Virus record (IMG/VR): IMGVR_UViG_3300030329_005813
Span: 1-64,000 of that record
Reading direction: 5' to 3' (one strand)
DNA: 64,000 nucleotides
Source of the DNA: a virus
This document shows positions 1 to 64,000 of this stretch, in pieces. Made by a program: the position numbers and the translations under genes. The notes beneath the pieces were generated by a model. The model was not told where the DNA came from and did not search any database. It saw nothing but the letters and a program-made list of their open reading frames with translations. How positions within the stretch are numbered: position 1 is the first letter of the stretch; each line of letters starts with the position of its first letter.

Positions 1-442
1 CATCCTTTACTACAACAGCATAATATCTTTTCCTACGGCGAGTAACGCCTTTATATTTGGAGCGCGTGCCATATAGAGATCCTTTCTTGGCACGAGGCTT
101 TCTAGAGTTCATCGAATTTTGACTATTGGTAACAAGTCGAAGGTTTTCTCTACGGTTATCTAGGCCATTACCATTGATATGATCCGTGTGTTCCTTCCGC
201 GTGAGCGGCCGACCAATTATTCTCTCCATAATAACTCTATGTAACCTTTTTGTTTGGCCATGATGATAAGGACTATTAGCTGCGTGCTCCTTATTGACCC
301 AGCACTTAGCGTAACACGTATAGTGATCACCGTGACGTTTTCTATTGCTATCGCAGAGTCTCCAAGACCACTGCGCCAAGTCGGCATCTTCATCACTGAT
401 AATCGCGACGCTTCCTTTGGTAAGTTTGATATCAATAGCCAT
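1..442 (-). CDS. HNH (HNH-AP2 type) homing endonuclease, 3'-truncated by window edge; not in ORF track
   Basis: Manual translation from ATG at 442 (GGAGG RBS upstream): MAIDIKLTKGSVAIISDEDADLAQWSW...LHRVIM...TDHINGNGLDNRRENLRLVTNSQNSMN...SKYKGV. Contains the HNH motif and the start of an AP2-like domain. Confidence 0.85.
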   Translation of the reverse strand, partial: MAIDIKLTKGSVAIISDEDADLAQWSWRLCDSNRKRHGDHYTCYAKCWVNKEHAANSPYHHGQTKRLHRVIMERIIGRPLTRKEHTDHINGNGLDNRRENLRLVTNSQNSMNSRKPRAKKGSLYGTRSKYKGVTRRRKRYYAVVVKD

Positions 443-632
443 ATCTTTCCTCCATATATAGCTTAACACACAGCGCTTAAAAAGTCAAATTCGAATTTCA
501 TATTTTGGGATTTTTCTGTGGGTGTAGTGAATGTATCAGCCCCGCTTTGCGCCGTACCGCCATATGGTACTTACATCCCGGTATATGGGGGGGAGGGGGG
601 GAGGAGGTACCGTCATAGTCTAGTTTCTTCCT

Positions 633-1329
633 TGTGGAAAACAGTTATCCATAGCATTATCGAGCAGTCTTATATAAGAGTTTAAACCTTTGTTATCATC
701 CTGGGGATAAAGTTATCCCTAGTCTATCCATAGGATAGTGAAAATAGAGATGCCCTAACCATCGGCCTTTTATTAAGGTTTGGGTAAGGGAGGGATAACC
801 TTTATTATCCGCTGTGGATAGCTGGGGATAGTTTATTAATAACCTTAGCCTCCACCATATATCCCTTGGAAGGCCAACAATGCCGTAGCTGTGGACAACC
901 TGTGTATAAGCTGTGGGTTATTTGGTTGCAGCTATTCAACATATGCAAGAGCAGCATAGCCTGTCAACGGTAGGCCTGCAACCATATGCATAAATTAAAG
1001 ATATCGAGCCTGTGGATAAAGTAATTAACAAATCGCTAGAGTGGAGTAAGAAACTTTATTATCGTCGGAAGGGGTTATCCATAGCTTTATCCATATGTTA
1101 AATAAAAAAGGTTGTAGGCCGATAATGCCGTGGTTATGGATAACATAGGGTTGGTTGACAGGAGGGTTGTGTGTATGTATATTATCACCCACCCATTCTC
1201 AGCCTTTCTCCACCCCTATCCCTAACGTATCCTAACTCCCTTCTCTCTCCTCTCTATTCCTTCTCTATGAATACTTTCTCAGTGTTTTTATAAAAAGAAA
1301 GGGCCTAACTGACTTTATCTTGTGGATAA
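633..1329. promoter_or_regulatory. Cluster of DnaA-box-like 9-mers (oriC-like) in a ~1-kb non-coding region
   Basis: Perfect TGTGGATAA at 1011 and 1321; TTWTNCACA-consensus matches at 633 and 901; 1-mismatch boxes at 645, 702, 813, 890, 1075, 1087, 1135; several 2-mismatch boxes; AT-rich tract ~1270-1410. Confidence 0.75.
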
Positions 1330-1455
1330 ACCAATCAGACCCTACTAGTCTCATTATGCTGAATATGTTATTAATTCTTTATATTTTCTTTATATTTCTT
1401 TAGTCTCTATGTAAATGCTTGACATGTCAATGAAACGTCTTCCCACTTCATCCCA

Positions 1456-1674
1456 TTATAACCCACTTTGTTCCCTAATTCCCCCTTGTGGACTGATTGG
1501 GGACAAGAGACTATGTGATATAATAATTGTTTTATCAAGTCTCAAACTATAAACCGCATACGTTGTATATTGTTTGGGGAGTCCCGAAACATTTATTTTC
1601 TTGAATATGCATAGTCCTCCCTTTTCGCCGGTTTTGTATCGGAAAGACAACAATTGTCCTACTTTAAACTTCAC
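1456..1674 (-). CDS. Small SH3/KOW-like phage protein (MKFKVGQLL...)
   Basis: GTG start overlaps the upstream stop; family-type N-terminus. Confidence 0.55.
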   Translation of the reverse strand: MKFKVGQLLSFRYKTGEKGGLCIFKKINVSGLPKQYTTYAVYSLRLDKTIIISHSLLSPISPQGGIREQSGL

Positions 1675-1879
1675 TCTCGTCTTCCTGTGGATTGATGTGG
1701 ATAAGCGCTTTGGGTAGATATGCCATTGTGCATCCGTTGTTAAACCAATAAACGTCAATAACCGGGGTGCCACGGTAAGTTTCGCGGGTGTGAGCAACGA
1801 TGCCCCTTTGGGCCTGTGAAAGGTCACGGCCTAGTGCTGACGTCTTCGTGGCGACCAATTGTCCTCTTTCAAACTTCAT
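1664..1879 (-). CDS. Small SH3/KOW-like phage protein (MKFERGQLV...GIV...VYW)
   Basis: ATGA coupling at 1876-1879; family motif. Confidence 0.65.
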   Translation of the reverse strand: MKFERGQLVATKTSALGRDLSQAQRGIVAHTRETYRGTPVIDVYWFNNGCTMAYLPKALIHINPQEDESEV

Positions 1880-2079
1880 TCTTGCATCTCGCCTGCTCGC
1901 ACCAAGGTTAACGCTGACTTGGGATAGCTTGCATAGTCTTGCGACTTGAGCCAAAAGACTCGCGTGTACCCGGCGAAACCTTCGGAATCGGGATTAACAA
2001 CAATACCACGTCCCTCTGCAAACCGTGGTGGGTCTGAATACTTTAAGTTGGCACGAACCAAATCTCCTGCTTTAAACAC
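1876..2079 (-). CDS. Small SH3/KOW-like phage protein
   Basis: FKAGDLV...GIVV...VFW motif. Confidence 0.7.
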   Translation of the reverse strand: MFKAGDLVRANLKYSDPPRFAEGRGIVVNPDSEGFAGYTRVFWLKSQDYASYPKSALTLVRAGEMQE

Positions 2080-2272
2080 TGTTATTCTCCCTCATCCCTC
2101 TTAGGTGAATGTGATATACCCATTCCGTGGTCATATCCTGAAAGAAATATACATTCACGTTTCCCTCCCTGTCCATATCAATAACAAGACCTCTATCAAA
2201 GGGATTATTATATACATTGATCAATTGTCCGCGTTTGAAGCGCTTGATGCCTAAGCTATGAGTGGTCCGCAT
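2072..2272 (-). CDS. Small SH3/KOW-like phage protein
   Basis: FKRGQLI...GLVI...VYF motif. Confidence 0.65.
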   Translation of the reverse strand: MRTTHSLGIKRFKRGQLINVYNNPFDRGLVIDMDREGNVNVYFFQDMTTEWVYHIHLRGMRENNSV

Positions 2273-2468
2273 CCTTCACCCTTATAATGCTGTGTGATGT
2301 GAAAGTAATTGTGTTTCCCTTTGCTAACCAATATACATCATACCTTGAATACTTCTCATTGTATGCCTGATAACTCTTTCTTACAACAATCCCCAACCTC
2401 TTTGGTATACCACGGGGCTCACCGGTGAGCTTCTTGATGTATACCAACTCTCCTGGTTTGAACTCCAT
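2256..2468 (-). CDS. Small SH3/KOW-like phage protein
   Basis: FKPGELV...GIVV...VYW motif. Confidence 0.7.
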   Translation of the reverse strand: MEFKPGELVYIKKLTGEPRGIPKRLGIVVRKSYQAYNEKYSRYDVYWLAKGNTITFTSHSIIRVKDADHS

Positions 2469-2710
2469 TATTCAATTCCTGAGATTGTATGCAAAAGCAG
2501 TGTTGAGAATGAACCAATCTTCATGTGTCTTAACCAATAAACATAAGCTATATCCTCACCTTTGTGCTCAAAACCCACGACAATCCCCTTGTCTCCGTTC
2601 TCCAACTGAATCAATTCTTTGGACATTGGGTAGCCAAACGGCGTCATCCAAAACTCTACTTTTGCCGTTACCAAGTCGCCAATCATAAAATTCTTCCGTT
2701 TTATGCTCAT
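2468..2710 (-). CDS. Small SH3/KOW-like phage protein
   Basis: FMIGDLV...GIVV...VYW motif. Confidence 0.7.
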   Translation of the reverse strand: MSIKRKNFMIGDLVTAKVEFWMTPFGYPMSKELIQLENGDKGIVVGFEHKGEDIAYVYWLRHMKIGSFSTLLLHTISGIE

Positions 2711-2764
2711 TGTGTATACCTGATGTGTTGTTCGGGGAAAAAAATGGCGCTGAAACCTTTGGTT

Positions 2765-2977
2765 CTATCTCGTATTTTCCACAACTTTTGTCAACTTATA
2801 AATATTAACCCATTCGGCGGGCCTGAACATCCTGGGCGGCCATAACACCCAAGTAACCTGGATTTTCATTCCATCTTGATCTAAAACAATTCCTAACGTT
2901 GCGCGGGGTGGCAAAACATCCTCGTGACGAACCATATCACCTTTGTTGAATTTGTGAGATTTGAGGCCGTCTTTCAA
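2765..2977 (-). CDS. Small SH3/KOW-like phage protein
   Basis: FNKGDMV...GIVL...VTW motif. Confidence 0.7.
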   Translation of the reverse strand: MKDGLKSHKFNKGDMVRHEDVLPPRATLGIVLDQDGMKIQVTWVLWPPRMFRPAEWVNIYKLTKVVENTR

Positions 2978-3177
2978 GATACCAACTCAACTTCGTTTAC
3001 GGTGGGACGAACCTTGCAAACTGGGTCCATTAACCAATAAACGTTCAATATAACTGTGTTATCGTCGGTGACTAACTCATCTCCGAAAACTTTGAGATCT
3101 TTTACCAAGCCTAAAAAGTGAGGGCTTCCATTTCTTAGGCGTACAATGCTGCCTTTCTTAATCTTCATTTTCATCAC
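2974..3177 (-). CDS. Small SH3/KOW-like phage protein
   Basis: IKKGSIV...GLV...VYW motif. Confidence 0.65.
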   Translation of the reverse strand: MMKMKIKKGSIVRLRNGSPHFLGLVKDLKVFGDELVTDDNTVILNVYWLMDPVCKVRPTVNEVELVS

Positions 3178-3376
3178 AATACACTCTTAGGCTTTGTGCG
3201 CCGTGGGTCGCAACGTAAGGCGTTTTCTCATAAGGGTGTTCAAACCACAATACTTTCCAACCAGTCCAATCAAATAACTTAAGTTGCTCCTCGGTGTCGG
3301 GAACAACGCCACGACAAAGCAAAATCCCCTTGAATCCAAATATATCCTTAAGTTTAACCAAGTCTCCTACTTTCAT
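3158..3376 (-). CDS. Small SH3/KOW-like phage protein (MKVGDLV...)
   Basis: GGAG RBS before ATG 3376; family motif. Confidence 0.7.
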   Translation of the reverse strand: MKVGDLVKLKDIFGFKGILLCRGVVPDTEEQLKLFDWTGWKVLWFEHPYEKTPYVATHGAQSLRVYCDENED

Positions 3377-3498
3377 AAGATTCAAACTCCAATAAATCAA
3401 AATCGTTTTTTAAGGCCGTTTTCGCTTCCGTGGCGGCCTTGGGCGGCTCTGATGAGTCCTTACCCTCTCGAAGCCCTGGAGGGCTCTCTAGGGCGTCT

Positions 3499-3765
3499 CT
3501 AGGGCTCGCTAGATGCCTTCTCGGGTGTCTGGTCCGCTGGAGCACCGACCCACAAAAGGTGGGCGGGTCTGACGGCTACATCGCCAACGTTGGGGAAGGA
3601 CGCCAAATAACCAGTATAATACTGATCTTTGTCCTCGCCCTTCCAAAACTCAACTTCGGCCTTGATAATTCCAATGCCGTATTCGTCAAACATACTATGT
3701 CGGACCAACCTACCTTTATAGGGGGTATTCGAATCGGTGACACCCCAACCTGAGCCTTTACTCAC
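3499..3765 (-). CDS. Small SH3-like phage protein
   Basis: GTGA coupling at 3762-3765; GRLVRH...GIGII motif. Confidence 0.55.
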   Translation of the reverse strand: MSKGSGWGVTDSNTPYKGRLVRHSMFDEYGIGIIKAEVEFWKGEDKDQYYTGYLASFPNVGDVAVRPAHLLWVGAPADQTPEKASSEP

Positions 3766-3932
3766 TTTAAACCTCCATTTTGCTTCGCTACACGACAAAA
3801 CCGAACGTCTTCGCGTGATGCTTCGCCGTAATCACACCAAAAAACCAAGATTTTATCTCCCTTTTGGTCCTCTAGGGCGACGCCGATAGCGTCTGACCCA
3901 TTCCATTTAATCAAATCACCCTTTCTAAGCAT
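3762..3932 (-). CDS. Small SH3/KOW-like protein, 56 aa (not in ORF track)
   Basis: MLRKGDLIKWNGSDAIGVALEDQKGDKILVFW... Confidence 0.65.
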   Translation of the reverse strand: MLRKGDLIKWNGSDAIGVALEDQKGDKILVFWCDYGEASREDVRFCRVAKQNGGLK

Positions 3933-4141
3933 CTTTTTGTCCTTTGTTAGATAAGACCTTAAGAAGCCGGATCTTCGTCCTCATAGCTTCGCTAAGATCG
4001 AACCAGTAGACCCAAACCCGGCTAGAAGGCGGGCTTTCGTCTTCCATGACGATACCGATGGCATGACTGTAATTGACCAAATCACCCTTTCTAAGCATCT
4101 TTTTGTTCTCTGCCAGATAAAGCCTTGAGAGCCCGGATCTT
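3912..4141. repeat. 64-bp imperfect direct repeat (3912-3975 and 4078-4141) spanning two gene junctions
   Basis: First 29 bp identical (CAAATCACCCTTTCTAAGCATCTTTTTGT); period 166 bp. Confidence 0.9.
3925..4098 (-). CDS. Small SH3/KOW-like protein, 57 aa (not in ORF track)
   Basis: MLRKGDLVNYSHAIGIVMEDESPPSSRVWVYW... Confidence 0.65.
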   Translation of the reverse strand: MLRKGDLVNYSHAIGIVMEDESPPSSRVWVYWFDLSEAMRTKIRLLKVLSNKGQKDA

Positions 4142-4321
4142 GTTGCAGCCGCAGATGGCCGCCACTATCCGGGGGTAACACGCCTTATGAATCGTAATAG
4201 CCAGCTTTCTACAGGCATCTTCCGTGGGTGCCTCTTTTTGGGCCGCGAAGAAGAGATGAAGCACTTCCTCGTCGTCTTCTTCTTCATTAATGGCTTTGAT
4301 CCAGTATTCTACGCTTTTCAT
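4091..4321 (-). CDS. Hypothetical protein (MKSVEYW...)
   Basis: GAGGAG RBS before ATG 4321. Confidence 0.6.
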   Translation of the reverse strand: MKSVEYWIKAINEEEDDEEVLHLFFAAQKEAPTEDACRKLAITIHKACYPRIVAAICGCNKIRALKALSGREQKDA

Positions 4322-4337
4322 AATATCTCCTCTCGAC

Positions 4338-5597
4338 CTAAACCGTGATTTCAAGTACTTTTTCGTGTGTCTTGAAGAAAGGTTGGGTTGCACCGTAAGA
4401 ATCGGTCATCCACATACGCTGACAATTGCTTGGAATAGGCTTTGGAGCGCACATATCGGTAAGAACGATGTGACCATCGAGCTTCTGGCTGTTGACATAC
4501 TCCGTTGGGGCGTTAAAGCAGGTTCCACCGTACATAACACGCTCCCAAGGCTTTTTCTGTCCTTTCTTCCAGGTAAATACGAGATCTTCGTTAACCGTAG
4601 TATCAAAGGGTACAACCACGAACTCGGCATACTTGGCCAAGGCTTCAAGCTCCGAAAAGAAGGCTGCAAGCATCGAATTCGAGACACTACCGGACTGGTC
4701 GATACTAATGGCGATACGGGCAACGCGCTCAGAGCGCTTACCGGCGTGAATGTAGGGGAAACGCCGATTAATACGCTTCACGGTTGAACGCCGATTAGCC
4801 TTTTGGCTGGCTTTAACAAAGGAACGAAGTACCTTTCTCCAATCAACCTTTGAAGTGATGGACTCCATAATGGTCTTCTTCATGCCGGCAGAAACGGAGC
4901 CCCAACCTCGGGTATTGGCTTCTTCGGCGGCCTTCTTGACCATATCCTTAAGGCGCTCCTGGGCGATTTGCTGGTTTGTACCTTCCTCACCGGCTGATGC
5001 CTCGCCCCATCCAGAGTGGTCGTCAAGCGGCTCGGCGTCGCTCATACCGCCGCCCGAACCTTCACTATCGGAATCGCCTGAACCTTCGCCAGAGCCACCG
5101 CCCCCGCCGCCCTCTTTCTCTTCAAGAATGAGTTTGTAATAGGCTTCTGCGGATAATCCCTCTGGAAGGTCGGCGAACGTGTCGCGGCCTGGAATGAGAG
5201 CCGAAGGCGGCAATTCATCAGGAATATGGGTGTTAATCGCGAGATCCATCGCGATGTTCCACGTCTTGTTGATACCCTCTTCTGGCTTTCTGGTGGTACA
5301 ATGCCCATAAATCAGGTGGTAGAACTCGTGCATCAAGATACCACGAACCCACCGATACTTATTGTTGGCGTTCTCCTTGGTTTCTCCGCACTCTTTGATC
5401 ATACGCTCCATAAAATCTGGATTATAAACCAGTTCAAACCGGCCTTCTTCGGTAACGGTAACGCCAGCGGTAGGAACCGTGGAACAAGCTCGTTTATCGA
5501 GCCGGCGCGAAAGAGCGGCGAAGAACGGCTCATCAGAGAGAAGCCGATGAGTGTGCATGTTGAGGTTGAAAGTAGCTTTTGGGGCTTTATCAGACAT
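4338..5597 (-). CDS. HExxH metallopeptidase-like domain plus vWA domain protein (DUF2201-like), partner of MoxR AAA ATPase
   Basis: HEFYH, WNIAMDLAIN, Gly/Ser linker, MIDAS DQSGS, GGT and LTD motifs; start moved to MSDKAP because the upstream extension overlaps a promoter. Confidence 0.85.
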   Translation of the reverse strand: MSDKAPKATFNLNMHTHRLLSDEPFFAALSRRLDKRACSTVPTAGVTVTEEGRFELVYNPDFMERMIKECGETKENANNKYRWVRGILMHEFYHLIYGHCTTRKPEEGINKTWNIAMDLAINTHIPDELPPSALIPGRDTFADLPEGLSAEAYYKLILEEKEGGGGGGSGEGSGDSDSEGSGGGMSDAEPLDDHSGWGEASAGEEGTNQQIAQERLKDMVKKAAEEANTRGWGSVSAGMKKTIMESITSKVDWRKVLRSFVKASQKANRRSTVKRINRRFPYIHAGKRSERVARIAISIDQSGSVSNSMLAAFFSELEALAKYAEFVVVPFDTTVNEDLVFTWKKGQKKPWERVMYGGTCFNAPTEYVNSQKLDGHIVLTDMCAPKPIPSNCQRMWMTDSYGATQPFFKTHEKVLEITV

Positions 5598-5640
5598 CAA
5601 GTAGACTCCAGAGTCGGGAACTTCCCCGACCATTACAGTA

Positions 5641-5701
5641 ATTATACACCCAAACGCCAACAAAGTCAAGATTTTTCTGCGCCCTTGACAATCTCTTTAC
5701 A
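5641..5701 (-). promoter_or_regulatory. Sigma70-like early promoter with inverted tandem upstream element
   Basis: TTGACT-17bp-TATAAT; CTTGACA-ATCT-CTTTACA on + strand at 5684-5701. Confidence 0.8.
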
Positions 5702-5944
5702 TTCATTCTGATATTGTAGTTTGGATCGTTGATGGCCTTGTGGGCGACGTTATCCGCCGAACGTCCGGCAACGTGGGCAGAGCATCAGAAAGGGGTCTGT
5801 CGGGTCCGTGAAGGGGCCTAGAGAGCATCCCACAAGCTTGGACGAGTCAGTAATCGCCTGATGCCTGCTAGGGCCTCTAGAGGCTTCTATGGACGCGAGA
5901 AGAAGTGTTTCTGAGATCATAGTTTATTCCTACATAAAGTAAAA

Positions 5945-5984
5945 GGCCCCGATTACCTAGATTTCAACCAGATAATCGGGGCCA
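5945..5984 (-). terminator. Probable intrinsic terminator
   Basis: GGCCCCGATTA...TAATCGGGGCC inverted repeat followed by a T-run on the minus strand. Confidence 0.6.
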
Positions 5985-6007
5985 TTTTGAATTGCGAGGC
6001 GCTCACG

Positions 6008-6178
6008 TTACTCGCTCTCTGCTAGCCGAAGACGGCGTTGAAGGTACTCTATGAGATCTTCCGCTCCGTCATCGATATGTTCGTTCGTTTCGTTTTCGTG
6101 GAACCAAAGAGCGCCTATAAGGCTTTCAATCTGCTCTTTCGTCAAACTTAATTGAAAACGTTCGCTAGGCGATGCCAT
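6008..6178 (-). CDS. Hypothetical protein (MASPSERFQ...)
   Basis: TAATG coupling to the upstream peptide. Confidence 0.55.
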   Translation of the reverse strand: MASPSERFQLSLTKEQIESLIGALWFHENETNEHIDDGAEDLIEYLQRRLRLAESE

Positions 6179-6264
6179 TAGGCCACCGAAAAACAAGCAA
6201 GAACGGGCATTACAGCGACGAAGACCATCAGAGTGTCCGCGTAATCGAAATAGTGATTTCTCAT
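6178..6264 (-). CDS. 28-aa hydrophobic peptide (MRNHYFDYADTLMVFVAVMPVLACFSVA); not in ORF track
   Basis: AGGAGG RBS and own TTGACA-17-TACATT promoter at ~6294-6322. Confidence 0.5.
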   Translation of the reverse strand: MRNHYFDYADTLMVFVAVMPVLACFSVA

Positions 6265-6340
6265 TTTATAGTTTCCTCCTAAATTATCAAGCCAATGTAA
6301 CAGGCCAAGGAATGTTTGTCAAGGTTAAAAGTAAAAAAAA

Positions 6341-6413
6341 TGGGATGAGAGGGGCTCGAACCCTCGACTCTCGGCTTAAAAGGCCGGTGCTCTGCCAACT
6401 GAGCTATCATCCC
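6341..6413 (-). tRNA. tRNA-Lys(UUU)
   Basis: GGGATGA/TCATCCC acceptor, GCTC/GAGC D-stem, CTTTTAA anticodon loop, TTCGAGC T-loop; CCA not encoded. Confidence 0.92.
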
Positions 6414-6466
6414 GTTAAAAGGTGCAATATGGCCCGCCCCTTATTAAGGGGCGAGCAAGCTAGCTT

Positions 6467-7540
6467 TTAGCCAACGATCTCAACAATGAAGTCAAGAACG
6501 GTCTTACCGTTGTTGGCGGTCGCAGAGTGAAGCGCGATAACGTTGGAGCTATCAGCAACTTGGCCGATAGAAGCGAAGAGCTTCATAGCAACCTCGGACG
6601 GGAGCGTCACGAACCAGTTAGCGAGGTTTTGAATCTGCGAGGAAGAAAGCGGATTCTCAAGAAGACCACTCGCCTCCAGCTTCTCGACGAGTGCCAAGTG
6701 GTCGTTAATACCGAAGTCAGCGGTCTTTTCGACCTGACCGTGATCGAGAATGTCCTCGATAGTGACGATACGCTCGTACTTTTCGCAGAAGTCACGGAAA
6801 GAGACAGCAGCCTCGAAGCCAACGAAGGCACACGCGAGATTATAGATAGAAGCAAGACTTTGCTTCGGCTCCGCGAGAAGACAAGCTCCATCGAGGGTTT
6901 TGTTGAAACGAACCCACGAGCGGCGTGAAGGATAGACCTTGTTCGGCTCGTAACCGCCGCCATCGGGAGTGTACTCCAGATGGGTGTGGTTCTGGTTGAT
7001 GAAGTCCCAAACCATAGGATCAACCTTGCCATTGGCCCAGGTGAGCCAGTCGGACACGGTGGGCTCGACGTCAAAGACGGTCCAGCGGTCAAGCTCGGCG
7101 GGGTCCATCTCACCGACCTGATAGGACGAAGCACCGGCATGCTCGCCACCGTTGACGGCTGCGAAAATGCGGGTTTCAGGGTGTAAATGCCACCCGTTCA
7201 GCTTGCGCGAATCGGTAAGCTCGAAAATACCCTGGCGAACCTCCATAGTAGCGCGGTCGACCTCATCGAGGAAGAGCACCACGGGATTATCGCAGGCTTC
7301 TTTGAGCCAGTCAGGGGCGTTCCAACGCGTGGACTCGCCGGTAATAGAGGGGAGACCCATAAGATCGCCCTCGGTCATCTGCGAGGCGCGACGCTCGACG
7401 ACGGGCAGGCCCAGGGACTGGGCCATCTGATAAACCAGTTCAGACTTACCAATACCGTGGCGGCCACGGACGAGAACGGGCATGCCGGCATCGACGACGT
7501 GAGGGATAACAGCGGAAAAAGTGGCGAAATCAACGGCCAT
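6467..7540 (-). CDS. MoxR-family AAA+ ATPase
   Basis: Walker A GRHGIGKS, Walker B LFLDEVDRA, AAVN sensor, DPAELDRW, PSRRSW. Confidence 0.88.
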   Translation of the reverse strand: MAVDFATFSAVIPHVVDAGMPVLVRGRHGIGKSELVYQMAQSLGLPVVERRASQMTEGDLMGLPSITGESTRWNAPDWLKEACDNPVVLFLDEVDRATMEVRQGIFELTDSRKLNGWHLHPETRIFAAVNGGEHAGASSYQVGEMDPAELDRWTVFDVEPTVSDWLTWANGKVDPMVWDFINQNHTHLEYTPDGGGYEPNKVYPSRRSWVRFNKTLDGACLLAEPKQSLASIYNLACAFVGFEAAVSFRDFCEKYERIVTIEDILDHGQVEKTADFGINDHLALVEKLEASGLLENPLSSSQIQNLANWFVTLPSEVAMKLFASIGQVADSSNVIALHSATANNGKTVLDFIVEIVG

Positions 7541-7585
7541 TTAGGAATTCTCCAGCGTCGAGGGGCATCCCCGACTTACTCTATA

Positions 7586-7641
7586 ATTATACACCCAATC
7601 AGGTACAAAGTAAAGGATTTAATTGTAAAGGAAATGTCAAG
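7586..7641 (-). promoter_or_regulatory. Early promoter with tandem upstream element
   Basis: TTTACT-17-TATAAT; TGTAAAG-GAAA-TGTCAAG (+) at 7624-7641. Confidence 0.8.
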
Positions 7642-7666
7642 GCCGAGATGGCTCGGCCAACCTAGT

Positions 7667-8488
7667 TTATCGCTTCCTGGCCTTCTTGAGCCAACGCTCT
7701 TCGACGAAGACGGGCAAGACTTCACCGAAGAAAAGCACGGAGTAAACTTTACTTCCACGAGCAGGGCTAATAACCGGGGCTGCATTAGACTTGATGACAA
7801 CACCGGTTTTAGCTTGCATCTCGGAGATAGGGTACACGTCTGCGGCGTTGACGGCGCGGCGGATCTTCGCGTTGGCGCGAAGAGCTACGTGAGAACCGGC
7901 AGCAAACTTAGCTTCTGACAAAGTGCTCTCGATAACCTTGGTTGTATACTTGTTTTCGACCATCTTGGCATATGCCTTCTGGGAAGGGACAAATGTATCA
8001 TCTTCAATGGCTTTTCGCGCAAGATCACCGAAGTAAGGGGGATTTGCGAGGTAGTAGTGTGCAGCGATGATCATTTTCTCGCGCATCTCGGAAGTAAAGG
8101 AAGAAGCCCAGTTATCACGGACAGCCTGGGCCTCGTCGCTGTGACGAGCCTCGACCTTCGCGAGAATCTCCTTTTGACGCGGAGAAAGCTCACGACCAGC
8201 GAGAAGTTGGCCTCGAAGGCTGCCAATGAAGTCAACAGCCCAGGCGTCGCCAGCAATACGAGCGCGAAATTCTGTAGTTGAAAGCTGTGTTTCAAGCTCT
8301 TTCTCGATGGTCGCAGGTGGCGCGTTCAAGCGCTCCTCGATTTGCAGGAGACAACGCCGACGACCGGGCGACAGAGACTTACGTCGGTGGTAGTGCGTCT
8401 GAAGCGACTCCACGAAAATGCGCTCGCGACCTTGAATACGGGCGTCGGCGAGGATAGCGTCGAAGATGGGCTGAATACGTCGGGCCAT
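7667..8488 (-). CDS. Hypothetical protein with C-terminal SH3-like segment
   Basis: 273-aa ORF with RBS and own promoter. Confidence 0.75.
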   Translation of the reverse strand: MARRIQPIFDAILADARIQGRERIFVESLQTHYHRRKSLSPGRRRCLLQIEERLNAPPATIEKELETQLSTTEFRARIAGDAWAVDFIGSLRGQLLAGRELSPRQKEILAKVEARHSDEAQAVRDNWASSFTSEMREKMIIAAHYYLANPPYFGDLARKAIEDDTFVPSQKAYAKMVENKYTTKVIESTLSEAKFAAGSHVALRANAKIRRAVNAADVYPISEMQAKTGVVIKSNAAPVISPARGSKVYSVLFFGEVLPVFVEERWLKKARKR

Positions 8489-8513
8489 GTAGTTCTCTCC
8501 TGTCTACCCCATA

Positions 8514-8569
8514 ATTATACACCCGATGGGGCCACGGGTCAAGAATCTTTTTGTCAAGAGAATGTTAAG
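8514..8569 (-). promoter_or_regulatory. Early promoter with tandem upstream element
   Basis: TTGACC-17-TATAAT; TGTCAAG-AGAA-TGTTAAG at 8552-8569. Confidence 0.8.
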
Positions 8570-8597
8570 GCTTAAAACCTAGATATTTCCTTTAATA

Positions 8598-9314
8598 TTA
8601 CCAGATGCCAAGATCAAATGCCTCTGGGTCGAACTCCTGGGTGAACGCCCCATACATATCTTTCATCGAGTAGAGGTCTGACTTCTTATTCTTAAAAAGC
8701 TTGTGCAATCCTAGGGTTCCGTCCAAAAACTCTGGCGGGACCGTAGACCGAATACGATTTTCGTTGGTTCGAACTACAATATTGTAATCCACACCGAACT
8801 CATAGCCGGTGACGTTGCGCGGAAGGCGAGTCCTGGACCAGTACCTGTTGTCCAAAACGCCCTTAGATAGACGATTTTGGTCATCAGCGACGTCGACAAT
8901 GAACATCATCATTTGGCCTTTATTGGCGATATTGACCCGGTTCCAGTCGATACCAGTGACGAGCCACACGGTATCTTCGGCTTGAATCATCGAGCCTGGA
9001 CCGAAACCATGGTTAACCAACTTGTCGACAAATGCGCTTCGATACTTAGCATTGATGACGCGAAAGCTTTCGATTGCGTCTTTAAGCCTGGAACAACCTG
9101 CTCTATTGTGGCCTCGCTCGCCACAGTAGGTACAACGTCGATTTTTAGCCGATGCGGCCTTCTTCGCCTTCTGCGCGTCATAACGACGGACGAGGTAGGA
9201 ATCGGGGTCGATCTCGCGGCGGCGCTCAATATAACGCTTGTAAACTGGGCAACCAGCTTTGTTATGGCCGGTCGTGCCGCAGTGAGAGCAAGAGATGATA
9301 CGTTTATAGCTCAT
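8598..9314 (-). CDS. Tandem CCHC zinc-knuckle protein
   Basis: CSHCGTTGHNKAGC and CTYCGERGHNRAGC; start moved to MSYKR. Confidence 0.75.
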   Translation of the reverse strand: MSYKRIISCSHCGTTGHNKAGCPVYKRYIERRREIDPDSYLVRRYDAQKAKKAASAKNRRCTYCGERGHNRAGCSRLKDAIESFRVINAKYRSAFVDKLVNHGFGPGSMIQAEDTVWLVTGIDWNRVNIANKGQMMMFIVDVADDQNRLSKGVLDNRYWSRTRLPRNVTGYEFGVDYNIVVRTNENRIRSTVPPEFLDGTLGLHKLFKNKKSDLYSMKDMYGAFTQEFDPEAFDLGIW

Positions 9315-9372
9315 TTTTTCCTCGAAAAGTAGGGATTCTGGGGTGTCGGGAACTTTCCCGACCGTTACAGTA

Positions 9373-9428
9373 ATTATACACCCAATCGGGTACAAAGTCC
9401 AGAACAAAATTGTCAATAGAATGTCAAG
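9373..9428 (-). promoter_or_regulatory. Early promoter with tandem upstream element
   Basis: TGGACT-17-TATAAT; TGTCAAT-AGAA-TGTCAAG at 9411-9428. Confidence 0.75.
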
Positions 9429-9456
9429 GGGCAAAAAGCCCCTTTAAAACTTTACT

Positions 9457-10179
9457 TTACGCAGCTAAAGGAACCAACATTTTGGCGCTGATGGTGCCCT
9501 CGCTCATTTCATCGAGCCAAAAAACAGTTATCTTGTAGTTTTCTAAGAGTTCCTGCTCCACGACAGACTTAACAATCCCCTTGCGGTGGGCGTCCGGGGC
9601 TGGAGGCCAAGCGACCCCAAGGGGCTGAACGAGATCACCAACCTTAAAAACGTAGGTAAATGGCTCCTTTTCTGGCGCTGGAGGGGCAGCCGCTTTGACG
9701 GCTGTATTGAGGCGACGCGCAGTCTTTGGCTTTGAACCTGTCTTTTTCTTGCGTGGCACCCATCGTTTCTTCGAGGGCTTGACAGGCAACGCGAGAAAAC
9801 CTTCATCGTTCGCCCGCTTTCGAGCAGTGCTGTAGGTTTTTCGCATCGCTTCGAGCAGGCGACCGGTGATAGCTTCCATATCACCCGTTCGGTTGATACG
9901 GGTGCTCTTGACCAAACCACGGCTTTGACCAGTACTATTAGTGTACACCGCGCAGACGCGAATGGCATCCTCCCCGACAGTACGCATCTCGCCGTTGAGA
10001 ATCGAGGTTAAAACTCGAATCTTAGCTGACCCGTTGGAAACTCCGTCGACGTCGCGGCAATACACATCTTCGTTTCTAGAGGGGCCTTCGAGAGAAAACC
10101 CGCTTCCTTTCAACATCTTCGCGATGCGCTTGGCGAGGGTCTTACGGTGCTGCTTATTGTTGGGGTTGTAGCGTGGCAT
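9457..10179 (-). CDS. Hypothetical protein with basic linker and C-terminal SH3-like domain (FKVGDLV...VFW)
   Basis: ORF track translation; GGAG RBS. Confidence 0.7.
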   Translation of the reverse strand: MPRYNPNNKQHRKTLAKRIAKMLKGSGFSLEGPSRNEDVYCRDVDGVSNGSAKIRVLTSILNGEMRTVGEDAIRVCAVYTNSTGQSRGLVKSTRINRTGDMEAITGRLLEAMRKTYSTARKRANDEGFLALPVKPSKKRWVPRKKKTGSKPKTARRLNTAVKAAAPPAPEKEPFTYVFKVGDLVQPLGVAWPPAPDAHRKGIVKSVVEQELLENYKITVFWLDEMSEGTISAKMLVPLAA

Positions 10180-10205
10180 GTAGTGAATCTCCAAATTACA
10201 CGTAC

Positions 10206-10266
10206 ATTATACAGGAAAATGTCGTCAATGTCAAGAAGAATCTTCTCTCTTGACCTTCTCTTTACA
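10206..10266 (-). promoter_or_regulatory. Early promoter with inverted tandem upstream element
   Basis: TTGACA-17-TATAAT; CTTGACC-TTCT-CTTTACA (+) at 10249-10266. Confidence 0.8.
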
Positions 10267-10284
10267 TTTCAAAATTGCCCTCGT

Positions 10285-10479
10285 TTAACTTAGCTTTTTA
10301 AAAAGATCTGGATATTCCCAAACTTGCAGGCCGGTTTTGACCCACTGTATACGCATGCGGTCTGGTGGGTGCGGAGTTTTCATCGGCGGCTGTATTTCCA
10401 CGACCAAAGCCAATTTTTCGCCCTTGAATCTTATCCGCTGTACAGCGGCCTCAATTAAGTCTCCAGGTTTAAACTTCAT
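10285..10479 (-). CDS. Small SH3/KOW-like protein
   Basis: FKPGDLI...IQW. Confidence 0.65.
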   Translation of the reverse strand: MKFKPGDLIEAAVQRIRFKGEKLALVVEIQPPMKTPHPPDRMRIQWVKTGLQVWEYPDLFKKLS

Positions 10480-10664
10480 TTTTCTACCCTCACTAAATCT
10501 CTAAGATCAAATAGCTGTTTCTTCCCTACTTTTGGGCCAGTGAGCCATATGACCATAGCCTTCTCGATAATACGACCAGCACCGTAATCGAGCCTTTGAA
10601 CCTTGGCAATCGAGCCTAGAGCGAGTCTATTGCCCTTGTAGCAAACCAAATCACCTTTTTGCAC
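10476..10664 (-). CDS. Small SH3/KOW-like protein
   Basis: KGDLV...VIW. Confidence 0.65.
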   Translation of the reverse strand: MQKGDLVCYKGNRLALGSIAKVQRLDYGAGRIIEKAMVIWLTGPKVGKKQLFDLRDLVRVEK

Positions 10665-10881
10665 TTACAACCTCCAGATCCTGGTTCCAGTAGCGCCGGT
10701 AGTGTTGCTGTAGCATCGGGTGGACTTTATCAGTTAGAAACAGGACTTTAAAAAGAGTCGCTTCCGCTTTATAGGCCCAGTCGCTGGCGAGATGCTTTTC
10801 GATCTTTACGATCATAGCGAGCGAATTACTTGGAACACCGACGGAAGCTCGCTTTATTCGTACTAAATCACCGGGTCGCAC
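10651..10881 (-). CDS. Small SH3/KOW-like protein
   Basis: RPGDLV...LEVVS. Confidence 0.65.
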   Translation of the reverse strand: MRPGDLVRIKRASVGVPSNSLAMIVKIEKHLASDWAYKAEATLFKVLFLTDKVHPMLQQHYRRYWNQDLEVVSAKR

Positions 10882-11053
10882 TGATCACCTCCAAATACTT
10901 ATCTTCAACAACTTCTTCTTTTTTTGCCGTTCCAAACCAGCGAACCATCCACCAACGTGGATGTTTTTTCCCGACGTATGCGGAGCGCAAAACAAGGCCG
11001 CGTGGACGTTGGCCTTCTCCGTAGGTTCTACGCACTATATCGCCGGGTTTCAC
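10868..11053 (-). CDS. Small SH3/KOW-like protein
   Basis: KPGDIV...VRW...LEVIS. Confidence 0.65.
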   Translation of the reverse strand: MKPGDIVRRTYGEGQRPRGLVLRSAYVGKKHPRWWMVRWFGTAKKEEVVEDKYLEVISATR

Positions 11054-11451
11054 TATTCACCTTCCGATTCTGCTGAAGGAATAGTCGAAAATTCATCGGC
11101 TTCTACCTCCGAAATCGTCAAAAAACCTCCAGGAAAAGCCGCTACAGCATCTTCCCAAGACATATCACCTGAAAGAAAAGATTGAAGCTCTTCTTTGGTC
11201 ATCTCGCTAATGTTAACAGTTAATTCTGTAGTTTTATTCACTGTTTTCTCCGAATGGTTGTTCAAAATTTCTAAATCCGAAACCCACGAAAACCAAGGTT
11301 TGGGCCGGGATATCCACTGAACCCAGCAGCACCACATACCATACTCATCCTCTTCTGAGTCCTTGATAACAATGCCAATACCTAGCTTTTTGGCGTCTCC
11401 CTCGACCGTTCCCGGCCTAGCCTTGACCAAAGTTCCCTTCTTAACTTTCAT
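11053..11451 (-). CDS. SH3/KOW-like protein with acidic C-terminal extension
   Basis: KKGTLV...GIGIVI...VQW...DLEIL. Confidence 0.65.
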   Translation of the reverse strand: MKVKKGTLVKARPGTVEGDAKKLGIGIVIKDSEEDEYGMWCCWVQWISRPKPWFSWVSDLEILNNHSEKTVNKTTELTVNISEMTKEELQSFLSGDMSWEDAVAAFPGGFLTISEVEADEFSTIPSAESEGE

Positions 11452-11762
11452 TTAAACCATCCTTGGGTCTTGTCGAAAGATGGGTTAAGAGTTACCTTTT
11501 CGTCTGATGGCGTTGGGTTCCAAACCCAAAATCGGCGTTTCTTGGTACCAATCTGATGAAGGCCGTGAGGCGCCGGACCTCCAAGACCATTCTTGCGAGA
11601 TTGCCCTTTCGAAGAGAAGATTCCAGCTTCGACTGCCATAGCAGCCAGATCTTCAGATTCAACCTTAATAATTTGCTCGTGGCCCTCGAAGGGGCCAAAA
11701 ACTGCTTCAATATCCTTATCCGAAACTGGACTTTGGGCGGATTCGACAACAAAGTGTAGCAA
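11448..11762 (-). CDS. Stand-alone protein resembling the TyrRS C-terminal S4-like domain
   Basis: DLAAMAVEAGIFSSKGQSRKNG...HQIGTKKRRF. Confidence 0.55.
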   Translation of the reverse strand: MLHFVVESAQSPVSDKDIEAVFGPFEGHEQIIKVESEDLAAMAVEAGIFSSKGQSRKNGLGGPAPHGLHQIGTKKRRFWVWNPTPSDEKVTLNPSFDKTQGWFK

Positions 11763-11785
11763 GCGGTTCTCCTGTTTACCCCATA

Positions 11786-11841
11786 ATTATACACCCGTGG
11801 GCCTACGAAGTCAATAGCGAAGTTGTCAAGCGAATGTCAAC
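11786..11841 (-). promoter_or_regulatory. Early promoter with tandem upstream element
   Basis: TTGACT-17-TATAAT; TGTCAAG-CGAA-TGTCAAC at 11824-11841. Confidence 0.8.
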
Positions 11842-12259
11842 AACAATAATTGGTCATCAAATGCAGGTTATCGGGCTCTAGCTCCGAAAGGTAGTCTTCA
11901 AAGGCTTTATCGTCGTGAATGCTCCAATCTTCGCCTTCTTCCTCATCTTCTACGTTTTCGTCGAAAGAGTCGATTCGAGCTTGGGTTTCGCGATCTTTGA
12001 TGAGCACGTTATTTTCCCGCGTGTAAGCTGCAATATCACGCAGCGTTTCCTCGGCCTCTGTGGCTCTCCTGAGAGCATCCTGGACCTCTGACGGGTCCAT
12101 AGTCGTCTCGGGCTCTACCTGGGCCGTCACGGCGCTCTGTGGGCCTGTAAGGATAGCTACGACCTTACCGTGCTTGGTTACCTGGACCGGGCCAGACTCT
12201 AGGTCTTGAAGCAGGCTGGAAAATTGAACTCTGATTTCGGATGCGGTGATTGTCTTCAA
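11837..12259 (-). CDS. Phd/YefM-family antitoxin-like protein with long acidic tail
   Basis: MKTITASEIRVQFSSLLQDLESGPVQVTKHGKVVAIL fits the Phd/YefM N-terminal pattern. Confidence 0.7.
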   Translation of the reverse strand: MKTITASEIRVQFSSLLQDLESGPVQVTKHGKVVAILTGPQSAVTAQVEPETTMDPSEVQDALRRATEAEETLRDIAAYTRENNVLIKDRETQARIDSFDENVEDEEEGEDWSIHDDKAFEDYLSELEPDNLHLMTNYCC

Positions 12260-12317
12260 GATAACTCCATAATGGATGATTGATTTTTGGCCATTGGCCG
12301 ATTGCTAAGGTTAAAAG

Positions 12318-12402
12318 CGGAGAAGGTGAGATTCGAACTCACGGTGCCTTTCGGCACGTCGGTTTTCAAGACCGATACCTTAAACCACTCGGTCACTTCT
12401 CC
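12318..12402 (-). tRNA. tRNA-Ser(UGA)
   Basis: GGAGAAG/CTTCTCC acceptor, G discriminator, TCGGT-CTTGAAA-ACCGA anticodon arm, long variable arm GTGCCGAAAGGCAC. Confidence 0.93.
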
Positions 12403-12412
12403 AGGTTGTAAG

Positions 12413-12495
12413 TAGCTGAGGCGGGATTCGAACCCGCAAGCCCGATGGGGCGTCAGATTTTAAGTCTGATGTGTATTCCATTCCACCACTCAGCC
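12413..12495 (-). tRNA. tRNA-Leu(UAA)
   Basis: GGCTGAG/CTCAGCT acceptor, TCAGA-CTTAAAA-TCTGA anticodon arm, variable arm, TTCGAAT T-loop; TTGACT-17-TACAAT promoter directly upstream. Confidence 0.92.
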
Positions 12496-12523
12496 ATAAT
12501 TGTATTTGCCCTTGTTTTTTAAG

Positions 12524-12790
12524 TCAAGTTAGAGCCTCTTTATTTTGTTTTTTGTGTACGCTATACACCAGATGTGCGGCGGATAGCAAGAAAGTAATAG
12601 CGAGATTGGGATCCCAGACCGGCAAAAAGAGAGCTACAACTGACCAAATGGCGTAATAGTATAACGCAAAAATCGTGATTGTAGCACACGTAGCAACGTG
12701 AATGCTAAGGGCAATCTGCCTTTTCAGGCGACCGGTGGGGTCTTTTTCCGCCGCCTCTTTAAGTTTCGCCATGGAAGGTAGTTTTCTCAT
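12524..12790 (-). CDS. Small membrane protein
   Basis: Two hydrophobic segments. Confidence 0.6.
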   Translation of the reverse strand: MRKLPSMAKLKEAAEKDPTGRLKRQIALSIHVATCATITIFALYYYAIWSVVALFLPVWDPNLAITFLLSAAHLVYSVHKKQNKEALT

Positions 12791-12799
12791 AGTGTTCCT

Positions 12800-12976
12800 C
12801 TAAAAAGGGATTTCGGGATCTAGATCGGCGGGAGCCGGGTCATAGTCAGGGTCCATCCCGTAAGATGGCTCATCGTGATAGTTCTCCTCTTCATATTCGC
12901 TTTGGGCGAATTCAGAGGAAAGGTCGAAACCGTCGAAGATAACGGTTGGCATTGGCTTTTCGTGCATGTACGGCAT
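12800..12976 (-). CDS. 58-aa acidic peptide ending DLDPEIPF (SSB C-terminal tip-like); not in ORF track
   Basis: AAAGGAG RBS 6 nt before ATG; first gene after the promoter at 13001-13056. Confidence 0.7.
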   Translation of the reverse strand: MPYMHEKPMPTVIFDGFDLSSEFAQSEYEEENYHDEPSYGMDPDYDPAPADLDPEIPF

Positions 12977-13000
12977 GTAGAACTCCTTTCTAGCCCCATA

Positions 13001-13056
13001 ATTATAGCACCGATAGGGCGGCAGGTCAATAGTTAAATTGTTAAGGAAATGTCAAG
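13001..13056 (-). promoter_or_regulatory. Early promoter with tandem upstream element
   Basis: TTGACC-17-TATAAT with extended TG; TGTTAAG-GAAA-TGTCAAG at 13039-13056. Confidence 0.8.
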
Positions 13057-13393
13057 AGGCAAAAGCATCCTTTAAATGCTTACATTTGCCTCGGAATTTA
13101 AAACCAGGACACGAACAAGTGACTTCGCCCGTAGCCTTCGAGCGCCGCAAAGTATAGGTATTACCTCGTGAACCGGTAACTTTAACCTCTTCGAAGTTGT
13201 CCCCTGGCTTGTCCCAAGACATCCATTTAGGTAGGTCTTCCCTGGTAGATCCCGCAGGTATGGGGATCCAAGTTCCGCCCGAGATGGCGTAGGTTATCCC
13301 GCTTGGGAAGGTGGATATCGCCGGACAAGCGTCCACCTTGATGGGGAAGTCAATCTCTGGGTGGGCCTCGATAGGGTCAGGCGTGGCCGGCAT
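13052..13393 (-). CDS. SWIM zinc-finger protein
   Basis: GSRGNTYTL...[14 protein letters not shown] (CxC...CxH). Confidence 0.8.
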
Positions 13394-13562
13394 AGCTGGC
13401 CTCCAAAGCAGTTTCTAGCTTGTCCAGCAAGTTGTCAAGCGTCTCGATCTTACCATTAACGAGTTCGTCCCCGTGATATAGGGCAACATCTTTTAGGTCT
13501 TCGATGCTATTATTGATACTGTCGATCAAGCTAACAATTTCGTCAGTTGTCAAGTCCATCAT
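13377..13562 (-). CDS. Hypothetical acidic helical protein
   Basis: ORF track; GGAGG RBS. Confidence 0.6.
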
Positions 13563-13746
13563 TGTCGGCCTCCAAAGCCTGTTTAATTTCCTCGTCGGTC
13601 CAACCCGCTTTCTTCAGAAAGTCGATCTGGCTGGGCAAACCTTCATTATTGCTGTTGGCCGCAAACGCTGATGCGGCCTCGCGGACGATCTCGTCCAAGT
13701 CTTCGGGTCCAAGACCCTTTTCCATAACCCAGCTTACAAGGTCCAT
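13543..13746 (-). CDS. Hypothetical protein
   Basis: ORF track; GGAGG RBS. Confidence 0.6.
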   Translation of the reverse strand: MDLVSWVMEKGLGPEDLDEIVREAASAFAANSNNEGLPSQIDFLKKAGWTDEEIKQALEADNDGLDN

Positions 13747-14018
13747 TATTCGGCCTCCAAAGCCGCAGCGTCGCGACCATAGCCATCGGCGTGGGCGCGG
13801 GCAATATGGTACTTGACGAGAGTGTGCATACCCTTTTCAATTCTGTCAAGTCGGTCTGTTTGTACGTGATACAGGGCCAGAAGAAGCCAGATAAGCGCCG
13901 AGATGGCGTGGCCGGTCCAGAAGGAACCCACGAAGGCAACAAAGTAGCCGAAAAGTATTAAATTATCCAATTTCAATCTCCACATAGGGGCGAGTGTGAC
14001 CAGTTGGCGTACTGCCAA
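13746..14018 (-). CDS. Small membrane protein (true start probably slightly downstream)
   Basis: Hydrophobic segments. Confidence 0.5.
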   Translation of the reverse strand: MAVRQLVTLAPMWRLKLDNLILFGYFVAFVGSFWTGHAISALIWLLLALYHVQTDRLDRIEKGMHTLVKYHIARAHADGYGRDAAALEAE

Positions 14019-14194
14019 TCGCTGATTTGGCCGTTTTTACAAAGAGAATCGGTCCAGTCGTTCCAAGCTTCGGAACGGGCGGGCCAGTCAGGCTTGCCGT
14101 CCTGCTCGTACTGATCGATAATCGCAGGAAGAACGTGCTCTTCGAACTGAATACACGCTTGATCCCAGGTAATGACGCGATAAAGGTTTTTCAT
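13973..14194 (-). CDS. Conserved-looking small phage protein (EAWNDWTDSLCKNGQIS...QYANW)
   Basis: AGGAG RBS; Trp-rich motif recalled from small proteins of other phages. Confidence 0.7.
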   Translation of the reverse strand: MKNLYRVITWDQACIQFEEHVLPAIIDQYEQDGKPDWPARSEAWNDWTDSLCKNGQISDWQYANWSHSPLCGD

Positions 14195-14207
14195 ACTATC
14201 TAACTCC

Positions 14208-14369
14208 TTACTTACAGACTTCAGCGTGTGCCAAGTCAGCCATCACTTCAATTGCTTCGTCCAAAGTTTCAAACTCGCCCAGACACTCGGGCTCGCCCAC
14301 CTCTTCGACAAGGCCATCATCTTCATCGATTTCTTCGATGTGAACCCAAATTTTATAAATTTTGCTCAT
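14208..14369 (-). CDS. 53-aa acidic protein (MSKIYKIWVHIEEIDEDD...); not in ORF track
   Basis: Manual translation; GGAG RBS; promoter at 14414-14469. Confidence 0.6.
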   Translation of the reverse strand: MSKIYKIWVHIEEIDEDDGLVEEVGEPECLGEFETLDEAIEVMADLAHAEVCK

Positions 14370-14413
14370 TTTTCAATCTCCACGTTGTGGGGCCATCCCC
14401 AATCAACAAGTAC

Positions 14414-14469
14414 ATTATCTCATAGATTTCGATTTTGTTCAACCTTTAAAATGTTAAAGAAATGTCAAG
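14414..14469 (-). promoter_or_regulatory. Early promoter with tandem upstream element
   Basis: TTGAAC-17-GATAAT with extended TG; TGTTAAA-GAAA-TGTCAAG at 14452-14469. Confidence 0.65.
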
Positions 14470-14477
14470 AGAAAAAA

Positions 14478-14512
14478 CACCCTGCGCGTGAGGATTTCTC
14501 ACGCGCAGGGTG
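14478..14512 (-). terminator. Intrinsic terminator
   Basis: 15-bp perfect stem CACCCTGCGCGTGAG/CTCACGCGCAGGGTG followed by T6 on the minus strand. Confidence 0.85.
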
Positions 14513-14518
14513 GCAGCC

Positions 14519-14695
14519 TTAGATGATTTTGTAGTAAGCCTCATCGGCGTATGCTTCGATGCCGTGGCCAATTACTATCACTGCCTTACCATTTTTTAAA
14601 GGGACAGTTCTTACAGTGCCAGCTTTAATCGTGGTTTTTCCACCGATTGTATCGTATGTGAAATCTCTTGTAAATTCAACTTTTCTGGTTTCCAC
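14519..14695 (-). CDS. 58-aa beta-rich hypothetical protein; not in ORF track
   Basis: AAGGAG RBS, GTG start; lies between a promoter and a terminator. Confidence 0.55.
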   Translation of the reverse strand: METRKVEFTRDFTYDTIGGKTTIKAGTVRTVPLKNGKAVIVIGHGIEAYADEAYYKII

Positions 14696-14763
14696 CTTAA
14701 AAACTCCTTTAAAGAAGTGAGGGTTGCTTTTGCTGTAAGGTCTTCTCTTTACCTTACACTATA

Positions 14764-14819
14764 AATATAAGACCATAGCGAGAAAAGTCAATGCTCTAAA
14801 TTGTAAAGGGAATGTCAAG
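14764..14819 (-). promoter_or_regulatory. Early promoter with tandem upstream element
   Basis: TTGACT-16-TATATT; TGTAAAG-GGAA-TGTCAAG at 14802-14819. Confidence 0.7.
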
Positions 14820-14827
14820 AGAAAAAA

Positions 14828-15002
14828 AGATAGGTGCAAGCTTGGATTCCGCATATCCTCGGTGCGGGACCACCACCCCAGTCAACCTTTAATTGCCTTT
14901 CGACTTCGGTTTTCGTCCATAGTTCCAGTCAGTTTACCCGGCGTTCGTCGTTGACATTGAACGCCACCCATACATACAACATATTGAAACTTGCACCTAT
15001 CT
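14828..15002 (-). ncRNA. Candidate ~175-nt structured non-coding RNA (unclassified; possibly 6S-like)
   Basis: Ends pair as a 13-bp perfect helix (AGATAGGTGCAAG/CTTGCACCTATCT), 16 bp counting one G-U; internal GGCGTTC/GAACGCC and GTC-GAAA-GGC hairpins; no ORF in the track; U-run follows. Confidence 0.55.
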
Positions 15003-15006
15003 AATT

Positions 15007-15174
15007 TTAAATCTTGATTTCAAAATCTACGATTGAAGAGCCTCTATCTGGATTATCACTCTTTTTTTGTTCGTGCTGGTACGGCTGGGGCGGGGGAAGT
15101 TGAGGTTGAACGCAGGGTCTGTGCTGTCTCCTCCGTTCCTCTTCCTTTACTTTTTCGATAATCCATGGATTCAT
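15007..15174 (-). CDS. Small protein MNPWIIEKVKEEERRR...RGSSIVDFEIKI
   Basis: ACTACTTA motif upstream; Pro-rich middle. Confidence 0.55.
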   Translation of the reverse strand: MNPWIIEKVKEEERRRQHRPCVQPQLPPPQPYQHEQKKSDNPDRGSSIVDFEIKI

Positions 15175-15245
15175 AACTTTGCCCTCTACTTTTAAGTAGT
15201 GAGAAATAACCCAAGCTTCCATCTAGGTTTTCACGAAGAAGCAAC

Positions 15246-15416
15246 TCAGTCCCTCTTCAGGAGAACTAGATTATCTTCTTGAACAATTGAGGTAGTGCCT
15301 CGTTTATTTCCGCTTGTCCACAGAACTTTCCAGCAATACGAGATTGATGGACGCTCGGTGATAATACCCTTAGCGTTGTTTGAACCACGTTTTTGAACAA
15401 TATTACCAATGTGCAT
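15246..15416 (-). CDS. Small SH3/KOW-like protein, 56 aa; not in ORF track
   Basis: MHIGNIVQKR...KGIIT...WKVLW; GAGG RBS. Confidence 0.6.
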   Translation of the reverse strand: MHIGNIVQKRGSNNAKGIITERPSISYCWKVLWTSGNKRGTTSIVQEDNLVLLKRD

Positions 15417-15461
15417 TTTTACCTCTCGGTGATGGGCTGCCGCCCGTTTATTAAGTTAAGA

Positions 15462-15535
15462 TGGGCCTTCTCGGACTCGAACCGAGGACATTCCGGGTAT
15501 GAGCCGGACGCGCTGACCAACTGCGCCAAAGGCCC
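15462..15535 (-). tRNA. tRNA(CAU), Ile2-like or elongator Met
   Basis: GGGCCTT/AAGGCCC acceptor, GCGC/GCGC D-stem, TCCGG-CTCATAC-CCGGA anticodon arm; G1-C72 pair argues against initiator tRNA. Confidence 0.88.
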
Positions 15536-15879
15536 TAAAGGGTGTGTAAACCTGCGTGTACTTCACAATGACAATTATGACACAATAAAATACACTTGTC
15601 AAGTTCTATTTTTAGTTTTTCCCAAGCGACCGACGAACCTTTAGAACCTATTCCAAAACTCTTGGTCGATGGGTCGATATGGTGAAAACACAATGCTTGT
15701 ATACATTTATTGTATCCACATATTTGACAGCTTCCACCTTTATATTGAATACTCCTTACCTTGCTTCTTGTTCTGCTTTCATTTACATGACACGTATTGC
15801 ATTTATTTTTTGTATATCCTTTTTTCCTAAGTTCTTTGCTGTATTTATATTGTTTATTACATTTACCACACTGATTCAT
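15535..15879 (-). CDS. HNH homing endonuclease
   Basis: CQICGY...LCFHHIDP...CILLCHNCHCEVH; AAGGAG RBS; stop codon overlaps tRNA G1. Confidence 0.88.
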   Translation of the reverse strand: MNQCGKCNKQYKYSKELRKKGYTKNKCNTCHVNESRTRSKVRSIQYKGGSCQICGYNKCIQALCFHHIDPSTKSFGIGSKGSSVAWEKLKIELDKCILLCHNCHCEVHAGLHTL

Positions 15880-15923
15880 CTTTTGTTCTCCTTGCGTAGT
15901 AAATAGTATGTCATAGCAAAAAG

Positions 15924-15950
15924 TACTCTGACCAACTGAGCTAAAGGCCC
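15924..15950 (-). pseudogene. Orphan 5' fragment of the same tRNA (acceptor strand plus D arm)
   Basis: GGGCCTTTAGCTCAGTTGGTCAGAGTA versus intact copy GGGCCTTTGGCGCAGTTGGTCAGCGCG. Confidence 0.8.
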
Positions 15951-15958
15951 TTTAAATC

Positions 15959-16168
15959 TCATCTACCAGCCCATCGAGCGTCCTTCAACGTCATCATCGG
16001 CTGGTAAGCTCCCTTATTGAAAGCTGGGGCGGAGCAACGTGCTCGGTGTTGTGCGAGCTTGTTGGCGTCCACGTCGCCACAATCGAGGCAAGTTGTGTAA
16101 CCAAGTTGAGCGCGTTTGATATTGTATTCCTCGCCGCACTCGCTACAATGTACGATGTTCCTGCTCAT
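15959..16168 (-). CDS. TraR/DksA-type C4 zinc-finger-like small protein
   Basis: CSECGEEYNIKRAQLGYTTCLDC. Confidence 0.6.
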   Translation of the reverse strand: MSRNIVHCSECGEEYNIKRAQLGYTTCLDCGDVDANKLAQHRARCSAPAFNKGAYQPMMTLKDARWAGR

Positions 16169-16181
16169 TCTTCGTTCTCCT

Positions 16182-16406
16182 TCAAACTGGTGGTTCGCCA
16201 CAGCGAACCTCCACTACCCCATCAACATACAAGAAGTAAAACACGTCCTGCTCGCTCACTTCACAGGGTAGCAGAAGGGCAGGGATGTCAAAGCGGCGAA
16301 TCTCGTTGTTAGTGCTAGTTATCTCGACGTGAACGACGCCGTTGTCAATCGAGTCAATCGTCCCAATACATAGAACAGAAACCAAAGCTGTTTGTAAGTA
16401 ATTCAC
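16182..16406 (-). CDS. Small beta-barrel-like hypothetical protein
   Basis: ORF track; AGGAG RBS. Confidence 0.55.
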   Translation of the reverse strand: MNYLQTALVSVLCIGTIDSIDNGVVHVEITSTNNEIRRFDIPALLLPCEVSEQDVFYFLYVDGVVEVRCGEPPV

Positions 16407-16424
16407 TGTTTTCTCCTGGGTTAT

Positions 16425-16865
16425 TTAACCATCAATCGGGGACCAATCGCCCATGAACGCTGAAATAACAACTTTCTTGTCATCATTTGGACTGGCAATC
16501 TCCAGGTAGTCTGCCTCTAATTCTTGATGACCAAACAGCCTCATAGTGCATCCATCCAAACTTTTACGAAGATAATCGCGGTGGATCCAAAGAGAATCGT
16601 ACTTCTCTTTCACAACGTCAGGGCACTGAGTATCGACTATCTCCGAAGGAATGGCGACGTCGCCAGTGAGCGATTCCAAAACCCAGTCAAAACCTTCAAG
16701 ATCGAAGGTATCCTCAACTGGGCCACCCTCCCACTGGGCGCATCTAATAGGTTCAAGCTTTCTTTCAATGTACAACTCCCAAGAGGATGCATCATTAGTG
16801 CGACTCCATCGATCAGATCGCATATGAGTTTGGGCGACGTGGTTGAAAAATTCTTCTCTGTTCAT
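16425..16865 (-). CDS. Hypothetical protein
   Basis: AAGGAG RBS, own promoter. Confidence 0.7.
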   Translation of the reverse strand: MNREEFFNHVAQTHMRSDRWSRTNDASSWELYIERKLEPIRCAQWEGGPVEDTFDLEGFDWVLESLTGDVAIPSEIVDTQCPDVVKEKYDSLWIHRDYLRKSLDGCTMRLFGHQELEADYLEIASPNDDKKVVISAFMGDWSPIDG

Positions 16866-16891
16866 AGCTCAATCTCCTTGTTTGCCCCATA

Positions 16892-16947
16892 ATTATACCA
16901 CCTGTGGGGCGTCAGGTCAACAGTTAAATTGTCAAGTAAATGTCAAG
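16892..16947 (-). promoter_or_regulatory. Early promoter with tandem upstream element
   Basis: TTGACC-17-TATAAT; TGTCAAG-TAAA-TGTCAAG at 16930-16947. Confidence 0.8.
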
Positions 16948-17326
16948 GCCCTTCCGCGTAGACAATACCGTAGTCCGTGAAGTACTCACGCGGATTATCG
17001 TCGGAAATGTAGCCTCGAATCGCCGTTTTCGTCCGTGTCTCGGGTGCCTTGTAAGTGGCAGCACGGAAGATAGCTCCGTCTTTTCGGCGTACAAAGCCAA
17101 AAATATTAGATCTAGTGATTCCCTTGACGTAATCAATATCAAAACCGGTGGCTATTTCCTCCGTATCGATAAAGATTTTCCAGTATACTCGCCCCTTTAC
17201 GGCGCGAGCCTTGTATCTGGCCTGACGAAGGCTAAGTTCAGACCGGCGATCTTGACAATCCTGGATAAGGTTCATAAAACGGTCAAAATACCACTCTATC
17301 TCTTCTGGCGGTCGATCCATTGTCAT
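16943..17326 (-). CDS. Conserved phage protein (FVRRKDGAIFRAATYKAP motif)
   Basis: Resembles a motif recalled from T4-like phage proteins (FVD..TG..KAA.WKAP). Confidence 0.7.
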   Translation of the reverse strand: MTMDRPPEEIEWYFDRFMNLIQDCQDRRSELSLRQARYKARAVKGRVYWKIFIDTEEIATGFDIDYVKGITRSNIFGFVRRKDGAIFRAATYKAPETRTKTAIRGYISDDNPREYFTDYGIVYAEGP

Positions 17327-17760
17327 CCCATACTGTACGCGATAGTGGGGCGGAAACCTAGCTTTTTAACGATGTTTTCGCCAATGGCCTCGATTTCAAA
17401 CGGACCTTCTTCGAAGTGCTCGGACGGATCTTCTTTATACAGGTCCAACCACTCTTCTAGGGAGTTGACCTTCCTACTGCCCGGTCCAGCCGGCCTTCCA
17501 AGAGCCCACTGCATAAGGTTTTCGGCTCCCAGGATCTCGACGGCTTCGCGAGGGTCAGACTCAATATAATCGCGCCAATACTCACGGGCGTGATCTCCAG
17601 CTTGCTCCTCATCTTCAAAGACGCAGAAACTGTGGCCGTAGGTTCCGCAACTGGGGATTTCGATGATTGCTCCGATGGCGAACGAATCGCCGCAATCCTC
17701 CTCCCTCACGACAAAAAACTGAGCGCCACTAAAGTCTTGATCAAATTTGATAAACGACAC
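17323..17760 (-). CDS. Acidic hypothetical protein
   Basis: GGAGG RBS with GTG start. Confidence 0.65.
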   Translation of the reverse strand: MSFIKFDQDFSGAQFFVVREEDCGDSFAIGAIIEIPSCGTYGHSFCVFEDEEQAGDHAREYWRDYIESDPREAVEILGAENLMQWALGRPAGPGSRKVNSLEEWLDLYKEDPSEHFEEGPFEIEAIGENIVKKLGFRPTIAYSMG

Positions 17761-17781
17761 TATCCCTCCGAATGTGTACAC

Positions 17782-17838
17782 ATTATAGCACGAGCCTCGC
17801 GCTCGTGTCTACAAAAAAGTTGTCAAGAGAATGTCAAG
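17782..17838 (-). promoter_or_regulatory. Early promoter with tandem upstream element
   Basis: TAGACA-18-TATAAT with extended TG; TGTCAAG-AGAA-TGTCAAG at 17821-17838. Confidence 0.75.
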
Positions 17839-18010
17839 CAACTGCTTCTTCGCTTGTCATCCACCACAAAATTAGGTGTTCAAACTTGACTTCCGGGTAT
17901 TTTTGGGCCATAAGATCATCGATAATATCGATAATTTCCCCCGCGTCTTTGATCTCTTCATCGGAAAAAACTAGATTTGAATGCACTTTTTTGTCCTTTT
18001 TATCATCCAT
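17834..18010 (-). CDS. 58-aa hypothetical protein; not in ORF track
   Basis: GGAGG RBS; manual translation MDDKKDKKVHSNL... Confidence 0.5.
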   Translation of the reverse strand: MDDKKDKKVHSNLVFSDEEIKDAGEIIDIIDDLMAQKYPEVKFEHLILWWMTSEEAVA

Positions 18011-18100
18011 GAAGAGACAACCCTCCCTTCACGTACATAAATGTAACCACTTGGCGGCTCGTCGTCAAGAGTGATTTACATTTTGTTGACATTTTCCCCC

Positions 18101-19054
18101 CTACTTCGGAATTGTCATACGTTCATCGTAGGCTTTCGCCTTAAGGTCCGATAATCTACTTAGCTCCTCGCTTCTTCTTAATACCTTGAAAGATAAGTTT
18201 TCAACTGAATATTGGCCTGTGCCCTCCAGGCCGGATCGACGCATATTTCGGATTTTGGCCTTCAAACGGTCAATTGCATCAAGTACCTCGTCGCCTTCTT
18301 CGTCTGCCATCATCTTTTCAATATGCGAGATTCTATCTGATATATCCTGAGCTTTTTTCTCCACGTTGGCGTAATCGATACTAACTGGTTCTGGGGTGGG
18401 TTTCGTTATCCATTCATCATTTTGGATCGAGTATATACCAGTTGAAAGGTGCGGTTCGTTAGAATCTTGAAAGTATATTTCTACCTCATAGCCCTTCATA
18501 TAGATATCGTGGCGGTTGTTCCAGTTTGTCTGAAGATTTCTAAATAGTTCTTTTACAAGCTCGATATTTTCGTCAATCGTTTCGAAATCAAGAACGATAT
18601 GTAAATCTATATCAGAGTATTTAGACCAGTTATAGTTGGCCAAAGAGCCGGTCAAAGTTATGTCTTCGGGATTTACGTCAAACTCTAAATCAACAAGGAA
18701 ATCACTAACAATTTTTAATAATGCTTGTCGAACCTCTGGATTTAGTTTATCGGCTTGCCACACTTCAGGCTCCAAAGTGTCGTGGACCTCGAATGATTTT
18801 AAAGCATCGGCCTGTATTTTCTCTTGCAAGCCTTCAAAACGCAAATGTGAAGTGCCAAATCTTTGCACATTACCGACAAATGGGCTTCCTGACTTAACAT
18901 TTTCGTGGCCGGAGGATCTGGTATACACGTCGTTTCTTTTACGACGAGCTTTCATTTTCTTCTGAAACGGGCTCGTAAGTTGACTTTGCTCCTTGGCTTC
19001 TGTCAACCTTTGAAAGTTTTTCCATTTGCGTTCAAAAGACATAATGATTCTCAC
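18101..19054 (-). CDS. Pol-beta superfamily nucleotidyltransferase
   Basis: LTGSLANYNWSKYSDIDLHI (hGS...DxD) plus a third acidic residue in EVEIY. Confidence 0.85.
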   Translation of the reverse strand: MRIIMSFERKWKNFQRLTEAKEQSQLTSPFQKKMKARRKRNDVYTRSSGHENVKSGSPFVGNVQRFGTSHLRFEGLQEKIQADALKSFEVHDTLEPEVWQADKLNPEVRQALLKIVSDFLVDLEFDVNPEDITLTGSLANYNWSKYSDIDLHIVLDFETIDENIELVKELFRNLQTNWNNRHDIYMKGYEVEIYFQDSNEPHLSTGIYSIQNDEWITKPTPEPVSIDYANVEKKAQDISDRISHIEKMMADEEGDEVLDAIDRLKAKIRNMRRSGLEGTGQYSVENLSFKVLRRSEELSRLSDLKAKAYDERMTIPK

Positions 19055-19260
19055 TCAGACATAAAGTAGTCGTAATAACTCTTGAAAGAAGCTGCGAACT
19101 CTGGGACATCTCTGGCAACACCCTGGAGCACCTGCTTGACCAGATCGAGGCTGCCCAAATCATCAATTAACCCTGCAAGATCAACCTCCTCATCGGCTTC
19201 GTCCATTCTTCCAAGCTCCTCTTTGATGATTTGCTTAAGCTGTTCTTTTGTAACTTTCAT
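19051..19260 (-). CDS. Small putative head-packaged protein
   Basis: MKVTKEQLKQIIKEEL N-terminus. Confidence 0.65.
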   Translation of the reverse strand: MKVTKEQLKQIIKEELGRMDEADEEVDLAGLIDDLGSLDLVKQVLQGVARDVPEFAASFKSYYDYFMSE

Positions 19261-19426
19261 TTTTCACTGCTTCCTTTATTTCTTTGTAAAGTTCGTTGTC
19301 ATATATGACATGACTTTTCACTAAATCAAGCAACCGCTTGAGGTTTTTGTTTTCTTCTATAAGCTTTGAAACGTTAATATCGTCTCCCTTAGATGGTCTG
19401 ATTGGTGGTTCGCCCTCGCAGAACAT
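19235..19426 (-). CDS. Hypothetical protein
   Basis: ORF directly after an ACTATTTA motif. Confidence 0.55.
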   Translation of the reverse strand: MFCEGEPPIRPSKGDDINVSKLIEENKNLKRLLDLVKSHVIYDNELYKEIKEAVKNESYKRTA

Positions 19427-19438
19427 ATAATAAATAGT

Positions 19439-20473
19439 CTAAAACTCTTCTTGACGACCATCCGACCAAGTAATAATAGTTTTGTTTGTAGGGTGAGGAT
19501 TGATGTGAACGCGTTTAAAGTCCTCGATGCTCTCAAAGATGGCTATCGAGCCCTTGGGAGTGGGGGTAAGCCAATGCAGTACCACCTGCCCGGTGGCGTA
19601 CTGAACGCCCTCTATGACCACCCCAGTCCCCGATATGCCGCTCTCATCTCCCTGCCTACAAATAGTAAACGTCTCGATGCCACGAGGGGCAAACTTCGTA
19701 GGGGGCTTAGGTTTAAGTGCTTCTGCGTCTGTTTTAACAACTTCAGCCGAAGGAGGGCCAACGAGGATTTCCCAGGTATGTCTATAGTCTTTGACCTTTT
19801 CAAATGCGTCAGTCTCATTAAGTTCTTTAAGAACTGGATAATCATTTCCGCCGGGTTGGAGCTTATCTCCAAAGAAATGAATGGAGCAGCCATCGTGCCA
19901 CTCTCTTAAATAAGGGATTGAACGAGACTTATCATATCCGCTTGGACTAACATCAATACTAATCTGGCCACCAACATTAAAAGTTAAGTCTTCATACTTT
20001 TTACGCAGAATAGAAACTATTTTTTCTCTTTCGCCCGCCTCTTTGTCCCAACTAGCATATTCTTCTCTTTGTTCTAAATTGCAGTTACGACCAATGGTAC
20101 TAAAATTAATCATACCGGTTCTTTGTTCAATGTGATTGCCGGTTTTAACTGGACAGTCCGAACTCTGAACAAACAAATTTAGATCGTTTAGTAGCATTTC
20201 GGATGGTTCAAAAACGCCCCTATACTCTACCTTTTCTTGGCCAAAGTTATCTTGACTTTGCCAAAATGCATTTCCAGAACAAGTAAAGATACCATAGCAT
20301 AAACGCAAGATATCCTCTGGAACTTGCTCCAGCACCTTAACCCAGTCTGAGCCCGTGCTTAAATATACAATATTTTCTTTACAAAACTCTCTAAAGAACT
20401 CGGCGAAGTCTTCAACCATAAGCTGTCTGGCGGGAGTTAAAGTCCCGTCAATATCAAATAAGTATATTTTCAC
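19439..20473 (-). CDS. Eukaryote-type phosphomannomutase (HAD-IIB) fused to an extra C-terminal domain
   Basis: FDIDGTLTPAR, TGSD, IEQRTGMINFSTIGRNC, GGQISIDV, FFGDK..PGGNDY. Confidence 0.85.
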   Translation of the reverse strand: MKIYLFDIDGTLTPARQLMVEDFAEFFREFCKENIVYLSTGSDWVKVLEQVPEDILRLCYGIFTCSGNAFWQSQDNFGQEKVEYRGVFEPSEMLLNDLNLFVQSSDCPVKTGNHIEQRTGMINFSTIGRNCNLEQREEYASWDKEAGEREKIVSILRKKYEDLTFNVGGQISIDVSPSGYDKSRSIPYLREWHDGCSIHFFGDKLQPGGNDYPVLKELNETDAFEKVKDYRHTWEILVGPPSAEVVKTDAEALKPKPPTKFAPRGIETFTICRQGDESGISGTGVVIEGVQYATGQVVLHWLTPTPKGSIAIFESIEDFKRVHINPHPTNKTIITWSDGRQEEF

Positions 20474-20700
20474 TAGGCATCTCCAACTGGCTTAAAAGAC
20501 TTTAATAGTTGTTCTTCAAGCGTATCTTTAATAGTTTCCTGTATTGCTTCGCCAATCGCCTTGCTAGAATTGTCCTGTTCCTCAAGGATAAACCAGAGAG
20601 ATTTATTTTCTTCTCTCAATCTATCTACTTCTTCCTCAAGTTTTTTTATAGTCTGTTTCAGTTCTTCGATTGAATTATCCATAATATAACCTTCCATCAT
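20473..20700 (-). CDS. Coiled-coil hypothetical protein
   Basis: Heptad pattern. Confidence 0.6.
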   Translation of the reverse strand: MMEGYIMDNSIEELKQTIKKLEEEVDRLREENKSLWFILEEQDNSSKAIGEAIQETIKDTLEEQLLKSFKPVGDA

Positions 20701-20733
20701 AAATAGTATAACTCAATCGAAATGAACTGTCAA

Positions 20734-21441
20734 CTAAAGACTAAGATTCATATCCAAAAGATCAAAGTTTAGTTTCCATATTGGAACGATAATGACGACA
20801 TCCTCGATAATATCGGGCATGCCTAAGAATCCTTCGCCGACTTCAAGCGCTATAAGAATTCCCACTAAACGACCCTTGCTATCGAAAACAGACGAGCCTG
20901 AGGCGCCGGACCACCCATAAGAGTGCATATAAACATATCCTTTTGGATGAACGCCAGCTATGTATCCTTCGATTGTAAGCAGGCTAGAGTTGTTTGGATA
21001 TCCAGAATATACCACGTCTGTTCCGATCTCCACATTCCTCTTGGAAACTGCTCTAAGCTTAATAGGCTTGACCCTCATATCCTCCTTGACCACCAAGACA
21101 GCCATATCGTTTAGCGTATCTAAGTATCTAACGGAAGTTTTAAAAAACTGGCCGCCGGTGCTAACTGTGACGTGATTGCCCCAGTCACCAACAACGTGGG
21201 CCGCTGTCAAAATAATCGTTTTACCTTTATAACTTAAGATGGTTCCGGTGCCGACGGAGCGACCCTTTGGCCTCTCAGCATACACCTTAACCGTTGATCT
21301 TCTGCTATCTCCAGCAATCCGAGTTGTTGACCTAGCAATTTGAATCTGTTCAGATTCTGAAGTGTCGCTGCAAACTTCATAAGATGCCGAGTGACACGAA
21401 ATTAACAAAAGAGATAATAATCCCCTAAATAAGTATCTCAT
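20734..21441 (-). CDS. Trypsin-like serine protease with lipoprotein-type signal
   Basis: LLLISC, LTAAHV, NDMAVL, GASGS. Confidence 0.85.
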   Translation of the reverse strand: MRYLFRGLLSLLLISCHSASYEVCSDTSESEQIQIARSTTRIAGDSRRSTVKVYAERPKGRSVGTGTILSYKGKTIILTAAHVVGDWGNHVTVSTGGQFFKTSVRYLDTLNDMAVLVVKEDMRVKPIKLRAVSKRNVEIGTDVVYSGYPNNSSLLTIEGYIAGVHPKGYVYMHSYGWSGASGSSVFDSKGRLVGILIALEVGEGFLGMPDIIEDVVIIVPIWKLNFDLLDMNLSL

Positions 21442-21491
21442 AATATTTTCCCCCTATATTAACTAGGGGGCTTTTTATGAAAAGACTTTAA

Positions 21492-21938
21492 TCAATTGGG
21501 TTTAGAACGCCAATATTGATGCTCAGCTTCGATAACAGCATGAAGATACCTTCTACCTAGATTATATTGTTTTGCCTCTTCAGGACTAATCCACTTATAA
21601 TCAACATGTTCATCACTTAAAGCGATTTGGCCAGACCATTCTTTGATAATATAAAACCGCGTGTTTTTGCTAAGCATGAACCAACTTGGAGCGCGAGGAA
21701 TCGTAAGGCTTGTTTCTTCCTTAATTTCTCTCGCAAGACCTTGAACATTTTTTTCGCCCTTTTCAATGTGGCCCCCGGGTAAATCCCATTCCCAAGGTGA
21801 CGCGTCGGACACCATTTTCGGAGATCTTTTCAATATCAATACATCTCCAGACTCATTAAACATCACCGCTTTTGAAACTCTTGGCATATCTTCGCTCTCC
21901 TGAAGATAACTATTCCAGCTTTTCATGAAACGCTTCAT
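21492..21938 (-). CDS. NUDIX hydrolase
   Basis: GGHIEKGE....GLAREIKEETSL Nudix box. Confidence 0.9.
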   Translation of the reverse strand: MKRFMKSWNSYLQESEDMPRVSKAVMFNESGDVLILKRSPKMVSDASPWEWDLPGGHIEKGEKNVQGLAREIKEETSLTIPRAPSWFMLSKNTRFYIIKEWSGQIALSDEHVDYKWISPEEAKQYNLGRRYLHAVIEAEHQYWRSKPN

Positions 21939-24676
21939 TTGTCAATTCTTTTTAGACTGCCTTTGACAATATCAATCACCTTAACGCCAGGAACCAGCTT
22001 TGAACTATTGATTTCTGGAACAAGTGTTTGCGATACATACGTGCTCGGTCGTGATATATCAGACTCCGGGTGAAACTTTATTTTTGCCTCAATGACGCGG
22101 CTACCATAAGATCTTCGACTTTCCTCGTGACCAACGACTGTAACGCCCTGAATAGCACGGATACGATTTAGCTTCTGCTCAATACCGCCGCCAGCTTTCG
22201 GGTCGATCTGGAGTTTTAAAGTAACTTGAAATAATCTTGTTTCAAAGCCCGTTTGCTCTTGCAACAGTTTCTTTTTAAGCACCTTGCGAAGCGCTGCCTT
22301 TATCATCGATTCGTTTAACGGTGTGGGCATACCGGGAGACCATCCTTCCCTATCGGCTCGTTTTTGTCGAGCAGCAGCAGCTTCTCGACTTTTCTCTTCA
22401 GCAAGTTCATAAAGATCTTTTGCAGTATCGGCTGCTGCTTGATACAATACATCAATATGCTCATCTAGGAATTCCAGAAAGGCACCAGCACGCAAAAAAT
22501 CGTCCTCGGGAGTCTTGGGTGAAAGTTTAAGCTGAAACATAAGCCCGACCATAAGAGCTTTTTCGCCCATCGAGGATGGAAAGGCTTCCAGTCTGGTTTC
22601 GAAGCTCCAGGGCATCATTTGCCGCATATTCTTGGGCTTTGGCTGGTATTCCTTGGCGAAGGGCAGGGCCATTTGCTTATTAGCATATATAAATGCCTCA
22701 TTTGCAAGCTTCTTGAAAGCAATACGAATTTGTGCGTTGACTGCATCCTGATTTAACGATAAGTGCCTTGTTAACAAAAGACTAGCGTTATTTTTGGGGA
22801 ACTCGGCCACTTTATAATGACCCGGAGTTTGTGGCTTGATAAGCAATTTATCCGCAGGAATATCAGGCTTAATATCAATGCCATCACCAGGATCAGACTC
22901 GTCATAAAGAACCTTAAGGTTTTTGAATCCACCAAAATCTTCTGTAGTGTACCTTTCCACGGCTTTCTCAAATGATCCCGGGGGAAGATAGCCGTCTTCG
23001 ATCAGCACTTGACGTATGATAGCATAAATTTTGTTATAACCAGAATCAAAATCGCGAGCAAAATCATCAACGTGTTGATCAAACTCATCAACGGCGTCCA
23101 TTCCGGGGCGTTCAAACTGAAAATCCACCATAACTTCAATTGATAGTTTATTTTCGTTTTCATCATCATACGCTTCGATTCTGCTTTCGCCAGAAGTGTA
23201 TATATTGCTATTATACATTGCAGTTTCAATTATTTCAGCGAAATCACGAACGGCTTGCCAAGACGACCCGTTGCCAGGAACGTGGGTTCGGCCTTCTTTA
23301 TCCGCAAATTCATCGTCGTATGAGTAAATAAATATAACACTAGCTCCCCCTTGAACATAAAAGGGGATCTCCATATCCCAGCCCTCTTCCACGTCGCCGT
23401 GGACACTAGTGGCTTCTGATTCTTTGTTTGCGTTAAATGCTTCTATAATGTCTTCGATACGCTCGGCTGCTCGATCCATTTGCGCTTCCACGCCTAAACG
23501 GTTCTCATCAAAGTAATCTTCGTGTGCGTAGGTTACTCCCTCATAATCCTCATAGGCTTGCTTTTCAAAGGGGGTGTCTTCAAAAAGCGCAGAAATAAGG
23601 TCACCTATCGACCCACCGGACTCTACCTGATCCACATACTCACCGCCAATGCGAATCCAATCACCAGGGTCTAGAATATCACTTTTTAAGTTGCCCTCTT
23701 CGTCAGCCCAAACATTTTTTTGTTTTTCGCGCATCCACTTACGAACGGTGGGCAGAAAGTCTGGGACTTTCACACCATAGACTCTATTCTCGACAACACC
23801 AAAGTCCTCGCCTGTATCTGCATTATATAATTTATAAATACGTACACGGCCAACAGGTTCGGGTCCATCGACCCCAACGTCGTGGTCGCCGAATATTTCT
23901 TCGGCGTTAATGTTATTTATTAAGTCGTATTCGTCAACGTCCGAACCTTTTACTAGGTATGCGACCATACCGTGCCCCTTGGATTCGTTAATGGCGCAAT
24001 TAAAGTGAGAGGAACCTTCGGAATGGCAGGAACGCGTTAGTCCAAAGTCGGACATTCGAGCGACATCGATGGGGTGGCGCGAAACAACAATATGCAGTTT
24101 CGTTTCTGTTGCGCCGGCAAACCCATTAATCCACGGTTTTAAGAAATATTTTCTAACGTTTTCCATCTCGCGGAGGCTATTTTGGTTCTCTTTCCACCAA
24201 GCTTTATCTGCATCTGTTCCAAATTTTTGCACCAATTTGCCTAACGATACTTTTTGTGTGCGTGTTATTTCTTCGCCGGCTCTTGGGCCTTTAGGGATAA
24301 CCTTTACTTCTTCTTTCTTCATATCAAGTACGGGAACTTCCATAGGGACAGTATATTCTTGACCCCCACCAAGCATACGCATTTTCTGATCGACCGTCCT
24401 AAATGTAAAAGCCGGCTCCCAACCTTGATCTACGATGCGTTTAAAAAGGTTTGTGCCTTCGGTTTGCACATCACTACCAATAGGAAAAATAGCTCGCATT
24501 GTTGTCTCATCACCAAATATATCATTAAAGGAGTATCTTGGTGTATGACGACCCGGTGTACCATCTGCAATATATTTCCTAACTAACTTGCGGCTTGCAC
24601 TCGTAAGCTCGGATATTTGCTTCTTCTCTTCAAGCACTTGCTTCTTGAAGCTAGAAACCATCGTATGAAAATCCAT
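21935..24676 (-). CDS. Large (913 aa) hypothetical protein, probably virion-internal
   Basis: Long ORF; LxE motifs (VLEE, ISE, LNE, LQE); ACTAATTA motif upstream. Confidence 0.7.
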   Translation of the reverse strand: MDFHTMVSSFKKQVLEEKKQISELTSASRKLVRKYIADGTPGRHTPRYSFNDIFGDETTMRAIFPIGSDVQTEGTNLFKRIVDQGWEPAFTFRTVDQKMRMLGGGQEYTVPMEVPVLDMKKEEVKVIPKGPRAGEEITRTQKVSLGKLVQKFGTDADKAWWKENQNSLREMENVRKYFLKPWINGFAGATETKLHIVVSRHPIDVARMSDFGLTRSCHSEGSSHFNCAINESKGHGMVAYLVKGSDVDEYDLINNINAEEIFGDHDVGVDGPEPVGRVRIYKLYNADTGEDFGVVENRVYGVKVPDFLPTVRKWMREKQKNVWADEEGNLKSDILDPGDWIRIGGEYVDQVESGGSIGDLISALFEDTPFEKQAYEDYEGVTYAHEDYFDENRLGVEAQMDRAAERIEDIIEAFNANKESEATSVHGDVEEGWDMEIPFYVQGGASVIFIYSYDDEFADKEGRTHVPGNGSSWQAVRDFAEIIETAMYNSNIYTSGESRIEAYDDENENKLSIEVMVDFQFERPGMDAVDEFDQHVDDFARDFDSGYNKIYAIIRQVLIEDGYLPPGSFEKAVERYTTEDFGGFKNLKVLYDESDPGDGIDIKPDIPADKLLIKPQTPGHYKVAEFPKNNASLLLTRHLSLNQDAVNAQIRIAFKKLANEAFIYANKQMALPFAKEYQPKPKNMRQMMPWSFETRLEAFPSSMGEKALMVGLMFQLKLSPKTPEDDFLRAGAFLEFLDEHIDVLYQAAADTAKDLYELAEEKSREAAAARQKRADREGWSPGMPTPLNESMIKAALRKVLKKKLLQEQTGFETRLFQVTLKLQIDPKAGGGIEQKLNRIRAIQGVTVVGHEESRRSYGSRVIEAKIKFHPESDISRPSTYVSQTLVPEINSSKLVPGVKVIDIVKGSLKRIDK

Positions 24677-24770
24677 TAATATACTCTCCCGCTTTAGTAA
24701 TTAGTTTCGGATAAAAAGAAAGGCACCCCCGTTTGAGGATGCCTAGGAAAAAAATGGCGCGATAAAAAAA

Positions 24771-25187
24771 TCAGTCGATTTCGATTCGACGAGCAACTGG
24801 TATTGTTTCGTCGTTTTTCGGGATTACGACTGTCAAAATACCATTTTTGTAATTGGCTTCGATCCCTTCAGATTTCACATCCTTTGGCAAGGTCCAAGAG
24901 CGAGAAAAAGACTTCTGAAATCGGAAGTTTGAATTTTCGCTGGTGTCATGATCAAAAGAAACGCTGATTCGGCCATCGCCGATATCTACCTTTAAATCTT
25001 CCTTTGAAATGCCTGGGGTGGCTACCGTGATTATGTGTCTCCCATCGACGTTATCAGTGTGGACGCGGGGGCCGCGAACATTACTAACAGGACGTGTCAT
25101 CGGATCAAACGCTTCGAAGATATCGAAGAAATCTCGGAACTCTCCTAACAGTGGTGAAAGACTAGGGTTATACTTAACAAGTGACAT
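24771..25187 (-). CDS. Hsp20/alpha-crystallin small heat-shock protein
   Basis: PGISKEDLKV...FSRSWTLP...ANYKNGILTVVIPK. Confidence 0.92.
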   Translation of the reverse strand: MSLVKYNPSLSPLLGEFRDFFDIFEAFDPMTRPVSNVRGPRVHTDNVDGRHIITVATPGISKEDLKVDIGDGRISVSFDHDTSENSNFRFQKSFSRSWTLPKDVKSEGIEANYKNGILTVVIPKNDETIPVARRIEID

Positions 25188-25252
25188 ATTTTATTCTCCT
25201 TTTTAGGGGCGTCTCCCCTCTCATAATAAAGATAAACACCCATTCAAAGATG

Positions 25253-25603
25253 TCAAGCCCTTTTATAATCATCTTCTAAACGAACTACGTCGTCAATCTC
25301 TGGGGTGCTCACCTCGATAAGTTCAACGTCCGTGCCGTGCTTTGGCGCCTCGAATCTATGCACCACACCGGGCTCAATCCTGTAAGAATCTCCTTCCGAC
25401 AACACTAGAACCTCTTGCGACTCTTCGTCTCCAATATGCAAGTTTAATACACCACTAAGCACATAAATTGTTTCGTCTTTCTGTTCGTGGTACTGCAAAG
25501 AAAGGCGATGACCCCTATAAATATGCAACAACTTCCCTAAATAGTTTTCATTAACTGCCCATCGATCCTCGAAACCCCAGGGCTTTTCTACCACTCTACT
25601 CAT
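25253..25603 (-). CDS. Cupin (mannose-6-phosphate isomerase type II C-terminal-like)
   Basis: VEKPWG, LSLQYHEQKDET, HRF, EVST...DDVVRLEDDY. Confidence 0.85.
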   Translation of the reverse strand: MSRVVEKPWGFEDRWAVNENYLGKLLHIYRGHRLSLQYHEQKDETIYVLSGVLNLHIGDEESQEVLVLSEGDSYRIEPGVVHRFEAPKHGTDVELIEVSTPEIDDVVRLEDDYKRA

Positions 25604-25604
25604 A

Positions 25605-25982
25605 TCATCTCCAAAATATTTGTATCGCCATTATCAAACAAGACAGGGCAACACACACCATTGTCTTCGCAGTAAACATACTTTCATTTGCCAGCCACCA
25701 AGTTAAGAATGGGAAAGTTAAATAAGACATCCCGAATCCCAAAAACCTTGGTCCCCACAGCTCATCCATCGCCATAAAACCATATTTTGTTCCGTGCCAG
25801 AAAAATAGCGAGGCTGGGATCCCAAAGAACAAAGCGGACATTAGTGGTTTATCCGACCACCACTCCCATATGATTTGTGAACTAGAGGCGAACCATACAC
25901 AAGTTTGGCCCCCAAACATAAACAAGCAGGCCAAAATCATATAATAGTTTTCACTGACTAGTATTGAAATTTTCTGGATCAT
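25605..25982 (-). CDS. Small multi-pass membrane protein (DMT/EamA-like)
   Basis: Four hydrophobic helices. Confidence 0.6.
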   Translation of the reverse strand: MIQKISILVSENYYMILACLFMFGGQTCVWFASSSQIIWEWWSDKPLMSALFFGIPASLFFWHGTKYGFMAMDELWGPRFLGFGMSYLTFPFLTWWLANESMFTAKTMVCVALSCLIMAIQIFWR

Positions 25983-26385
25983 ACGCCCACCTTACATAGT
26001 CAAACAAGTTCTTCTTAATAAAGTTATGCCAAAGTTTTAAATCCAGTTTAATTCCAAGCGAATCGGCCAACTTTCTTCCTTCTTCCCACGCTACTACTTC
26101 TTCTCTTACCACGTCAACTCTGCGAGAAATTGATTTATTCTTTATCTTCTTACCATATGGAAACACTTCTTTATAATTGTCTCTTGACCTTATAACAGCG
26201 TGTCCAGCCTCGTGCAGCATAGAATATAACTGCAATCTTTTTGATTGCTTTGTGCTAATAGAGATGCTAGCGTGACCGTTGTTCCAGTACGCATTTGGTT
26301 CGTCATCAGCAAATATAACATCGATATTCATTTCTTCTTGCAAGAAATATAATATTGTATCAATGTCTTCTTGAAATTCTCGCAA
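25951..26385 (-). CDS. HExxH metallopeptidase (ImmA/IrrE-like)
   Basis: LHEAGHA...EEVVAW. Confidence 0.7.
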   Translation of the reverse strand: MREFQEDIDTILYFLQEEMNIDVIFADDEPNAYWNNGHASISISTKQSKRLQLYSMLHEAGHAVIRSRDNYKEVFPYGKKIKNKSISRRVDVVREEVVAWEEGRKLADSLGIKLDLKLWHNFIKKNLFDYVRWAYDPENFNTSQ

Positions 26386-26388
26386 AAA

Positions 26389-26664
26389 CTATCCTCGCAG
26401 AAGAGTCTTGTTATTGATACCAAGCTTTTCTTTAATGTGATTTAACTCACCTACAACTGTGATATCAATACCGGATTGTCCTCTGTCGACGTATAGCTTA
26501 GTAAATCTTTGATTTTCGTCCAAACCACTGGGCAGCTTTCCCTCTCTCAGTACATTCAGCATCCTATCATCTTGCCTCATAGCAACTACGTGCTTTGGGT
26601 TGATGTAGACCTCACCTAAATGATATCCAGTTAAATTCTTATGTACTTCCACTAACTTAATCAT
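26389..26664 (-). CDS. Hypothetical protein (FlbD-like pattern)
   Basis: MIKLVEV...VYINPKHVVAM. Confidence 0.55.
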   Translation of the reverse strand: MIKLVEVHKNLTGYHLGEVYINPKHVVAMRQDDRMLNVLREGKLPSGLDENQRFTKLYVDRGQSGIDITVVGELNHIKEKLGINNKTLLRG

Positions 26665-27052
26665 TTTTTCCCTCCAATAACTTTTCTATCTCAGAGTCTG
26701 ACAACTCCATACCTAAACTTTGTAGATTCTTCTTTACTTCCTCTAGGCGCTCATTTAGCTTTGCAGCGTTAGCCGGTGGTGCGACATTAACACTTGAATT
26801 TTCTGCCTGAATACGAGCAGAAATCAGGCCCATTACATCGTGCAATCTATAATCAGCTTGTGCCAAAGTCTGTCGGATTTTAGCTATTTCTCGCAAAGCA
26901 CGGTCGAACTCTTGACTATCAATAATCGCGTTTGCTTCTATCAAGTCTATAGAATAATTTTCTATATAATCTTGTGAACTGGTTAATAGGCGGCAAAGCT
27001 CTTTAACGAACTCATCCTCCCCTACAGAATATAAAATGTTATATCTATTCAA
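26657..27052 (-). CDS. Hypothetical helical protein
   Basis: ORF track. Confidence 0.6.
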   Translation of the reverse strand: MNRYNILYSVGEDEFVKELCRLLTSSQDYIENYSIDLIEANAIIDSQEFDRALREIAKIRQTLAQADYRLHDVMGLISARIQAENSSVNVAPPANAAKLNERLEEVKKNLQSLGMELSDSEIEKLLEGKND

Positions 27053-27053
27053 C

Positions 27054-28625
27054 TCAACTCTCCAAGATAGAGTAGCCCGTCATAATAAGGGTTCCAGCAG
27101 CAGAAGCGGCGTTCTGTAAAGCTACCTTTGTAACTCTAGCCGGATCTATGATTCCTTCTTCGATCATATCGCACTCTCGCTCCTCGCCAAAGTTAAACCC
27201 TCTAGAACCATCTAAAGATTGCACTATATTCTCAATGATATCTGCGCTAAGTCCTGCGTTCTTTGCCATTTGTCGAATCGGCTCTCTGATAGCCTCCGCA
27301 ACGCACTGAGCGCCAATCGCCTGATCTTGATTATCAACCTTAACTTCTAGATCTTTGAGAACTCGCAACAAAGCTACCCCACCGCCAGGGACGATTCCCT
27401 CTAGCTGCGCTGCCTTAACGGCCTCTAAAGCATCTTCTATGCGATGCTTCTTTTCTGTCATCTCTACTTCAGTTGCGGCTCCGACACGAATAACGGCAAC
27501 ACCAGAGGCGAGGCGCGTAATACGCTCTTGAATCTTTTCGCTCTCCGGGAAGGTTCGGGCTTCATCAAGCTCGACCTTAAGAGCCTCGATCTTTTCGTTG
27601 ACTGCGTTTTCGTCTCTGCCACCATCAACAACTGATGTTTGATACTTGCTAATCTCAACCTTAGAGCAAGTTCCTAAATGTTCCAGCTTAACTTCTTCTA
27701 GCTTTAAACCTGAGTCTTTGGTGATATAAGAAGCTCCCGTGGCCAGACAAAGATCACCCAGAATGTTTCGGCGCTCTGCACCATATCTAGGAATCTTAAC
27801 CGCAGCCACTTTCATTGAGCCGCGAACCGTATTCATAATTAAGGCCGCCAAGGCTTGACCTTCCACCTCGCTGGCGACAATAACTAATGGCTTATTCTCG
27901 CGAGCTACCTGCTCAAGTACTGGGAGGATATCTTGCACATTCTCTATCTTCGCGTCGGCAACAAGAACAAACGCATTTTCATACGACACTACACCTCGGC
28001 GCTCGTCAGTAATAAATGCTCCTGCTGCATAACCTCCCGGGAAGCTAAACCCTTCCTTAAACTCTAGAGAAGTTTCGGCTGTCCCGGCTTCTTCAATAGT
28101 AATCGATCCATCCTTTCCAACACTATCAACCGCGTTAGAAATGAGGGTGCCAATAGAAATGTCGTTATTGGCCGAAATAGAGGCGATATGCTCTATGTCT
28201 TCCTTACTTTGGATAGGAGTAGCCAAATCAGTAAGGCGCTCAACAATCTCCTCTGTTGCCTTATCAATGCCACGTTTAATTTCAACGACGCTTGAGTCGT
28301 TAACTAAGTGTTTATGTGCATTTTTAAGAATAGCTCTAGCCAATACCGTAGCTGTAGTTGTTCCATCGCCAGCACTAATATTGGTATTTTCAGATGCTTG
28401 CCTAATCACTTGTGCGGCGGCGTCCATAAAAGGGTCTTCTAAAATTACAAACCTGGAAACAGTCACGCCATCCTTGGTAATAAATGGGGGCTTTCCTTTC
28501 TGCCTCAGGAGAACATTTCTCCCTTTGGGTCCGAGCGTACTAGCTACGTTATCGGCGAGCACATCTACACCTTCAATGATCTTCTTGTGCAGAGAAGAAC
28601 CATTATCATATCTTACTGTCAACAA
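27054..28625 (-). CDS. groEL: Chaperonin GroEL
   Basis: TLGPKGRNV, TKDGVTV, AGDGTTTATVLA, GIVPGGG, GIIDP. Confidence 0.96.
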   Translation of the reverse strand: MLTVRYDNGSSLHKKIIEGVDVLADNVASTLGPKGRNVLLRQKGKPPFITKDGVTVSRFVILEDPFMDAAAQVIRQASENTNISAGDGTTTATVLARAILKNAHKHLVNDSSVVEIKRGIDKATEEIVERLTDLATPIQSKEDIEHIASISANNDISIGTLISNAVDSVGKDGSITIEEAGTAETSLEFKEGFSFPGGYAAGAFITDERRGVVSYENAFVLVADAKIENVQDILPVLEQVARENKPLVIVASEVEGQALAALIMNTVRGSMKVAAVKIPRYGAERRNILGDLCLATGASYITKDSGLKLEEVKLEHLGTCSKVEISKYQTSVVDGGRDENAVNEKIEALKVELDEARTFPESEKIQERITRLASGVAVIRVGAATEVEMTEKKHRIEDALEAVKAAQLEGIVPGGGVALLRVLKDLEVKVDNQDQAIGAQCVAEAIREPIRQMAKNAGLSADIIENIVQSLDGSRGFNFGEERECDMIEEGIIDPARVTKVALQNAASAAGTLIMTGYSILES

Positions 28626-28680
28626 ACACCTCTTTGTTTATATTATATTATAACCACTTATTAAACAAATGTCAAGTAAT

Positions 28681-30375
28681 TTATACATCCGAAACTTCTT
28701 TTGTTCTTGTCTCGATGTCATCTGCCGCTTTAATAGCAGTTGCAGCTTTATTATCATCTCGTAGGCCATTTGCAAAGTATTCATTTAAATTTTCTGTGAG
28801 ACTCTTCAAGGAACTAAAAATAGAATAAATATTCTCATCTAAGACACTCTGACAGTTCCTCAAGACATTCTCGATATGGGATGAACCAATATTAATTTCA
28901 CCCAGATAACGAATGTCAACCAAGCTATCAGAAGTTGACTCGGCTCGGTTCAATTCAAATTGTTGTGTCTTAAGATAGCCCATCGTGTACTTTAGAGCTT
29001 TTCTTTTGGTCTCTTCATCTTGTGCGTTATACCAGTCTCTCGAACGGGCAGCAAGAGCCTTAACTGCTTGAATTTCTGGGTTCTTTTTGCCGCTGCCTGA
29101 TGGTATTTTTTGTGGAAAAATGCCACGCTTTTGAAGATCTTCAATGCCCGTTCCCTTTCGAGCATTAATCTCGGCTTGCTGGCCCACAGTTGAAATATAC
29201 GCATTATTAATTACATTTAGCGCCGAAGCGATCTCTGCATTTGAAACTCTTCCGGTTTCAGGGTCTGTAATTAGTGGCGTGATCATATCCTTATTCGCTC
29301 TAGACGTTCGGTTGATAGCGCCAGACCCGGTTACCCCAAGCGAACCTTCACTCTGATACCCAATGAGGGGACTATTAACAATATTTCTAATTTGGAAGTC
29401 CTTAAGTCCCGAGTCCTTCCAGGCTTCAGATGTACTCAAAATCCTACGCATAGCCTGATCGATCTGTTCAACATTAAATGTAACCGGCTCTTCTAAGTCT
29501 TCGATGTTAGCAACCAGTTGTAATTCACCATTATCATCTTCTACTAGGGGTAGAATAATGTTGGCATTAGTGTGGGCGCGGCTGGCTCCTGCAATAATGT
29601 TAGCAATATTGTCTAGCGTAAAATCAAACTCGAAGAACTTAATACCGCCCTCTTGCTGACCGGGCTGACCAGCGAGAGATTTGGTACAAACAACATATCG
29701 CATACCCGCACCATCTGGATGGGAAAATTTAGGATCTACCAAATCACGAACCAAATCAGTAAAACTGCCGCCAACGGCAACTGTTTTCTCAGCATACAAT
29801 TTAAGACTGATAGGGATATTCTCACCCGTCTTAAAATCTGCAATTGTGCCAGTATTAGCCTTAATCTGTGAACCGCCGAGCAAGGTAGCCAAGAAAGCCT
29901 CAAATGTAAAACCAGCCGACGCAGCATTAAAGTTAGTAATAATTCTTGTCAGTGTTTTATAAAAAACCAAAAACGACAAAGTTCTGCTAATCATTTCTGT
30001 AGTTTTTTCAGATTCAATTTGATTAAAACCACTTTCATAAAAAGAATCTAGAGCCTTAATTTTTGCAGCGAGATCTCCACCGGGTGCAATATTGTTCAAA
30101 TAATTTTCTAAAAGAGCACGTTGATCGCCAGTGACCTCTGTCCCCTCATCGGTTTCAAGCTTATTCCAGCCAAGCTCTGTGAGAGGAATTTCTGGGATGC
30201 CCGTATGGCTAATCGTTACTGATTGCTGGATTCTTTCGTTGACCGGAGTTCGCAAGTCTTGAGCTTCACTTATAACCTCGCGTACAACCTCAGAAAGAAT
30301 CTTTAGTGTATTATTTTCTTTGTTAGCAAAATGATTTTCAATCAATAAATCCCAATTTGTGTCCATAGCCATCAC
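28681..30375 (-). CDS. Hypothetical protein, probably virion-associated
   Basis: 564 aa; N-terminal LIE/LSE/ISE motifs; ACTATTTA upstream. Confidence 0.65.
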   Translation of the reverse strand: MMAMDTNWDLLIENHFANKENNTLKILSEVVREVISEAQDLRTPVNERIQQSVTISHTGIPEIPLTELGWNKLETDEGTEVTGDQRALLENYLNNIAPGGDLAAKIKALDSFYESGFNQIESEKTTEMISRTLSFLVFYKTLTRIITNFNAASAGFTFEAFLATLLGGSQIKANTGTIADFKTGENIPISLKLYAEKTVAVGGSFTDLVRDLVDPKFSHPDGAGMRYVVCTKSLAGQPGQQEGGIKFFEFDFTLDNIANIIAGASRAHTNANIILPLVEDDNGELQLVANIEDLEEPVTFNVEQIDQAMRRILSTSEAWKDSGLKDFQIRNIVNSPLIGYQSEGSLGVTGSGAINRTSRANKDMITPLITDPETGRVSNAEIASALNVINNAYISTVGQQAEINARKGTGIEDLQKRGIFPQKIPSGSGKKNPEIQAVKALAARSRDWYNAQDEETKRKALKYTMGYLKTQQFELNRAESTSDSLVDIRYLGEINIGSSHIENVLRNCQSVLDENIYSIFSSLKSLTENLNEYFANGLRDDNKAATAIKAADDIETRTKEVSDV

Positions 30376-30392
30376 TCCTTTCTATAAATAGT

Positions 30393-30782
30393 TTATTTCA
30401 GTTCAAAATGCGGCAGATCCATAAATGTTTGGTCATGAACTTGTGTATCACCATCCCAATCACCGCCCCATCGAAGTTCAATTCCCATTTGGCTAGCAAT
30501 ACCCTTTACATAACCGGCAAAAAAGTAAAACCTTTCTTTATCATTCCAGTCAATCGGGTATGGTGCAACGTCAACAGCGTTTGAGGGGTTGGAGTTGTGT
30601 TTTGAGTTTGGAAACTTTACTTTTGACCTTCCGGTTCGATAATACTCATCTTGTTTCTTTTTTGAACGATTGCCCTCCAGCACGGTGCAGTCAAAATGTT
30701 TAATGACCTCGTTAAAGACTTTCTGTAAGTCGGAATGGCAAGTTTCAAGTTTGCCTCTAGATCGTTTTCCAAATTTTGGCAT
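30393..30782 (-). CDS. Peptidase M15 endolysin (L-Ala-D-Glu type, T5-like)
   Basis: EGNR...SKH...AVD...RWGGDW...DLPHFEL. Confidence 0.9.
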   Translation of the reverse strand: MPKFGKRSRGKLETCHSDLQKVFNEVIKHFDCTVLEGNRSKKKQDEYYRTGRSKVKFPNSKHNSNPSNAVDVAPYPIDWNDKERFYFFAGYVKGIASQMGIELRWGGDWDGDTQVHDQTFMDLPHFELK

Positions 30783-30793
30783 ACTATACTTCC

Positions 30794-31447
30794 TTATACA
30801 ATAACATCAGCAATACCATACTCAACAGCTTCTTCCGCCGTTAAATAGATATTAACTTTCTTCTTAAGCAAAGCTCTTAATTGTTTTTCTGTCATTTTAG
30901 TCTCTTCGCACAATGCCTTGATATGTAACTCTTGAATATATTTAATTTCTTTCATTTCATTATCAAGTTGATGCATAGGTCCAACAGACCCACCGATAAC
31001 TGAATGCATCATAATACGGCAGTGCTTACCAATCTTTCGCTTTCCCTTGGTTCCGGCGGCAAGAAGTAAAACTCCCGCAGACATAACTTTGCCAATGCCT
31101 AAAGTTTCTATTTCAACTTCCTTTCGGATTATTCTCATCGCATCGTAGATAGCAAACATATCATCGGCATTTCCACCATTTGTTGAAATAACCATCTCAA
31201 TAGGCTGCATCACCTCTTCTACTTCGCTACTAATATCCTCTGGATCCGTAAGTTGTTCGGTCTTGGCTGTAAAATTCAAGTACCACAAGCCACTCATAAC
31301 TTCTTTGGCTAAATCCTCGCTGATATCTCCGTATATTGCAACGGTTCTAATCTCTGGGTCGGGCATATTGATCACAATCGATTTTGCCTCGGTAACCTCC
31401 GAACTTTCGTCGCTCGGTTTATCATTTTCAAATTTTCTACGCATCAA
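30794..31447 (-). CDS. clpP: ClpP-family protease
   Basis: ISTNGG, GKVMSAGVLLLAAG, RIMMH, YLTAEEAVEYGIAD. Confidence 0.85.
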   Translation of the reverse strand: MMRRKFENDKPSDESSEVTEAKSIVINMPDPEIRTVAIYGDISEDLAKEVMSGLWYLNFTAKTEQLTDPEDISSEVEEVMQPIEMVISTNGGNADDMFAIYDAMRIIRKEVEIETLGIGKVMSAGVLLLAAGTKGKRKIGKHCRIMMHSVIGGSVGPMHQLDNEMKEIKYIQELHIKALCEETKMTEKQLRALLKKKVNIYLTAEEAVEYGIADVIV

Positions 31448-31833
31448 AGCTCCTTGTGTCCTCTTTTATAGATGTCGTCTAATAATTTCATTGCCGTTTT
31501 CCAATCAACATAGTTTGGAAACTTCTTGAAGTTCTCGGTATAAGCAGCTAAAAGATTGCTTACTGCGGAGTTTTTCCACGCAGTAAAGTTATAATCATCG
31601 ACGTTCTTTGTCATTTTAACTGTGTTCTCGGGAAGTTCTAAATCTTTCATAGCCTGGTATTTGATGGCTTGTATGTATGATATGGATTCTGCTGTAGAAG
31701 CTAGCATAATAAGAGCACTTTTTTCGGCCTCGCTAACATATCTATGCACTCCAGCCAGATCCCATATAAAAGATAACACATAACAGATTAAAAAGCCAGC
31801 AAAAAATCCAACAAAAAAAAGATAATATTCCAA
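31444..31833 (-). CDS. Membrane-anchored hypothetical protein
   Basis: N-terminal transmembrane segment. Confidence 0.6.
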   Translation of the reverse strand: MEYYLFFVGFFAGFLICYVLSFIWDLAGVHRYVSEAEKSALIMLASTAESISYIQAIKYQAMKDLELPENTVKMTKNVDDYNFTAWKNSAVSNLLAAYTENFKKFPNYVDWKTAMKLLDDIYKRGHKEL

Positions 31834-31896
31834 AATAACCTCAAAAAAAAACCACGGCCACGAAGACCATGGTTTTTAGTTTATTTATTTATCGAC

Positions 31897-32517
31897 TCAC
31901 TTCTTTTGGAGACGCTGCATAATAGAATCAGCAAGAGAATCAATCATCTGATCTCGCTTCTGATCTCTAGCCTGCTGGTCTTTCATCTCCGCAAGGCGGC
32001 GAGTAACGCGGTTCATCGTCTCGTTAACGATGGCTTCCTCGTCCAGGACGTCCAAGCCAGGAATCTCGTCGTCTTCAACGGCCTCGGGGCCTTCATCGCC
32101 GGGAAGCTCCGCCTCGGGCTCATCCTCGATTGTGGCCTCGCCCTCAACACCGTAGGGAGCGAGGGCCGCGAGCATAGCGTCAGCAGCAGCCTCAACAGCC
32201 TGCTCCAGCGCGGAGACGGCCTCGGCAGGGAGTGCATCCTCAGCGGGGGCGTCGTCGGCATCCAAGTCATCCAAGACCGGCTCGTCGGCAGGCTCTTCCA
32301 TGGCGTCGTCATGCATCTCCTCTTCCATGCCGTAATCGCCCTCGGCAACGACTTCATCGCCCTCGGCAACCACCTCGTCGCTTTCAGCCACGACTTCTTC
32401 CTCTTCCAACGTAGCGGAATAGGTCTCGTTAATAAAATTGTCGGTCAAGCCCTCAATATTGGCATACTTCATAAACTGACGGACAGTTGCTTCACTTAAA
32501 AGGTCTTTCTTGCTCAT
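31897..32517 (-). CDS. Highly acidic prohead core/scaffold-like protein
   Basis: Glu/Asp-rich with repeated VAE/LxE motifs; C-ending codon bias; ACTATTTA upstream. Confidence 0.6.
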   Translation of the reverse strand: MSKKDLLSEATVRQFMKYANIEGLTDNFINETYSATLEEEEVVAESDEVVAEGDEVVAEGDYGMEEEMHDDAMEEPADEPVLDDLDADDAPAEDALPAEAVSALEQAVEAAADAMLAALAPYGVEGEATIEDEPEAELPGDEGPEAVEDDEIPGLDVLDEEAIVNETMNRVTRRLAEMKDQQARDQKRDQMIDSLADSIMQRLQKK

Positions 32518-32580
32518 TTAAAAATATCTCCTGAGTTGCGCTCACTACAATAAATAGTCTTTATAGAATAGAAAAGCACT

Positions 32581-32922
32581 TTAAAAGCTAGAATCTTCTT
32601 TTTCTAGAATATCGAAAATACTTTCTATCTCTTCTTGGTCTAGCAGTAACTTATCAAGTGTTTCGCTTCCTTCATTAATTAGTGCCCTAGACTTTTTAAT
32701 TTTCTTTTTTTGCTTAGAATTCTTTTGCTTCTCTGCTTTCAATTTGTCAACGAAGTTTAGAATATCTGGATCTTGCATTAGGTATCCTGTTAAGATCCCT
32801 CTAAAGAACTTTGCTTGTGATAGACCGTCGTGCGATAATCTTATCTTTAAGTCTGCATATCTTTTATCAGAATCATAAAAGACAATCTTTTTCTTTAGAG
32901 TACCGTAAACTGGATCACTCAT
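32581..32922 (-). CDS. Hypothetical protein
   Basis: ORF track. Confidence 0.6.
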   Translation of the reverse strand: MSDPVYGTLKKKIVFYDSDKRYADLKIRLSHDGLSQAKFFRGILTGYLMQDPDILNFVDKLKAEKQKNSKQKKKIKKSRALINEGSETLDKLLLDQEEIESIFDILEKEDSSF

Positions 32923-33941
32923 AGGCCGTTCCTATGAATATGCGTCGAGCTTTCGACTCGACCTGAGGATGTTTGGCGAATAAACTTTCTTTTCGCTTGT
33001 AGGTCTATGATGCTTTTGGCACCTGTATAAGATAAGCCGCTGCGAATACCAGTTTCTAGATTAGCTAAAACCTGTTTTATTTTGCCTTTATACCTCACTC
33101 GGTGCGAGACTCCTTCCAAAGAAGAGTGTTTACCTCTCCAATCCTGTTGAGCCTCTTTGCTGGCCATGCCTCGATAAGTTTTATAAAATTTGCCGGTATC
33201 ATCGGTTTTTAACTTACCTGGGGTCTCATCTGTTCCGGCCAGCAGTGAACCGAGCATAACAAAGTCTGCACCAGCTGCAAGAGCTTTTACAATATCTCCA
33301 CTATTTCTAATTCCACCATCAGCAATCAAGGTGGCATCCCTCGTCGAACGCGAACAATCTAGAATAGATTGAAAGGTTGGGACGCCATGGCCGGTCTGAA
33401 TCCGGGTAGAGCAAATTGATCCGCCACCAATTCCGACTCTGATTGAATTTGCTCCCCAGTCTGCTAGACTATCGAAGCCCTCAAGAGTGGCCACGTTTCC
33501 AGCCATAATATGTATAGAGTCACCAAATGTTTTTCTCAATGTCTCTAGAGCATATCTCACATTACAGTGGTGTCCGTGAGCCACATCAATACAAAGCATT
33601 CCGGCTTTGCCTTTTTTTACGAGTGCCTGGGCTCTTTCGAGAAAATCACCTGTGGCACCGATGGCGGCGCCGACGATGCATAGATTTTCATCTGCTTTGC
33701 GAACCATTTTAACTTGTTCTTCGATACTATTATAACGATGAATAATACCAAGACCACCTTCACGATACATAGCCATAGCCATCTTTTCTTCTGTCACAGT
33801 GTCCATCGGAGAAGATATAATGGGAATGTCATAATAAACTGAATTTTCCAGATAAGATGAAATACTCACCTCTTTCCTGGAAGTTATTTCAGAATACCTA
33901 GGCTCTAGTAAGACATCATCAAAACTAAGAGCTAGATCCAT
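32919..33941 (-). CDS. guaB: IMP dehydrogenase / GMP reductase (no CBS domains)
   Basis: [41 protein letters not shown]. Confidence 0.88.
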
Positions 33942-34221
33942 ACTTATCCTCCAAATGCTTTTTAAAGTCTTCTGTGATCTTTTTGGCTTTTTCCCAGCAT
34001 TCTGGGCAATAGAGGCGAACAATCTCTTCTTCACCGTGGATAACAACGCTCCAAGTTAAAGCCATTTGTTTATTGCCTTTGTCAAATGGCTTTTCACAAG
34101 TTAGGCACTCATCTGGAATCTTTCCAAACAGGGCTATCTTACTTTCTAGTTCTCTATTACCTTCAGACTTCGCCTCTTTCATGGCTGCTCTCCGTTGTTC
34201 TCGATTCATCACACCCCCCAA
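33925..34221 (-). CDS. Small C4 zinc-ribbon protein
   Basis: CLTC...CPEC. Confidence 0.6.
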   Translation of the reverse strand: MGGVMNREQRRAAMKEAKSEGNRELESKIALFGKIPDECLTCEKPFDKGNKQMALTWSVVIHGEEEIVRLYCPECWEKAKKITEDFKKHLEDKYGSSS

Positions 34222-34730
34222 ATCGAACGATGGGAAGGTGTAGTAGAACTTTTTGGAGTCGTCGGTGCTTCTTTCTTATCGGTGCTTCCTAGCGCACCAT
34301 CGCCGCGATCACTAAGAGTAATCGGATACCAGTCATAAAGATTGTCATCTGGACTCTCCACAAATCGTGCCGGGACAACCGGGATAAGAACAGCCTGGGC
34401 GATTTTGTCACCCGGGTTAATAGTCCAGGAATGATCTGATAAGTTGTGAAGGTTAACAAATACCTCTCCATCATATCCCGAATCAACAACACAAGCACCG
34501 ACCAACCACTTCTTCTTAGCGGCATTACCAGACCTGTTCATGATTTGAAGCATATATCCATGCGGGATTCCAAACTTCAGTCCTGTTGGAATAATTTTAC
34601 TTTCGCCCTTTTCAATATGTAAAGAGGTGCCATTGTGCGAGTTATAACATAGATCCAAGCCTGCATCAGATGGATTTGCTCGCGTTGGACGATGCTTGCA
34701 GTGTGGCATACAATAATATTCTAAAATCAT
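34209..34730 (-). CDS. dut: dUTPase (trimeric)
   Basis: DAGLDL, RSG, VVDSGYDGE, RGDGALGSTD. Confidence 0.92.
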   Translation of the reverse strand: MILEYYCMPHCKHRPTRANPSDAGLDLCYNSHNGTSLHIEKGESKIIPTGLKFGIPHGYMLQIMNRSGNAAKKKWLVGACVVDSGYDGEVFVNLHNLSDHSWTINPGDKIAQAVLIPVVPARFVESPDDNLYDWYPITLSDRGDGALGSTDKKEAPTTPKSSTTPSHRSIWGV

Positions 34731-35737
34731 TTTTTACTTCCCTTCCTAGGCCCTTTCTTGGCCCTACGTTTTAAATCACCAACCATAAGTCTCTTTTGCG
34801 CGCCCTTAGACACAGCCAAAAAAGTACCGGGTTGATTTTTCTGGTGTTCGACAATTTCTTGTGCCAATCCAGCAGCCATACGATAAGATTTCGGAAACCC
34901 GCTTCGACAATCGCGTTCTATATTGCTTCCAAACCGATCTGGCACCTTGTTGCCAGCCGACTCTAGAAAAAATTGTTCAAACTCTACTCCGCACTCCCCT
35001 CTTGGGCGTAGCTGTGGGTACGTTGAAAAAAGAATGCACAGGGATCGAAGTAACGGGCCGGCTATGATTTTACTTGGTGCAAGAGGATTTTTACACTTCA
35101 TAATTAAATTTTTGGCCTCGGTCAACATCTGAGGGTCGTCCGCAGCCTGATATGCGGCCTTAAGGTGTCCAAAACGAATTTGAGTGCCCATAGGATCACC
35201 AACGACTCCTCCATCCTCATGACTACAATAAACATATAAGCCTGCATTTTTGCATGCCGTCGCGTATTTAACAACCGATTCATCGCCGGCATGGTAATTA
35301 TGGACGAATATTTGTTCACTGCTAATAGGTGTTTTGCAAGTGGCGTTCGTTTGAACAAATAACTTATGAATTTCCTCTTTACTCTCTACGTCAATTACTT
35401 GAACAGGCATGGTTTTTGCGTCTGGATAAGCAAACATAAATAAATGTTTTGAGTGATCTCCATCAAAAATATAAATTTCACCTGTGGACGCAACTCGGCC
35501 TGCTCTGGGCGCTTGCCACAAAGCCCCATCGAATCCTCCACGAACTTTCATGTTCTTTTTGAGAGATGCCAGCTTTGTATCTCGATTAATTAAAGAAGGA
35601 GTATTGATTGGCAGATCCTCCATCCTGGCAGAATAGTCTGCGGCTGTCTTGGGGGCGTCAAGTAAAATGTTCTTTTTAAGCCCCCTATATTCTCCTTCGG
35701 GAAGGGGAACACCTCCCATCGTAATGCGATTACTCAT
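34727..35737 (-). CDS. ParB/DGQHR-like domain protein
   Basis: YIFDGDHS motif followed by E...LF...N. Confidence 0.5.
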   Translation of the reverse strand: MSNRITMGGVPLPEGEYRGLKKNILLDAPKTAADYSARMEDLPINTPSLINRDTKLASLKKNMKVRGGFDGALWQAPRAGRVASTGEIYIFDGDHSKHLFMFAYPDAKTMPVQVIDVESKEEIHKLFVQTNATCKTPISSEQIFVHNYHAGDESVVKYATACKNAGLYVYCSHEDGGVVGDPMGTQIRFGHLKAAYQAADDPQMLTEAKNLIMKCKNPLAPSKIIAGPLLRSLCILFSTYPQLRPRGECGVEFEQFFLESAGNKVPDRFGSNIERDCRSGFPKSYRMAAGLAQEIVEHQKNQPGTFLAVSKGAQKRLMVGDLKRRAKKGPRKGSKK

Positions 35738-36018
35738 GCTCCACCTCGTGCTGCCTTGACGATAGAATCATAAATGGTCACAAACTGATCCATATCAATA
35801 TCATCCTTCATCATTCGGTACGCTTTCACGGTCATAGAAATCTCGTCACCAGTAAGCCAACCCTGACGCTTGAAATCGGCCTTAAGCTCACGCTTTTGCT
35901 CCTTGTAAGGCTCCATAGCCTCCTCAATCGTCTTGAGACTCCTAATATACTCAATCATCTTTTCTGTCTTTTCATCGCGAACTTCTTCTACGATAGCAAT
36001 TTCGTTCTCTGGGAACAT
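35734..36018 (-). CDS. Small dsDNA-binding protein (GapR/T4 DsbA-like)
   Basis: Coiled coil then KRELKADFKRQG...MTVKAYRMMK. Confidence 0.5.
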   Translation of the reverse strand: MFPENEIAIVEEVRDEKTEKMIEYIRSLKTIEEAMEPYKEQKRELKADFKRQGWLTGDEISMTVKAYRMMKDDIDMDQFVTIYDSIVKAARGGA

Positions 36019-36065
36019 CTAACCTCCAAGTTACTTATATAATATAGCATACCTACTTGTACGTG

Positions 36066-37082
36066 TCAAGCATATAAATCAAATGTTTCTGGGTTATCCG
36101 AGAAATACAAGGTTGTATCTGGAAAAGCTTTCCCAATATAATCTTTCATTTCCTGCTCATTCTGGAATAGGATCTCGGACTTTGAGTGATCGTTGAGGCG
36201 CAATTTCCAAATACCAATTTCACGTAAGATGTCAATTTTATTAAATACGACGTGAGTTGCGCCATTTGTTCTGATTGACTTGTTTAGCATGTCATAATTG
36301 AGCCAGTTACACTGACGTGGGCGACCAGTTGTGGCGCCAAACTCATTACCAACTTTTTGAATCTTCCTAAACACCTCTTCATTAGGCTGAAATGGCTTTG
36401 ACCCGACATAAGTTTCGTAAATCTTGGCCACACCCCACACATCTCGTACTGACTGCGGAGGAAGGCCGTTTAATAAGGCTCCTGCGGACGTACAGTGGCT
36501 TGAAGTGACATATGGGTAATCGCCGTGGTCAACGTCCAGTTGATAGCCCTGAGCGCCTTCAAATAGCGCTACAACAGGCTTCTCATTATAGTGCATCTCA
36601 TGAAAGAAGTCAATAAGATAAGGCTTTAGGACTTCAACGTCTTGGGCGCGTTGACCCTTTCTGGCGTACTTGTCCCTATATGCTGGGCCATTACCAGTTT
36701 TTGTGGTGCCGATCTTCTTATCCCTGCTGTCTTCGGTAAGATGCTGTTCTTGAATAATATGTACATTATTAGATATATAAATCAAACCGTTCGTATCAAC
36801 GCCATTTTCATTCAACAGTTGAATCTCTTTGAAGAAATTGTTGATGTTTAAAACGCAACCGGGTCCAATAATAGACTTTACTCCAAAGAAAACACCAGCC
36901 GGGACAGCGTGTGTAACAAACTTTTTCCCTTTGTGATAGATGGTATGGCCAGCATTTCCGCCACCATTGTAACGAACACAGTGTGTATATTCTCGCTCTC
37001 TCAAAAGATTATGGGTTATCTTCCCTTTACCTTCGTCACCGGCCTGAAGACCGACTACAATATCTACCGTCAAACTGCTCAC
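36066..37082 (-). CDS. purA: Adenylosuccinate synthetase
   Basis: GDEGKGK, GGGNAGHT, EGAQG, HGDYPYVTSS, EFGATTGRPR. Confidence 0.93.
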   Translation of the reverse strand: MSSLTVDIVVGLQAGDEGKGKITHNLLREREYTHCVRYNGGGNAGHTIYHKGKKFVTHAVPAGVFFGVKSIIGPGCVLNINNFFKEIQLLNENGVDTNGLIYISNNVHIIQEQHLTEDSRDKKIGTTKTGNGPAYRDKYARKGQRAQDVEVLKPYLIDFFHEMHYNEKPVVALFEGAQGYQLDVDHGDYPYVTSSHCTSAGALLNGLPPQSVRDVWGVAKIYETYVGSKPFQPNEEVFRKIQKVGNEFGATTGRPRQCNWLNYDMLNKSIRTNGATHVVFNKIDILREIGIWKLRLNDHSKSEILFQNEQEMKDYIGKAFPDTTLYFSDNPETFDLYA

Positions 37083-37126
37083 TAATCACCTCATTTTGTA
37101 TATTTATTATAGCACACTAAAACGTA

Positions 37127-40100
37127 TTACGCAAGTGCTTTCCAAGTTTTATATGCTCGGCCTCGGGTAGAAAATCCCCATTCTAGACTATATTGCGGAC
37201 GAATCATATAGGGCTTATTTATCTGAATGTTATCGCCACCCCTGATATCAACGCCCCAGCACCGCACCCTAATATTAGAAGAGTTGCTGTCTGTTGCTTC
37301 AACAATCAAATAGTCTTTACCGTTCTTTGTCTTTTTAGGTACAATCTTACGAGGAATCAACCAGACAACTTGTAAATCTGGATCGTACTCGGAGATTGGC
37401 GGAATAGCCATAGCACTTAGCTTCGTCATAATCTCAGAATTAATAACTTTATCAATCGGAAACTGCCCGGTTAGGTCGACAAGAGATTGAATCTTCTCTT
37501 CCTCGGTAAAGTCACCTTCGGGAGCATAAAGTTCTATATTGGCCTCAAGGTTCTTAAGCTTTCGAGGACGATCAACAGCAACAGCAGACCAAAAGTGCTT
37601 CAAGCCTGTGAAGCGATTGTCCATAAGCGGTGTCAAGGTGCCTGAGCGAACAAGAACATCAAGCGACTTCTTGTTAAGCTTGGAATAACGTATCTCCTCG
37701 TTAAACAAGAAGCTTTCAACCGAGTCAAAGGGGCGACCGATAAAAATCTGGTCAATAGCGGCGTCCCCAAGGCCCTTGATTGATGTTAGGGGCTGGATAA
37801 GGCGCTTACCGTCTTTGCTAATTTCCCAGACTCTACCGGAAGTATTAATATTTAAGGGCTCAATCTCAAAACCAAACTGCTTGGCGATTGCAATAGCTTT
37901 TTCTTTACGGGTCTCTGGCTCCTTATCGAGAAACGCTGCCATCCAACACTCAGGATAGTAGTTTAGAAGCCAAGCACACTGGAATGAAATCATCGAGTAA
38001 GACACGGCATGTGATTTATTGAAGCCATAGCCAGAGAAGTATTCGAAGGTGTCCCAGAGGCGCTGGGCCTCTTTCTGTGTCATGCCGTGCAGTTCCAAAC
38101 AGCCCTGCATAAACTTCTCATACAAAGCCATCTTAACCTTGGCCGCTTTTCCAGTGCCCTTCTTGGTAAGCACCTTTCGAAGCATATTAGCCTCGTCCAG
38201 AGACAGATCCTTGCCCAACTTATGAGCCAGCATAGCAATCTGCTCTTGGAAAATAAGGAAACCATTCGTCTCCTCGGTCACTTCGCGATGAGTATCGTTG
38301 ATATATCTGACCATACCGGGGCTCTTTCGCGTCTTAACGAAGTCCTTGTCAACGTTCGCCGACAAGGGGCCAGGACGAAAGATAGAAGTGATAGCAGAGA
38401 TATCAATAATGTTTGTTGGCACCACCTGTTTGCAGAGATTCTGTGCTCCGCTTTCTGTGAACTGGAACGTGCCGGCCCACTTACCTGATTGAAATATGTT
38501 TTTGTAGATCTCTTGATCATTAAAGTCGATAACATCAGGATGAAGCATTTGATTGTAATAGTCCTTGACATCGGCGAAAGTTGGCTCTTTAATACCCTTC
38601 TCACGCTTAAGGATGTGCCGGATGGCACCATCAATCATACGCAGGGTAGAGAGGCCCAAGACATCATATTTAATAAAGCCCATAGGCTCCAAGTGCCGAA
38701 CGTTCTGCCCCTCGGACCACGGCGTTTGACGCACGTCCTTCGAGGAGATAAGCGGCATATGATGGTCAAGATTCTCGGCAATCACAACGCCACCAGCGTG
38801 ACGAGAACAGGAACGGACCTGCCCGTATAGAGCATCAACGTGTGTTGCGACATTCGGATACTTAGCCAGGAAAGAGCGAAGAGTCGTTGAGAACTCCTTT
38901 ACTTCCTCGAATGTTGGAGTATACACACCAGCCTTGATACCGTGCTTTTTCTTTGCGGCGGTTGTTGCCTCAAACATCATCTTTCCGGTTACGGCGTTGA
39001 CCTCGTGGAAAGGAATATCATAAAGTTTAGAGATATCCTTGATAAGTGACTTCAACTGGAGTGTATTCCAGTTAGAGATTGGAGCAACAGTGTTGCTGCC
39101 CCACTTCTCCACCAGAAGTTCTTTCAGCTTCATTGGCTCGGCTACATCATAGTCAATATCTGGGTAGTCGGTGGCATCGGAACGAAGGAACCGTGCGAAC
39201 TGAAGTCCATATTTAAGAGGGTCTACCTGGGTAATATCCAAAGCATATGCCACCAGGGAGCCTGCCGCAGAACCACGGCCTGGACCAGTAAGCATCACCT
39301 CGTTGGCGACCTTCGTGATCTCATTCATTGTCAAGAAATACTTGGAGAAACCTCGATCAGAGATAACTGATAGTTCGTGTTCCAAGCGCGAAGTATATTC
39401 TTCGTTTTCGTGCAGATTCTTGGCCCGCAATCCCTCAAAACAAAACTTGCGGAGAGCAGAGTCTGCCGTTTCACCCACAGGAATAACAAAGTCGGGCAGT
39501 CGAACTGTATTATCGGGCATAAACCTTTCGATTCGTTCGTGAGCAATACGATGCGTAGTGGTTATAGAATCAAGAACTAGCTTATCATCATACTCTGTTT
39601 CGCACTGGGCGGAATACTTTTTGTACGACTCCCACATCTGTTCGCCATTCTTAGGATACAACTCGTATCCGATCTCATCGACATCAACGGGAAGTTCCCC
39701 GTTATCAGCCCACGAGGGTCGGCCACGACCAAGCCACCCTAGACGCTTGTAAAGCTCTCTATCCTTCCAGGCGTCGGGGTTCGGATAATGACTGTCAGCC
39801 GTCGAGATCATCTCAACACCAAACTCCTCGCACACTTGGATGATATACTTATTAAGCTCGTGTTGCTCTGGAATGTTGTTCCATTGTAACTCGCCATACC
39901 ATCGATCACCAAAGACTTCCTGCATCCGGCGTGTAACATCACGCATAGCCTCTAGAACGGCTTCAGGGCCTTCCTCACGGTTTTCCCAGTAACACCCAGC
40001 GTAGACCCCACCTAAGCAAGCCGAGGCCGCTATGACCCCTTCAGAGTGCTTAGCGAGCAGGTCATAGTCAAGACGCGGGAAGCGATAAAAATTCTCGGGT

Positions 40101-40579
40101 TCATAGCTCAACGAGATCAACTTAAACAGGTTGTTCAAGCCAGTCTGGTTCTGGGCTAGGAGGACAAGGTGCCTTCGGCGATTTAGGATATTTCTTGCGG
40201 CTTTTTTAGACTCGCCCTCATCCTCGACCGTTGTGCCCTTGGTTTCTGCTTTTTTGGCAGCCCGTGCAGCTTTCTTGTCCTGCATCACGCGATCATAATC
40301 TTCACGCCACTCCGCGATGGAGGGTACAAAGTAAGCTTCCACCCCAAAAATAGGCTTGAAGTCCTTGCCTTCAGCCTGCATCTTCTTGGCGTGCAAAACT
40401 TGCCAAGCTAGACCATTCATATTTCCATGATCCGTAAGAGCTAGCGCAGTCGCACCATTTTCATAGGCAAAATCCATATGCTCTTGTGGATAGCCTAGGC
40501 CATCAAAGATAGAGCCTGCAACGCTGTGTGCGTGCAGACCCACGAATGGAATATCTTTTTTATTCATTGTATCCCCCAA
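37127..40579 (-). CDS. dnaE: DNA polymerase III alpha subunit
   Basis: PHP domain (LHAHS, TDHG, DSHY), GRGSAAGS, PDIDYD, HAGG, KYDVLGL, YGFNKSH. Confidence 0.95.
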   Translation of the reverse strand: MGDTMNKKDIPFVGLHAHSVAGSIFDGLGYPQEHMDFAYENGATALALTDHGNMNGLAWQVLHAKKMQAEGKDFKPIFGVEAYFVPSIAEWREDYDRVMQDKKAARAAKKAETKGTTVEDEGESKKAARNILNRRRHLVLLAQNQTGLNNLFKLISLSYEPENFYRFPRLDYDLLAKHSEGVIAASACLGGVYAGCYWENREEGPEAVLEAMRDVTRRMQEVFGDRWYGELQWNNIPEQHELNKYIIQVCEEFGVEMISTADSHYPNPDAWKDRELYKRLGWLGRGRPSWADNGELPVDVDEIGYELYPKNGEQMWESYKKYSAQCETEYDDKLVLDSITTTHRIAHERIERFMPDNTVRLPDFVIPVGETADSALRKFCFEGLRAKNLHENEEYTSRLEHELSVISDRGFSKYFLTMNEITKVANEVMLTGPGRGSAAGSLVAYALDITQVDPLKYGLQFARFLRSDATDYPDIDYDVAEPMKLKELLVEKWGSNTVAPISNWNTLQLKSLIKDISKLYDIPFHEVNAVTGKMMFEATTAAKKKHGIKAGVYTPTFEEVKEFSTTLRSFLAKYPNVATHVDALYGQVRSCSRHAGGVVIAENLDHHMPLISSKDVRQTPWSEGQNVRHLEPMGFIKYDVLGLSTLRMIDGAIRHILKREKGIKEPTFADVKDYYNQMLHPDVIDFNDQEIYKNIFQSGKWAGTFQFTESGAQNLCKQVVPTNIIDISAITSIFRPGPLSANVDKDFVKTRKSPGMVRYINDTHREVTEETNGFLIFQEQIAMLAHKLGKDLSLDEANMLRKVLTKKGTGKAAKVKMALYEKFMQGCLELHGMTQKEAQRLWDTFEYFSGYGFNKSHAVSYSMISFQCAWLLNYYPECWMAAFLDKEPETRKEKAIAIAKQFGFEIEPLNINTSGRVWEISKDGKRLIQPLTSIKGLGDAAIDQIFIGRPFDSVESFLFNEEIRYSKLNKKSLDVLVRSGTLTPLMDNRFTGLKHFWSAVAVDRPRKLKNLEANIELYAPEGDFTEEEKIQSLVDLTGQFPIDKVINSEIMTKLSAMAIPPISEYDPDLQVVWLIPRKIVPKKTKNGKDYLIVEATDSNSSNIRVRCWGVDIRGGDNIQINKPYMIRPQYSLEWGFSTRGRAYKTWKALA

Positions 40580-40587
40580 TTTATATA

Positions 40588-40773
40588 TTACACGCTTTTG
40601 ATTGCGTTGTCAACAATTTTCATAACATTATCGACTGTCTCACGATGTTCACCGGGAAAAGTAAGGTTCATGATGTCCACTCGAATACGTCCGAGCGCTC
40701 GCTCAAGATTTGTTTCGCGCAACTTAGTTTCTTCAAGCTTTTTAAATAGCTCCATTTTAGTTATTGTCGGCAT
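40588..40773 (-). CDS. Small hypothetical protein
   Basis: AGGAG RBS. Confidence 0.5.
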   Translation of the reverse strand: MPTITKMELFKKLEETKLRETNLERALGRIRVDIMNLTFPGEHRETVDNVMKIVDNAIKSV

Positions 40774-41614
40774 TATTTACTCCTATTGGGTTAAGTTCTC
40801 TATAAGATATGACTAATTTTCCAGGGTGCCTCATCTCGCTCTTTTCCTCAGATCCGAGATATTTGCAATATGAGTCCCAGCTATCAATTTGATAGAACCA
40901 GGGTGTCTCTAACTTTCCCTGCTCTCTTATTATAACACAATCAAATGTTTTGTCAAGAGAAAATTTATTCTTGAAGTATGCTTTTTCATCTTCAAGCTCT
41001 TGGCCTAATAATAGGCTGTTTTCTATTTTGTAAAATTCTTTTTGTATCGTCTTAAGCTGCTTTAAATTAAAGGTAAAACCTAAATAATTTCCTGTTCCAA
41101 CTGATGCGTCTTGATAGGTTAGAAAAAAATTATCTTGCTTATTGATCTCCAGACGATGGGGCCGCAATATGTCCGGAGGGTATACCGCGTATGGGAAGGC
41201 CACATAAAAGACCGATGGGGCCAACCATTTGCTTATGGAGCTGCCAATCTTGTTGGCAACAGAAGCGCCCCTCACGATTGACCAAGATATACAATGTTCT
41301 TTATTGTCGTGCTCGTCGCGACACGGAACATAAAAAATAGGAATCAAAGAACGCTTGTTTGAAGGAAATCTACACTTCCTACCTAACCAAACTGGGTCTT
41401 GTATGTAGTCCCCTAGCCTGTGTCTTACTAATGGTGTAACGTTGTCGTTGGCTACGATCCATATTGTCTTACAGCCGGCATATGCACACTCTAGCACGGC
41501 CCTTTCGATAGCATAATAATTTGGCGCGATGGGCATTAAACAATCGTGCCAATCTAAGTTATAGTCCATAGGCTCTGTAACAATGGGAACTACTCCCACT
41601 AAATGACGATTCAT
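40757..41614 (-). CDS. Divergent sugar-nucleotidyltransferase-like protein
   Basis: VGVVPI...CLMPI...AGCKTIWIV resembles the NTP_transferase N-terminus but lacks GxGTR. Confidence 0.5.
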   Translation of the reverse strand: MNRHLVGVVPIVTEPMDYNLDWHDCLMPIAPNYYAIERAVLECAYAGCKTIWIVANDNVTPLVRHRLGDYIQDPVWLGRKCRFPSNKRSLIPIFYVPCRDEHDNKEHCISWSIVRGASVANKIGSSISKWLAPSVFYVAFPYAVYPPDILRPHRLEINKQDNFFLTYQDASVGTGNYLGFTFNLKQLKTIQKEFYKIENSLLLGQELEDEKAYFKNKFSLDKTFDCVIIREQGKLETPWFYQIDSWDSYCKYLGSEEKSEMRHPGKLVISYRELNPIGVNNADNN

Positions 41615-42465
41615 AGCGCCTCACATAGTTTGCGAAAAAATCCTGTAGGCTTGGTGCCATTCTCTACGATCTGCTCTATAGAGTCATAACAAAACTCAAA
41701 ACGATCATCTGGCTTATAATAGCGTATACTGTTCGAAAATACCTGTCTTTCGGCAGGTTCTACTTTTATTGCGTAGTATTTGTAGCGGTCTGGTCGAAGC
41801 TGATCTCTACCATTTCGAGCCCCACGAATACCGGCTGCTTTCATCATTTTAATAATTTTAAACTTTGCCATCGTATCGGAAAAATCAAAATCTTTCAGTT
41901 CTTCATCGGTCAAGTATGAGATAGCAACTAAATCTTTTAATTTACCACTATCAAGTCGTCCTGAGGTATAAAAAAATATCTCTTTTATAAACTGCTCATC
42001 ACTTTCCAGATAATCAACACCATGCCGGCATCCACTACGAACATTAACCCAATCAATAACTGTATTCTTTCTTTTCTCTTCTTTTGTAACTCTTGGTAGG
42101 CCCGTAATCTTCTCATCGTCAAAAATAACCAATTTGTTAAAATTATACTTAATAACTCTAGAGCCAGAAGAAACAGTTAAACTTTTGTCTTTGACTCTTA
42201 AGGTATTGTCCATCTCATTTACCAACACAAGACCAGAAAGACCCAGAAGAAAAATTAGTTTTTCCCAGATCTCCCTGCTTGTCGTTGTTTCATTTACATC
42301 AATATTCAGTTTCGTTAGATCATCACAAGGAAAAAGATCAAAACGAAAAGGAGGTAAAGGCCCACTGTAAACCACTGGTAGGCTTCGAAGACTTGCGTAC
42401 AGTAGCGCTCTAATACACCCTCCAACCACAATCCTATCTTTTTCAAATTCTAGGTTCCTTTTCAT
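41611..42465 (-). CDS. Hypothetical protein with degenerate Rossmann-like start
   Basis: RIVVGGCIRALLYA. Confidence 0.55.
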   Translation of the reverse strand: MKRNLEFEKDRIVVGGCIRALLYASLRSLPVVYSGPLPPFRFDLFPCDDLTKLNIDVNETTTSREIWEKLIFLLGLSGLVLVNEMDNTLRVKDKSLTVSSGSRVIKYNFNKLVIFDDEKITGLPRVTKEEKRKNTVIDWVNVRSGCRHGVDYLESDEQFIKEIFFYTSGRLDSGKLKDLVAISYLTDEELKDFDFSDTMAKFKIIKMMKAAGIRGARNGRDQLRPDRYKYYAIKVEPAERQVFSNSIRYYKPDDRFEFCYDSIEQIVENGTKPTGFFRKLCEAL

Positions 42466-42473
42466 CTAGCTTA

Positions 42474-42623
42474 TTATGCTTTGCCCTGACCACGATACTT
42501 TTTTCTGTAGCCCTTGGGCACTGTACCGCCAGAGTTCTTTGATTTATACTTAGTATTCTTGCTGTTTCCAATACTTGTTTTTTTAGCCCTCCCATCGGGA
42601 GACCAACCACTTTTAGCTGCCAT
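42474..42623 (-). CDS. 49-aa basic peptide ending KKYRGQGKA; not in ORF track
   Basis: Manual translation; AAGGAG RBS. Confidence 0.6.
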   Translation of the reverse strand: MAAKSGWSPDGRAKKTSIGNSKNTKYKSKNSGGTVPKGYRKKYRGQGKA

Positions 42624-42943
42624 TATAAACTCCTTCGAAGCCTAGAGACTTCCTCTCTCAAGATTAAAACTTCTTCGCGAATTGCTTTAAGGCGGAAATT
42701 TGAGGATTCGCTTAATTTGACCAAATCATCGCATCCACCAATAAATTCATCTCCCAAAAAGATAACTGGGACTGTTTTTTGGCCCGTGTCTTCAATGATC
42801 ATTTCGCGAAGATTAAGATCTTTCGTGACATCAATTGAGTGTAGGCTGCACTTGAGTTCATTTAAAATCACATCTTTTGCCTTATCACAAAAGGGACATC
42901 CGTCCTTAATGTACATCTTAAACGCCGTTCTATTATCTAACAT
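42623..42943 (-). CDS. Glutaredoxin
   Basis: CPFC, TVPVIF, IGGCDDL. Confidence 0.9.
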   Translation of the reverse strand: MLDNRTAFKMYIKDGCPFCDKAKDVILNELKCSLHSIDVTKDLNLREMIIEDTGQKTVPVIFLGDEFIGGCDDLVKLSESSNFRLKAIREEVLILREEVSRLRRSL

Positions 42944-42946
42944 TAC

Positions 42947-43225
42947 TTATTCTCCATTTTCTCGGTTTGAAGTGTCTAAAGGAACATTTTCTATTAAATT
43001 CTCTGGTAACAAGAGCTTCCATAATTCACCATACAAATCTAAAAGAATAGATTTATCCGTATTGGGAATTTGCAACTCGCTGTGTTCTTCTTCTGTGATG
43101 AACCTATTTCTTTTAAGAGTAGTTAATACCATATTTGTCATTAAATTGATATCTTTTTCTTCTAGGTTTGATCCTTCTGGCAAGGCCGCTATTAATGTGG
43201 CTTTAATTTGATCGGTTAAGTTCAA
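42947..43225 (-). CDS. Hypothetical protein
   Basis: ORF track. Confidence 0.55.
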   Translation of the reverse strand: MNLTDQIKATLIAALPEGSNLEEKDINLMTNMVLTTLKRNRFITEEEHSELQIPNTDKSILLDLYGELWKLLLPENLIENVPLDTSNRENGE

Positions 43226-43455
43226 TCTTTCTTCTCTTGGTCGGGTACTGGGCGCAAATAATAAACTTTTTTCTTATTCGGGGGCTCTTCTTCATATTCT
43301 TGCATTTGACGAAACAAATCTTCAGCAGTTTTTACAGAACCGCGAAAATAACCCTCGTCGTAAGCTGACTTCCAAGTATAACGCTCCACTGCAAATGTCC
43401 ACCCTACAAAACCAGCAATACAAATAATAATTAGTATCTCATTCACTCTTCGCAC
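43222..43455 (-). CDS. Small membrane protein
   Basis: N-terminal transmembrane segment. Confidence 0.55.
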   Translation of the reverse strand: MRRVNEILIIICIAGFVGWTFAVERYTWKSAYDEGYFRGSVKTAEDLFRQMQEYEEEPPNKKKVYYLRPVPDQEKKD

Positions 43456-43808
43456 CCCTGTACAACAATAGCCACAAAGTCATCGCCATCGAGAACCCAA
43501 TGACGCCTAGCAACAATCGTGTCTTCTCCAAATGCATTTAAATCTGATAGGGCTTCCTGCAAATAGTCAGGCATTGAACTCCACGGGATAGTACCAATAG
43601 TGGCGAAAAGAGAGCTTGGATCCTTGTCACCTATCGTCTCTACATCTTGCGGTGTCAGCATAGCAGTCATAACCTCTGCTGCGTGATGTGGGCATTCGTA
43701 GTCCATTTCTTTGTGATCAAAAGAAACAAACTGATTGTAAAGTGTACCTCCAACAAAAGTGCCTTCTTTTGGTTTGGACTCGATCCAAAGCGGTCCTTCA
43801 ATTTTCAC
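43443..43808 (-). CDS. Cassette ORF, hypothetical
   Basis: Ends QGCEE*. Confidence 0.65.
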   Translation of the reverse strand: MKIEGPLWIESKPKEGTFVGGTLYNQFVSFDHKEMDYECPHHAAEVMTAMLTPQDVETIGDKDPSSLFATIGTIPWSSMPDYLQEALSDLNAFGEDTIVARRHWVLDGDDFVAIVVQGCEE

Positions 43809-43993
43809 TCTTCACTCTCCAGTTTATCCGCTAGCTTCTCAAGTTCCTTCATTACCATAACATAACTAATGTTTCCCGGCAAACCATCTGGTAAGACGCG
43901 CTCTATCAAATGAAGGTTCTGAGGCGGGTTTAAACAACCTTTTTTAAGTGCCTCTGCTTGATTCCTTAATATTTCTGCAATAATAAAATTCAT
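43805..43993 (-). CDS. Cassette ORF, hypothetical
   Basis: Ends LESEE*. Confidence 0.6.
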   Translation of the reverse strand: MNFIIAEILRNQAEALKKGCLNPPQNLHLIERVLPDGLPGNISYVMVMKELEKLADKLESEE

Positions 43994-44175
43994 TCTTCGC
44001 TCTCCACTCTTATAAGTTCAAACTCTTCATATCTGTAAACAATCGGGTGTTCGCCACTTCGGTCAATGACCAAATCTTTCTTCCCGGTTGATTGCATTTT
44101 CCACTTTGTATTTAAGCGACGAGTATTAGGGCTTTCGTCAGAGACTTCTACTTTTATTTCTGGTAGGTCTTTCAT
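43990..44175 (-). CDS. Cassette ORF, hypothetical
   Basis: Ends VESEE*. Confidence 0.6.
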   Translation of the reverse strand: MKDLPEIKVEVSDESPNTRRLNTKWKMQSTGKKDLVIDRSGEHPIVYRYEEFELIRVESEE

Positions 44176-44333
44176 TCTTCGCTTTCCACGTTTAGGAGTC
44201 TTATGAGTTCATCTTCAAGTTCATCAGTTAATTCCTCAAGAGGATAAAGTTCGGGACTAACCATTGTTTTTTTGTATTCTTTGCTAAACTCAACAATCTT
44301 CCAGCAAATACGTCTTAATTCATTGTCGCTCAT
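44172..44333 (-). CDS. Cassette ORF, 53 aa; not in ORF track
   Basis: MSDNELRRICWKIVEF...LLNVESEE*. Confidence 0.6.
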   Translation of the reverse strand: MSDNELRRICWKIVEFSKEYKKTMVSPELYPLEELTDELEDELIRLLNVESEE

Positions 44334-44545
44334 TCTTCGCTCTCCTCACGAAACACGCCGTTTTCTTCTACCAATACCTTAACATCATATCTCTCAAGAA
44401 ACAAGTCCCACATCTCTTCTCCAACGACAGCACACTCTTTTCCAAAGTAGCCCTTTAGCCACTGGTGTCTCTCCCACGAGTTTGGTAGAGGGACAAAAAT
44501 AGAGTTTACTTCATTGCTAGTTCTAATGAACTTGCACTTTTTCAT
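44330..44545 (-). CDS. Cassette ORF, hypothetical
   Basis: Ends EESEE*. Confidence 0.6.
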   Translation of the reverse strand: MKKCKFIRTSNEVNSIFVPLPNSWERHQWLKGYFGKECAVVGEEMWDLFLERYDVKVLVEENGVFREESEE

Positions 44546-44772
44546 TCTTCGCTCTCCACAAGTTCAACATCCTCTAAATAGTCTTCGCTTGTATCGCCTG
44601 TCAAGAAGAATGGATTTCCCTCTGGGATTTCGTTGTCCCACTTTATGACGGCATAGAAGAAGCCTTTAGGCTCCTCTTCAATCGGGTGAATCTCCGTAAT
44701 AGTTCCTGTCCCTCTATTAAACTCGCTGTCAAGGTAGAAAAGACGATCACGAACTCTATCACCGACTTTCAT
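44542..44772 (-). CDS. Cassette ORF, SH3/KOW-like (MKVGDRV...IKWD...VESEE)
   Basis: ATG lies within the junction repeat. Confidence 0.65.
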   Translation of the reverse strand: MKVGDRVRDRLFYLDSEFNRGTGTITEIHPIEEEPKGFFYAVIKWDNEIPEGNPFFLTGDTSEDYLEDVELVESEE

Positions 44773-45463
44773 TCTTCGCTCTCCGATAAGCACCAACCGC
44801 AACAGGCCATAACTCTTCTGCGATCTCCAAGCAAGCCTCAGCAACCTTTTGTATTTCCCATTGCGCCCCTTCGTGCGTGCGGAGGTCAATGAACTTTAGA
44901 AGATTGTTTAGGTTGACTGTGCCATAATACTCGGTGTACATATTTTGAGGCAGAACGCCTCTTGCTTGCTCTCGGCAAACGCCTGCTTCGATGAGGCTGT
45001 TAAATAATTCCAAAGAAATCCTATTATGTCCTAGGAATGCTTCAGAAGCAGCAACCTTATGTGCTCCAGCAAGAAACAAATCTGGATCAATCAACTCTTC
45101 GACGTTGCTTGCCTGTCGGTTGGACTTGTGTTGAGTACGGAATGCTTCGGGCTCGTAGAACTGGATGTTTACGTCAGTATACCGACGAGAAATTTCATTA
45201 TAGCTCCAAGTCCGATGACGATGATGCTGAGAACGAACGAAGAGGGGGACAGTAAAGCGGAAAGTAATAGTATTATGCTCAAACGTAGACGTGTGCCGAT
45301 GCTTAACCAAATAGCTGATAAGTTTTTTATCCTTTTCATCTAATTCTTCCTTGTGCTTCCCAAAACTGACACGAGCACTATTAACAATAGTAAGATCGTC
45401 ACCCATGTATTGCACGAGATCAACTGTTCCAATTCCATCTCCATATAGCTCGATTGATTTCAT
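44759..45463 (-). CDS. thyX: Flavin-dependent thymidylate synthase
   Basis: HTSTFEH, RHRTWSYNEISRRY, REQARGVLP, AQWEI. Confidence 0.95.
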   Translation of the reverse strand: MKSIELYGDGIGTVDLVQYMGDDLTIVNSARVSFGKHKEELDEKDKKLISYLVKHRHTSTFEHNTITFRFTVPLFVRSQHHRHRTWSYNEISRRYTDVNIQFYEPEAFRTQHKSNRQASNVEELIDPDLFLAGAHKVAASEAFLGHNRISLELFNSLIEAGVCREQARGVLPQNMYTEYYGTVNLNNLLKFIDLRTHEGAQWEIQKVAEACLEIAEELWPVAVGAYRRAKNESR

Positions 45464-46468
45464 TTATTCGCCCCATAGAGCTGAACAAATAGTGTCGGTT
45501 ACAATAGCCGTAACCTGATACGGGTCACAATTTGCATTTGGTCTCCGATCTTCAATATAGCCTACTCCCTCGATAGCGACTTGCCACGGAATACGAACTG
45601 AAGCGCCTCGGTCTGAAACGCCCCACTTAAACTCCTTATAGGAACAAGTTTCGTGCAGACCGGTTAAACGTTCTTCAATTTTATCTCCATATACGTGTAT
45701 ATGTTCAGAAGCTTTTACGGCTAGTGCTCTTGCTGCCTGCTCGTAAACTCCCTTTTCAGTACGCATCTCAACGGTAGAATAATTAGTGTGACAGCCGGCG
45801 CCGTTCCAATCTCCCTTAACGGGCTTCGGATCCCAACTAACTGATACGCCATACTTTTCGGCTACGCGCTCCAGTAAGTATCGAGCCAGCCACAAATGAT
45901 CAGCAGCCTTAACTGGTCCTAGAGGACCAACCTGAAACTCCCATTGACCCGGCATTACTTCGGCATTGATACCCGAGATGGCCAGTCCGGCTTGAAGACA
46001 TAATTCAAGATGTTCCTCGACAATTTGCCGACCAAATGCATTGGAGGCACCAACGCTACAATAATACTGTCCTTGCGGAGATGGATATCCAGTTTCTGGG
46101 AATCCTAATGGTCGACCGTCCTTAAACAACGTGTATTCCTGCTCTAGGCCGAACCACGATTCGTGTTTTTCGTACTTTTTGGCCAATTCAACACATTGAT
46201 GCCTAGTGTTTGACTTGTGTGGCGTCATGTCAGGGTTAAGTACCTCGCACAATACCAACGTAGAGTTGGGGCCACGGAGCGGGTCTGGAGTAACCGATAA
46301 GACTGGTTTTAAAACACAATCAGAGCTAGAGCCCTCGGCTTGGTTAGTAGAAGAGCCATCAAACCCCCACAGTGATAAATCATCGTTATTACCGATTACT
46401 TTTGTTTTGCTTCTTAATTGTGGTGTCGGCTCTGTGCCATCAATCCAAATATATTCTGCTAATTTCAT
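45464..46468 (-). CDS. glnII: Glutamine synthetase type II
   Basis: EYIWIDG, FDGSSTNQA, NAEVMPGQWEFQVGP, DWNGAGCHTNYS, EDRRP..NCDPY. Confidence 0.93.
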   Translation of the reverse strand: MKLAEYIWIDGTEPTPQLRSKTKVIGNNDDLSLWGFDGSSTNQAEGSSSDCVLKPVLSVTPDPLRGPNSTLVLCEVLNPDMTPHKSNTRHQCVELAKKYEKHESWFGLEQEYTLFKDGRPLGFPETGYPSPQGQYYCSVGASNAFGRQIVEEHLELCLQAGLAISGINAEVMPGQWEFQVGPLGPVKAADHLWLARYLLERVAEKYGVSVSWDPKPVKGDWNGAGCHTNYSTVEMRTEKGVYEQAARALAVKASEHIHVYGDKIEERLTGLHETCSYKEFKWGVSDRGASVRIPWQVAIEGVGYIEDRRPNANCDPYQVTAIVTDTICSALWGE

Positions 46469-46499
46469 TTTGTCTTATACTCTCATTAATTCAATAAAT

Positions 46500-46844
46500 T
46501 TAGGCTTCTTTGCCCTTAATAATTTTCCCACAACAGTTGCACTCAAAAGGTTCAGCCAATTTAGATTCGCTCTCATTATAATTGAAAGTAACTTCCTCAT
46601 CGCTCTCTATATCGCGTAAAGACACTACAAAAAAACTGACAACCTTACAAGTAGGATTACAAGAATGATTAATATATCTACCTACCTTGTCCTCGACGTG
46701 ATATTTCTTAGATACTTGAATAGATGTTCTGGTTGGGCCTGGAACTAGCGTGCCGGTAGTCAAATCACATACCACAGCCCCTTTCTTACAAGGTTCTTTG
46801 AGGTATACACCATATACATCATTTTTAGATGCTACGTAAATCAC
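46500..46844 (-). CDS. SET-domain protein
   Basis: RYINHSCNP, RDI..DEEVTFNY, post-SET-like FECNCC. Confidence 0.85.
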   Translation of the reverse strand: MIYVASKNDVYGVYLKEPCKKGAVVCDLTTGTLVPGPTRTSIQVSKKYHVEDKVGRYINHSCNPTCKVVSFFVVSLRDIESDEEVTFNYNESESKLAEPFECNCCGKIIKGKEA

Positions 46845-46851
46845 TTTTTAC

Positions 46852-47118
46852 TCACGCCTCAGGAGGAACAGGAAAATGTATTAGATTTTCATAGACGGAA
46901 TCTTCTTCGGGCTCGTCGATATTAAAAGAATCCGTAACGGCTGATATTTTATTTCTTAGTTGGCCTAAGGCTATAATCATATCCATAGTCTGGTCTACGG
47001 TCCACTCTTCTGGTAGATCACCAGTCCTAAGCCAGCGTTTCCAAGTTACTATCGCCATTTCAATACAGCCTTCCAACATATGCAAGTCAGAAAGTCCAAG
47101 ATCCATTGATTTTTTCAA
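46852..47118 (-). CDS. Hypothetical protein
   Basis: ORF track. Confidence 0.55.
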   Translation of the reverse strand: MKKSMDLGLSDLHMLEGCIEMAIVTWKRWLRTGDLPEEWTVDQTMDMIIALGQLRNKISAVTDSFNIDEPEEDSVYENLIHFPVPPEA

Positions 47119-47399
47119 TTTTCTTCCCTCATAGACGCCATAATATGATTTCGCTCGATCAGGCTAAAAGAATGTGATTCTACTTGTATGTCCCTAATAA
47201 TATGTGTTGGGATAACTAATAGCTCATCTTTCTTGAAGCTGGCCGCCTCATTAGTGGAATCCCGAATCACTTTGACAACTGAATAAGGACTCTCTTTTGC
47301 TTTGAAATCTTCCGGAAGCAAAACCATAGATTCTTTCTTTTCTTCTGGAGCCTTAACAAGCTCTACTAAAATCCAATTATTTTCTGGCTGTATTCTCAC
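47115..47399 (-). CDS. GroES-like co-chaperonin
   Basis: MRIQPENNWILVE...SMVLLPE...SLIERNHIMA; GTG start with GGAG RBS. Confidence 0.7.
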   Translation of the reverse strand: MRIQPENNWILVELVKAPEEKKESMVLLPEDFKAKESPYSVVKVIRDSTNEAASFKKDELLVIPTHIIRDIQVESHSFSLIERNHIMASMREEN

Positions 47400-47452
47400 T
47401 GTCTCTCCATTTGTATATAATATAACACACTCATATCCACAAGTCAAGTTAT

Positions 47453-48010
47453 TTAAGAATTGTTTTCGGCCACCTTTTTACACATCTCAATAAAATAGTC
47501 TTGTGGAAACTTGTTTTTCATCCTATTTATGTCTTTATGAACGAACTGAATGTTCTCTTTTGTGTAGCCCTTGTTGCTGTCGATTCTGTCTGGTGACCAA
47601 GTATTCTTGTCAAGTTTTACGCCGGAAAGGGCGCAAACAAAGCCACTCTTCTCTAAAGCCTCGTTCATAGCTTGAATGTTTATTTCAAACGGGATGTTCC
47701 TATCCATTGCTTGACGCTCCGTTCTCCGAAACCTCGCACCCGAAATAAGCCCACAACCCTTCCAACTTGGATTACCGGAGCCATAACTATGTTTCACAGA
47801 GCACTCATAACAACGAGTAGAGGCCCCATTTACTAACTGCGTGCAGTCAGTGGGTTTTTCGGCGCCGCATTTACACTTCACCGAATAATAGTAATAGAAA
47901 TTTTTTCCCTTTTTCAACCGGATCGGCTCTGGATCTAATAATTCCCACGAACCGAACTTATGTCCCTTTGGGAATAGATTTTTGTATTTTGTTTGTCCTT
48001 TTCTTGGCAT
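47453..48010 (-). CDS. Homing endonuclease (HNH-like) downstream of nrdJ
   Basis: CKCG..., CALSG, SPDRIDSNKGYTKENIQFVHKDINRMK. Confidence 0.85.
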   Translation of the reverse strand: MPRKGQTKYKNLFPKGHKFGSWELLDPEPIRLKKGKNFYYYYSVKCKCGAEKPTDCTQLVNGASTRCYECSVKHSYGSGNPSWKGCGLISGARFRRTERQAMDRNIPFEINIQAMNEALEKSGFVCALSGVKLDKNTWSPDRIDSNKGYTKENIQFVHKDINRMKNKFPQDYFIEMCKKVAENNS

Positions 48011-48089
48011 AATAAAACCTCCTTTCAATAATAAGTAGTTCTTCAAAGCCCTTATCACCGAAAGGAGGCTGTTTTTTATTCAGTCGCCA

Positions 48090-49949
48090 TTAGGTAAGTT
48101 CACAACTTCCGTTGCCTCCACAAGCTATTTCGCCCTGAAGATCGGTGTTGTCTTCGACTTCAATGACGTTTGTAAGATCGACATCAACAAGTGTTTTCAT
48201 CAACTCTTCATATTCTTCCTTAGTGCAGTCAGAAAAGGGAGCTTGGATATACGATCCTCCGTCGTAGGGAAGCACAGATAAACCATTGTAATGTTTACGA
48301 TTTTCCCACATCCACTCGCCCGTCTCTTCCCACTCGTCTTCTCGAATACTAACGGTAGCACTAACGTTATGCGTGTTTTGTCCTTTGCTATGGCCGGGTC
48401 GAATCCACTCCATACTTACTTTTTTAACGCGCTCAAGCATTGAAATAGCACTTTCTGAGCGTGTAATAGCGTTTTGTGGAGATTTTTGTGGCGCTGATAT
48501 AACAGCCGTGTCGTGAGGGCGGAAATAATCGTCCTCGACCAACTCCGGATGAAACTCCGCTAAATAACCGTAAATAGCTTCGTTTTTCCCCACTCGGATT
48601 CGTCGAATGTAGTAGTCATTGTGCCACGCGTGAATTCCAGACGAAGTACCTAGTGTTAAGGAGGTTGTTCCAGCCGGCTTGACGCAAGTGCAGCGAGCAG
48701 CCGGATTAATTCCTAACAATTTAGCGACTCGTGCATTTTCTTCTTTAACGACCTTGGCAGCTGCCTTCATATCTAGATTTAAAACTTTACCTGAGGCAAT
48801 ACCGGTCATAGAAACACCGATTAAAGCATCTTTTTCTGTTGTACGTTGCCAGACTGGACGAAGATAGTGAAAATCTGTGTAAGAAGCTTGCAAAGTACCA
48901 ATAAAGGCAGCTGCACGAACTCGATTTTCATATTCTTCCTGCGTATCGATGTCTGAAACATTAACTTCGGTTAAATTACAGAACTGAAACGGGCGCAGAG
49001 CAATTTCACAACACGGGTTTGTACCCCAGTCCTTATCATATGTAAAATAGAACCCAGGCTCCCCTGCACCAGAAGCTTTTACGCGGCTCCAAAGGTCAAG
49101 AAAAAACTCTTTTGTGACCATATGTCGCATTAAAGCAACTGAGTTGTTTGCTCGGCCACGTTGGGGGTTTTCCTCCCACCAGGAACCAGCTTTGGCGGCG
49201 ATCATTTCATCGTTATCAGCAGAAAAAAGACTAATAAGAGCAGCGCGACGAATTCCGCCGGCTAAAACAGCGTCAGCTATATAACAAACCATATCATGCA
49301 CTTCAATCGGACGTAGCTTATCGCCATTTTCCTTAGACTCAAGTATACCCTCAAGCTTAACTAAGCACTCTTTAAGAGGCTGCGGGCCTGGGGCCTTACC
49401 ACCAGATGTTACTAATCTGGCTCCCTTAGGTCTAATGTCCGAGAAATCGAAACGAAGCTTAGAAGTACCACGAAAATAAGAAGTTACAAGCGCCTTTACA
49501 GCGTCGGCCCACCCTTCAATAGAGTCACCAATAAGATATCGGTAGGTTCTCTTGCCATTTGGTTTATTAATCTCTGGCAATTTATCAACGTGGTGATTTT
49601 GTACCGAATAACCAACCCCAGTGCCACCAAGCAGCAAAAACATAATCTCACCAAAAGCACGGGTGTCGTCAATGGGCATATAGGCGCAGTTAAAGATTCG
49701 GTTGGGTGCAACTTCGATGGGTTTGCCGCCGAACTGCATCGATCTCATAGAAGGAAGTACTTTTTTCTGATGTACATATTCATATGCTTCTTCGATTTCG
49801 TCTTTTAGTTCCGGATATCTTTTAATATGCATAACTTTATTTCTATCGGCCAGTTCCGTAAATGATTCACGGCGATAAGCCTCTTTCAAGTATCTCGCAT
49901 ATTTCATATGTACTGTAATATCTGATAAAATACTAGCTGCTAATTCCAT
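48090..49949 (-). CDS. nrdJ: Class II (B12-dependent) ribonucleotide reductase
   Basis: FNCAY, GGTGVG, GGIRRAA, TNPCCEI, CNLTE, VKPAGT. Confidence 0.92.
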   Translation of the reverse strand: MELAASILSDITVHMKYARYLKEAYRRESFTELADRNKVMHIKRYPELKDEIEEAYEYVHQKKVLPSMRSMQFGGKPIEVAPNRIFNCAYMPIDDTRAFGEIMFLLLGGTGVGYSVQNHHVDKLPEINKPNGKRTYRYLIGDSIEGWADAVKALVTSYFRGTSKLRFDFSDIRPKGARLVTSGGKAPGPQPLKECLVKLEGILESKENGDKLRPIEVHDMVCYIADAVLAGGIRRAALISLFSADNDEMIAAKAGSWWEENPQRGRANNSVALMRHMVTKEFFLDLWSRVKASGAGEPGFYFTYDKDWGTNPCCEIALRPFQFCNLTEVNVSDIDTQEEYENRVRAAAFIGTLQASYTDFHYLRPVWQRTTEKDALIGVSMTGIASGKVLNLDMKAAAKVVKEENARVAKLLGINPAARCTCVKPAGTTSLTLGTSSGIHAWHNDYYIRRIRVGKNEAIYGYLAEFHPELVEDDYFRPHDTAVISAPQKSPQNAITRSESAISMLERVKKVSMEWIRPGHSKGQNTHNVSATVSIREDEWEETGEWMWENRKHYNGLSVLPYDGGSYIQAPFSDCTKEEYEELMKTLVDVDLTNVIEVEDNTDLQGEIACGGNGSCELT

Positions 49950-51319
49950 TATTCTTCTCCGTCTTTTTTCTTGGTTTGTCTAAACTTTTTATACTTCTCT
50001 TTTAGTACTTCGCTTTGGTCTTTAGTAGACAATGTATTTTGCTCTTCTCCAGTAGTCTGTAATACTTCTATCTGTACATTTCTTGTGTGCATTGAAACAG
50101 GAAATACTAAACCATCAGGGCCATTTCTGTTTTTAGCAACGAAAATTCTACCCGAATTACTCTGCTTGTCCTCTACGGTTCTCGAAAGCGAAAAAATAAA
50201 ATCTGACACAAAACACTTGTTGTAAGCTTCTGAGATTGATTCCATCGTGATAACTTCAGCATTCAGGCCCGACCTATTTGTTTGAGAAGCGGTCCAGACA
50301 CAGCAATTAAATTCCTTTGCCAAACCTCGCATCTCTTCATAAATAGATTCCAACTCATGTCTTTTCTCATTTTTGACAGAAATTGGCCGCAATAAATCTC
50401 CATAGTCAATAATGACCATATCTGGATTAATATCTCTCATTCTTAGTTTTTCTAGATGAGTTCTAAGAGTTCTCGTGGAGGCTGACTTGGTAGGATATTC
50501 TTTGACAATTAACACTCCTTCCAAGTCTTGAATTGTTTCATAGATCTCTTCTTTAAAGGAATGTAGATTGCCTAGAGGTACCTTAGTTATACAAGAATCA
50601 TAACGACTTGCTGTTATAGTGTCAGCTAACTCAAGAGTATAATGTACTACAGTCTTGCCCAACTTGATAGCTTGTGCTCCTAAATGGACCAAAACCATTG
50701 ATTTGCCAGCGCCTGTGGGGGCGATGACAACTCCAAGCTCCCCTATACCAAGACCACCTTGGCAGATTGAATCGATCTCCTGCCAACCTGTAGTTATCGG
50801 ACTCCGAGCCTTAATCTCAAATCGTCTTTCAAAGTCTTTTAAATAATCATACCCAAAATCAGTAGGATCACCCAGCTTAATTGCATTGTTAATGATTGAA
50901 GCAATTTCATCAAAAGAAGACTTTTGAAGAAGGCCAACCGACTTAATCATCGCTTCCTTAAGTTTTTGCTTTCGACAAAAATCCAGTGCAATGTTTTTAA
51001 TATAATCTGAGCCGTTTACTTTCGTATTATGGATGCGGGCAAAATAGTTTCTAAGTTGCTGCTGTGTGGCAACATTTTCATCTTCCAGATCAGCCCGAAT
51101 TATAGAGATCATAATCTTATAAGTCGGATGAACATCATACTCTTCGCGATATTCAAAAATCTTCTTGATAAATACACGAAGATATCGAAGCTCTAGAAAG
51201 TTAATATCTAGAACCTCCATAATCTGATCAGCAAAAGGCCGATCTTGTAAGATCATCTGACAAAGAGACTCTTGAAAGTCCTTGCCATACTTACTGAAAC
51301 TAGGCTTATCTGTGCCCAC
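49949..51319 (-). CDS. DnaB-like replicative helicase
   Basis: APTGAGKS, TLE, IIDYGD, TASQTNR, KNRNG. Confidence 0.9.
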   Translation of the reverse strand: MGTDKPSFSKYGKDFQESLCQMILQDRPFADQIMEVLDINFLELRYLRVFIKKIFEYREEYDVHPTYKIMISIIRADLEDENVATQQQLRNYFARIHNTKVNGSDYIKNIALDFCRKQKLKEAMIKSVGLLQKSSFDEIASIINNAIKLGDPTDFGYDYLKDFERRFEIKARSPITTGWQEIDSICQGGLGIGELGVVIAPTGAGKSMVLVHLGAQAIKLGKTVVHYTLELADTITASRYDSCITKVPLGNLHSFKEEIYETIQDLEGVLIVKEYPTKSASTRTLRTHLEKLRMRDINPDMVIIDYGDLLRPISVKNEKRHELESIYEEMRGLAKEFNCCVWTASQTNRSGLNAEVITMESISEAYNKCFVSDFIFSLSRTVEDKQSNSGRIFVAKNRNGPDGLVFPVSMHTRNVQIEVLQTTGEEQNTLSTKDQSEVLKEKYKKFRQTKKKDGEE

Positions 51320-51366
51320 TAAAATCCCCCTGTGGCTATTAAATATAGCCTATTTTATTGCGCTTG

Positions 51367-52335
51367 TCAAGCAGCTTCTTTATTTTTCTCAATCAGTCCA
51401 CGAAGCATCGCCATAAGCTCGGACCAATCATAAGAACCAAAACCGTGCTCAACAGAAGTGCGCTTAAGCTCGGTTGCATTTAGCTCAAATTCAAAATTAT
51501 CGAGCGCAAAGTTAATTTTTTGGCGCCCTTGAACTGAAATGCTAGGAGGGGTAAGATTCATTACTTTGTAGTTTGTCTCTACCGTATTCCAGCCCTCCAC
51601 AATCCTTTCATAGAATTTTAAATTACTGTCAATCTTGGCGCAATGGTCGTAAACCTTATCAAGTGTGTGCATCTTGTCTTCACACAAGAAGTCCAGACGC
51701 TTTGATATGGTCGCCAGTCCGGCTCCACGGATACCTACGAGATTATCGGACTTATCCCCGGCAATAGCTCGGGCAATCACGAAGTTTTCGGGTGAAATGC
51801 CGTATTCTTCAATAACAGTATTTTTGGTCCAAGCTTTCTTCTGGATAGGGCGGTACAGTACCGTCTCTTCATCGAGAAGCTGTAAAAAATCTTTATCCGA
51901 AGAGACAATTACCTTTTGCCAGCCGGCATACTTGGGCGACTGGACGACCATTGAAATAATATCATCTGCCTCGGTCCTATCTAATACTAGCTGCATAATC
52001 GGCATTTCGTTTAGCATTTCCATAAGGATACGCTGTTGCCAGATCATATTCTCTTTCTCAGATTGCTCCGACATGCCCTCGATCTTGTAGTTTTTTCGCA
52101 ATGGCTTTCGACCTTGCTTATACTCCTTGACCACTGTACGGCGCTTTTGAGAGCCACCAGAGCCATCCCAACAGATAATCACTCGGTCTGGCTTGGCTTC
52201 CCTCATAAGCTTCTTAATGGAGTTAATAAAGCCAACAGCGCCACCGATTGGGTTGCCATTGCTTGAGATCATTGGGTTAACAATGTAGTTCCTAATAAAC
52301 ATATTAAGAGCGTCAACTACTAATAATCGCCTCAT
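51367..52335 (-). CDS. 5'-3' exonuclease / flap endonuclease (T4 RNase H-like)
   Basis: LVVD, WDG, YKQGR, EADD, SSDKDFLQL, GDKSDN. Confidence 0.9.
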   Translation of the reverse strand: MRRLLVVDALNMFIRNYIVNPMISSNGNPIGGAVGFINSIKKLMREAKPDRVIICWDGSGGSQKRRTVVKEYKQGRKPLRKNYKIEGMSEQSEKENMIWQQRILMEMLNEMPIMQLVLDRTEADDIISMVVQSPKYAGWQKVIVSSDKDFLQLLDEETVLYRPIQKKAWTKNTVIEEYGISPENFVIARAIAGDKSDNLVGIRGAGLATISKRLDFLCEDKMHTLDKVYDHCAKIDSNLKFYERIVEGWNTVETNYKVMNLTPPSISVQGRQKINFALDNFEFELNATELKRTSVEHGFGSYDWSELMAMLRGLIEKNKEAA

Positions 52336-52802
52336 TGGCTCACTCCCCACCAATTTGGCACATTGCCGTTTTTCCACTTAGCAATACGCGCCTTGGCACC
52401 AATATAATAGTTTCTATATGATTCCACTGGATCTTCTGTTTTGAATTCGTTTGGCATCGCAAGACGAAATGGTGTTTGGCCAATGGTAGGCAAGTTAATG
52501 TTTAAGTTTTCGGCCCACTCAGTGACAGCTTGTGATTTATGAATCCTTCCATATCGCTTTGTATATTCTTCACACAAGGCGCGAGAATGTTTAACAAGCC
52601 ACTGCCAGTTTTCATAAGACTCGCCAGCCCACAACGTGCAAGGATGCTTAGGATGGGCCGTGCGATAAGGCGCATCAAGACCTTGCTTGCGTGCTACCGT
52701 ACACAACATCTGGTTGGATTCCAGAATCATTTTAACTACGTGCTTATCGCACATCATCTGTGCTGCAACGACCGGATCGTCGTGCAAAACAAAAATATTC
52801 AT
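52332..52802 (-). CDS. Pyrimidine-dimer DNA glycosylase (DenV-like family)
   Basis: MNIFVL...CDKHVVKMILESNQML, HPCTLW, EYTKRYGRIH. Confidence 0.85.
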   Translation of the reverse strand: MNIFVLHDDPVVAAQMMCDKHVVKMILESNQMLCTVARKQGLDAPYRTAHPKHPCTLWAGESYENWQWLVKHSRALCEEYTKRYGRIHKSQAVTEWAENLNINLPTIGQTPFRLAMPNEFKTEDPVESYRNYYIGAKARIAKWKNGNVPNWWGVSQ

Positions 52803-52872
52803 ACTTTATCCCCCTGTGCTTATAATATAGCACGTATTCTTAATCTAGTCAACAGAAAAGATGTCAAGAAAC

Positions 52873-54114
52873 CTAAAACTGCTCAGCTTCGGTTGATTCT
52901 GTTAATGCTAGCGTCGATGACTCACCGCCGGTAATCACTTCTTTAACAGCGTCAAAATAGCCTGTTCCGACCTCTCTCTGGTGTTTTGTAGCGGTATACC
53001 CAAGGCTTTCAGCCTCAAACTCACGCTGCTGGAGGTCAACATAGGCGGTCATCCCCTCATCGCGATAACCAGACGCCAGCTTGAACATACTGTGATTTAA
53101 AGCGTGAAACCCGGCCAAAGTTACAAACTGAAACTTATAGCCCATTTTTCCAAGTTCTTTCTGAAAGATCGCAATTGTTTCGTCATCTAGGTGCTTCTTC
53201 CAATTAAATGATGGAGAGCAGTTATAAGCCAGCAGCTTACCTGGATACTTTGCGTGAATTGCGTCGGCAAACTGCCTAGCTTCGTCCAAGTTTGGCTTCG
53301 AGGTTTCACACCAGATTAGGTCTGCATACGGGGCATACTGTAGGCCACGATTAATGGCCATCTCAATGCCGCCCGTAATCTTATAAAAACCTTCAGCTGT
53401 CCGGACATCATCAGTAATAAATTTGCGATCTTCTTCATCGATATCGGTCGTCAACAACTTAGCGCTGTTTGCGTCAGTTCGTGCAATTAAGACGGTTGGA
53501 ACACGCATAACGTCTGCTGCCAAGCGAGCAGCCTTAAGATTACGAATAAATTGTGATCCTGGAATTAGTACTTTGCCGCCTAAGTGACCACATTTCTTTT
53601 CTGAGCTTAGCTGGTCTTCAAAATGAACTCCCGCCGCTCCAGCTTCAATCATAGCTCTCATAAGCTCGTAAGCGTTAAGTGGGCCACCAAAGCCAGCTTC
53701 GGCGTCGGCAACGATTGGCACCATCCAGTCCTTTGAACTATTCCCTTCAACACTATCAATTTGGTCGGCCCTGTGCAAAGCCTGATTAATCCTTTTTACA
53801 ACGTGAGGCACACTATTCGCTGGATACAAGCTCTGATCTGGGTACATATGGCCAGATAGGTTGGCATCTGCTGCCACTTGCCAGCCGGACAAGTAGATTG
53901 CTTTAAGCCCAGCTTTAACTTGTTGAACTGCTTGATTACCAGTTAGAGCGCCAAGGGCGATGACGGGATCTGGCTCGTGAATAGCATCCCATAGCTTATT
54001 TGCGCCTTGGATTGCCAAAGAGTGATAAATATACACACTTCCGCGCAACCTAGATACATCTTGATTAGTCCAATCTCTTTTAATTCCCTTCCAACGAAAA
54101 GTCTTGTCGCTCAT
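52873..54114 (-). CDS. aceA: Isocitrate lyase
   Basis: [49 protein letters not shown]. Confidence 0.96.
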
Positions 54115-54155
54115 ATTAATTTCCTCTTTATTAAAAAATAGGCTTAAAAGTAAAA

Positions 54156-54199
54156 CCCCTCAACATGATTAATATACCATGTTGAGGGGCCGTTGTCAA
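54156..54199 (-). promoter_or_regulatory. aceA promoter overlapping a terminator-like hairpin
   Basis: TTGACA-17-TATATT with the -10 in the loop of CCCCTCAACATG/CATGTTGAGGGG followed by TTTT. Confidence 0.65.
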
Positions 54200-54209
54200 G
54201 TTAAAAAAT

Positions 54210-54500
54210 TTAGCGACGTACTCTAATTCGATGTCCACTTCTAACCACCACAGTTGGTCGAGGCCGAACAACAACGGGTGGCCGGACAACAACCGGCGGT
54301 CGAATAACAACGGGTGGCCGGATAATAACCGAAGGACGAACGTATGTATACACGTTCGGCTGAGCCACCGGGATGTAACGAACCTGCGGGTGCGTATACA
54401 CTGTCACAACTGGCGGGCGCGTTACTTGCGCCACAACCGTTGGGTGCGCCTGTGCTTGGAGACACCCAAACAACATTAAAATGCTAGCAAAAATACTCAT
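54210..54500 (-). CDS. Secreted Pro/Val/Arg-repeat protein
   Basis: Signal peptide (..AQA); RPPVV repeats. Confidence 0.6.
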   Translation of the reverse strand: MSIFASILMLFGCLQAQAHPTVVAQVTRPPVVTVYTHPQVRYIPVAQPNVYTYVRPSVIIRPPVVIRPPVVVRPPVVVRPRPTVVVRSGHRIRVRR

Positions 54501-54542
54501 TTCTTATTCCTCCAATATTAATTAGACGCTCGGCATACAGTT

Positions 54543-55667
54543 TTATTCATCTTCGCCATCAATATCATAAAATTCTTTGGCGTCGACTTCTTTCTTCTCG
54601 AATTTAAGAATAACTTCCTGTTCCATAAGTTGCAAAATGCGATTACGAAACTTGTCATCTTGCAACTTACTAATCCAAGTGGCAGACTGAAACTTTTCTT
54701 CTGAGCCATCTTCATACTTAAGCGTAAACCATGCACCGGCATTTGTAATGTGCTTAGAACTCTTAATAGCCTCTAACCAAGATTCTTCATCTTGAATCTT
54801 CACATCATCGCCTGCCCATAAGATCTTAAATGTGCATTCTCGCGCATCAGAGCCAAACCTTGACTTCTTAATCTTAGCCTTAACCTCAGTGCCAACCCTA
54901 AAGCCCTTATCGTCGTAAATGAAGCTAGCTTTTCCTCGACGGGCGGTAAGCCAGATGCGAAGCGAATAAGCGTAGATTGCAGCCTTTCCACCAGGGGTAA
55001 AATAGGGCTCCAAACGGGCTTCTGCGATATTGCTTGTAATGTTGGTCTTAAGTTGGTTTAGGATAAGCAAGGTTGATTGTGAGTTGGCAATCGGCACAGT
55101 TAACTTAGAAAACCCTTTTGACAAAATACGAGGCTTAACCGCCATACTGGATAAAGGATTGAAATCACCATCGATATCCGAAATAGCAGGCGTCATAGCC
55201 AGCGAATCCCAGATAAAAAGCATTTGGTTTTCATTGCCGGCTAATAACTCCTCAATCGTTTCTAGAACAAACTCGACCGATTGAGCCTGGATATAAAGTA
55301 GATTTTCAATATCACAGCCCGCATTTGCCAAAAACTCTGGGTCTACAGCAGACTCAGAGTCAAAATATACCACATCAATCCCCATTTTCTGAGCATTGCC
55401 AGCAACCTGAGCCGCCATATATGACTTACCAGACGCTGAAAGACCAGCAATCTCGCTGATCTTACCCACTGGAATCCCAGCATACCTGCCTCGACAAATA
55501 ATAGAGTTTAACCAACGAGATCCGGTTGGGATCCACTGCTTAACTTCTGTAGGATTTGAATCCCCTAGGTCGTGTGCCACAGTTACGCCGGCCTTTTTAT
55601 TAACAATCTTTCGCATATCAGCGATAGAAAGTTTTCCAGCTTTAGGCTTTTTTGATGTACGTGGCAT
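54543..55667 (-). CDS. recA: RecA/UvsX recombinase
   Basis: IPTGS, EIAGLSASGKS, DSE, IWDS, LNQLK, TPGGKA. Confidence 0.9.
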   Translation of the reverse strand: MPRTSKKPKAGKLSIADMRKIVNKKAGVTVAHDLGDSNPTEVKQWIPTGSRWLNSIICRGRYAGIPVGKISEIAGLSASGKSYMAAQVAGNAQKMGIDVVYFDSESAVDPEFLANAGCDIENLLYIQAQSVEFVLETIEELLAGNENQMLFIWDSLAMTPAISDIDGDFNPLSSMAVKPRILSKGFSKLTVPIANSQSTLLILNQLKTNITSNIAEARLEPYFTPGGKAAIYAYSLRIWLTARRGKASFIYDDKGFRVGTEVKAKIKKSRFGSDARECTFKILWAGDDVKIQDEESWLEAIKSSKHITNAGAWFTLKYEDGSEEKFQSATWISKLQDDKFRNRILQLMEQEVILKFEKKEVDAKEFYDIDGEDE

Positions 55668-56135
55668 TTACTTCTCCAAAGTCAAAAGACCGTTCTCAGT
55701 CAGTACTTGTGCTTCCCAGCCACTAAAAGAAAAAGGATGATTTTTAAGATCTTGAACCTTGACATCAAAATCAAGTGTAAAAGTAGTAAAACCTCGCTTG
55801 TGATCGAAACGCTCTGTATGGTGCTCAAACCAATCATAGTCCCAGTGATTATCAGCAATCACCTCGGCCACAAAATCTGTAAAGGTACCATCTCCACGCT
55901 CATAATCATCAAGTAGCCCTTCATCACGCATCTCTTCTAAAATAGCATTGCCATTTAGATACAATGGGCCATCTGTAATTGCTTCTGCTAATGTGTGTGC
56001 GATTCCAGTTTCATGCATAGCGTGAAAAAGAAAGTCATCAGTATAATGATGCACATCACACCCATCTTCATAGCTTACGCGCACTTCTGCATTGTCATCA
56101 AGCCTTAAAGCTTGAAGCTTCTTATAAATACTCAT
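55668..56135 (-). CDS. Hypothetical acidic protein
   Basis: AGGAGG RBS before ATG 56135. Confidence 0.65.
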   Translation of the reverse strand: MSIYKKLQALRLDDNAEVRVSYEDGCDVHHYTDDFLFHAMHETGIAHTLAEAITDGPLYLNGNAILEEMRDEGLLDDYERGDGTFTDFVAEVIADNHWDYDWFEHHTERFDHKRGFTTFTLDFDVKVQDLKNHPFSFSGWEAQVLTENGLLTLEK

Positions 56136-56155
56136 TATCCCTCCTAAAAAAATAC

Positions 56156-56517
56156 GGGGCATCTGTAAACCCATGCCCCCCTGCGGTTGGGGGATTTTAA
56201 TTATTTGAGTTTTCTTCGATCTCGACCGCGTGATCATCTTCATTCTCGATAATCTTCTCGGCAGTAATCTCGGAAACTTCTGAGGGGTTCTCCTCATTGG
56301 TAATATCGGGAACCTCTTCATTATTCTCGATATTAGTAATATCGGCTGTCACGTCGCTATTTTCTTGATCAAAGCCAACGAAAAAAAACAAAGCCGCAAG
56401 CCCAATGCCAATAAATCCTAAAATGGCAATCTTGTTCTTGTTATTAATCTTTTCAGACATATTTTAATTTTCCTTTATATTGTGTGAAGGCATCTATAAC
56501 CCCATGCCTTCCTGCGG
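56156..56517 (-). repeat. Two copies of an intergenic hairpin motif with covarying stem (56156-56186; 56486-56517)
   Basis: CCGCAGG-GGGGCAT-GGGTTTACAG-ATGCCCC versus CCGCAG-GAAGGCAT-GGGGTTATAG-ATGCCTTC. Confidence 0.75.
56197..56460 (-). CDS. Membrane-anchored acidic protein
   Basis: N-terminal transmembrane segment, Glu/Asn-rich tail. Confidence 0.6.
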   Translation of the reverse strand: MSEKINNKNKIAILGFIGIGLAALFFFVGFDQENSDVTADITNIENNEEVPDITNEENPSEVSEITAEKIIENEDDHAVEIEENSNN

Positions 56518-56524
56518 GCCACAA

Positions 56525-56782
56525 CTAGTCTTGTGAGTCGGTGTCGGCGTCTGTATCAGCGTCGGTATCCGCGTCCGTATCGGCATCGGTATCCGCATCT
56601 GTATCAGCATCGGTATCCGAGTCCGTATCGGCATCGGTATCCGTATCCGCCTCTACCACGTCAGTGTCATCAGTAACCTCGTCACAAGCGGGATCGCAAG
56701 CAACGATGAAAACAGTGGCAAGAATCGCCCCCATTCCCACAAGCACACCAATAACCATATCACGACTAATAAAGTCAAACAT
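56525..56782 (-). CDS. Putative lipoprotein with DTDA tandem repeats
   Basis: Hydrophobic leader ending IVAC; (DTDA)n encoded by a 12-bp repeat at ~56539-56650. Confidence 0.65.
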   Translation of the reverse strand: MFDFISRDMVIGVLVGMGAILATVFIVACDPACDEVTDDTDVVEADTDTDADTDSDTDADTDADTDADTDADTDADTDADTDSQD

Positions 56783-56797
56783 ACTAACTTTCTCCTT

Positions 56798-57550
56798 TTA
56801 AGCGTTCATCAATTCGTTGAACGCGGCATCAACACTAGTGGTTGACCCATTCTTATCATACTTTACAACATCTTCTGAACCGTCGTCCTCACCGGCCAAC
56901 CATTCATCAAGCATCGTTTGGATCTCCTCTGGGGTCTTCCTGGGGAACAACCCGTCAAAATCCGGAATACTATTCAGAAGCTCGGCGCACTTTTCGGCAC
57001 CGCCGACAGCATCGTCACACAAAGGCGACGTTCGTCGTCGGGGAGTCAAAGTGGTTTGCGGAAACTGTGCTCCTGCCGGCTTACCATATTTGAGAACAAG
57101 GTCGGTACCCGTCTCGACATCAGTAATGTCGCCGTACTCGGGGTTGAGAACAAGATTCAACAACTCCTGATACGCCATCTTACCGAAGCCCCAGATTCGG
57201 ACGCCCTTCTCCTCCTCTCCGCGAACCAAAACAGGTGCAAAGAAGCGTTGACGGGCCATGAGATCCTTGGCCATTTTAATAGACTCTTCGGTCCCTTCAT
57301 TAAACAACTGACGAACAAAATCGTTCAGCGGGTCATCAATACCAAAGTTTCGCTTTGGACTGAGAAACCCGGGGTTCTTACCCAAGTTATAGTGGAACCA
57401 ATACTCCTTGAAGGGGTCTCCATCAGGAGTGGGAACAATACGAATCGTCTGCTCACCATCTTCGGGACGCCAAAAAGCAGAATCTTTCTTTTGTCCTCGG
57501 TTTTGAAGCGCTTCCAGCTTGGAGCGCATTTTATCTAGATCAATAGCCAT
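56798..57550 (-). CDS. Single-stranded DNA-binding protein (gp32-like)
   Basis: FWRP..GEQTIRIVP, WGFGK, YGDITD.ETGTDL, acidic tail ending VDAAFNELM. Confidence 0.8.
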   Translation of the reverse strand: MAIDLDKMRSKLEALQNRGQKKDSAFWRPEDGEQTIRIVPTPDGDPFKEYWFHYNLGKNPGFLSPKRNFGIDDPLNDFVRQLFNEGTEESIKMAKDLMARQRFFAPVLVRGEEEKGVRIWGFGKMAYQELLNLVLNPEYGDITDVETGTDLVLKYGKPAGAQFPQTTLTPRRRTSPLCDDAVGGAEKCAELLNSIPDFDGLFPRKTPEEIQTMLDEWLAGEDDGSEDVVKYDKNGSTTSVDAAFNELMNA

Positions 57551-57601
57551 TTTTATTTTTCCTTTTATTGTTAGAGTCAGAACAGCAAATATCCTGTTCT
57601 G

Positions 57602-58432
57602 CTAGCTTTGAATTTTTGAACTATAAGCTAAGACGTAGCCATAATCCATTTCGTAGTTGGTAGGAAATACTCCAAATGAAACATTTACTGTTTCGTCCTT
57701 CACTTTTCCTTTCATTTGCGAAACAATCTTCGTATGAAGGTCGCCGTCTTCTCGCAATCTTTCCTCATTTACCCCATAAATATAACTGATTTCTTCAGGG
57801 CTGTCAAGAGGAAAAAACAATTTTTCTTCATCTTTTTCGATATCATAGATTCCAAGTGTACAAATTTTACGAATCTTACTCGGAGGAGATAAAGATCCCA
57901 TAACAGGCTCAGCGTTGTTGAAGATGTTAACCATATGCATCGTATATACAATTAAATCATTCAATTTCTTGTAGTAGCCCATAATCGGTACAGTACCTAA
58001 GATACTCTCTACTAACGTATTTGACACCAAATAAATCTTGTTAATTGCTGCTGAACGAGCATATTGTTGTAATACGTTATAAGTTACTTTTTCGTGGAGT
58101 CGCTTGGGCTCACTTAATAGCTGTGTGTCTGGGTGGACGTACAGTACATTTATAGCGCACGAATCCTTGATTTCTTCCATTATGCGAAGACACATACCAG
58201 ATATGTCGCCAGAGCCACCAATGACGAAAATAGTCTCTCCCTCAATATCTTTAAAAAACTCTTTAAAAGAGGGAGCGTTCTTTTCATACTCCTCTGGTCC
58301 TCGCTGCTTTTCCACACCGTAGCAGGACGGACCCACGAGGCCAACATCAATCTTGAATATTTTATATTCTGGATATTCGCCGAATCTATCGGCAATAGCG
58401 CATCCAGCTTTTCCAAGTCCAATGACATTCAT
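57602..58432 (-). CDS. Divergent tubulin/FtsZ-family (PhuZ/TubZ-like) protein
   Basis: IGLGKAGCAIA N-terminal motif, GGSGDISG signature-loop variant, LVSN. Confidence 0.7.
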   Translation of the reverse strand: MNVIGLGKAGCAIADRFGEYPEYKIFKIDVGLVGPSCYGVEKQRGPEEYEKNAPSFKEFFKDIEGETIFVIGGSGDISGMCLRIMEEIKDSCAINVLYVHPDTQLLSEPKRLHEKVTYNVLQQYARSAAINKIYLVSNTLVESILGTVPIMGYYKKLNDLIVYTMHMVNIFNNAEPVMGSLSPPSKIRKICTLGIYDIEKDEEKLFFPLDSPEEISYIYGVNEERLREDGDLHTKIVSQMKGKVKDETVNVSFGVFPTNYEMDYGYVLAYSSKIQS

Positions 58433-59616
58433 AGATTTAACGCCCTTAAGTTTCCGAAATCTTTCCCAGCCTTCACGTTTACCATAAATTTGCCCAAGGC
58501 CGTGTTGGAAAAGATTTCAATCATCTCTGGTATAATATACCTCTCTTCATCTGGAATGTCAAGTACAATATTATCGTGAATCGTAAAAGCGATGAAAGAA
58601 CGTCGATCTTTTAAGAAATTATTTATTTTAATCACTTGCCTCAACACAAGGTCGGCAGTGGTGCTTTGGATGATATAGTTCAGGGCATGCTTGTCGTCGG
58701 CTTCAATTTCTCGACCAAACATTGTCTTGACAAGTCCATCGGCCCAATACATCCCTTTTACTTTATCGCGATCATATACGCGTGAAAGGGTAGGGTTAAT
58801 TTTGTTCTCATCATACAGCCACGAGAAGAGCCTTTGCTTAGCCTCTACACGCGTTGTGCCTTTAGGGAACACGTTACCCGCATTCCACTCGTGGATGTCT
58901 TCTAGGGGTGTTGTAGAGCCTCCTAGAGCCATCAGCGTTCGCAGTTCCGCTGCGTTGAAATCAAGCTCAACAAACCAGTCCTGAGTCGGTTTCACGATGG
59001 AACGAAAGTCTTTATCCATTGTCATAATGGGAAAAGAGTCTTTTTGGGTCGTTAACCGCCCAGTTTTCGTTCCAACAATATTATAGCGACAATATGGCTC
59101 AATTTGAGCGTACTTTTTCATTGCCTGACGGAATTTAGGCAAGTGTGCCCGTTCTACCAGGGAAGATGTGTCAATATTTAGCTTCTGATATCGAATACGA
59201 GTCAAAACTTTTGTTAAATCAACCAAAAAGTCGTAATTTTGCGGTTTTTCATAGTTTTCAAACACATATTGAGTGATTTTATTACGAATTTCACAATAAT
59301 CAATCAAAAATGACCTTGGAACAAGGTCAAAAAAACAATTCTCGTTCATATTGACCTTTGCCAACACAAACGAGCGATAAAATGCCTTTAATTTTGTCTC
59401 TACTACAATCCAATCGTCAATTAACGAGCTTGGACAAGCATCATTAAGGCTCCGATTTCCGCAGAGTATACTAGCGTACTCAACATCGTTTTTTTCAAGA
59501 TACTCCGCATACTTCCACGTTTTTGTAATGTCTTCTGGGATGGACCCGAAACACAGTTTTCCATTTTTATAAACTCCTACACATTCGCCTTTGTCATCAA
59601 GCGTTTGAAAATACAA
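58429..59616 (-). CDS. Short family-A DNA polymerase-like protein
   Basis: TKTGRL, motif A DFNAAELR, motif B RVEAKQRLFSWLY, LNYIIQSTTAD, motif C IHDN. Confidence 0.8.
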   Translation of the reverse strand: MYFQTLDDKGECVGVYKNGKLCFGSIPEDITKTWKYAEYLEKNDVEYASILCGNRSLNDACPSSLIDDWIVVETKLKAFYRSFVLAKVNMNENCFFDLVPRSFLIDYCEIRNKITQYVFENYEKPQNYDFLVDLTKVLTRIRYQKLNIDTSSLVERAHLPKFRQAMKKYAQIEPYCRYNIVGTKTGRLTTQKDSFPIMTMDKDFRSIVKPTQDWFVELDFNAAELRTLMALGGSTTPLEDIHEWNAGNVFPKGTTRVEAKQRLFSWLYDENKINPTLSRVYDRDKVKGMYWADGLVKTMFGREIEADDKHALNYIIQSTTADLVLRQVIKINNFLKDRRSFIAFTIHDNIVLDIPDEERYIIPEMIEIFSNTALGKFMVNVKAGKDFGNLRALNL

Positions 59617-59624
59617 TTTTCCCC

Positions 59625-60923
59625 CTAGAAAAAGATCTTTCTTGTTTTTTTGGCCTGACTAGTAATGTTTTCGTTTGTTTTATTCTCGCCCTCTGGCGAA
59701 ATCCTTTGTCTTGCTTTTTCGTTAGCGTATGCCAACGAGCCCTCATAAAATGTAACGCCCGAAAACTTCTTCTTAATGTAACTCATCGCGGCTCGCGTGT
59801 CAAGGGTTTTTATTATATCTTTTGCAACTTCTGTTATTTTAGTGAGTGCAGGGGCAGAATAGTCTAAACCAGTTTCAATATTTCTGGCTTTTATAAAATA
59901 TTCAACCCAGTAGGAATCATCATATGCATCATCAAACTGACTTCTAGACAGAAACGACCTAGCTTCTCTTGTCTTGGTGGTTCTGGCTGAAGAATGTGTA
60001 ACTGTTATATTAATGGGATTGTCTTTTACAAATTGGTTATAGAGTCTAAAAATGTATGTTTTAAATACTTCCAGTTCTTTCGCGGCTGTTTGTATAAAAA
60101 ATAGATTTGATATATCCAATGGACTGTTGACCGAAGGCTCATAGACTCTAGCGTAATTTATCATAACTTCCGAGTTTATATCCGCCATTAGGCGCCAAGG
60201 GATGTTTTTATCGATTACAAAACCGTGCTTAACTGCTAACTCAGTATAGCACGCAAAGTTGGGGCTGTCAATAAATTTCTTTTTTGCCTCGTCTTCGCTA
60301 TATGGAAGATTTAATATATCAATACCTAAGCCACTAATTAACGGATCGCAAAATCTACTCATAATAAATCCGCTTTTTGTGTACGGAAACCCGCCGGAAG
60401 ATTCAAATAAATAAAACATCTCTCTCATAAAATCGTCTAGATTTTGAATTTTGTGTTTGATATTGTTGATATTGATATGCGTTAAAAAAGAGTTATAGAA
60501 ACTTTTTTGCATTTCATTATACATTCTATCGATTGACACATAGCCCTTTACCGGGACCATCTCCGATAGGTATGGATCATCGGTGGCTAACTTACCTGCG
60601 CGGACATTTAATATATAATCGTTCTGGAATCTTTGGAATGCATCCGACACAAAGTTAAGGACGTTGACTGATCCGGCTTTAGTCGGGATCGGCTTTAAGT
60701 ATGGCAGATAAGGCTCGTGTGGCTCCAAAAAGTTATTTGCACTAACTCTTCCGTAGAATGTTATCTCATTCCACCAAAAGTCTTGAGTATTCGGAGGAAA
60801 TAAAGCTACATTTGGGTCAGTTTGTTCAACGGTTTGTACTCCATAGGCATGATTTCTATAATAGAGTCGTTTATTAAACATTTCTCGTGCTTTTAAATTG
60901 TTTTTTCCTTTAAAATCGGCCAT
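59625..60923 (-). CDS. Hypothetical protein
   Basis: 432-aa ORF. Confidence 0.7.
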   Translation of the reverse strand: MADFKGKNNLKAREMFNKRLYYRNHAYGVQTVEQTDPNVALFPPNTQDFWWNEITFYGRVSANNFLEPHEPYLPYLKPIPTKAGSVNVLNFVSDAFQRFQNDYILNVRAGKLATDDPYLSEMVPVKGYVSIDRMYNEMQKSFYNSFLTHININNIKHKIQNLDDFMREMFYLFESSGGFPYTKSGFIMSRFCDPLISGLGIDILNLPYSEDEAKKKFIDSPNFACYTELAVKHGFVIDKNIPWRLMADINSEVMINYARVYEPSVNSPLDISNLFFIQTAAKELEVFKTYIFRLYNQFVKDNPINITVTHSSARTTKTREARSFLSRSQFDDAYDDSYWVEYFIKARNIETGLDYSAPALTKITEVAKDIIKTLDTRAAMSYIKKKFSGVTFYEGSLAYANEKARQRISPEGENKTNENITSQAKKTRKIFF

Positions 60924-60948
60924 ACAATTATAATCTCCCTACCCTATA

Positions 60949-63900
60949 TTAGTCTGCTGTCAGTGTTGTTGGAGGGTCTTCTGGGCAATCTGTTACATTA
61001 TCTTCATTGGCTGCCGTTATTCTACATCCATCGCCAGATGATTCGTACCGGGCCTTTACGACTGTCTTAAACATTCCAGATTCTATATAGCTCTCAACTC
61101 TTGTAATAATGTGATATCCGCCTAAACCCATAATATTAGATAGACTACTTTTTCTATGAGGCATGCCCAAGGCACCGTGAGATCCTAAACCAAAAGGATT
61201 TAAATATAAATAACTACCTGGATAGAAAAGAGTATTGCCTACCATATCGATTGATAGCTCATACACATCCGAAAGCTGTTGAATTGGGTCGAAGGTTCCT
61301 GCACCCTCTACTCGGGCCTCTCGTATATACGGGGCATCTGTTTTTGAAAAGTTTACCCTCTTAAGTACGCCGGTGCTGCTTCCAATATTTAAATGATGTA
61401 TACCTCTTTCCCTGTCAACCTCGGACGGTTTTTGACCTTCTATATTAGAATTTGGTGCCATACCAGGATAATACAAGCCCGATGGGCCTTGAGCATAGAT
61501 TACAATATATTGATAATAATTTTTTATAGATTTTTCATACGGCGTTTTTGCAAAAATTGGGTTTCGATATGAAACCGCATTTAAATTTAATCGTGCTGTC
61601 GTGCTTTGCTCAGCCTCCTCACCCTCTTCCAAGCCGGCGGTAACAGATTTATTTACGATTGGGTCTTTTCCATCCTCTGTTGCAGGGCCATCAATAAAAG
61701 CAGTCCTAACAATGGCTCTTTGTTTCTGAGTTTCGCCAAAACAATCTGCTCCCAAAGCAGCATAAACTAAGTCGTTAACCATATCTTTTATAAATGTTGC
61801 AAAATTATAAGTATCTTTCTGTTTTAAGATAACTTTTCTATGAAAAAAATCAACAAACAATCGAACGGATATTGGTACGTCTGCCAAGTTAGCTCTAACT
61901 GTGGCTTCTGTTTGAGGATCTTTATACTCAAAAGGCCCCAATAAAACTCTTAGATTTTCAACCTCCCCCTTCTTAAATGCATATTTGTCTTTAAGTGTTT
62001 GATTGTCGGAGTATTTTGAGTTTTCTGCCGTATTATTAAAAACATAACTCGCGATTATATCCACCAAATCACCCAAGTAAAAAAAGTTAATTAGCAGAGT
62101 AGATGGGTCACCAGGATCATATGAAGATAAAGATGTATAATCTTGCAACGAAGAAGCTACTTCACTAGCTTGCGCTGGTACTTGAGACGGTCCAAAGCCA
62201 ATCTTTTCTAGCACACGAGGGGCATATTCAAGCCAACTATTTGCAGCTGCTGTTTTTTCTTGAGAATCTGTTATATAATTGTCTACCTCCCCTACAGGAT
62301 CTCCCTCATATCTATTAATGTCCGACACGTTTACTAACCCTTCATCGCTAGCGGGGCGACGTGCATCGCTGAAAAGACTCAATTCTTCTTGGGTTATAGG
62401 CAATGAATGTATTAATTTTTTTCCTGCATTGACACCACCGGGTGTTGTAGTCGAGGTGCGATAGCCGGTAGTTACCTTTTCACTCTCAAAACCTTTATAA
62501 ATTGTTTCTGGATTCAACAGGGTATCTAACAGGAGAGTACGAGACCTTATCCTCAATTGATCTTTTAAAAGAATCATTTTATCTTTGGTTTTTTTAATTG
62601 TTTCTTGCTTGTAAAAACTATCTTCGCATGAACCATTCTTTTTAAATTCATCTAATATATTTTGAAGCGCGGCAAGATCTTGAAAGGTCTGTGTATCAGC
62701 TGACCCCATTCCCCCGCCGGATAACAGAATATTTGACTTTGGACTTACTAAAATACCATCCATTCGACCTCTATATTCAATTGATAATTCAAAAGTTCCG
62801 TCCTCATTGATTGAAAACTCATGATTTTGTAAAGTCAAAAACAAAGGCACTTGATTAAATCTTAGTGAGTCTATTAAAGCCGGATCGGCGCCTCGGTAAT
62901 CGGACCAGCCAACCACTGCTTTAATCTCATAAAATGACGAATCGTACTGACTACTACCGGGGCCACAAGTTTCTCCGTCCGGTTGATCCTGCTCAATATT
63001 GCCTGAGGCCTCTTTTAAGCCCCTATCGGAACGAAAATTGGGCGCCACAATTAAGTCTAAATAAGAATATGTTTCAGCTGTTTCGCCCAATATTGTTTGT
63101 CGATTTCTGATAAGCTCGTCCATACTTTGAAAGTACAACACTAGCTTGGCTGTAATATCATTTTCGATAGTGTCTGGATTTGTTGATATGTAGGCCCAAT
63201 CGAATGATTTTATGCCGACTCCCATTCTTCCCTGGGCGCCCCCGGGTCTTACCTTTGGATCAAGTACGGAAGTATCGGAATCAGACGCCCAATCTCTATC
63301 GGCCTTCGCTTTAGTAATTGTATGATTATAAAATTTAAAAGGTATTTCTCCTTTAACTTCGCCTTCATCGTTATAAATAATTTTATATAGATTTAATTTC
63401 GGCACCAATTCGGCCAATTGGCTTGTTTTTATGTCTAAAAGGCTTTCCGTACCGGGTCTCATTTTTAATTTTGGGATGACTTCAGATGGGTTACCGTCGA
63501 TTAAATGTGTTTTGTTATATGTAAATCGGGGAATAGGATTATTATCTCCAGCAATACTTGCAGGCACCATAGAATTTACATGCAGTGCAGCCAAGATAGT
63601 AAAGTTCCACATCAAATAACATTGCTCTGCCAATCTTGTTCTAGCTGCTAAAGCTTCTGGATCGTCTTGCTCATCTTGGCGATTTTCATCTTCACTGGCT
63701 TTGGCTTGCTGTCTTAGTGTTGCTTGCTTAACGGCCAAATCGTTTGCTTCATCTAAACTTTGATCTTCTAATATAACGCCTGCTGCTATATCTACACTAA
63801 CAGCGGCCTGTTCGGAGCGCGTCAGAAGACCAAATCTTTCCCTGTCTAAAGGGTCATATCCTAACGTTTCGGCCACAGGAGCAAGCCCGGTGGATTCGGC

Positions 63901-64000
63901 AATAAAAGCGCCGGCGGCCTTTACATATTCACCCTCTCGATAATAATTGTCTGAGACCGAGGCCGAATCTAAAATTAACGCATCTGTTGATTCAACGGTA
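60949..64000 (-). CDS. Large tail/baseplate hub-like protein, 5'-truncated by window edge
   Basis: Frame stays open from 63876 to 64000; C-terminal IDMVGNTLFYPGSYLYL...GYHIITRVES resembles baseplate hub motifs. Confidence 0.6.
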   Translation of the reverse strand, partial: TVESTDALILDSASVSDNYYREGEYVKAAGAFIAESTGLAPVAETLGYDPLDRERFGLLTRSEQAAVSVDIAAGVILEDQSLDEANDLAVKQATLRQQAKASEDENRQDEQDDPEALAARTRLAEQCYLMWNFTILAALHVNSMVPASIAGDNNPIPRFTYNKTHLIDGNPSEVIPKLKMRPGTESLLDIKTSQLAELVPKLNLYKIIYNDEGEVKGEIPFKFYNHTITKAKADRDWASDSDTSVLDPKVRPGGAQGRMGVGIKSFDWAYISTNPDTIENDITAKLVLYFQSMDELIRNRQTILGETAETYSYLDLIVAPNFRSDRGLKEASGNIEQDQPDGETCGPGSSQYDSSFYEIKAVVGWSDYRGADPALIDSLRFNQVPLFLTLQNHEFSINEDGTFELSIEYRGRMDGILVSPKSNILLSGGGMGSADTQTFQDLAALQNILDEFKKNGSCEDSFYKQETIKKTKDKMILLKDQLRIRSRTLLLDTLLNPETIYKGFESEKVTTGYRTSTTTPGGVNAGKKLIHSLPITQEELSLFSDARRPASDEGLVNVSDINRYEGDPVGEVDNYITDSQEKTAAANSWLEYAPRVLEKIGFGPSQVPAQASEVASSLQDYTSLSSYDPGDPSTLLINFFYLGDLVDIIASYVFNNTAENSKYSDNQTLKDKYAFKKGEVENLRVLLGPFEYKDPQTEATVRANLADVPISVRLFVDFFHRKVILKQKDTYNFATFIKDMVNDLVYAALGADCFGETQKQRAIVRTAFIDGPATEDGKDPIVNKSVTAGLEEGEEAEQSTTARLNLNAVSYRNPIFAKTPYEKSIKNYYQYIVIYAQGPSGLYYPGMAPNSNIEGQKPSEVDRERGIHHLNIGSSTGVLKRVNFSKTDAPYIREARVEGAGTFDPIQQLSDVYELSIDMVGNTLFYPGSYLYLNPFGLGSHGALGMPHRKSSLSNIMGLGGYHIITRVESYIESGMFKTVVKARYESSGDGCRITAANEDNVTDCPEDPPTTLTAD

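Follow-up and report, generated by a model that had tools for sequence, protein, structure and literature searches.

Why should the genome of a marine phage that encodes no DnaA contain a region resembling a bacterial origin of replication? The phage contig, 172,361 bp in length, lacks about 5% of the genome. The window that we analysed consists of its first 64,000 nucleotides; contig-wide counts use all 172,361 bp. The initial annotation described an array of DnaA boxes in a gene-free region near the beginning of the window, and interpreted the array as either a phage origin or a sink for host DnaA.

DnaA boxes in the largest ORF-free gap of the contig

The gene-free region (positions 436-1455; 1,020 bp) is the largest ORF-free gap in the whole contig. 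To its left is a gene for an HNH homing endonuclease on the minus strand (1-441; PF13392, E = 1e-11), which runs off the start of the contig and is left incomplete when the contig ends are joined. To its right are minus-strand genes of a small paralog family. The last of these genes (1456-1674) has a GTG start overlapping the upstream stop codon, and a box-like 9-mer with two mismatches at 1498 in its 3' part. The last codons of the penultimate gene (1664-1879) contain a perfect box (1696-1704) and a two-mismatch box (1686-1694). These two boxes had been overlooked, and the former is the third perfect box of the region.

All the box sites listed in the initial annotation are present in the sequence: perfect TGTGGATAA boxes at 1011 and 1321, matches to TTWTNCACA at 633 and 901, seven one-mismatch sites (645, 702, 813, 890, 1075, 1087, and 1135), and five two-mismatch sites (713, 724, 805, 823, and 912). 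The inverted pairs 633/645 and 702/713 and the phasing of boxes 890, 901, and 912 at 11 bp were also correctly described, as was a 29-bp repeat (871-899 and 1116-1144), which is 79% identical. Cluster A (633-920) contains 11 boxes, whose starts, with the strand of TTATCCACA, are 633(-), 645(+), 702(-), 713(+), 724(+), 805(+), 813(-), 823(-), 890(-), 901(-), and 912(-); its inverted pairs have 2-3 bp spacers, and it includes the three boxes phased at 11 bp. Cluster B (1011-1143) contains the perfect box at 1011(-) and boxes at 1075(+), 1087(+), and 1135(-). The boxes at 1321 and 1686/1696 are outliers beyond 633-1143. Boxes 1075/1087 form a direct pair and boxes 633/645 an inverted pair, both with a 3-bp spacer and a start-to-start spacing of 12 bp. 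Several boxes are closely paired or helically phased, which would allow DnaA oligomerisation, and the array as a whole comprises about 20 boxes over 500 bp in two parts, with strong and weak boxes mixed.

The contig contains 51 matches to TTATCCACA with at most one mismatch, and 12 of them are within 633-1704. In the region 600-1720, these 12 sites compare with 0.26 expected (Poisson P = 1.3e-16); with at most two mismatches, 22 sites were found and 3.8 expected (P = 1e-10). The genome has three perfect boxes, and every one of them is located in the array region. The comparison with shuffled sequence that had been proposed as a check gave 29 sites (at most one mismatch) in the window, against 15.4 +/- 3.8 in the shuffles. 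Unbiased k-mer counts identified gTTATCCACAg as the dominant repeat, and the repeats are thus of the DnaA-box type. The box variants preferred by the phage are TTATCCACA and TTATCCATA.

The phage has genes for DnaE, a DnaB-like helicase, a DnaG-like primase, SSB, and UvsX. The absence of dnaA, formerly stated for the window, extends to the whole contig, in which neither a DnaA domain nor a DnaA domain IV-like protein was found. No DnaC-type or DnaC-like loader and no beta clamp were detected in the contig. A search for a gp59-type loader gave no match, but the control genomes gave no match either. No initiator of the Rep type was detected among the genes scanned, which come from a contig lacking about 5% of the genome. 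The cumulative GC skew falls monotonically across the entire contig, and the inflection that might have marked an origin was not observed. However, 196 of the 214 ORFs (92%) are on one strand; replication and transcription are therefore not separable, and the skew is uninformative about an origin.

A nucleotide search with positions 1-3000 against 50,697 phage records gave no match, and its DnaE is at most 30% identical to that of any listed phage. Rfam gave nothing at E <= 1 for positions 1-5000, and Pfam and PHROGs gave no informative family for the small paralogs, the neighbouring proteins of 100-280 aa, or ten genes at the far end of the contig. A 338-aa protein labelled as PurZ type in PHROGs raised the idea of a Z-genome; its similarity to ordinary PurA (E = 1e-57) far exceeds that to solved PurZ proteins (E = 1e-15 and 7e-11), and the idea was therefore dropped. 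An isocitrate lyase gene was uninformative about the host, with 72-76% identity, among the matches listed, to many Bacillaceae and to assorted metagenome-assembled genomes.

Conservation of the array and its surroundings

We studied six independently assembled marine relatives, of which five were found through a flanking protein (67-81% identical) and one through a ParB-like gene. They share a module composed of an intrinsic terminator, an antisense sigma70 promoter with an upstream box, the two-part box array, and a block containing a G7AG7 tract. L132, L141, L152, L163, and L136 have retained the array at the syntenic site (P = 7e-4 to 2e-11 each); L419 also carries an array, which was not scored. 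As the surrounding non-coding DNA has only about 44% column identity among the relatives, the retention of a syntenic array in six of them indicates that it is under selection. In the alignment, boxes 645, 702/713/724, and 813 are positionally conserved, and L132, L141, and L152 also retain the pair 1075/1087 and box 1135. Four of six phages have box pairs at 11-12 bp, the relatives with these spacings being L132, L141, and L152. In a set of six phages, TATCCACA occurs 17 times (0.11 expected), and 13 of 42 sites are perfect, with T4 and A9 of the box invariant.

Relatives with about 50% protein identity have no boxes at the site and carry other repeats, tRNAs, or plain promoters instead; the boxes are thus dispensable for the phage group. 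In L141, L152, and L419, the next gene encodes a ParB/Srx-fold protein. In other relatives, the gene for this protein lies within the replication module, between gp32 and UvsX, and those relatives have no array.

Left of the array, a conserved non-coding block (505-612) consists of ATTTTCTGTGTG..GAATGTATC, a short hairpin, CCATATGGTACTTACATCCCGGTATATG, and the G7AG7 tract (587-601), and contains the only G/C runs of at least 7 in the genome. It is nearly invariant in six phages, its hairpin shows some covariation, and a shorter form is present in the relatives of about 50% identity. As an RNA structure, positions 535-612 folded no better than shuffled sequences on either strand. The G-rich element was also tried as a DNA search pattern in IMG/VR, and was far too generic, giving unrelated matches. 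Farther left, a leftward promoter-like site, P_left (460-488, minus strand; TTGACT-17-TAAGCT, as read from the sequence), has a weak -10 and lies upstream of the HNH gene. The promoters at this place in relatives are good (TTGACA-17-TATACT in L419 and TTGACA-17-TACATT in L141). In relatives, the P_left position drives the ParB-like gene and the genes downstream of it.

Right of the array is an antisense sigma70-type promoter, P_anti (1155-1183, plus strand; TTGACA-17-TATATT, 11/12 match), which fires rightwards, away from the array, and has the same form as the commonest promoters of the phage. Its -35, spacing, and -10 are kept in L132, L141, L152, and L419. Box 1135-1143 is located 11 bp upstream of the P_anti -35, and the distance is 10-14 bp across the window, L132, L141, and L152; box and promoter are adjacent and conserved together, as at a DnaA-regulated promoter. 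The 5' part of the P_anti transcript is a pyrimidine-rich tract (1190-1265, plus strand) with a purine fraction of 0.20-0.32 and a conserved ACCCC..CCTTATACCACCCCTATCCCTAAC.

The initial annotation described an AT-rich tract at about 1270-1410. This stretch is not a single unit. Positions 1289-1343 form the intrinsic terminator of the small-paralog operon on the minus strand, with a 19-bp stem (1343-1300) followed by a U-run (1299-1289). Its folding energy is -22.2 kcal/mol, with a z-score of -4.1 on the minus strand versus -0.2 on the plus strand, and three pairs show compensatory change across four phages. The perfect box at 1321-1329 is the apical loop and stem of this hairpin, and the closest relative, L132, has the same hairpin without the box. 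A terminator hairpin can therefore account for a perfect box beside AT-rich DNA, which calls for caution when origin-prediction tools are applied to phages. The truly unstable part is 1353-1412, a candidate unwinding element in the 3' UTR of the last paralog gene. It is composed of 11-12-nt tandem repeats (TCTTTATATTT) and ranks 8th among the least stable 40-mers of the genome (top 0.03%). P_anti and the terminator lie between it and the main array, which is about 210 bp away, and the matching stretch in L141 and L152 looks AT-rich by eye, without sequence conservation. With the strong terminator closing the right side and the two flanking promoters firing outward, the array lies in a non-transcribed spacer.

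Consensus scans of 470-1455 found no GATC, GANTC, CtrA, IHF, or Fis sites; for IHF, the consensus was WATCAANNNNTTR. Inverted repeats in 400-2000 are short and run mostly from box to box.

Probable recruitment of host DnaA and its possible roles

The dense cluster and its retention at the same spot in related ocean phages suggest that the phage very probably recruits host DnaA. From its sequence, the array at 633-1143, together with the outliers at 1321 and 1686/1696, is likely to be a platform on which host DnaA binds. The box density is oriC-like, as would be that of a fragment of a host oriC, misassembled or recently captured. However, six other assemblies, TARA and JGI records among them, come from different samples and contain the module with the same phage flanks, so that misassembly is ruled out. 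No dnaA, dnaN, or other origin-linked gene was found in the contig, and the GC content of the array region does not exceed that of the phage DNA on either side (0.42); the chance of such a fragment is negligible. An ancient capture of a host oriC is still conceivable.

It is improbable that the repeats serve a phage protein as binding sites and merely resemble DnaA boxes. The ParB/Srx-fold protein of the relatives would be a candidate, since its gene comes after the module in L141, L152, and L419; some overlaps are palindrome-like (TTATCC-N5-GGATAG at 805-821), and in more distant relatives the syntenic gap holds repeats of other types. Yet the consensus is the 9-bp DnaA box including its preferred flanks, with perfect sites as frequent as stated above, and most boxes are single or direct, not palindromic. 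Moreover, the relatives with the ParB-like gene in the replication module lack the array, and no protein resembling DnaA domain IV is encoded in the contig.

The array may also be the replication start of the phage, that is, an origin-type region of DnaA assembly, a reading that we prefer tentatively. After injection, host DnaA-ATP would occupy the strong boxes and oligomerise across the phased weak ones, as in the assembly region of oriC, while the outward transcription from P_anti and P_left would make the DNA more negatively supercoiled. The DnaA complex would open nearby AT-rich DNA and permit the first, origin-dependent rounds of replication. The DnaB-like helicase, DnaG-like primase, DnaE polymerase, and SSB of the phage would then take over, to be followed by UvsX-driven recombination-dependent replication. 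As the copy number rises, titration of DnaA would be an unavoidable side effect.

In favour of this origin are the box enrichment, the 11-12-bp pairs, the syntenic conservation, and the location in the largest ORF-free gap. The terminator shields the array from operon read-through, and a conserved divergent promoter adjoins it. The instability of 1353-1412, the replication genes without DnaA, loader, or clamp, and the ParB/Srx-fold neighbour, elsewhere a gene of the replication module, were also counted for it. Against it are the distance of the unstable tract, the lack of a skew switch, and the box-less relatives of about 50% identity. Host DnaA is not known to be able to load a phage DnaB-like helicase, and UvsX allows origin-independent replication. 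No clear DnaA-trio array, defined as a box, a spacer of at most 16, and at least three NAN trios (PMC8287927), was seen either; only CTA-CTA(-GTC) was found, 12 nt from the terminator box at 1321. Of the initial interpretation as an origin or sink, the DnaA-box repeats, a real phage without dnaA, and selection on the array were upheld; the box beside the AT-rich tract proved to be the apex of a terminator, with neither a clear run of trios nor a skew switch.

The known oriC regions used for comparison were those of E. coli, with R, I, and tau boxes, and of B. subtilis, with incA/B/C and a basal unwinding system (PMC8287927, PMC6669920). The phage region resembles them in its dense consensus 9-mers and 9-mers with 1-2 mismatches, its pairs with 2-3-bp spacers, its division into two parts, an unstable AT-rich tract no more than about 200 bp away, and transcription on its flanks. 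It differs in being phage-borne, with no dnaA/dnaN neighbour, GATC cluster, skew switch, or clear DnaA-trio run by a box, and in that the box nearest the AT-rich tract sits in a terminator hairpin.

In the origins of P1 (oriR), F, pSC101, and RK2, DnaA is a helper that binds 1-5 boxes beside iterons of the element's own Rep. There, too, a mobile element recruits host DnaA through boxes, but in the present phage DnaA boxes predominate among the repeats, the genes scanned yielded no initiator of the Rep type, and relatives have a ParB/Srx-fold protein rather than a known Rep as the neighbour. T4 oriF/oriG and the lambda ori depend on transcriptional activation and need no DnaA-box array. A promoter by or into the unwinding element and a later switch to UvsX-type recombination-dependent replication would be common to these origins and the present one, whereas the pyrimidine-rich P_anti transcript is poor for a stable R-loop.

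DnaA controls transcription at dnaA, nrdAB, and the DnaA-box clusters of B. subtilis. The conserved promoter-proximal box upstream of the conserved antisense promoter suggests DnaA-controlled transcription, which fits as well as an origin or a sink. In such an arrangement, which we regard as somewhat unlikely, the boxes would tie P_anti and P_left to the level of host DnaA-ATP; that early or antisense transcription of the phage would thereby be coupled to the replication state of the host is a comparably uncertain proposal. The co-conservation of box 1135 with P_anti agrees with this, as does the two-part array, in which each promoter has one cluster beside it. However, about 20 boxes over 500 bp far exceed the need of any single promoter, P_left is separated from cluster A, upstream of it, by more than 140 bp that include the conserved block, and the P_anti transcript has no known product and no Rfam family match.

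The datA locus of E. coli and the DnaA-box clusters of B. subtilis titrate or regulate DnaA, and a sink of the datA type has, besides its cluster of boxes, an IHF site that stimulates the hydrolysis of DnaA-ATP. The phage array might likewise consist of non-origin boxes that bind many DnaA molecules and could affect neighbouring promoters. We consider it unlikely that it is a sink with no cis role in phage replication, hundreds of copies of which titrate host DnaA. Equally unlikely is that the array, like multicopy datA or DnaA-box clusters, blocks new host initiations and derepresses DnaA-repressed genes such as that for ribonucleotide reductase. The many boxes, whose positions turn over between relatives, and the lack of an evident unwinding module would suit a sink, and the array is present in one sub-clade and missing from others, as an accessory trait would be. 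On the other hand, several boxes keep their position, orientation, 2-3-bp spacing, and fixed order relative to the terminator, promoter, and block, none of which a pure sink needs. Unlike datA, the array has no IHF consensus, lies on a lytic-type phage that would amplify it, and has some boxes fixed relative to promoters; its effect would come late, once the genome is already amplified.

Arrays in other phages

The nearest phage precedent is the injection-stop (iss) region of T5, which is the only described case that we found, in a virulent family, of a conserved multi-box array in a large untranslated region. T5-like phages have 8 boxes, with pairs 3 bp apart, in an untranslated region; the boxes are framed by IRC/IRD inverted repeats inside the terminal repeat, and their injection-stop role has only been proposed (bioRxiv 10.1101/866236). 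By analogy, the boxes of the present phage might hold the incoming genome at membrane-bound DnaA during DNA entry, which we consider highly improbable. The pairs 633/645 and 1075/1087 have the same 3-bp spacers in a large untranslated region, and the array is near a contig end. However, no terminal repeat was found in the contig, the array is internal to long contigs in L141, L152, and L163, and it has about 20 boxes rather than 8, no IRC/IRD-type frame, and an unrelated phage as its carrier.

If host DnaA acts at the array, the start of phage replication or early transcription would be tied to the replication licence of the host, and this dependency would be exploitable as resistance through variation or regulation of host DnaA. 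It would also help to explain how DNA synthesis starts in DnaE-type phages without a recognised initiator, helicase loader, or clamp. The module is a short, clonable target, and its occurrence in TARA and other ocean assemblies indicates that environmentally common phages are concerned. It is possible, though doubtful, that an open-ocean clade of large DnaE-type phages lacks its own initiator and relies on host DnaA alone to begin replication at an oriC-like DnaA assembly region, and that DnaA-box arrays are a widespread, barely described class of phage cis-elements.

Arrays were also surveyed in IMG/VR, in the first 120 contigs found with two perfect boxes close together. Of these, 26 have 6-11 boxes within 1 kb, and they belong to unrelated phages. 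Flanking genes were scanned for five of the surveyed arrays: four have a terminase gene at a distance of 0.5-2.5 kb, and the fifth is next to a MoxR/VWA gene pair.

Identity and conservation of the DnaA-box array

All of the DnaA-box-like 9-mers listed in the initial annotation were found in the sequence, and their inverted pairs, the triplet phased at 11 bp and the 29-bp repeat were confirmed. Boxes are named here by their start positions; they form cluster A (920-633) and cluster B (1143-1011). The gene-free region, 436-1455, is the largest ORF-free gap in the contig. A further (third) perfect box at 1696, with a 2-mismatch neighbour at 1686, lies within the final codons of a small gene. At up to one mismatch the contig contains 51 sites, 12 of which fall within 600-1720 against an expectation of 0.26 (P = 1.3e-16); at up to two mismatches the same stretch holds 22 sites (3.8 expected). 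The genome has three perfect boxes, and all of them are inside this region. Compared with shuffled sequence, box density is strongly raised at 600-1720 and equals the shuffle expectation elsewhere.

We also compared the k-mer content of six phage arrays with the genome background, with no motif presupposed. The top-ranked words were all fragments of gTTATCCACAg, and TATCCACA occurred 17 times against 0.11 expected. Among 42 sites with no more than one mismatch, TTATCCACA accounts for 13 and TTATCCATA for 11; T4 and A9 are invariant, and G is favoured at -1 and +1. A spacing of 11-12 bp between neighbouring boxes recurs in four of the six phages. Because the consensus is exact, the enrichment strong and the sites conserved, the array is probably bound by host DnaA; binding by a phage protein instead is improbable.

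A first IMG/VR scan, anchored on the DUF2201/VWA protein (4338-5669), gave only relatives of about 50% identity, in which the ORF-free gap is retained in synteny, its G-rich element is shorter and the box cluster is lacking (at most three boxes per 1.2 kb). In these IMG/VR loci (L numbers), the gap of L005 (7330-8568) holds about 8-10 copies of a TAATACATTTATTAAT-like repeat, that of L003 (6748-7426) about 8 copies of (A/G)CTCACA(A/G) in 90 bp, and those of L001, L006, and L015 consensus sigma70 promoters. The different repeat families in L005 and L003 hint that the gap is a binding-site array whose binder differs between lineages.

Closer relatives, of 67-81% identity, came from TARA and further marine samples in a metagenome scan. 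The conserved anchor block is found in five, each with a significant cluster of boxes (up to one mismatch) in the preceding 1.3 kb: L132 (9 boxes, 4 perfect; P = 2e-8), L141 (10; P = 2e-11), L152 (7, 5 perfect; P = 2e-7), L163 (5; P = 5e-5), and L136 (4; P = 7e-4). In L419, found via its ParB-like gene, the entire module (terminator, antisense promoter, two-part array, and conserved block) is present again. The mean column identity of the alignment is 44%. Boxes 645, 702/713/724, 813, 1075/1087, and 1135 are conserved, as are the block, the -35 and -10 elements of the antisense promoter, the pyrimidine tract, and the terminator; the array centre is not alignable between relatives, yet is box-rich. 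Given the conserved positions and this box-rich, unalignable middle at such a column identity, the boxes are, judging from the alignment, maintained by selection. Since the module recurs in relatives, a misassembled host oriC, which the initial annotation had named as an outcome that would refute it, is excluded, and any host oriC here, misassembled or captured, is hardly conceivable.

Elements around the array

To the right of the gap lies a tandem paralog family on the minus strand (1456-4100), with at least 12 small genes of about 70 aa (57-100 aa) that share the motif K-x-G-D/E-L-V ... G-I-V ... V-x-W and have no match in Pfam or PHROG. The last member has a GTG start at 1674, overlapping the preceding stop, and ends at 1456. 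Relatives hold the same type of paralog array upstream of the box region (for example, L141 8217-10766). Just past the last stop codon is a perfect 12-bp palindrome, TTGACATGTCAA (1419-1430), possibly an operator, with a similar counterpart, CTTGACGGGTCAAG, in L132. The AT-rich 3' UTR (1353-1412) contains tandem repeats TCTTTATATTT and ranks 8th among the least stable 40-mers in the genome.

It is followed by a 19-bp hairpin with a U-run (1343-1289, minus strand; dG -22.2 kcal/mol, z = -4.1; plus strand z = -0.2). Every plus-strand mismatch in the stem is C-A, that is, a G-U pair in the minus-strand RNA, and three pairs show compensatory change among the four phages compared. These features mark the element as an intrinsic terminator. 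The perfect box 1321 forms its apical loop and stem; the terminator hairpin of the closest relative, L132, has another inner stem without a box.

Between the terminator and a rightward antisense promoter, P_anti (TTGACA-17-TATATT, 1155-1183, plus strand, score 11/12), lies a tract rich in purines on the minus strand and in pyrimidines on the plus strand (1265-1190). The form of P_anti is identical to that of the commonest promoters of the phage itself. Across the genome, five sites on the plus strand reach this score, and P_anti is the sole one with TTGACA and a 17-bp spacer. From this stretch (1155-1265, plus strand), P_anti would give a C/U-rich transcript with the motifs CCACCCC and CUCCUCUCU that heads into the terminator and the paralog 3' ends; it is possibly a small RNA or an origin-activating transcript. 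A plus-strand terminator-like site at 1573-1588 falls within a gene.

On the other side, between the array and a weak leftward promoter-like site, P_left (488-460), is the non-coding and near-invariant conserved block (612-505, ~100 bp). G7 runs occur nowhere else in the genome (G7AG7 at 587-601). The block is made up of a poly-C/G tract, the inverted repeat CCATAT..ATATGG, whose 17-nt loop is conserved, a short, covarying GC hairpin, and CACACACAGAAAATTCCCAGA; no stable RNA fold or Rfam match was found for it. Its counterparts are L132 13060-13175, L141 11890-12005, L152 10903-11018, L163 12855-12970, L136 8532-8648, and L419 ~2750-2880. After P_left comes an HNH endonuclease gene that extends beyond the contig end. 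From the positions of the terminator, P_anti, and P_left, the array occupies a spacer shielded from operon read-through, with the flanking promoters pointing outward.

In L141 (12081-13283), L152 (11171-12322), and L419 (3001-4158), the gene located past the block and P_left codes for a ~380-aa protein, for which the block may be a binding site. This gene was not found in the contig studied here, which breaks in the HNH gene at the same place. The protein is conserved in 85 database clusters as a core protein of this marine phage group, and has no Pfam family and no partner ParA. In an AlphaFold model (mean pLDDT 90.6), residues 64-165 appear to match the ParB/Srx fold with middling Z values: VIA-align gave KorB (Z = 7.4, rmsd 2.9 A over 96 residues), sulfiredoxin (Z = 6.9), and the ParB-N domain (Z = 6.3). 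Foldseek found Noc, KorB, and ParB at E = 2e-3 to 2e-2, and an invariant DGGGR motif agrees with the fold. The gene lies between gp32 and UvsX, within the replication module, in L296 (4001-5131) and L420-L422, and is preceded by tRNAs or other genes in L292-L295. The box array is absent from all of these loci, so the protein does not need the boxes. Its placement hints, through weak guilt by association, at a link with replication.

Possible functions of the array

The initial annotation proposed a phage origin or a DnaA sink. An origin-type DnaA assembly region is a possibility that we favour tentatively, from the phased pairs, the two-part layout, and the shielded spacer between divergent promoters with an unstable tract nearby, in a phage without a detected initiator or loader and, in relatives, with a replication-module gene next door. 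However, no unwinding module is evident, and more distant relatives do without boxes. The basal unwinding system of oriC consists of a box followed by a spacer no longer than 16 nt (mode 13) and three or more NAN trios of consensus 3'-GAT-5' (PMC8287927). Here CTA-CTA alone lies 12 nt from box 1321, the box being part of the terminator. The GATC, GANTC, CtrA, IHF, and Fis consensus sequences do not occur in 470-1455.

The conserved promoter-proximal box would also fit a DnaA-controlled promoter island, a rather doubtful reading, and the number of boxes, the turnover of their positions, and their patchy distribution would fit a DnaA sink, which we consider unlikely. Full-text literature searches turned up no virulent phage for which a DnaA sink or a DnaA-only origin has been described. 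The nearest published case is the T5 injection-stop region, which has eight boxes arranged as pairs with 3 bp between them, is conserved in 25 T5-like phages, and is of unproven function (bioRxiv 10.1101/866236); a similar entry or anchoring site here is very improbable. The other papers found do no more than apply Ori-Finder to phage genomes. The functional readings are not mutually exclusive, because any DnaA-binding array amplified in infection would also titrate DnaA.

Arrays in other phages and gene content of the contig

An IMG/VR scan for paired perfect boxes no more than 30 nt apart gave at least 120 stretches. Of the 120 listed, 26 have 6-11 boxes per 1 kb, and none resembles the present locus. 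We scanned the flanking proteins at six such loci; five proved to be on genuine phage contigs and to have an informative neighbour. A terminase gene lies 0.5-2.5 kb from the array in L361 (~5921), L368 (~8185), L349 (~9755), and L383 (~9345). In L352 (~3518) the array is beside a MoxR-AAA/VWA gene pair; a similar pair is 3 kb from the array studied here. These arrays in unrelated contigs, often near a terminase gene, suggest that the DnaA-box array is a recurrent phage element. The five arrays and those of L333 (~3860) and L365 (~10022) have 7-11 boxes per kb; L365 is flanked only by a RecD2-like helicase and an HTH protein.

The IMG/VR record, the first 64 kb of which is the window, is linear (172,361 bp, GC 40.7%), 95% complete (CheckV), and without a terminal repeat; its minus strand carries 196 of the 214 ORFs. 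The phage is remote from every entry of the phage record collection searched. Its replication genes encode a DnaE-type polymerase (37127-40579), a DnaB-like helicase (49949-51319), a UvsX-like recombinase (54543-55667), an SSB (56798-57550), and an exonuclease, and a DnaG-type zinc ribbon is found at 97.7 kb. The absence of dnaA held for the whole contig in a DnaA domain search; likewise, no beta clamp was found, and no DnaC/IstB-type loader matched over the cut-off. Class II RNR and thymidylate synthase genes are also present. The isocitrate lyase (52873-54114; 72-76% identical to bacterial enzymes) and the GroEL-type chaperonin (27054-28625) are likely auxiliary genes of host origin.

A purine-interconversion module comprises a short adenylosuccinate synthetase (36066-37082, 338 aa), an IMPDH/GMP-reductase-like gene (32919-34046), and a dUTPase/dCTP-deaminase-like gene (34209-34730). 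PHROGs labels the synthetase PurZ-type; the case for a Z-genome is poor, as the enzyme is far nearer to cellular PurA than to the solved PurZ enzymes. The second largest ORF-free gap in the contig (14195-15006, 812 bp) is close to tRNA genes.

Follow-up and report, generated by a model that had tools for sequence, protein, structure and literature searches.

A family of acidic phage microproteins with a C-terminal tip resembling that of bacterial SSB

A gene for a 58-residue, strongly acidic microprotein in an uncultured marine phage is, as judged from codon-level comparison with its relatives, real and under purifying selection. The microprotein probably docks on an enzyme of host replication or repair. 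Its C-terminal tip, which resembles that of bacterial SSB, is only one of three conserved motifs. The gene is located in the first 64 kb of a 172,361-bp IMG/VR virus record that is approximately 95% complete. This 64-kb stretch is referred to below as the window.

The microprotein gene and its expression signals

The gene and its upstream signals are located as follows:

12800..12976, minus strand: coding sequence of the 58-aa acidic microprotein, stop codon included (ORF list, 28-member family, dN/dS)
12989..12983, minus strand: Shine-Dalgarno sequence AAAGGAG, 6 nt 5' of the ATG (read directly)
13029..13001, minus strand: sigma70-type promoter with TTGACC, a 17-nt spacer and a TG-extended TATAAT (11/12 matches)

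The translation of the ORF (minus strand, 12976..12800) is identical to the sequence quoted in the earlier note, which had named no strand but had also described a good ribosome-binding site and a strong early promoter. Both of these signals were recovered, and the promoter is of the early sigma70 type. Comparable AAGGAG/GGAGG Shine-Dalgarno sequences are present in the homologous loci L002, L003, L036 and L037, in which the sigma70 promoter and upstream tandem TTGACA-like boxes also recur 5' of the gene and a tRNA-Leu(taa) is found 3' of it. The strength and conservation of the promoter and the Shine-Dalgarno sequence fit high early expression, the early timing being what we infer from these signals.

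The public gene call for this record (P0002) is a 50-aa version that begins at an internal Met. We rejected this call, since residues 4-10 are conserved and the internal Met is replaced by Leu in 11 of the 28 family members. Together with P0007, which reaches the same N-terminus as the 58-aa form via a TTG start, these observations indicate that the 58-aa form is correct. The earlier description of the peptide as unannotated is thus accurate for the 58-aa form, which is missing from the public call, but not for the gene as such, of which the shorter version is annotated.

The peptide is acidic and Pro-rich, as had been claimed, with 16 Asp/Glu residues against a single Lys/Arg, 9 Pro residues and a net charge of -15; the net charge ranges from -8 to -18 across the family. 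Taken as a single sequence, its ending is weak evidence, since approximately 1.1 ORFs ending in [ILVM]P[FYW] are expected among the 969 ORFs of the genome and this one alone was seen. The case therefore rests on homologues. For the stricter ending acid-x-acid-[IV]P[FY], the expected number among the 969 ORFs is 0.005.

Family conservation and motif anatomy

We searched 5.8 billion proteins with a word index and scanned 1.84 billion representatives in full with HMMER, which together yielded seven relatives. A profile search then extended the family to 28 distinct sequences of 39-76 aa, all of them metagenomic (marine), with identities down to approximately 40% (alignment A3). No relatives were found in the GenBank phages, which were searched with the gene and its surroundings at both the near and the protein level, and pattern scans of IMG/VR with the protein and with alignment A2 returned nothing but the phage's own record. 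Likewise, no usable match for the microprotein came from PHROGs, Pfam, the ESM Atlas or the PDB, the last searched by sequence and by profile. Longer or fused forms, such as an SSB carrying the core and the tip described below, were also sought and none was found, which is a weak negative because long proteins crowd the candidate list.

Codon alignments of six loci gave pS values of 0.50-0.98 versus pN values of 0.13-0.49. The synonymous sites are saturated, and dN/dS was 0.18-0.31 wherever dS was estimable. All indels among the 28 homologues are multiples of three. One sister phage (G001; 186 kb, 100% complete, SSB 67% identical) does not carry the gene, and we found in it neither a family member nor an acidic ORF ending in PF. 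Four partial sister records likewise lack the family. The absence from G001 indicates that the gene is accessory or dispensable.

The alignment divides the microprotein into the following segments:

12947..12964, minus strand: N-terminal motif HEKP[ML]P, residues 5-10, conserved in the family
12884..12940, minus strand: variable middle, residues 13-31, predicted hairpin and helix (alignment A3)
12830..12871, minus strand: internal core EPxYG[FM]DPDYDPxP, residues 36-49, the most conserved block of the family
12803..12820, minus strand: C-terminal SSB-Ct-like tip DPEIPF, residues 53-58, a putative docking motif (family conservation)

The residues of the N-terminal motif are present in most members (H in 23, E in 25, K in 22 and each of two P in 25 of the 28), and the motif is conserved as protein, with synonymous codon changes. 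The variable middle is wholly missing from the members of 43-49 aa (alignment A3). The core is nearly invariant, with D46 found in all 28 sequences, D42 in 27 and E36, Y39, G40, P43, Y45, P47 and P49 in 26 each, and it is separated from the tip by a linker that is unconstrained in sequence and differs in length by 0-17 residues.

A tip that is not conserved had been set beforehand as a refuting result, and the idea withstands this test, since the pattern acid-x-acid-[I/V]-P-[F/Y] is present in 27 of the 28 members. By position, P57 and F/Y58 were each found in 27 sequences, and I/V56 and D53 in 26. The codons of the tip vary synonymously from locus to locus. All 27 tip-bearing members terminate right at the F or Y, such that the free carboxylate is located on the aromatic residue.

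AlphaFold2 models computed from 7 or 28 aligned sequences displayed a short hairpin and one helix within residues 13-32 (pLDDT about 80-87), with the helix at residues 20-31/32 (pLDDT 78-87), no secondary structure past residue 32 and no compact fold (pTM 0.30-0.33). The microprotein is thus predicted by the models to be almost wholly intrinsically disordered, and both the models and the length variation of the linker place the tip at the end of a flexible, disordered segment.

The exceptional member is P0029, a widespread 39-aa form found on at least 7 contigs (L214 3385-3504, L215 and L216 among them), in which the core is intact and the N-terminal motif is degenerate. Its stop codon is located two codons into the tip, where the relatives carry the last four tip residues. 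An HNH gene lies approximately 400 bp 3' of this tip-less form in two of the contigs L214, L215 and L216. Since the core is more conserved than the tip, and since P0029 lost the tip and kept the core, the tip is not the sole function of the microprotein and perhaps not the main one. The earlier proposal of a stand-alone decoy is therefore only partly upheld. It is right in that a real gene encodes a conserved SSB-like tip, but two other motifs are conserved as well, one of them more strongly than the tip. A simple decoy does not agree with the tip-less lineage that keeps the core, nor with the absence of the gene from the complete sister phage.

Genomic neighborhood and phage background

Immediately downstream of the microprotein gene lies one further small gene:

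12524..12790, minus strand: 88-aa predicted membrane protein (ORF list), starting 10 nt past the microprotein stop

This short distance suggests that the 88-aa protein is probably encoded on the microprotein's transcript. The genes for tRNA-Leu and tRNA-Ser come after it. No homologue of the 88-aa protein was detected in any other family locus retrieved, and its gene has the appearance of an insertion specific to this strain, placed between tRNA-Leu and the gene for the microprotein.

We searched the family loci for a conserved neighbor that might represent a partner. None is fixed, and the gene order is shuffled. There is often a SWIM-finger gene upstream and a tRNA-Leu downstream, with a Phd/YefM-like gene and also a MoxR/DUF2201 pair in the vicinity. 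The Phd/YefM-type protein (window 11837-12259, minus strand) consists of an N-terminal domain of approximately 40 aa followed by a long, very acidic and variable tail. Genes of this type are also located near the microprotein gene at L003 2296-2619, L037 1088-1387 and L038 3250-3564, with no toxin gene evident alongside, and the L038 copy terminates in DSMPW, which is another aromatic tip. The pair formed by a MoxR-type AAA_5 ATPase and a DUF2201 protein (window 6467-7540 and 4338-5669, minus strand) is conserved in the early region of the group (L038, L210-L212), a few genes from the microprotein. The DUF2201 protein displays a metallopeptidase-like N domain with a VWA-like domain.

The gp23-type capsid protein shares less than 50% identity with its counterparts in the "Far-T4" phages Flavobacterium phage immuto, Microcystis phage Mel-JY01 and Rhodothermus RM378. 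The phage encodes a DnaE-type Pol III alpha subunit (window 37127-40579), DnaB, a 5'-3' exonuclease of the FEN type and a RecA-like protein, in addition to RNR, GroEL and isocitrate lyase. A 334-aa ORF within the nucleotide-metabolism and replication block (window 45464-46468, minus strand) matches both domains of glutamine synthetase, Gln-synt_N and Gln-synt_C. The record, 95% complete, gave no detectable match to the beta clamp (PF02768), to clamp-loader delta'/tau (PF13177) or to chi (PF04364), which suggests that the phage probably borrows the Pol III accessory proteins of its host.

A few features touch on the identity of this host. The isocitrate lyase (window 52873-54114, minus strand) is 72-76% identical to chromosomal enzymes from many Bacillales and from MAGs of Chloroflexi and deltaproteobacteria among the matches listed, and is uninformative on the host because it is too conserved. 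The canonical sigma70 promoters and strong Shine-Dalgarno sites would argue against a host in the Bacteroidota. A one-piece phage tmRNA was found at 154194-154526 of the whole record (G000; minus strand), with the tag ANNNNHFESVRLAA, which is outside the tags recognised by ARAGORN and may be a host clue.

The SSB-like tip and its candidate partners

The phage carries an SSB of its own:

56798-57550, minus strand: phage gp32-like SSB (PF08804), the sole gp32 match

The earlier note had stated that this protein lacks the IPF tip, and it indeed ends differently. In approximately 80 sister contigs (L120-L199; 66-93% identity) it carries the terminal motif V-[DE]-x-A-F-x-E-L-[LM], with 0-2 small residues behind it, and this motif probably serves for docking within the replisome network of the phage itself. 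On the basis of this different conserved tip, we rejected the possibility that the microprotein tip imitates the SSB tail of the phage. Since the phage SSB keeps this other tip throughout the sister loci, the microprotein appears to copy the bacterial docking code and not that of the phage. Of the new findings, this difference gives the idea of the earlier note its best backing, and mimicry of the host SSB tip is plausible.

The microprotein was assignable neither to the bacterial nor to the gp32-type SSBs. It has no OB-fold domain and no match to the bacterial SSB family (PF00436), for which there was no match anywhere in the 172-kb record, and the only protein in the window that matches the gp32 type (PF08804) is the phage SSB itself. 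That the peptide is too short for an OB fold, as previously noted, agrees with the models, and its 58 residues together with the predicted disorder make such a fold impossible. The lack of an OB-fold SSB in the phage and of Pfam, PHROG and PDB matches, the predicted disorder and the charge of -15 thus suggest a tail without a DNA-binding body.

The tip was compared with SSB endings read from sequence, which were FDDDIPF in E. coli, DDDLPF in three Bacillota genomes, LEDIPF and PDSIPF in two SSBs of a Chloroflexia MAG and DDDIPF in one SSB of a deltaproteobacterial MAG. The variants found in the family are DPEIPF (window), DDDIPF, DTDIPF and NDVPY, all within the range of the SSB tips read from these reference genomes, which may not be those of the host. 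The tip in the window has Pro at the position where SSB usually carries a third acid. The exact E. coli-type hexapeptide DDDIPF follows an acidic run in P0005, P0013-15 and P0019.

Like the bacterial SSB-Ct (E. coli ...DFDDDIPF), the family members thus close a disordered, Pro-rich segment with an acidic run and a terminal [I/L/V]-P-[F/Y], and some of them share the identical hexapeptide with E. coli SSB. Unlike SSB, the microprotein has no OB-fold, DNA-binding or tetramerisation domain and carries two further conserved motifs that are absent from SSB. The high conservation of the SSB-Ct hexapeptide and its druggability are well described (PMC5872125), and SSBs of phages and plasmids are already known to copy the tip (PMC13687109). 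A related case is that of prophage DUF669 ssDNA-binding proteins, which are non-OB mobile-element proteins unrelated to SSB with a host-like DDDIPF tip and for which contacts with host proteins have been suggested (PMC13687109). These have a folded ssDNA-binding domain, whereas the family members are disordered peptides of 43-76 aa without such a domain. Among open-access papers and bioRxiv preprints, none was found that describes a peptide bearing the tip on its own, with no DNA-binding domain attached.

Our leading reading, to which we give somewhat less than an even chance, is that the microprotein acts through several motifs as an inhibitor or adaptor, with its tip lodged in the SSB-tip pocket of a host genome-maintenance protein. 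It would be made early and abundantly, as a disordered and strongly acidic string of short linear motifs. The C-terminal tip would imitate the SSB-Ct, such that the terminal Phe and the free carboxylate dock in the hydrophobic, basic SSB-binding pocket. Known SSB-Ct partners in E. coli and B. subtilis are ExoI, RecO, RecQ, PriA, RecJ, RNase HI, Ung, DnaG and Pol III chi, and these same SSB-tip binders in the host would be the candidate targets. The core and the N-terminal motif may either add affinity and specificity for one partner, as in an inhibitor, or bind a second protein, as in an adaptor. As a result, a host SSB partner would be uncoupled from the host SSB or redirected to the phage. 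A lone monomeric tip of micromolar affinity would be expected to compete poorly with tetrameric SSB unless other motifs add affinity, which provides a rationale for the extra motifs.

In an unlikely variant of this scheme, the microprotein would serve as an SSB tail in trans, in which the host-type tip recruits host SSB partners and phage proteins are bound by the core or the N-terminal motif. Among the partners recruited in this way could be chi of the host clamp loader, the primase or restart proteins. A phage that encodes DnaE but has no detectable clamp, clamp loader or chi would thereby plug host replisome accessories into its gp32-coated forks and drain them from the host chromosome. A link between the microprotein and the DnaA-box array is pure speculation.

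We also considered a partner encoded by the phage itself. The tip would then dock on the DnaE polymerase, the DnaB helicase, the 5'-3' exonuclease, the RecA-like recombinase or the gp32-like SSB, and the microprotein would be a regulator or bridging subunit of the phage replication and recombination machinery. The phage does encode the bacterial-type replisome parts DnaE, DnaB and the FEN-type exonuclease, its SSB is without the IPF tip, and DnaE is reportedly an SSB-tail partner in B. subtilis. Acidic tails with an aromatic end also serve inside phage replisomes. T4 gp32 has an acidic tail, and the acidic C-terminal tails of T7 gp2.5 and gp4, with their terminal Phe, bind the T7 polymerase. 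By analogy, this T7-type use would count against the host-SSB-tip reading. The T7 and T4 tails, which function in docking during replication, resemble the microprotein in being acidic and disordered and in having a terminal or near-terminal hydrophobic residue. Unlike the microprotein, they belong to large replisome proteins and bind phage partners. The gp32-like SSB of this phage carries its own, different tip. The microprotein gene is moreover located in a shuffled early accessory region outside the replication module, with its own promoter and no fixed neighbor. The complete sister phage with the same type of SSB has no such gene, which indicates that the microprotein is not a core part of the replisome. 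We consider a phage-encoded partner improbable.

Similarly small is the chance we give to an unrelated type of peptide docking, with a coincidental likeness to SSB, such as an FtsZ C-terminal peptide mimic acting against division proteins, or a peptide that serves a protease or chaperone as adaptor or degron. The core, being the most conserved part and outliving the loss of the tip, agrees with such a role, and PDY and DIP-F occur in the family as they do in the FtsZ tail of E. coli, which contains D-I-P-x-F and an upstream P-D-Y. Against it, all 27 tips end exactly at the aromatic residue, like SSB tips, whereas FtsZ peptides run on past D-I-P-x-F with further Leu and basic residues that make key contacts. 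Membership in the FtsZ-peptide class was rejected, since the family has I-P-F without the spacer residue of the FtsZ consensus and the chain ends there. Neither protease genes nor division genes are linked to the family.

A disordered mimic of nucleic acid is very unlikely. In such a mimic, the whole polyanion would fill the DNA-binding groove of a host or phage protein (an SSB, a nuclease or a restriction or defence protein), with the terminal aromatic residue stacking in place of a base. The negative charge throughout the family, the predicted disorder and the manner in which the tails of SSB and T7 gp2.5 fold back onto their own DNA-binding sites are consistent with this. A mimic based on charge only would not need position-specific conservation of three motifs with Pro, Tyr and Gly included, and the known DNA mimics Ocr, ArdA and Ugi are folded proteins, whereas the microprotein is predicted to be disordered. 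The class of folded DNA-mimic anti-restriction proteins (Ocr, ArdA), whose acidic members are compact, usually dimeric and charged in a pattern similar to B-DNA, was rejected, with no Pfam or PHROG match and no compact fold predicted. Finally, the suggestion that the ORF is non-functional and spurious in the leader of a tRNA operon, which its small size and a promoter probably shared with tRNA-Leu and tRNA-Ser might favor, is effectively refuted by the low dN/dS at saturated synonymous sites, the in-frame indels of the 28 homologues and the conserved Shine-Dalgarno sequence.

The significance of a multi-motif peptide anchored in the host SSB-tip pocket lies in the SSB tip itself, which serves bacterial replication, recombination and repair as their central docking code and is also an antibiotic target. 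If this reading is true, a tiny disordered protein that has the tip but lacks a DNA-binding body would act on the SSB hub as a natural peptide inhibitor or re-router. If the binding is true, the family would supply evolved competitors for the SSB tip with higher affinity, its invariant core may reveal how affinity or selectivity is gained, and a new class of host-takeover factor would be added.

Follow-up and report, generated by a model that had tools for sequence, protein, structure and literature searches.

The DNA analysed here (the window; 64,000 nucleotides) covers the initial 64 kb of one phage contig of 172,361 bases (172 kb) from an uncultured aquatic phage, which was matched by marine and estuarine sequencing runs. 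The contig encodes phage-type replication genes, i.e. a DNA polymerase, a ribonucleotide reductase, a DnaB-like helicase and a UvsX-like recombinase, in addition to GroEL, and it harbours seven tRNAs and one tmRNA. The locus under study is organized on the minus strand, where a gene for an 80-aa zinc-ribbon protein (15959-16201; homologs in contigs L313 and L314, a synteny marker outside the cassette) is followed after 8 nt by a tRNA 5' fragment (15926-15950), a ACTATTTA motif representing a probable late-type promoter element (15900-15907), an RBS (AAGGAG; 15888-15893) located 8 nt before an ATG, an HNH ORF (15535-15879) and a tRNA gene with anticodon CAU (15535-15462). The motif, the RBS and the complete tRNA(CAU) had all been reported in a preliminary description of this sequence and were found at these positions. 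The tRNA scored 69.2 bits against Rfam, has no encoded CCA, and its G1 represents the last base of the HNH TAG stop codon.

Several other features were observed on the minus strand of the window. Positions 18101-19054 encode a Pol-beta-type nucleotidyltransferase and positions 19439-20473 a phosphomannomutase-like HAD protein; a connection with the missing CCA of the tRNA is conceivable. A structured stretch of approximately 180 nt at 14822-15008 has a long closing terminal stem (fold z -3.7, equalled by 0 of 200 shuffles) and did not match Rfam at gathering score; homologous DNA is present in L314 and partial matches in other contigs. This stretch is, as a guess, a candidate non-coding RNA of 6S-like size and shape. 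Coverage of the window by RNA run X20 is confined to 15139-15299.

The deduced 114-aa product of the HNH ORF matched PHROG 2255 (HNH) across residues 1-112 (E 1.2e-27), in agreement with the earlier assignment of this ORF, and is the only PHROG 2255 member in the genome; no Pfam family was matched. The protein consists of an N-terminal CxxC/CxxC zinc module and a zinc-binding HNH domain, with residues H66, H67, C96, C100, C103 and H104 being invariant in the family alignment. The middle Asn position of the HNH motif appears to be occupied by a lysine (Lys95) throughout the family. The gene is free-standing, with its own RBS, start and stop codons and no Rfam intron match, and appears to lie outside any intron or intein; it is optional, as both filled and empty alleles occur in near relatives, and its profile match and conserved His/Cys core place it among HNH endonucleases of the PHROG 2255 type. 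Its GC content is 33.6%, compared with 40.7% for the genome and 53% for the upstream gene. The homologs retrieved from bacterial genomes were mostly from Patescibacteria and Acidobacteria. A 431-aa ORF at 4341-5633 (minus strand), which matches PHROG 1314 (annotated as an HNH endonuclease; E 4e-52), is unrelated to the 114-aa protein.

An AlphaFold2 model of the HNH protein was obtained with a pLDDT of 94.5. Structural comparison returned HNH domains as the top matches, these being weak (Cap5, Z 4.5, rmsd 3.3, 63 aligned residues; McrA, Z 4.0, rmsd 2.8, 59 aligned residues), and Foldseek retrieved nothing at E≤0.001 (best E 0.13). A homodimer model scored 0.63 (best control 0.00), with contacts 100% alike between runs and a pLDDT of at least 85; the mark applied to this score was passed by 20 of 30 solved dimers versus 1 of 23 solved single chains. 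The score may reflect resemblance to solved HNH dimers, and the modelled enzyme is probably a dimer. In more than 20 loci of the family, the stop codon of the HNH ORF is a conserved TAG at tRNA nt 8-10; in the window, the stop overlaps G1. It may be speculated that tRNA 5' processing would clip this stop, leaving a non-stop mRNA and possibly damping nuclease expression. The tmRNA of this phage is encoded at contig positions 154194-154526.

The state of the locus without the HNH gene was observed directly in HNH-less contigs of DNA runs X3, X4 and X6, which originate from three independent studies. In these contigs, position 15510 is joined to 15926, exactly 415 bases being skipped, with one base (a single G) of ambiguity at the joint. 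They differ from the window flanks at 6-9 positions per ~1,300 bases (~99% alike) and show zero differences in both tRNA parts. The resulting empty allele is a single canonical tRNA cloverleaf with a GCTC/GAGC D stem, in which the stranded 5' piece runs on into the 3' part, as had been proposed for relatives lacking the HNH gene; the opposing expectation, that such relatives would hold both tRNA copies, is contradicted by the presence of one tRNA in each of these near-identical contigs. The more distant, syntenic contig L313 has the same arrangement, its upstream gene (71% identical) being followed by one canonical tRNA(CAU) in the absence of the HNH gene, at the place where in the window the stranded piece begins 8 nt past the stop of the upstream gene.

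Because the empty allele joins 15510 to 15926, the stranded piece can be delimited to 25 nt (tRNA nt 1-25; 15926-15950) and the cassette to 15925-15511, the last 25 nt of which (15511-15535) replace the tRNA start, while nt 26-74 (15462-15510), including the anticodon, represent the native 3' part. The replacement start and the native 3' part together form a whole predicted cloverleaf. The preliminary description was thus correct in recognizing an orphan fragment from 15950, but of its 27 nt only nt 1-25 are native, T26 and A27 being part of the insert; similarly, its insertion after the D arm is right in placing the event inside the tRNA gene, but the exact point is tRNA nt 25|26, one base inside the 3' strand of the D stem. 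The cassette is almost certainly an optional 415-bp insert that brings a replacement 5' end into the tRNA(CAU) gene.

Both tRNA starts contain an 11-nt perfect repeat, and a deletion would be expected there; as the joint falls outside it, the empty allele does not appear to have arisen by loss of the sequence between repeats. A search of viral contigs with the canonical start gave 120 matches, 117 of which represent a whole tRNA(CAU) with no HNH gene of the PHROG 2255-type family nearby, whereas the recoded start pattern was matched once. From these sequence comparisons we infer that the filled state is derived. Runs X3, X4 and X6 all hold the empty allele, and the cassette has therefore not swept those populations. 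A second presence/absence difference was observed at 16165-16180 of the window, where the three HNH-less strains carry approximately 300 extra bases with a 16-nt overlap at the ends; this is perhaps a gene lost between repeated RBS regions.

Compared with the empty allele, the tRNA start of the filled allele carries three differences, i.e. A to G, T to G and A to C at linear positions 9, 12 and 24 (9, 12 and 23 in standard numbering). The stranded copy is identical to the empty allele at 25 of 25 positions and the imported copy at 22 of 25. Five differences within 27 nt had been counted previously, a number that was reproduced, although the true differences from the empty allele are three; the reported compensatory D-stem change to GCGC/GCGC is likewise real, but the native stem is GCTC/GAGC rather than GCTC/GAGT. 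Bases 9, 12 and 23 form a core tRNA triple predicted by Levitt, in which A9 accompanies U12-A23 and G9 accompanies G12-C23 (PMC3287178). The replacement swaps this triple from A/U-A to G/G-C, and because the three bases are exchanged in concert, the replacement start is kept functional in shape. Across the tRNAs of the fetched loci, A9 was found in 252 of 258 with U12-A23, and G9 in 55 of 88 with G12-C23.

The cloverleaf of tRNA(CAU) contains G3-C70, C4-G69 and C5-G68 and neither A11-U24 nor C1:A72, these being Ile2/Met discriminators (PMC1635315). Judged by its acceptor-stem identity, the tRNA is probably of the Ile2 (lysidine) type rather than Met. G12-C23 is atypical for both Ile2 and Met tRNAs and is otherwise a mark of fMet tRNAs (PMC1635315), so that the recoded state is unusual for a tRNA-Ile2. 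The four other class I tRNAs of this phage retain the canonical D stem. A tRNA-Ile(TAT), a second possible AUA reader, is also encoded (contig 153102-153174), and AUA accounts for 753 of the 2,900 Ile codons in long ORFs.

The motif upstream of the HNH gene is conserved in the cassettes of relatives and conforms to ACTA(A/T)TTA, which precedes 12 of 106 long ORFs in this genome, mostly 20-25 nt ahead of the start, and is absent from the antisense and coding controls. This distribution suggests that ACTA(A/T)TTA may function as a late promoter. Adjoining it is an inverted repeat with 8-bp arms and a 7-nt spacer (15910-15932, minus strand), the left arm of which is the stranded D-loop/D-stem sequence and the right arm cassette DNA. 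The repeat is imperfect (six of eight pairs and one G-T), its local fold z is -2.3, and its position is conserved in each of the eight close relatives that were aligned, including those in which the remainder of the tRNA fragment has been lost. In L146, L335 and L339, the inverted repeat brackets a TTGAC box. Inverted repeats of 8 bp with a 7-nt spacer were found upstream of 22 of 109 family genes versus 23 of 339 controls, and those with a 9-nt spacer upstream of 22 family genes versus 15 controls; a pattern search of viral contigs for the inverted repeat together with the promoter motif found nothing. The repeat is tentatively proposed as an autorepression operator, at somewhat less than even probability; alternatively, it may be read as an RNA hairpin, which here would leave the RBS uncovered. 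Other upstream palindromes with a 7-nt spacer were observed in other branches (GATTAAC/GTTAATC and GGTATAAC/GTTATACC; L187, L214, L216, L243 and L264, and L182, L254 and L294), often beside tRNA-Asn, whose anticodon loop resembles GATTAAC/GTTAATC, and some of them enclose the RBS.

The layout with a stranded start recurs in relatives of the cassette in tRNA-Ile2, -Asn, -Val, -Lys and -Asp genes. Near relatives were named from a FastTree tree, which is poorly resolved and served only for that purpose. Contigs L002 and L003 (protein 92% identical) contain a stranded start and a tRNA(CAU) with G9/G12-C23, L004 and L005 (69%) contain the same recoded tRNA preceded by a remnant only, and L006-L008 (58%) show the full layout in a tRNA-Asn gene. 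L010 and L017 have upstream remnants and D stems changed in other ways, and in L004, L010, L017 and L223 the upstream piece is mostly lost and the whole downstream tRNA retained. In total, the D stem is changed in six of seven distinct close relatives having a whole downstream tRNA. L223 (protein 73% identical) has a canonical GCTC/GAGC D stem in its downstream tRNA, together with an unusual U31 (found in 1 of 85 canonical viral tRNA(CAU) genes), and L322 carries a G12-C23 tRNA(CAU) with no HNH gene upstream. Across the family, canonical D arms downstream of HNH genes were weakly depleted (10 of 56 versus 138 of 449; p=0.06); D-stem recoding was dropped as a family-wide rule, this being only a trend.

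Stranded D-arm fragments are commoner than expected by chance. They were found upstream of 15 of 116 family HNH genes, compared with 7 of 348 ORFs taken from these loci as controls (p=1.5e-5), and a tRNA is located at the stop of 65 of 116 family genes versus 48 of 348 control ORFs. Family insertions fall repeatedly at tRNA nt 23-33. In the cultured Bacillus phages Anthony and Vinny, comparison with Evoli, Hoody T and CAM003 places a homolog after the D arm of tRNA-Asp; 5 nt have been lost there, and a replacement end is missing. The closely syntenic contig L314 carries a different homolog in inverted orientation, which follows nt 23 of this tRNA(CAU) start, and lacks any tRNA within 6 kb; in both L140 and L314, the tRNA is destroyed and a replacement absent. 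Insertion in this tRNA zone is therefore recurrent and repair optional. The inverted homolog of L314 (3210-3790) is a 178-aa HTH-HNH protein whose final codons come from the D loop of that tRNA start, read in antisense; its ACTATTTA motif lies within an inverted repeat, and the disrupted tRNA lies after the zinc-ribbon homolog.

Chimeric landings were also encountered. The proteins of L009 and L010 are the same, and their cassette DNA is shared as far as the anticodon loop (one difference in 379 nt), beyond which the two contigs diverge. In L009, the 3' acceptor strand is complementary to the stranded start rather than to its imported counterpart, consistent with L009 being a fresh landing in a different allele. 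In the tRNA-Val gene of L335, the 3' acceptor strand pairs at 7 of 7 positions with the stranded piece versus 6 with the imported start. Both cases may be taken as indirect signs of over-inheritance in mixed infection. Two further arrangements were noted. In L129 (556-1348), the start of this tRNA(CAU) is likewise stranded; behind it come an unrelated ORF of 229 aa that looks nuclease-like (by eye, of the PD-(D/E)XK type) and an aberrant tRNA(CAU) (32.3 bits) whose D region is short and whose extra arm is long, suggestive of a convergent invasion of the same tRNA site. A sister group (L011-L016, L149 and L150) is found downstream of a complete tRNA-Asn whose D stem is non-canonical, and lacks a stranded piece. 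Felix O1 was rejected as a cultured model of the stranded-fragment layout, as its homolog lies between whole tRNAs without a stranded piece.

The empty allele contains a pseudo-palindrome, GAGC-N5-GCTC, that extends from the 3' strand of the D stem to the anticodon arm (6 of 8 pairs in longer arms) and is centred near nt 29. The empty allele has the extended bipartite site, whereas the filled genome lacks it, the four other canonical D arms encoded there being combined with different anticodon arms. Among the three recoded bases, only A23 to C lies within the candidate site. The bases lost in Anthony, and those presumably lost in L009, correspond to the same stretch.

Taken as a whole, the best explanation, and in our view a likely one, is that an HNH homing cassette targets the tRNA gene, repairs it and gains immunity through recoding. 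That the enzyme cuts the empty tRNA(CAU) allele and homes is a well-favoured component of this reading, and immunity conferred by the recoding a reasonably probable one. During mixed infection, the enzyme, probably as a dimer, would cut the empty allele at GAGC-N5-GCTC, and repair of the break would copy the cassette, with homology supplied on the left by the stranded 5' piece and the upstream gene and on the right by the tRNA 3' part. Immunity of the filled allele would arise because the stranded piece is no longer beside the anticodon arm and the rebuilt tRNA carries A23 to C in the left half-site; U12 to G and A9 to G would preserve the tRNA fold. The stranded half-site and its inverted copy in the cassette, with a spacer of 7 rather than 5 nt, might then serve as the autorepression operator.

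The most serious competing explanation is intronless homing at a distance, in which the enzyme cuts another site (a different tRNA gene or a neighbour), the cassette arrived together with a foreign tRNA piece through recombination at short tRNA homology, and G9/G12-C23 is a donor allele that hitchhiked and confers no resistance. There is precedent in T4 SegB, which sits between tRNA genes and cuts other tRNA genes (PMC2330249), and several relatives fit this view: the Felix O1 homolog lacks a stranded piece and HNH-less relatives of that phage may carry the same tRNA allele, L223 is canonical, L322 is recoded without an HNH gene, and the family-wide depletion reaches only p=0.06. However, the flanks are ~99% alike and tRNA sequence is changed only inside the cassette, so that no other resistant site travelled along, and the repeated insertion of family members at tRNA nt 23-33 also speaks against it. 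Homing at a distance is accordingly regarded as improbable, though with an appreciable chance.

Selection of the D-stem recoding for its effect on the RNA (evasion of a host tRNA nuclease, or improved folding or modification), with the HNH gene as a passenger or dead, is considered very unlikely. Host defences are known to cut tRNAs and phage tRNAs to counter them (PMC13096335), and other tRNAs of L002 also have GCGC/GCGC stems. Nevertheless, near-identical strains retain the canonical allele, the recoded state follows the HNH gene across differing acceptor and anticodon stems, and the ORF is intact, with its invariant His and Cys residues.

Splicing of the mature tRNA from the upstream piece and the 3' part, as an intron or a split tRNA, is less probable still, even though the upstream 25 nt and nt 26-74 would together reproduce the canonical tRNA exactly and the last base of the insert is a G. 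Splice sites of group I introns follow a U, unlike the G that precedes the joint here. Furthermore, no Rfam intron family was matched, the ORF occupies 345 of the 415 nt and leaves no room for a catalytic core, the 415-base skip was observed in DNA-type runs, and little is left of the upstream piece in L004, L010, L017 and L223, although their downstream tRNA is whole. A group I intron in the tRNA was therefore rejected on the absence of an Rfam match and the dispensability of the upstream piece in relatives, in line with the non-intron element originally suggested. That the filled state is ancestral or an assembly artefact, with empty strains arising by deletion between the two tRNA starts, has a negligible chance: the two runs with full coverage may be the source sample, but the independent contigs L002 and L003 share the layout, the joint lies away from the long perfect repeat, the canonical allele is the one generally encountered and the GC content of the insert is atypical.

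Integrative elements are known to restore tRNA genes at attB. The homing cassette resembles them in that the gene is split on insertion and rebuilt by an element-borne piece, as had been pointed out in the preliminary description, together with the lack of an integrase; indeed, the 415 bp contain neither an integrase nor an att core, only a nuclease, and recombination must therefore come from the phage, which encodes a UvsX-like recombinase (54546-55667). A closer analogy is provided by the mobile ORFs that form gene hybrids in fungal mitochondria, described for atp6 of Allomyces macrogynus and for atp6, atp9, cox2 and nad3 of Glomus (PMC3630166). In both systems, a non-intron endonuclease element lies inside a gene, a diverged copy of a gene end is imported and the native end is stranded, the native end being closer to the empty relative than the imported end (here 25/25 versus 22/25). 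The fungal elements encode LAGLIDADG or GIY-YIG enzymes and replace the 3' end of protein genes, whereas an HNH enzyme and the 5' end of a phage tRNA gene are involved here, and recoding is bound by RNA tertiary structure rather than by synonymous codons. The cassette thus works like the fungal gene-hybrid ORFs without being a member of that group.

T4 SegB, a free-standing GIY-YIG enzyme (PMC2330249, PMC13096335), is likewise a phage endonuclease encoded beside tRNA genes, and use of conserved tRNA gene sequence as a target is shown for SegB and inferred for the present HNH protein. SegB is located between tRNA genes, recognizes a T-arm motif and is associated with long co-conversion, whereas the cassette lies inside its target tRNA gene at the D stem, with 25 nt swapped. 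The putative operator is reminiscent of I-TevI autorepression (PMC2988022), where a target-like sequence also lies beside the late promoter of the endonuclease gene; in the present case such a role is putative, and the sequence is an inverted repeat to which the stranded target contributes one half. Viral tRNA clusters containing HNH genes are on record, but not with such an arrangement (PMC6409571), and a literature search, thin on subscription journals, found no description of a nuclease gene that sits in a tRNA gene without an intron and supplies a replacement end.

New in this study are the near-isogenic empty allele, the exact boundary, the triple swap, and a testable model of site and operator. 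With a near-isogenic filled/empty pair, the decisive test shrinks to a 114-aa enzyme and two 74-bp substrates that are three bases apart, and the cultured Bacillus phages make a laboratory cross possible for this HNH family. The broader proposition, that a widespread HNH family homes intron-less into the junction of D stem and anticodon stem of tRNA genes, repairs them with a 5' end recoded by a swap of the tertiary base triple and converts the stranded half-target into an autorepression operator, a single insertion combining gene repair, self-immunity and self-regulation, is put forward as a speculative and rather doubtful generalization. The locus indicates that a homing nuclease can occupy a structural RNA gene without splicing, by gene-end replacement under the rules of RNA structure. 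This may explain how phage genomes come by their many odd, recoded or chimeric tRNAs and tRNA half-genes, which are usually put down to codon use or escape from host tRNA nucleases.

Follow-up and report, generated by a model that had tools for sequence, protein, structure and literature searches.

Downstream of the flavin-dependent thymidylate synthase gene (thyX) of an uncultured marine phage, small unrelated genes are strung together in an array whose junctions carry copies of the same 16 nt, GGAGA(G/A)CGAAGAATGA. We propose that this 16-mer, hereafter the core, is a standardised gene joint and that core-guided recombination swaps single genes, a reading we regard as likely. It builds on the anatomy of the array, the conservation of the core at the nucleotide level, breakpoints that fall in the core in both distant and strain-level relatives, and a loss of synteny specifically at core junctions, all of which were directly observed. 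The window analysed here is a stretch of 64,000 nt (positions 1 to 64,000 of IMG/VR record IMGVR_UViG_3300030329_005813) from a 172-kb genome that is 95% complete. A search of cultured-phage DNA returned no match and the best protein hits there were distant (thyX below 60% and DnaE about 30% identity), so the lineage is an uncultured one.

On the minus strand between positions 43443 and 44784, the core GGAGAGCGAAGAATGA occurs seven times. Four copies are exact (44769-44784, 44542-44557, 44330-44345 and 43990-44005, which are copies 1, 2, 3 and 5), and copies 4 (44172-44187), 6 (43805-43820) and 7 (43443-43458) carry one, two and three mismatches, respectively. The earlier note had described seven copies with one small open reading frame (ORF) in each interval, and the coordinates, spacings and ORFs confirm this. 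The start-to-start spacings (227, 212, 158, 182, 185 and 362 nt) all equal 2 modulo 3, the remainder needed if each interval is to hold a single ORF joined to the next by an ATGA stop/start overlap. At up to three mismatches, the window holds nine matches to the 16-mer, against 0.91 ± 0.98 in shuffled sequences, and none of 100 shuffles reached nine.

The array, like all features of this locus, lies on the minus strand and is anchored in thyX (234 aa, 44759..45463), whose homologues match the Pfam family Thy1. Copy 1 sits inside the thyX 3' end and, as had been claimed, is read there in a different frame (R-R-A-K-N-E, in the +1 register); it supplies the Shine-Dalgarno (SD) sequence and the start of the first cassette, c1, inside which thyX stops 10 nt past the copy. 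Cassette c1 (76 aa, 44542..44772, family F03) begins with MKVGD, as do several cassettes of relatives, and is followed across copy 2 by c2 (71 aa, 44330..44545, family F01), across copy 3 by c3 (53 aa, 44172..44333, a singleton family), across copy 4 (GGAAAGCG...) by c4 (61 aa, 43990..44175) and across copy 5 by c5 (62 aa, 43805..43993). Next come c6 (121 aa, 43443..43808), of family F04, which is widespread among marine metagenomes, and c7 (74 aa, 43222..43446), which has a hydrophobic N terminus. Both mismatches of copy 6 (GGAGAGTGAAGAGTGA) are synonymous, and copy 7 (GGGGTGCGAAGAGTGA) has a GTGA overlap. The ORFs c1–c5 all terminate in ESEE*; c6 terminates in GCEE*. Beyond c7, the junction has a TTGA overlap and four mismatches to the core, and that between the next ORF, d8 (92 aa, 42947..43225), and a glutaredoxin/NrdH-like gene (42623..42943) has five; the latter gene is conserved and forms the distal flank of the variable region. 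Mismatches run 0, 0, 0, 1, 0, 2, 3 and then 4, 5, 7, 9 with distance from thyX. This gradient, which had been put forward earlier, is real in the present array, but other arrays end abruptly or have no gradient with distance.

Directly upstream of thyX lies a glutamine-synthetase-like gene (45464..46468), which probably shares a transcription unit with it. The best σ70-like promoter match upstream of the SET-GS-thyX-cassette block, by consensus match only, is at 47419..47447 (minus strand; TTGACT-17-TATATT with a TG). A promoter scan of the array gave no promoter-like site on the coding (minus) strand, and the core has no −35 or −10 boxes. The core is laid out as GGAG, 8 nt and ATGA. In coupling by termination-reinitiation, an SD sequence lies inside the upstream coding sequence and the two genes overlap by the 4 nt ATGA or GTGA. 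The core places its SD within 5–10 nt of a start codon that overlaps the upstream stop, an arrangement that suggests such coupling. The element is partly coding and leaves a common four-residue tail on the upstream proteins; its anatomy thus bears out the proposal that SD, tail codons and ATGA overlap all come from this element, with coupling itself predicted from the layout. The core arrays share the SD in the upstream gene and the ATGA or GTGA overlap with ordinary coupled junctions, although to our knowledge the sequence of the latter is not identical between unrelated gene pairs.

The ORFs themselves appear unrelated, as had been supposed. BLASTP comparison of the six window ORFs with each other gave no non-trivial match even at E ≤ 10, and Pfam and PHROG scans of c1–c7 and d8 assigned no family. 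The AlphaFold2 model of c6 is of low confidence (pLDDT 67) and gave no Foldseek match in the PDB at E ≤ 0.001. The cassette proteins probably serve dispensable host-interaction functions.

Across the 172,361-bp genome at up to two mismatches, the core is confined to the array sites and one solitary copy (GGAGAACGAAGAATGA, 16165..16180, minus strand), and a backwards control pattern of the 16-mer gave no match. The solitary copy lies 1 nt after a TGA stop, is non-coding there and starts a 69-aa zinc-ribbon ORF (15959-16168). With only this one copy beyond the array, a generic ribosome-binding context was rejected, in line with the earlier view. A junction repeat is present at 13.4-13.8 kb. Another, at 3.9-4.1 kb, had been interpreted as gene capture and proves to be a tandem paralogue pair rather than unrelated cassettes.

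In related marine viral contigs, the core is conserved at the nucleotide rather than the peptide level. Among 130 unique instances, the information content is about 2 bits inside the 16 nt and at most 0.4 bit immediately beyond. At loci picked by thyX alone, ESEE* tails were encoded by GAG-AGC-GAA-GAA-TGA in 28 of 31 cases and ENEE* tails by GAG-AAC-GAA-GAA-TGA in 30 of 33; the tail serines used no TCN codon, against 71% of serine codons overall. The core is read in three different registers in thyX genes. It started an ORF of at least 30 codons in 214 of 230 instances, a set that includes chance hits in unrelated contigs, and in 54 of the 230, some of them such chance hits, the end of the upstream gene lies outside the core, in some cases just ahead of it. 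With tail codons fixed and the core elsewhere non-coding or in other registers, a reading of the repeat as a peptide tail was rejected. At position 6, the G/A variant is nearly uniform within any one genome.

Comparison with relatives, all of them metagenome assemblies, indicates how these genes move. We found 40 non-identical arrays with the same 16-mer. Their 105 single-ORF cassettes fall into 52 families; 27 families recur, in differing orders and combinations. More than ten cassette pairs share 96–100% nucleotide identity between unrelated flanks, with identity beginning and ending at the core edges. The adjacent thyX genes of contigs that share a cassette are only 70–74% identical in four of six pairs tested and 86–90% in the other two. 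The same families also occur behind anchor genes other than thyX, as the earlier note had anticipated; c2, for example, has a counterpart of 91% nucleotide identity in L175, where the array follows a PolA-like gene. As a synteny control, we took homologous genes of 60–95% amino acid identity and asked how often the next gene downstream was conserved as well: across core junctions it was in none of 50 comparisons, and across non-core junctions of the same operons in 150 of 220. Exchange points therefore fall at the core more than at other gene boundaries, and the core is a short sequence common to the boundaries of otherwise unrelated modules. In the cores that flank shared cassettes, polymorphic differences reach as far as position 13 on the 5' side and begin at position 6 on the 3' side, which indicates no fixed crossover point. 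In one exchange, the left arm was the conserved thyX 3' end and not the core.

The same behaviour is seen among strains whose flanks are 99.3–99.9% identical to the window. One variant (L216) has an additional 66-aa cassette and one additional core placed exactly at copy 1, in thyX. In three others (L221, L224 and L225), c4 is swapped for a 67-aa cassette of family F15 between two cores, with the right breakpoint at copy 5, and further variation changes the cassette before the third. Strain variants of copy 4 read GGAGAGCG or GGAGAGTG. Promoterless single-ORF cassettes are thus gained and lost as units, and the insertion, deletion and replacement breakpoints between close relatives lie in the core. 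The expectation that alignment would place the breakpoints of cassette turnover in the core therefore held, with gain, loss and replacement seen in distant relatives and strains alike. The strict polarity once suggested, by sequential insertion at the thyX-proximal core, did not: L216 fits it, but other variants replace c4 and change the cassette before the third. Furthermore, contigs from several independent assemblies terminate at, or a few nucleotides from, a core (L221 precisely at copy 3; L222 and L223 begin 2–4 nt before copy 5), as would be expected if haplotypes co-exist.

We suggest that the joint would act at two levels. In the mRNA, it would present the SD sequence GGAG followed, after a purine spacer of 8 nt, by an AUG overlapping the UGA of the preceding gene, so that any ORF between two joints would be translated and coupled to its neighbour. 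Cassette ORFs could thus be expressed from the thyX operon without promoters of their own, at the cost of a four-residue E-S/N-E-E tail. In the DNA, the joint is the sole sequence common to otherwise unrelated neighbours, and homology- or microhomology-guided recombination would therefore be channelled into it. Likely agents are the RecA/UvsX-type system of the phage itself, annealing, or template switching; the partners would be two genomes in a co-infected cell or two direct repeats in the same genome. One event would remove, add or replace exactly one gene and restore an intact joint; since every event would regenerate it, the exact 16-nt identity may be both cause and product of exchange.

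A general homologous route of this kind is suggested by crossovers spread over the core and by a gene for a RecA/UvsX-family recombinase (374 aa, 54543..55667, minus strand), the sole recombinase family found in the genome. The enzymes that act in the exchange, and any circular intermediates, are in our proposal deduced rather than seen. Two points temper this route. First, RecA-type exchange would have little to work with in 16 nt, and less where, as in some recombinant joints, one or two core positions differ; the effective homology may then be only a few bases. Second, the exact conservation of the spacer could instead mark a sequence-specific trans factor. The variant at position 6, nearly uniform within a genome, is compatible both with concerted evolution and with a core that co-evolves with that factor.

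It is conceivable, if rather unlikely, that the core owes its conservation chiefly to selection for a cis-acting role in RNA, as a signal for co-regulated small genes, with recombination an incidental by-product. Such a signal might make termination-reinitiation optimal, or a translational regulator or an RNase might use it as an operator (by a RegA/RegB-like logic, or one similar to that of the start-associated sequences (SAS) of mycobacteriophages). The position of the core at start codons, with 214 of 230 instances starting an ORF, speaks for this, as do the copies that follow a stop codon as a non-coding leader and the solitary one at 16165; the conserved, ribosome-binding-site-containing SAS repeats of Cluster K mycobacteriophages, of unknown function, are a precedent (PMC3203893). 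However, distal cassettes and neighbouring operon genes have degenerate or unrelated junctions, so the exact core is not a general junction feature there. Rfam had no match in 42000-47600, and predicted RNA accessibility is only marginally higher in the core (0.49) than in flanks and controls (0.43–0.44), with no special translational property apparent. By itself, an RNA signal leaves the synteny breaks specifically at cores unexplained, and it is compatible with the gene-joint reading rather than exclusive of it.

We give less credence still to a dedicated enzyme encoded by the phage, whether nuclease or recombinase, that would recognise the 16-mer site-specifically and excise and insert single-gene units, which would make the system an integron analogue with a new recombinase. 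The identity of the 16 nt is extreme for phages whose thyX genes are 70–80% identical, the position-6 variant is specific to each genome, and many of the genome's genes belong to no assigned family. Yet the core is asymmetric, with neither an inverted repeat nor flanking conservation, its polymorphisms imply crossovers across its entire length rather than at a single point, and one exchange took the conserved thyX 3' end as its left arm. Searches of the 95%-complete genome for tyrosine recombinases (PF00589; controls positive) and for serine recombinases/resolvases, RecT and ERF found none. Inverted repeats of at least 10 nt within 60 nt, and hence attC-like hairpins, were absent from 43150-44900, in agreement with the earlier note, which had seen neither hairpins nor an integrase nearby. 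Widening the idea to any dedicated factor that actively excises and inserts single-gene units, including an RNA-binding regulator co-evolving with the G/A variant, leaves it similarly improbable; were it true, the arrays would be an integrase-free, hairpin-free integron analogue in an abundant uncultured marine phage group.

Diverged tandem duplication of one gene, with the repeat as a conserved C-terminal ESEE tail of a protein family, would account for the ESEE ends of five of the six ORFs between cores and for the MKVGD starts, but is barely credible: the window ORFs fall into separate families with no detectable similarity, the codon choice in the tail is fixed, the core is elsewhere non-coding or read in other frames, and the last four or five residues of the c6 family switch with junction type (GCEE, ESEE, ENEE or ERKK) in a tail predicted to be disordered in the AlphaFold2 model. 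Equally hard to credit is an assembly artefact across the repeat, for which the frequent breaks at cores in assembled contigs might be cited, given that 16 nt is far below the assembly k-mers (k127 and k141 according to contig names), long-read contigs are also present, the same arrays recur across independent samples and technologies, and the breaks are what co-existing haplotypes would give.

Several known systems resemble the arrays in part. The promoter-early stem-loop (PeSL) cassettes of T4-type phages (Arbiol et al. 2010, PMC2839356; Comeau et al. 2014, PMC4122927) likewise consist of small ORFan genes of a hyperplastic region that are separated by a short, conserved element for expression, with the insertion, deletion and replacement breakpoints of close relatives inside the element; no dedicated recombinase is known for them either, and they too have been compared with integrons. 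PeSLs, however, are intergenic, several-fold longer, and consist of a σ70 promoter and a terminator stem-loop, so that each gene is its own transcription unit, whereas the core is 16 nt long, partly coding, without promoter or stem-loop, and joins genes of one operon at the price of a four-residue tail. Indeed, we found no stable terminator or attenuator stem-loop in the core, which is purine at 14 of 16 positions and cannot pair with itself. Mini-circles have been demonstrated for PeSLs (PMC2839356; PMC4122927). With integrons, the arrays share promoterless single-ORF cassettes in one orientation, gained, lost and reordered as units behind a fixed anchor; they differ in having no IntI integrase, attC hairpin sites or fixed crossover point, and in their probable expression by translational coupling rather than from Pc alone.

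The SAS of Cluster K mycobacteriophages (consensus GGGATAGGAGCCC, 3–7 nt upstream of start codons; Pope et al. 2011, PMC3203893) are, like the core, asymmetric repeats of 13–16 nt in one orientation, with an SD just upstream of the starts of non-structural genes of different families and sometimes including the upstream stop codon. Their sequence is unrelated, they are dispersed rather than arrayed, and half carry an extra inverted-repeat element; in the core, the start codon is part of the repeat, and the core does not match the SAS consensus. No recombination role has been reported for SAS (PMC3203893). A literature search for the 16-mer sequence found no paper containing it, and one combining cassette, junction and coupling terms returned nothing.

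The closest conceptual parallel is the modular theory of phage evolution, with its short boundary or 'linker' sequences (Susskind and Botstein 1978; Botstein 1980; discussed in PMC2839356 and PMC3029335), in which a conserved boundary sequence steers homologous exchange and recombinants stay functional. The arrays fit this theory at single-gene resolution, and differ in that the core marks dozens of junctions, is only 16 nt long and doubles as ribosome-binding site, stop and start. They are thus a variant of linker- or PeSL-type modular shuffling that is new in form.

Phage mosaicism has long been debated between special linker sequences (Botstein) and random illegitimate recombination followed by selection (Hendrix). 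Linkers could not be found at most module boundaries (PMC3029335). The present arrays offer a clean natural case for the long-proposed linker route of gene shuffling, adding a 16-nt joint at dozens of boundaries and single-gene exchange even among strains more than 99% identical, with the ordinary junctions of the same operon as an internal control. They also point to a design principle in which one short sequence serves both expression, as ribosome-binding site, stop and start, and mobility, as shared homology, at the cost of a harmless 'scar' tail reminiscent of standard-part assembly in synthetic biology. Transferred to reporter arrays, the joint would make the homology need of phage recombination measurable. 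For these abundant marine phages, the finding explains why assemblies break at the array locus, and it singles out a pool of about 50 small, mobile, uncharacterised genes that are candidates for a role in host interaction.

Every gene in the array part of the window lies on the minus strand, in the order SET-domain gene, glutamine-synthetase-like gene, thyX (44759-45463), the ORFs between consecutive cores, c1 to c6 (76, 71, 53, 61, 62 and 121 aa), two further small ORFs, c7 (74 aa) and d8 (92 aa), and a glutaredoxin-like gene. The 16-nt core, GGAGAGCGAAGAATGA, has exact copies at 44769, 44542, 44330 and 43990 and diverged ones at 44172 (one mismatch), 43805 (two) and 43443 (three); allowing up to three mismatches, the window holds 9 matches against 0.9 expected. 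All core spacings equal 2 modulo 3, so that each interval carries one ORF, with its ATG in one core, its TGA in the next and an ATGA overlap at the joint, and GGAG sits 8 nt ahead of the ATG within the core. The earlier note's account of seven copies separating single, unrelated small ORFs is thus borne out in positions, mismatch counts and spacings, as is its placing of the first copy inside thyX in another frame: there the core is read as R-R-A-K-N-E, and the thyX stop falls 10 nt beyond it, within c1. Diverged tandem duplication is a very unlikely origin of c1-c6, as no similarity among the six is detectable. The whole 172-kb genome has only one additional copy of the 16-mer, at 16165, preceded by a stop codon and starting a zinc-ribbon ORF; such rarity shows that the motif is no generic RBS context.

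The array belongs to a viral contig of 172,361 bp (GC 40.7%, estimated completeness 95%) encoding a DnaE-type polymerase, a DnaB-type helicase, a class II ribonucleotide reductase, isocitrate lyase and a RecA-like protein. No close relative was found among cultured phages, and relatives are abundant in marine viral contigs and Tara assemblies. The phage encodes glutamine-synthetase-like (45464-46468), SET-domain (46500-46844) and isocitrate lyase (52873-54114) proteins, and 12-nt tandem repeats lie within a coding region at 56526-56657 (at least eight overlapping copies of a 48-nt register; family D1). The position of the glutamine-synthetase gene varies among related contigs, following dnaE in L114 and immediately preceding a cassette array in L122, and in another relative an intein carrying an HNH endonuclease domain splits thyX (L120:4878-6662).

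Gene content behind thyX is far from invariant. In relatives, 40 non-identical arrays, with 3 to 13 cores each, comprise 105 single-ORF cassettes from 52 families, 27 of which recur in varying orders and combinations; with s for a singleton family and x for an interval other than a single ORF, the window reads F03|F01|s|s|s|F04, and related contigs read F03|F01 (L008), ...F01|x|s|F13|F04 (L175) and F22|F23|F15|F04 (L033). Array size ranges from zero cassettes (L041, thyX-core-glutaredoxin) to at least 12 (L078). The commonest anchor is the thyX 3' end, and the same families occur behind a glutamine-synthetase gene, a SpoU methylase, a topoisomerase subunit, a flap nuclease and a PolA-like gene. 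More than 10 cassette pairs share 96-100% DNA identity with both flanks unrelated, identity starting and ending at the core edges. Of six tested pairs of contigs sharing such cassettes, four have thyX genes only 70-74% identical and two 86-90%, which indicates that single cassettes moved recently between diverged backbones; L210 and L212 present the same picture. We also traced operons down from thyX at 62 unique loci and recorded whether a shared homologous gene was followed by a homologous next gene. At core junctions this held in 0/23 comparisons at 60-80% amino acid identity and 0/27 at 80-95%, against 63/115 and 87/105 at non-core junctions; the comparisons are non-independent, and the contrast is very large. 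By this measure, the core is where synteny breaks.

Contigs encoding exactly the window's c6 protein provide a strain-level view. Flanking the array on either side they are 99.3-99.9% identical to the window, but whole cassettes differ. L216 has an additional 66-aa ORF and one additional core exactly between the thyX core and c1. In L221, L224 and L225, c4 is replaced by a 67-aa F15 cassette (94% protein identity to the first cassette of L085), with homology resuming within 2 nt of the flanking cores; in L225 the cassette preceding c3 also differs, and the c3/c4 core has three alleles across the set. Contigs from several independent assemblies start at a core or within a few nt of one (44784 in three contigs, 44345, 44007 and 44009), as would follow from the co-existence of alternative neighbours within one sample. 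Taken together, the 40 arrays, the strain variants and the absence of conserved synteny across cores (0/50) strongly support cassette exchange at the core.

The strict thyX-proximal polarity proposed in the earlier note is not supported. L216 has a change at the thyX-proximal core and other strain variants have changes at internal positions, which indicates that exchange occurs at any intact core. The decay of matches with distance is real in the window (mismatches of 0, 0, 0, 1, 0, 2, 3, then 4, 5, 7 and 9 from thyX outward) and at the distal ends of L033, L058, L187 and L207, and is not seen in other arrays, which end abruptly or have uniform cores. The degenerate distal junctions look like older joints now out of exchange.

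Several lines of evidence indicate that the joint is conserved at the DNA rather than the peptide level. Across 130 unique instances in relatives, conservation is about 2 bits inside the 16 nt and no more than 0.4 bit immediately beyond either edge. At loci picked only via thyX, an identical 15 nt encodes the tail in 28 of 31 ORFs ending in ESEE* and in 30 of 33 ending in ENEE*; no TCN serine codon occurs in these tails, though TCN makes up 71% of serine codons in the same sequences. ORFs of 30 codons or more begin at 214 of 230 unique core instances. In 54 of the 230, some of them chance matches to unrelated contigs, the stop of the upstream gene lies outside the core, in certain cases directly ahead of it (TAA|GGAG...). 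Across thyX genes the core is read in three registers (...RRAKNExx*, ...RRIRNEE* and ...RRIKENEE*), and the c6 family keeps a conserved body whose last 4-5 residues vary by junction (GCEE, ESEE, ENEE, ENEQ or ERKK), a tail predicted to be disordered in a structure model.

As to mechanism, no tyrosine or serine recombinase, RecT or ERF was found in the genome (172 kb, 95% complete), which does encode a RecA/UvsX-like protein. The array itself yielded no inverted repeats, in agreement with the earlier note's view of a system lacking attC hairpins and a nearby integrase, no Rfam match, and no promoter-like or terminator-like site on its coding strand. In shared cassettes, polymorphisms of the 5' core reach position 13 and those of the 3' core begin at position 6, which excludes a single fixed crossover point unless cores mutated after exchange, and fits exchange anywhere inside the short homology; in one event the left arm was the conserved thyX 3' end and the right arm the core. 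Because of these recombinase-search, array-site and crossover results, we consider general recombination guided by homology or microhomology, or else slippage between direct repeats, a more probable route than a dedicated enzyme. Translational selection alone accounts less well for the exact identity of the core: degenerate distal junctions in several arrays, including the window's, indicate that an exact core is not general to the junctions of these operons, so that this identity is better explained by repeated copy-and-join. Core position 6 (G or A) is nearly uniform per array and tracks thyX clade, which fits concerted evolution; a trans factor co-evolving with the core would also fit this pattern.

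Other repeats in the window differ in kind. A 39-67-nt repeat with TTGACA and TATAAT boxes has seven copies (7577-14827, minus strand; spacing 350-2413 nt; families D2 and D3) ahead of small early-type genes, a putative promoter module reminiscent of the promoter-early stem-loop (PeSL) elements of T4-type phages. GCTTTGGAGGCC (13391-13764, minus strand; families D14 and D18), near the ends of three consecutive small ORFs, encodes A-L-E-A, includes the Shine-Dalgarno sequence GGAGG and may be another linker family. The repeat at 3762-4141 (minus strand; 69 nt, 84% identical), previously suggested as a gene-capture junction, falls on the ends and starts of a tandem pair of paralogous ORFs (56 and 57 aa), each of which begins MLRKGDL; it reflects their duplication rather than the joining of unrelated cassettes.

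The PeSL cassette, a promoter-terminator element, is the closest of the described systems and works similarly, yet core arrays have none of its sequence-level features. Integrons are alike in outcome only. Conserved RBS-containing repeats have a precedent in the start-associated sequences of Cluster K mycobacteriophages, which have no reported link to recombination (PMC3203893). Core arrays match the linker-sequence idea of Botstein and Susskind, such linkers being rarely identifiable in real genomes (PMC3029335). At the thyX 3' ends of G000, L216, L009, L037 and others, ThyX takes its last 1-6 residues from the adjoining cassette (NESR* in the window, NERT* in L216, NEIT* in L009), so that each proximal cassette swap would alter the C-terminus of the enzyme.
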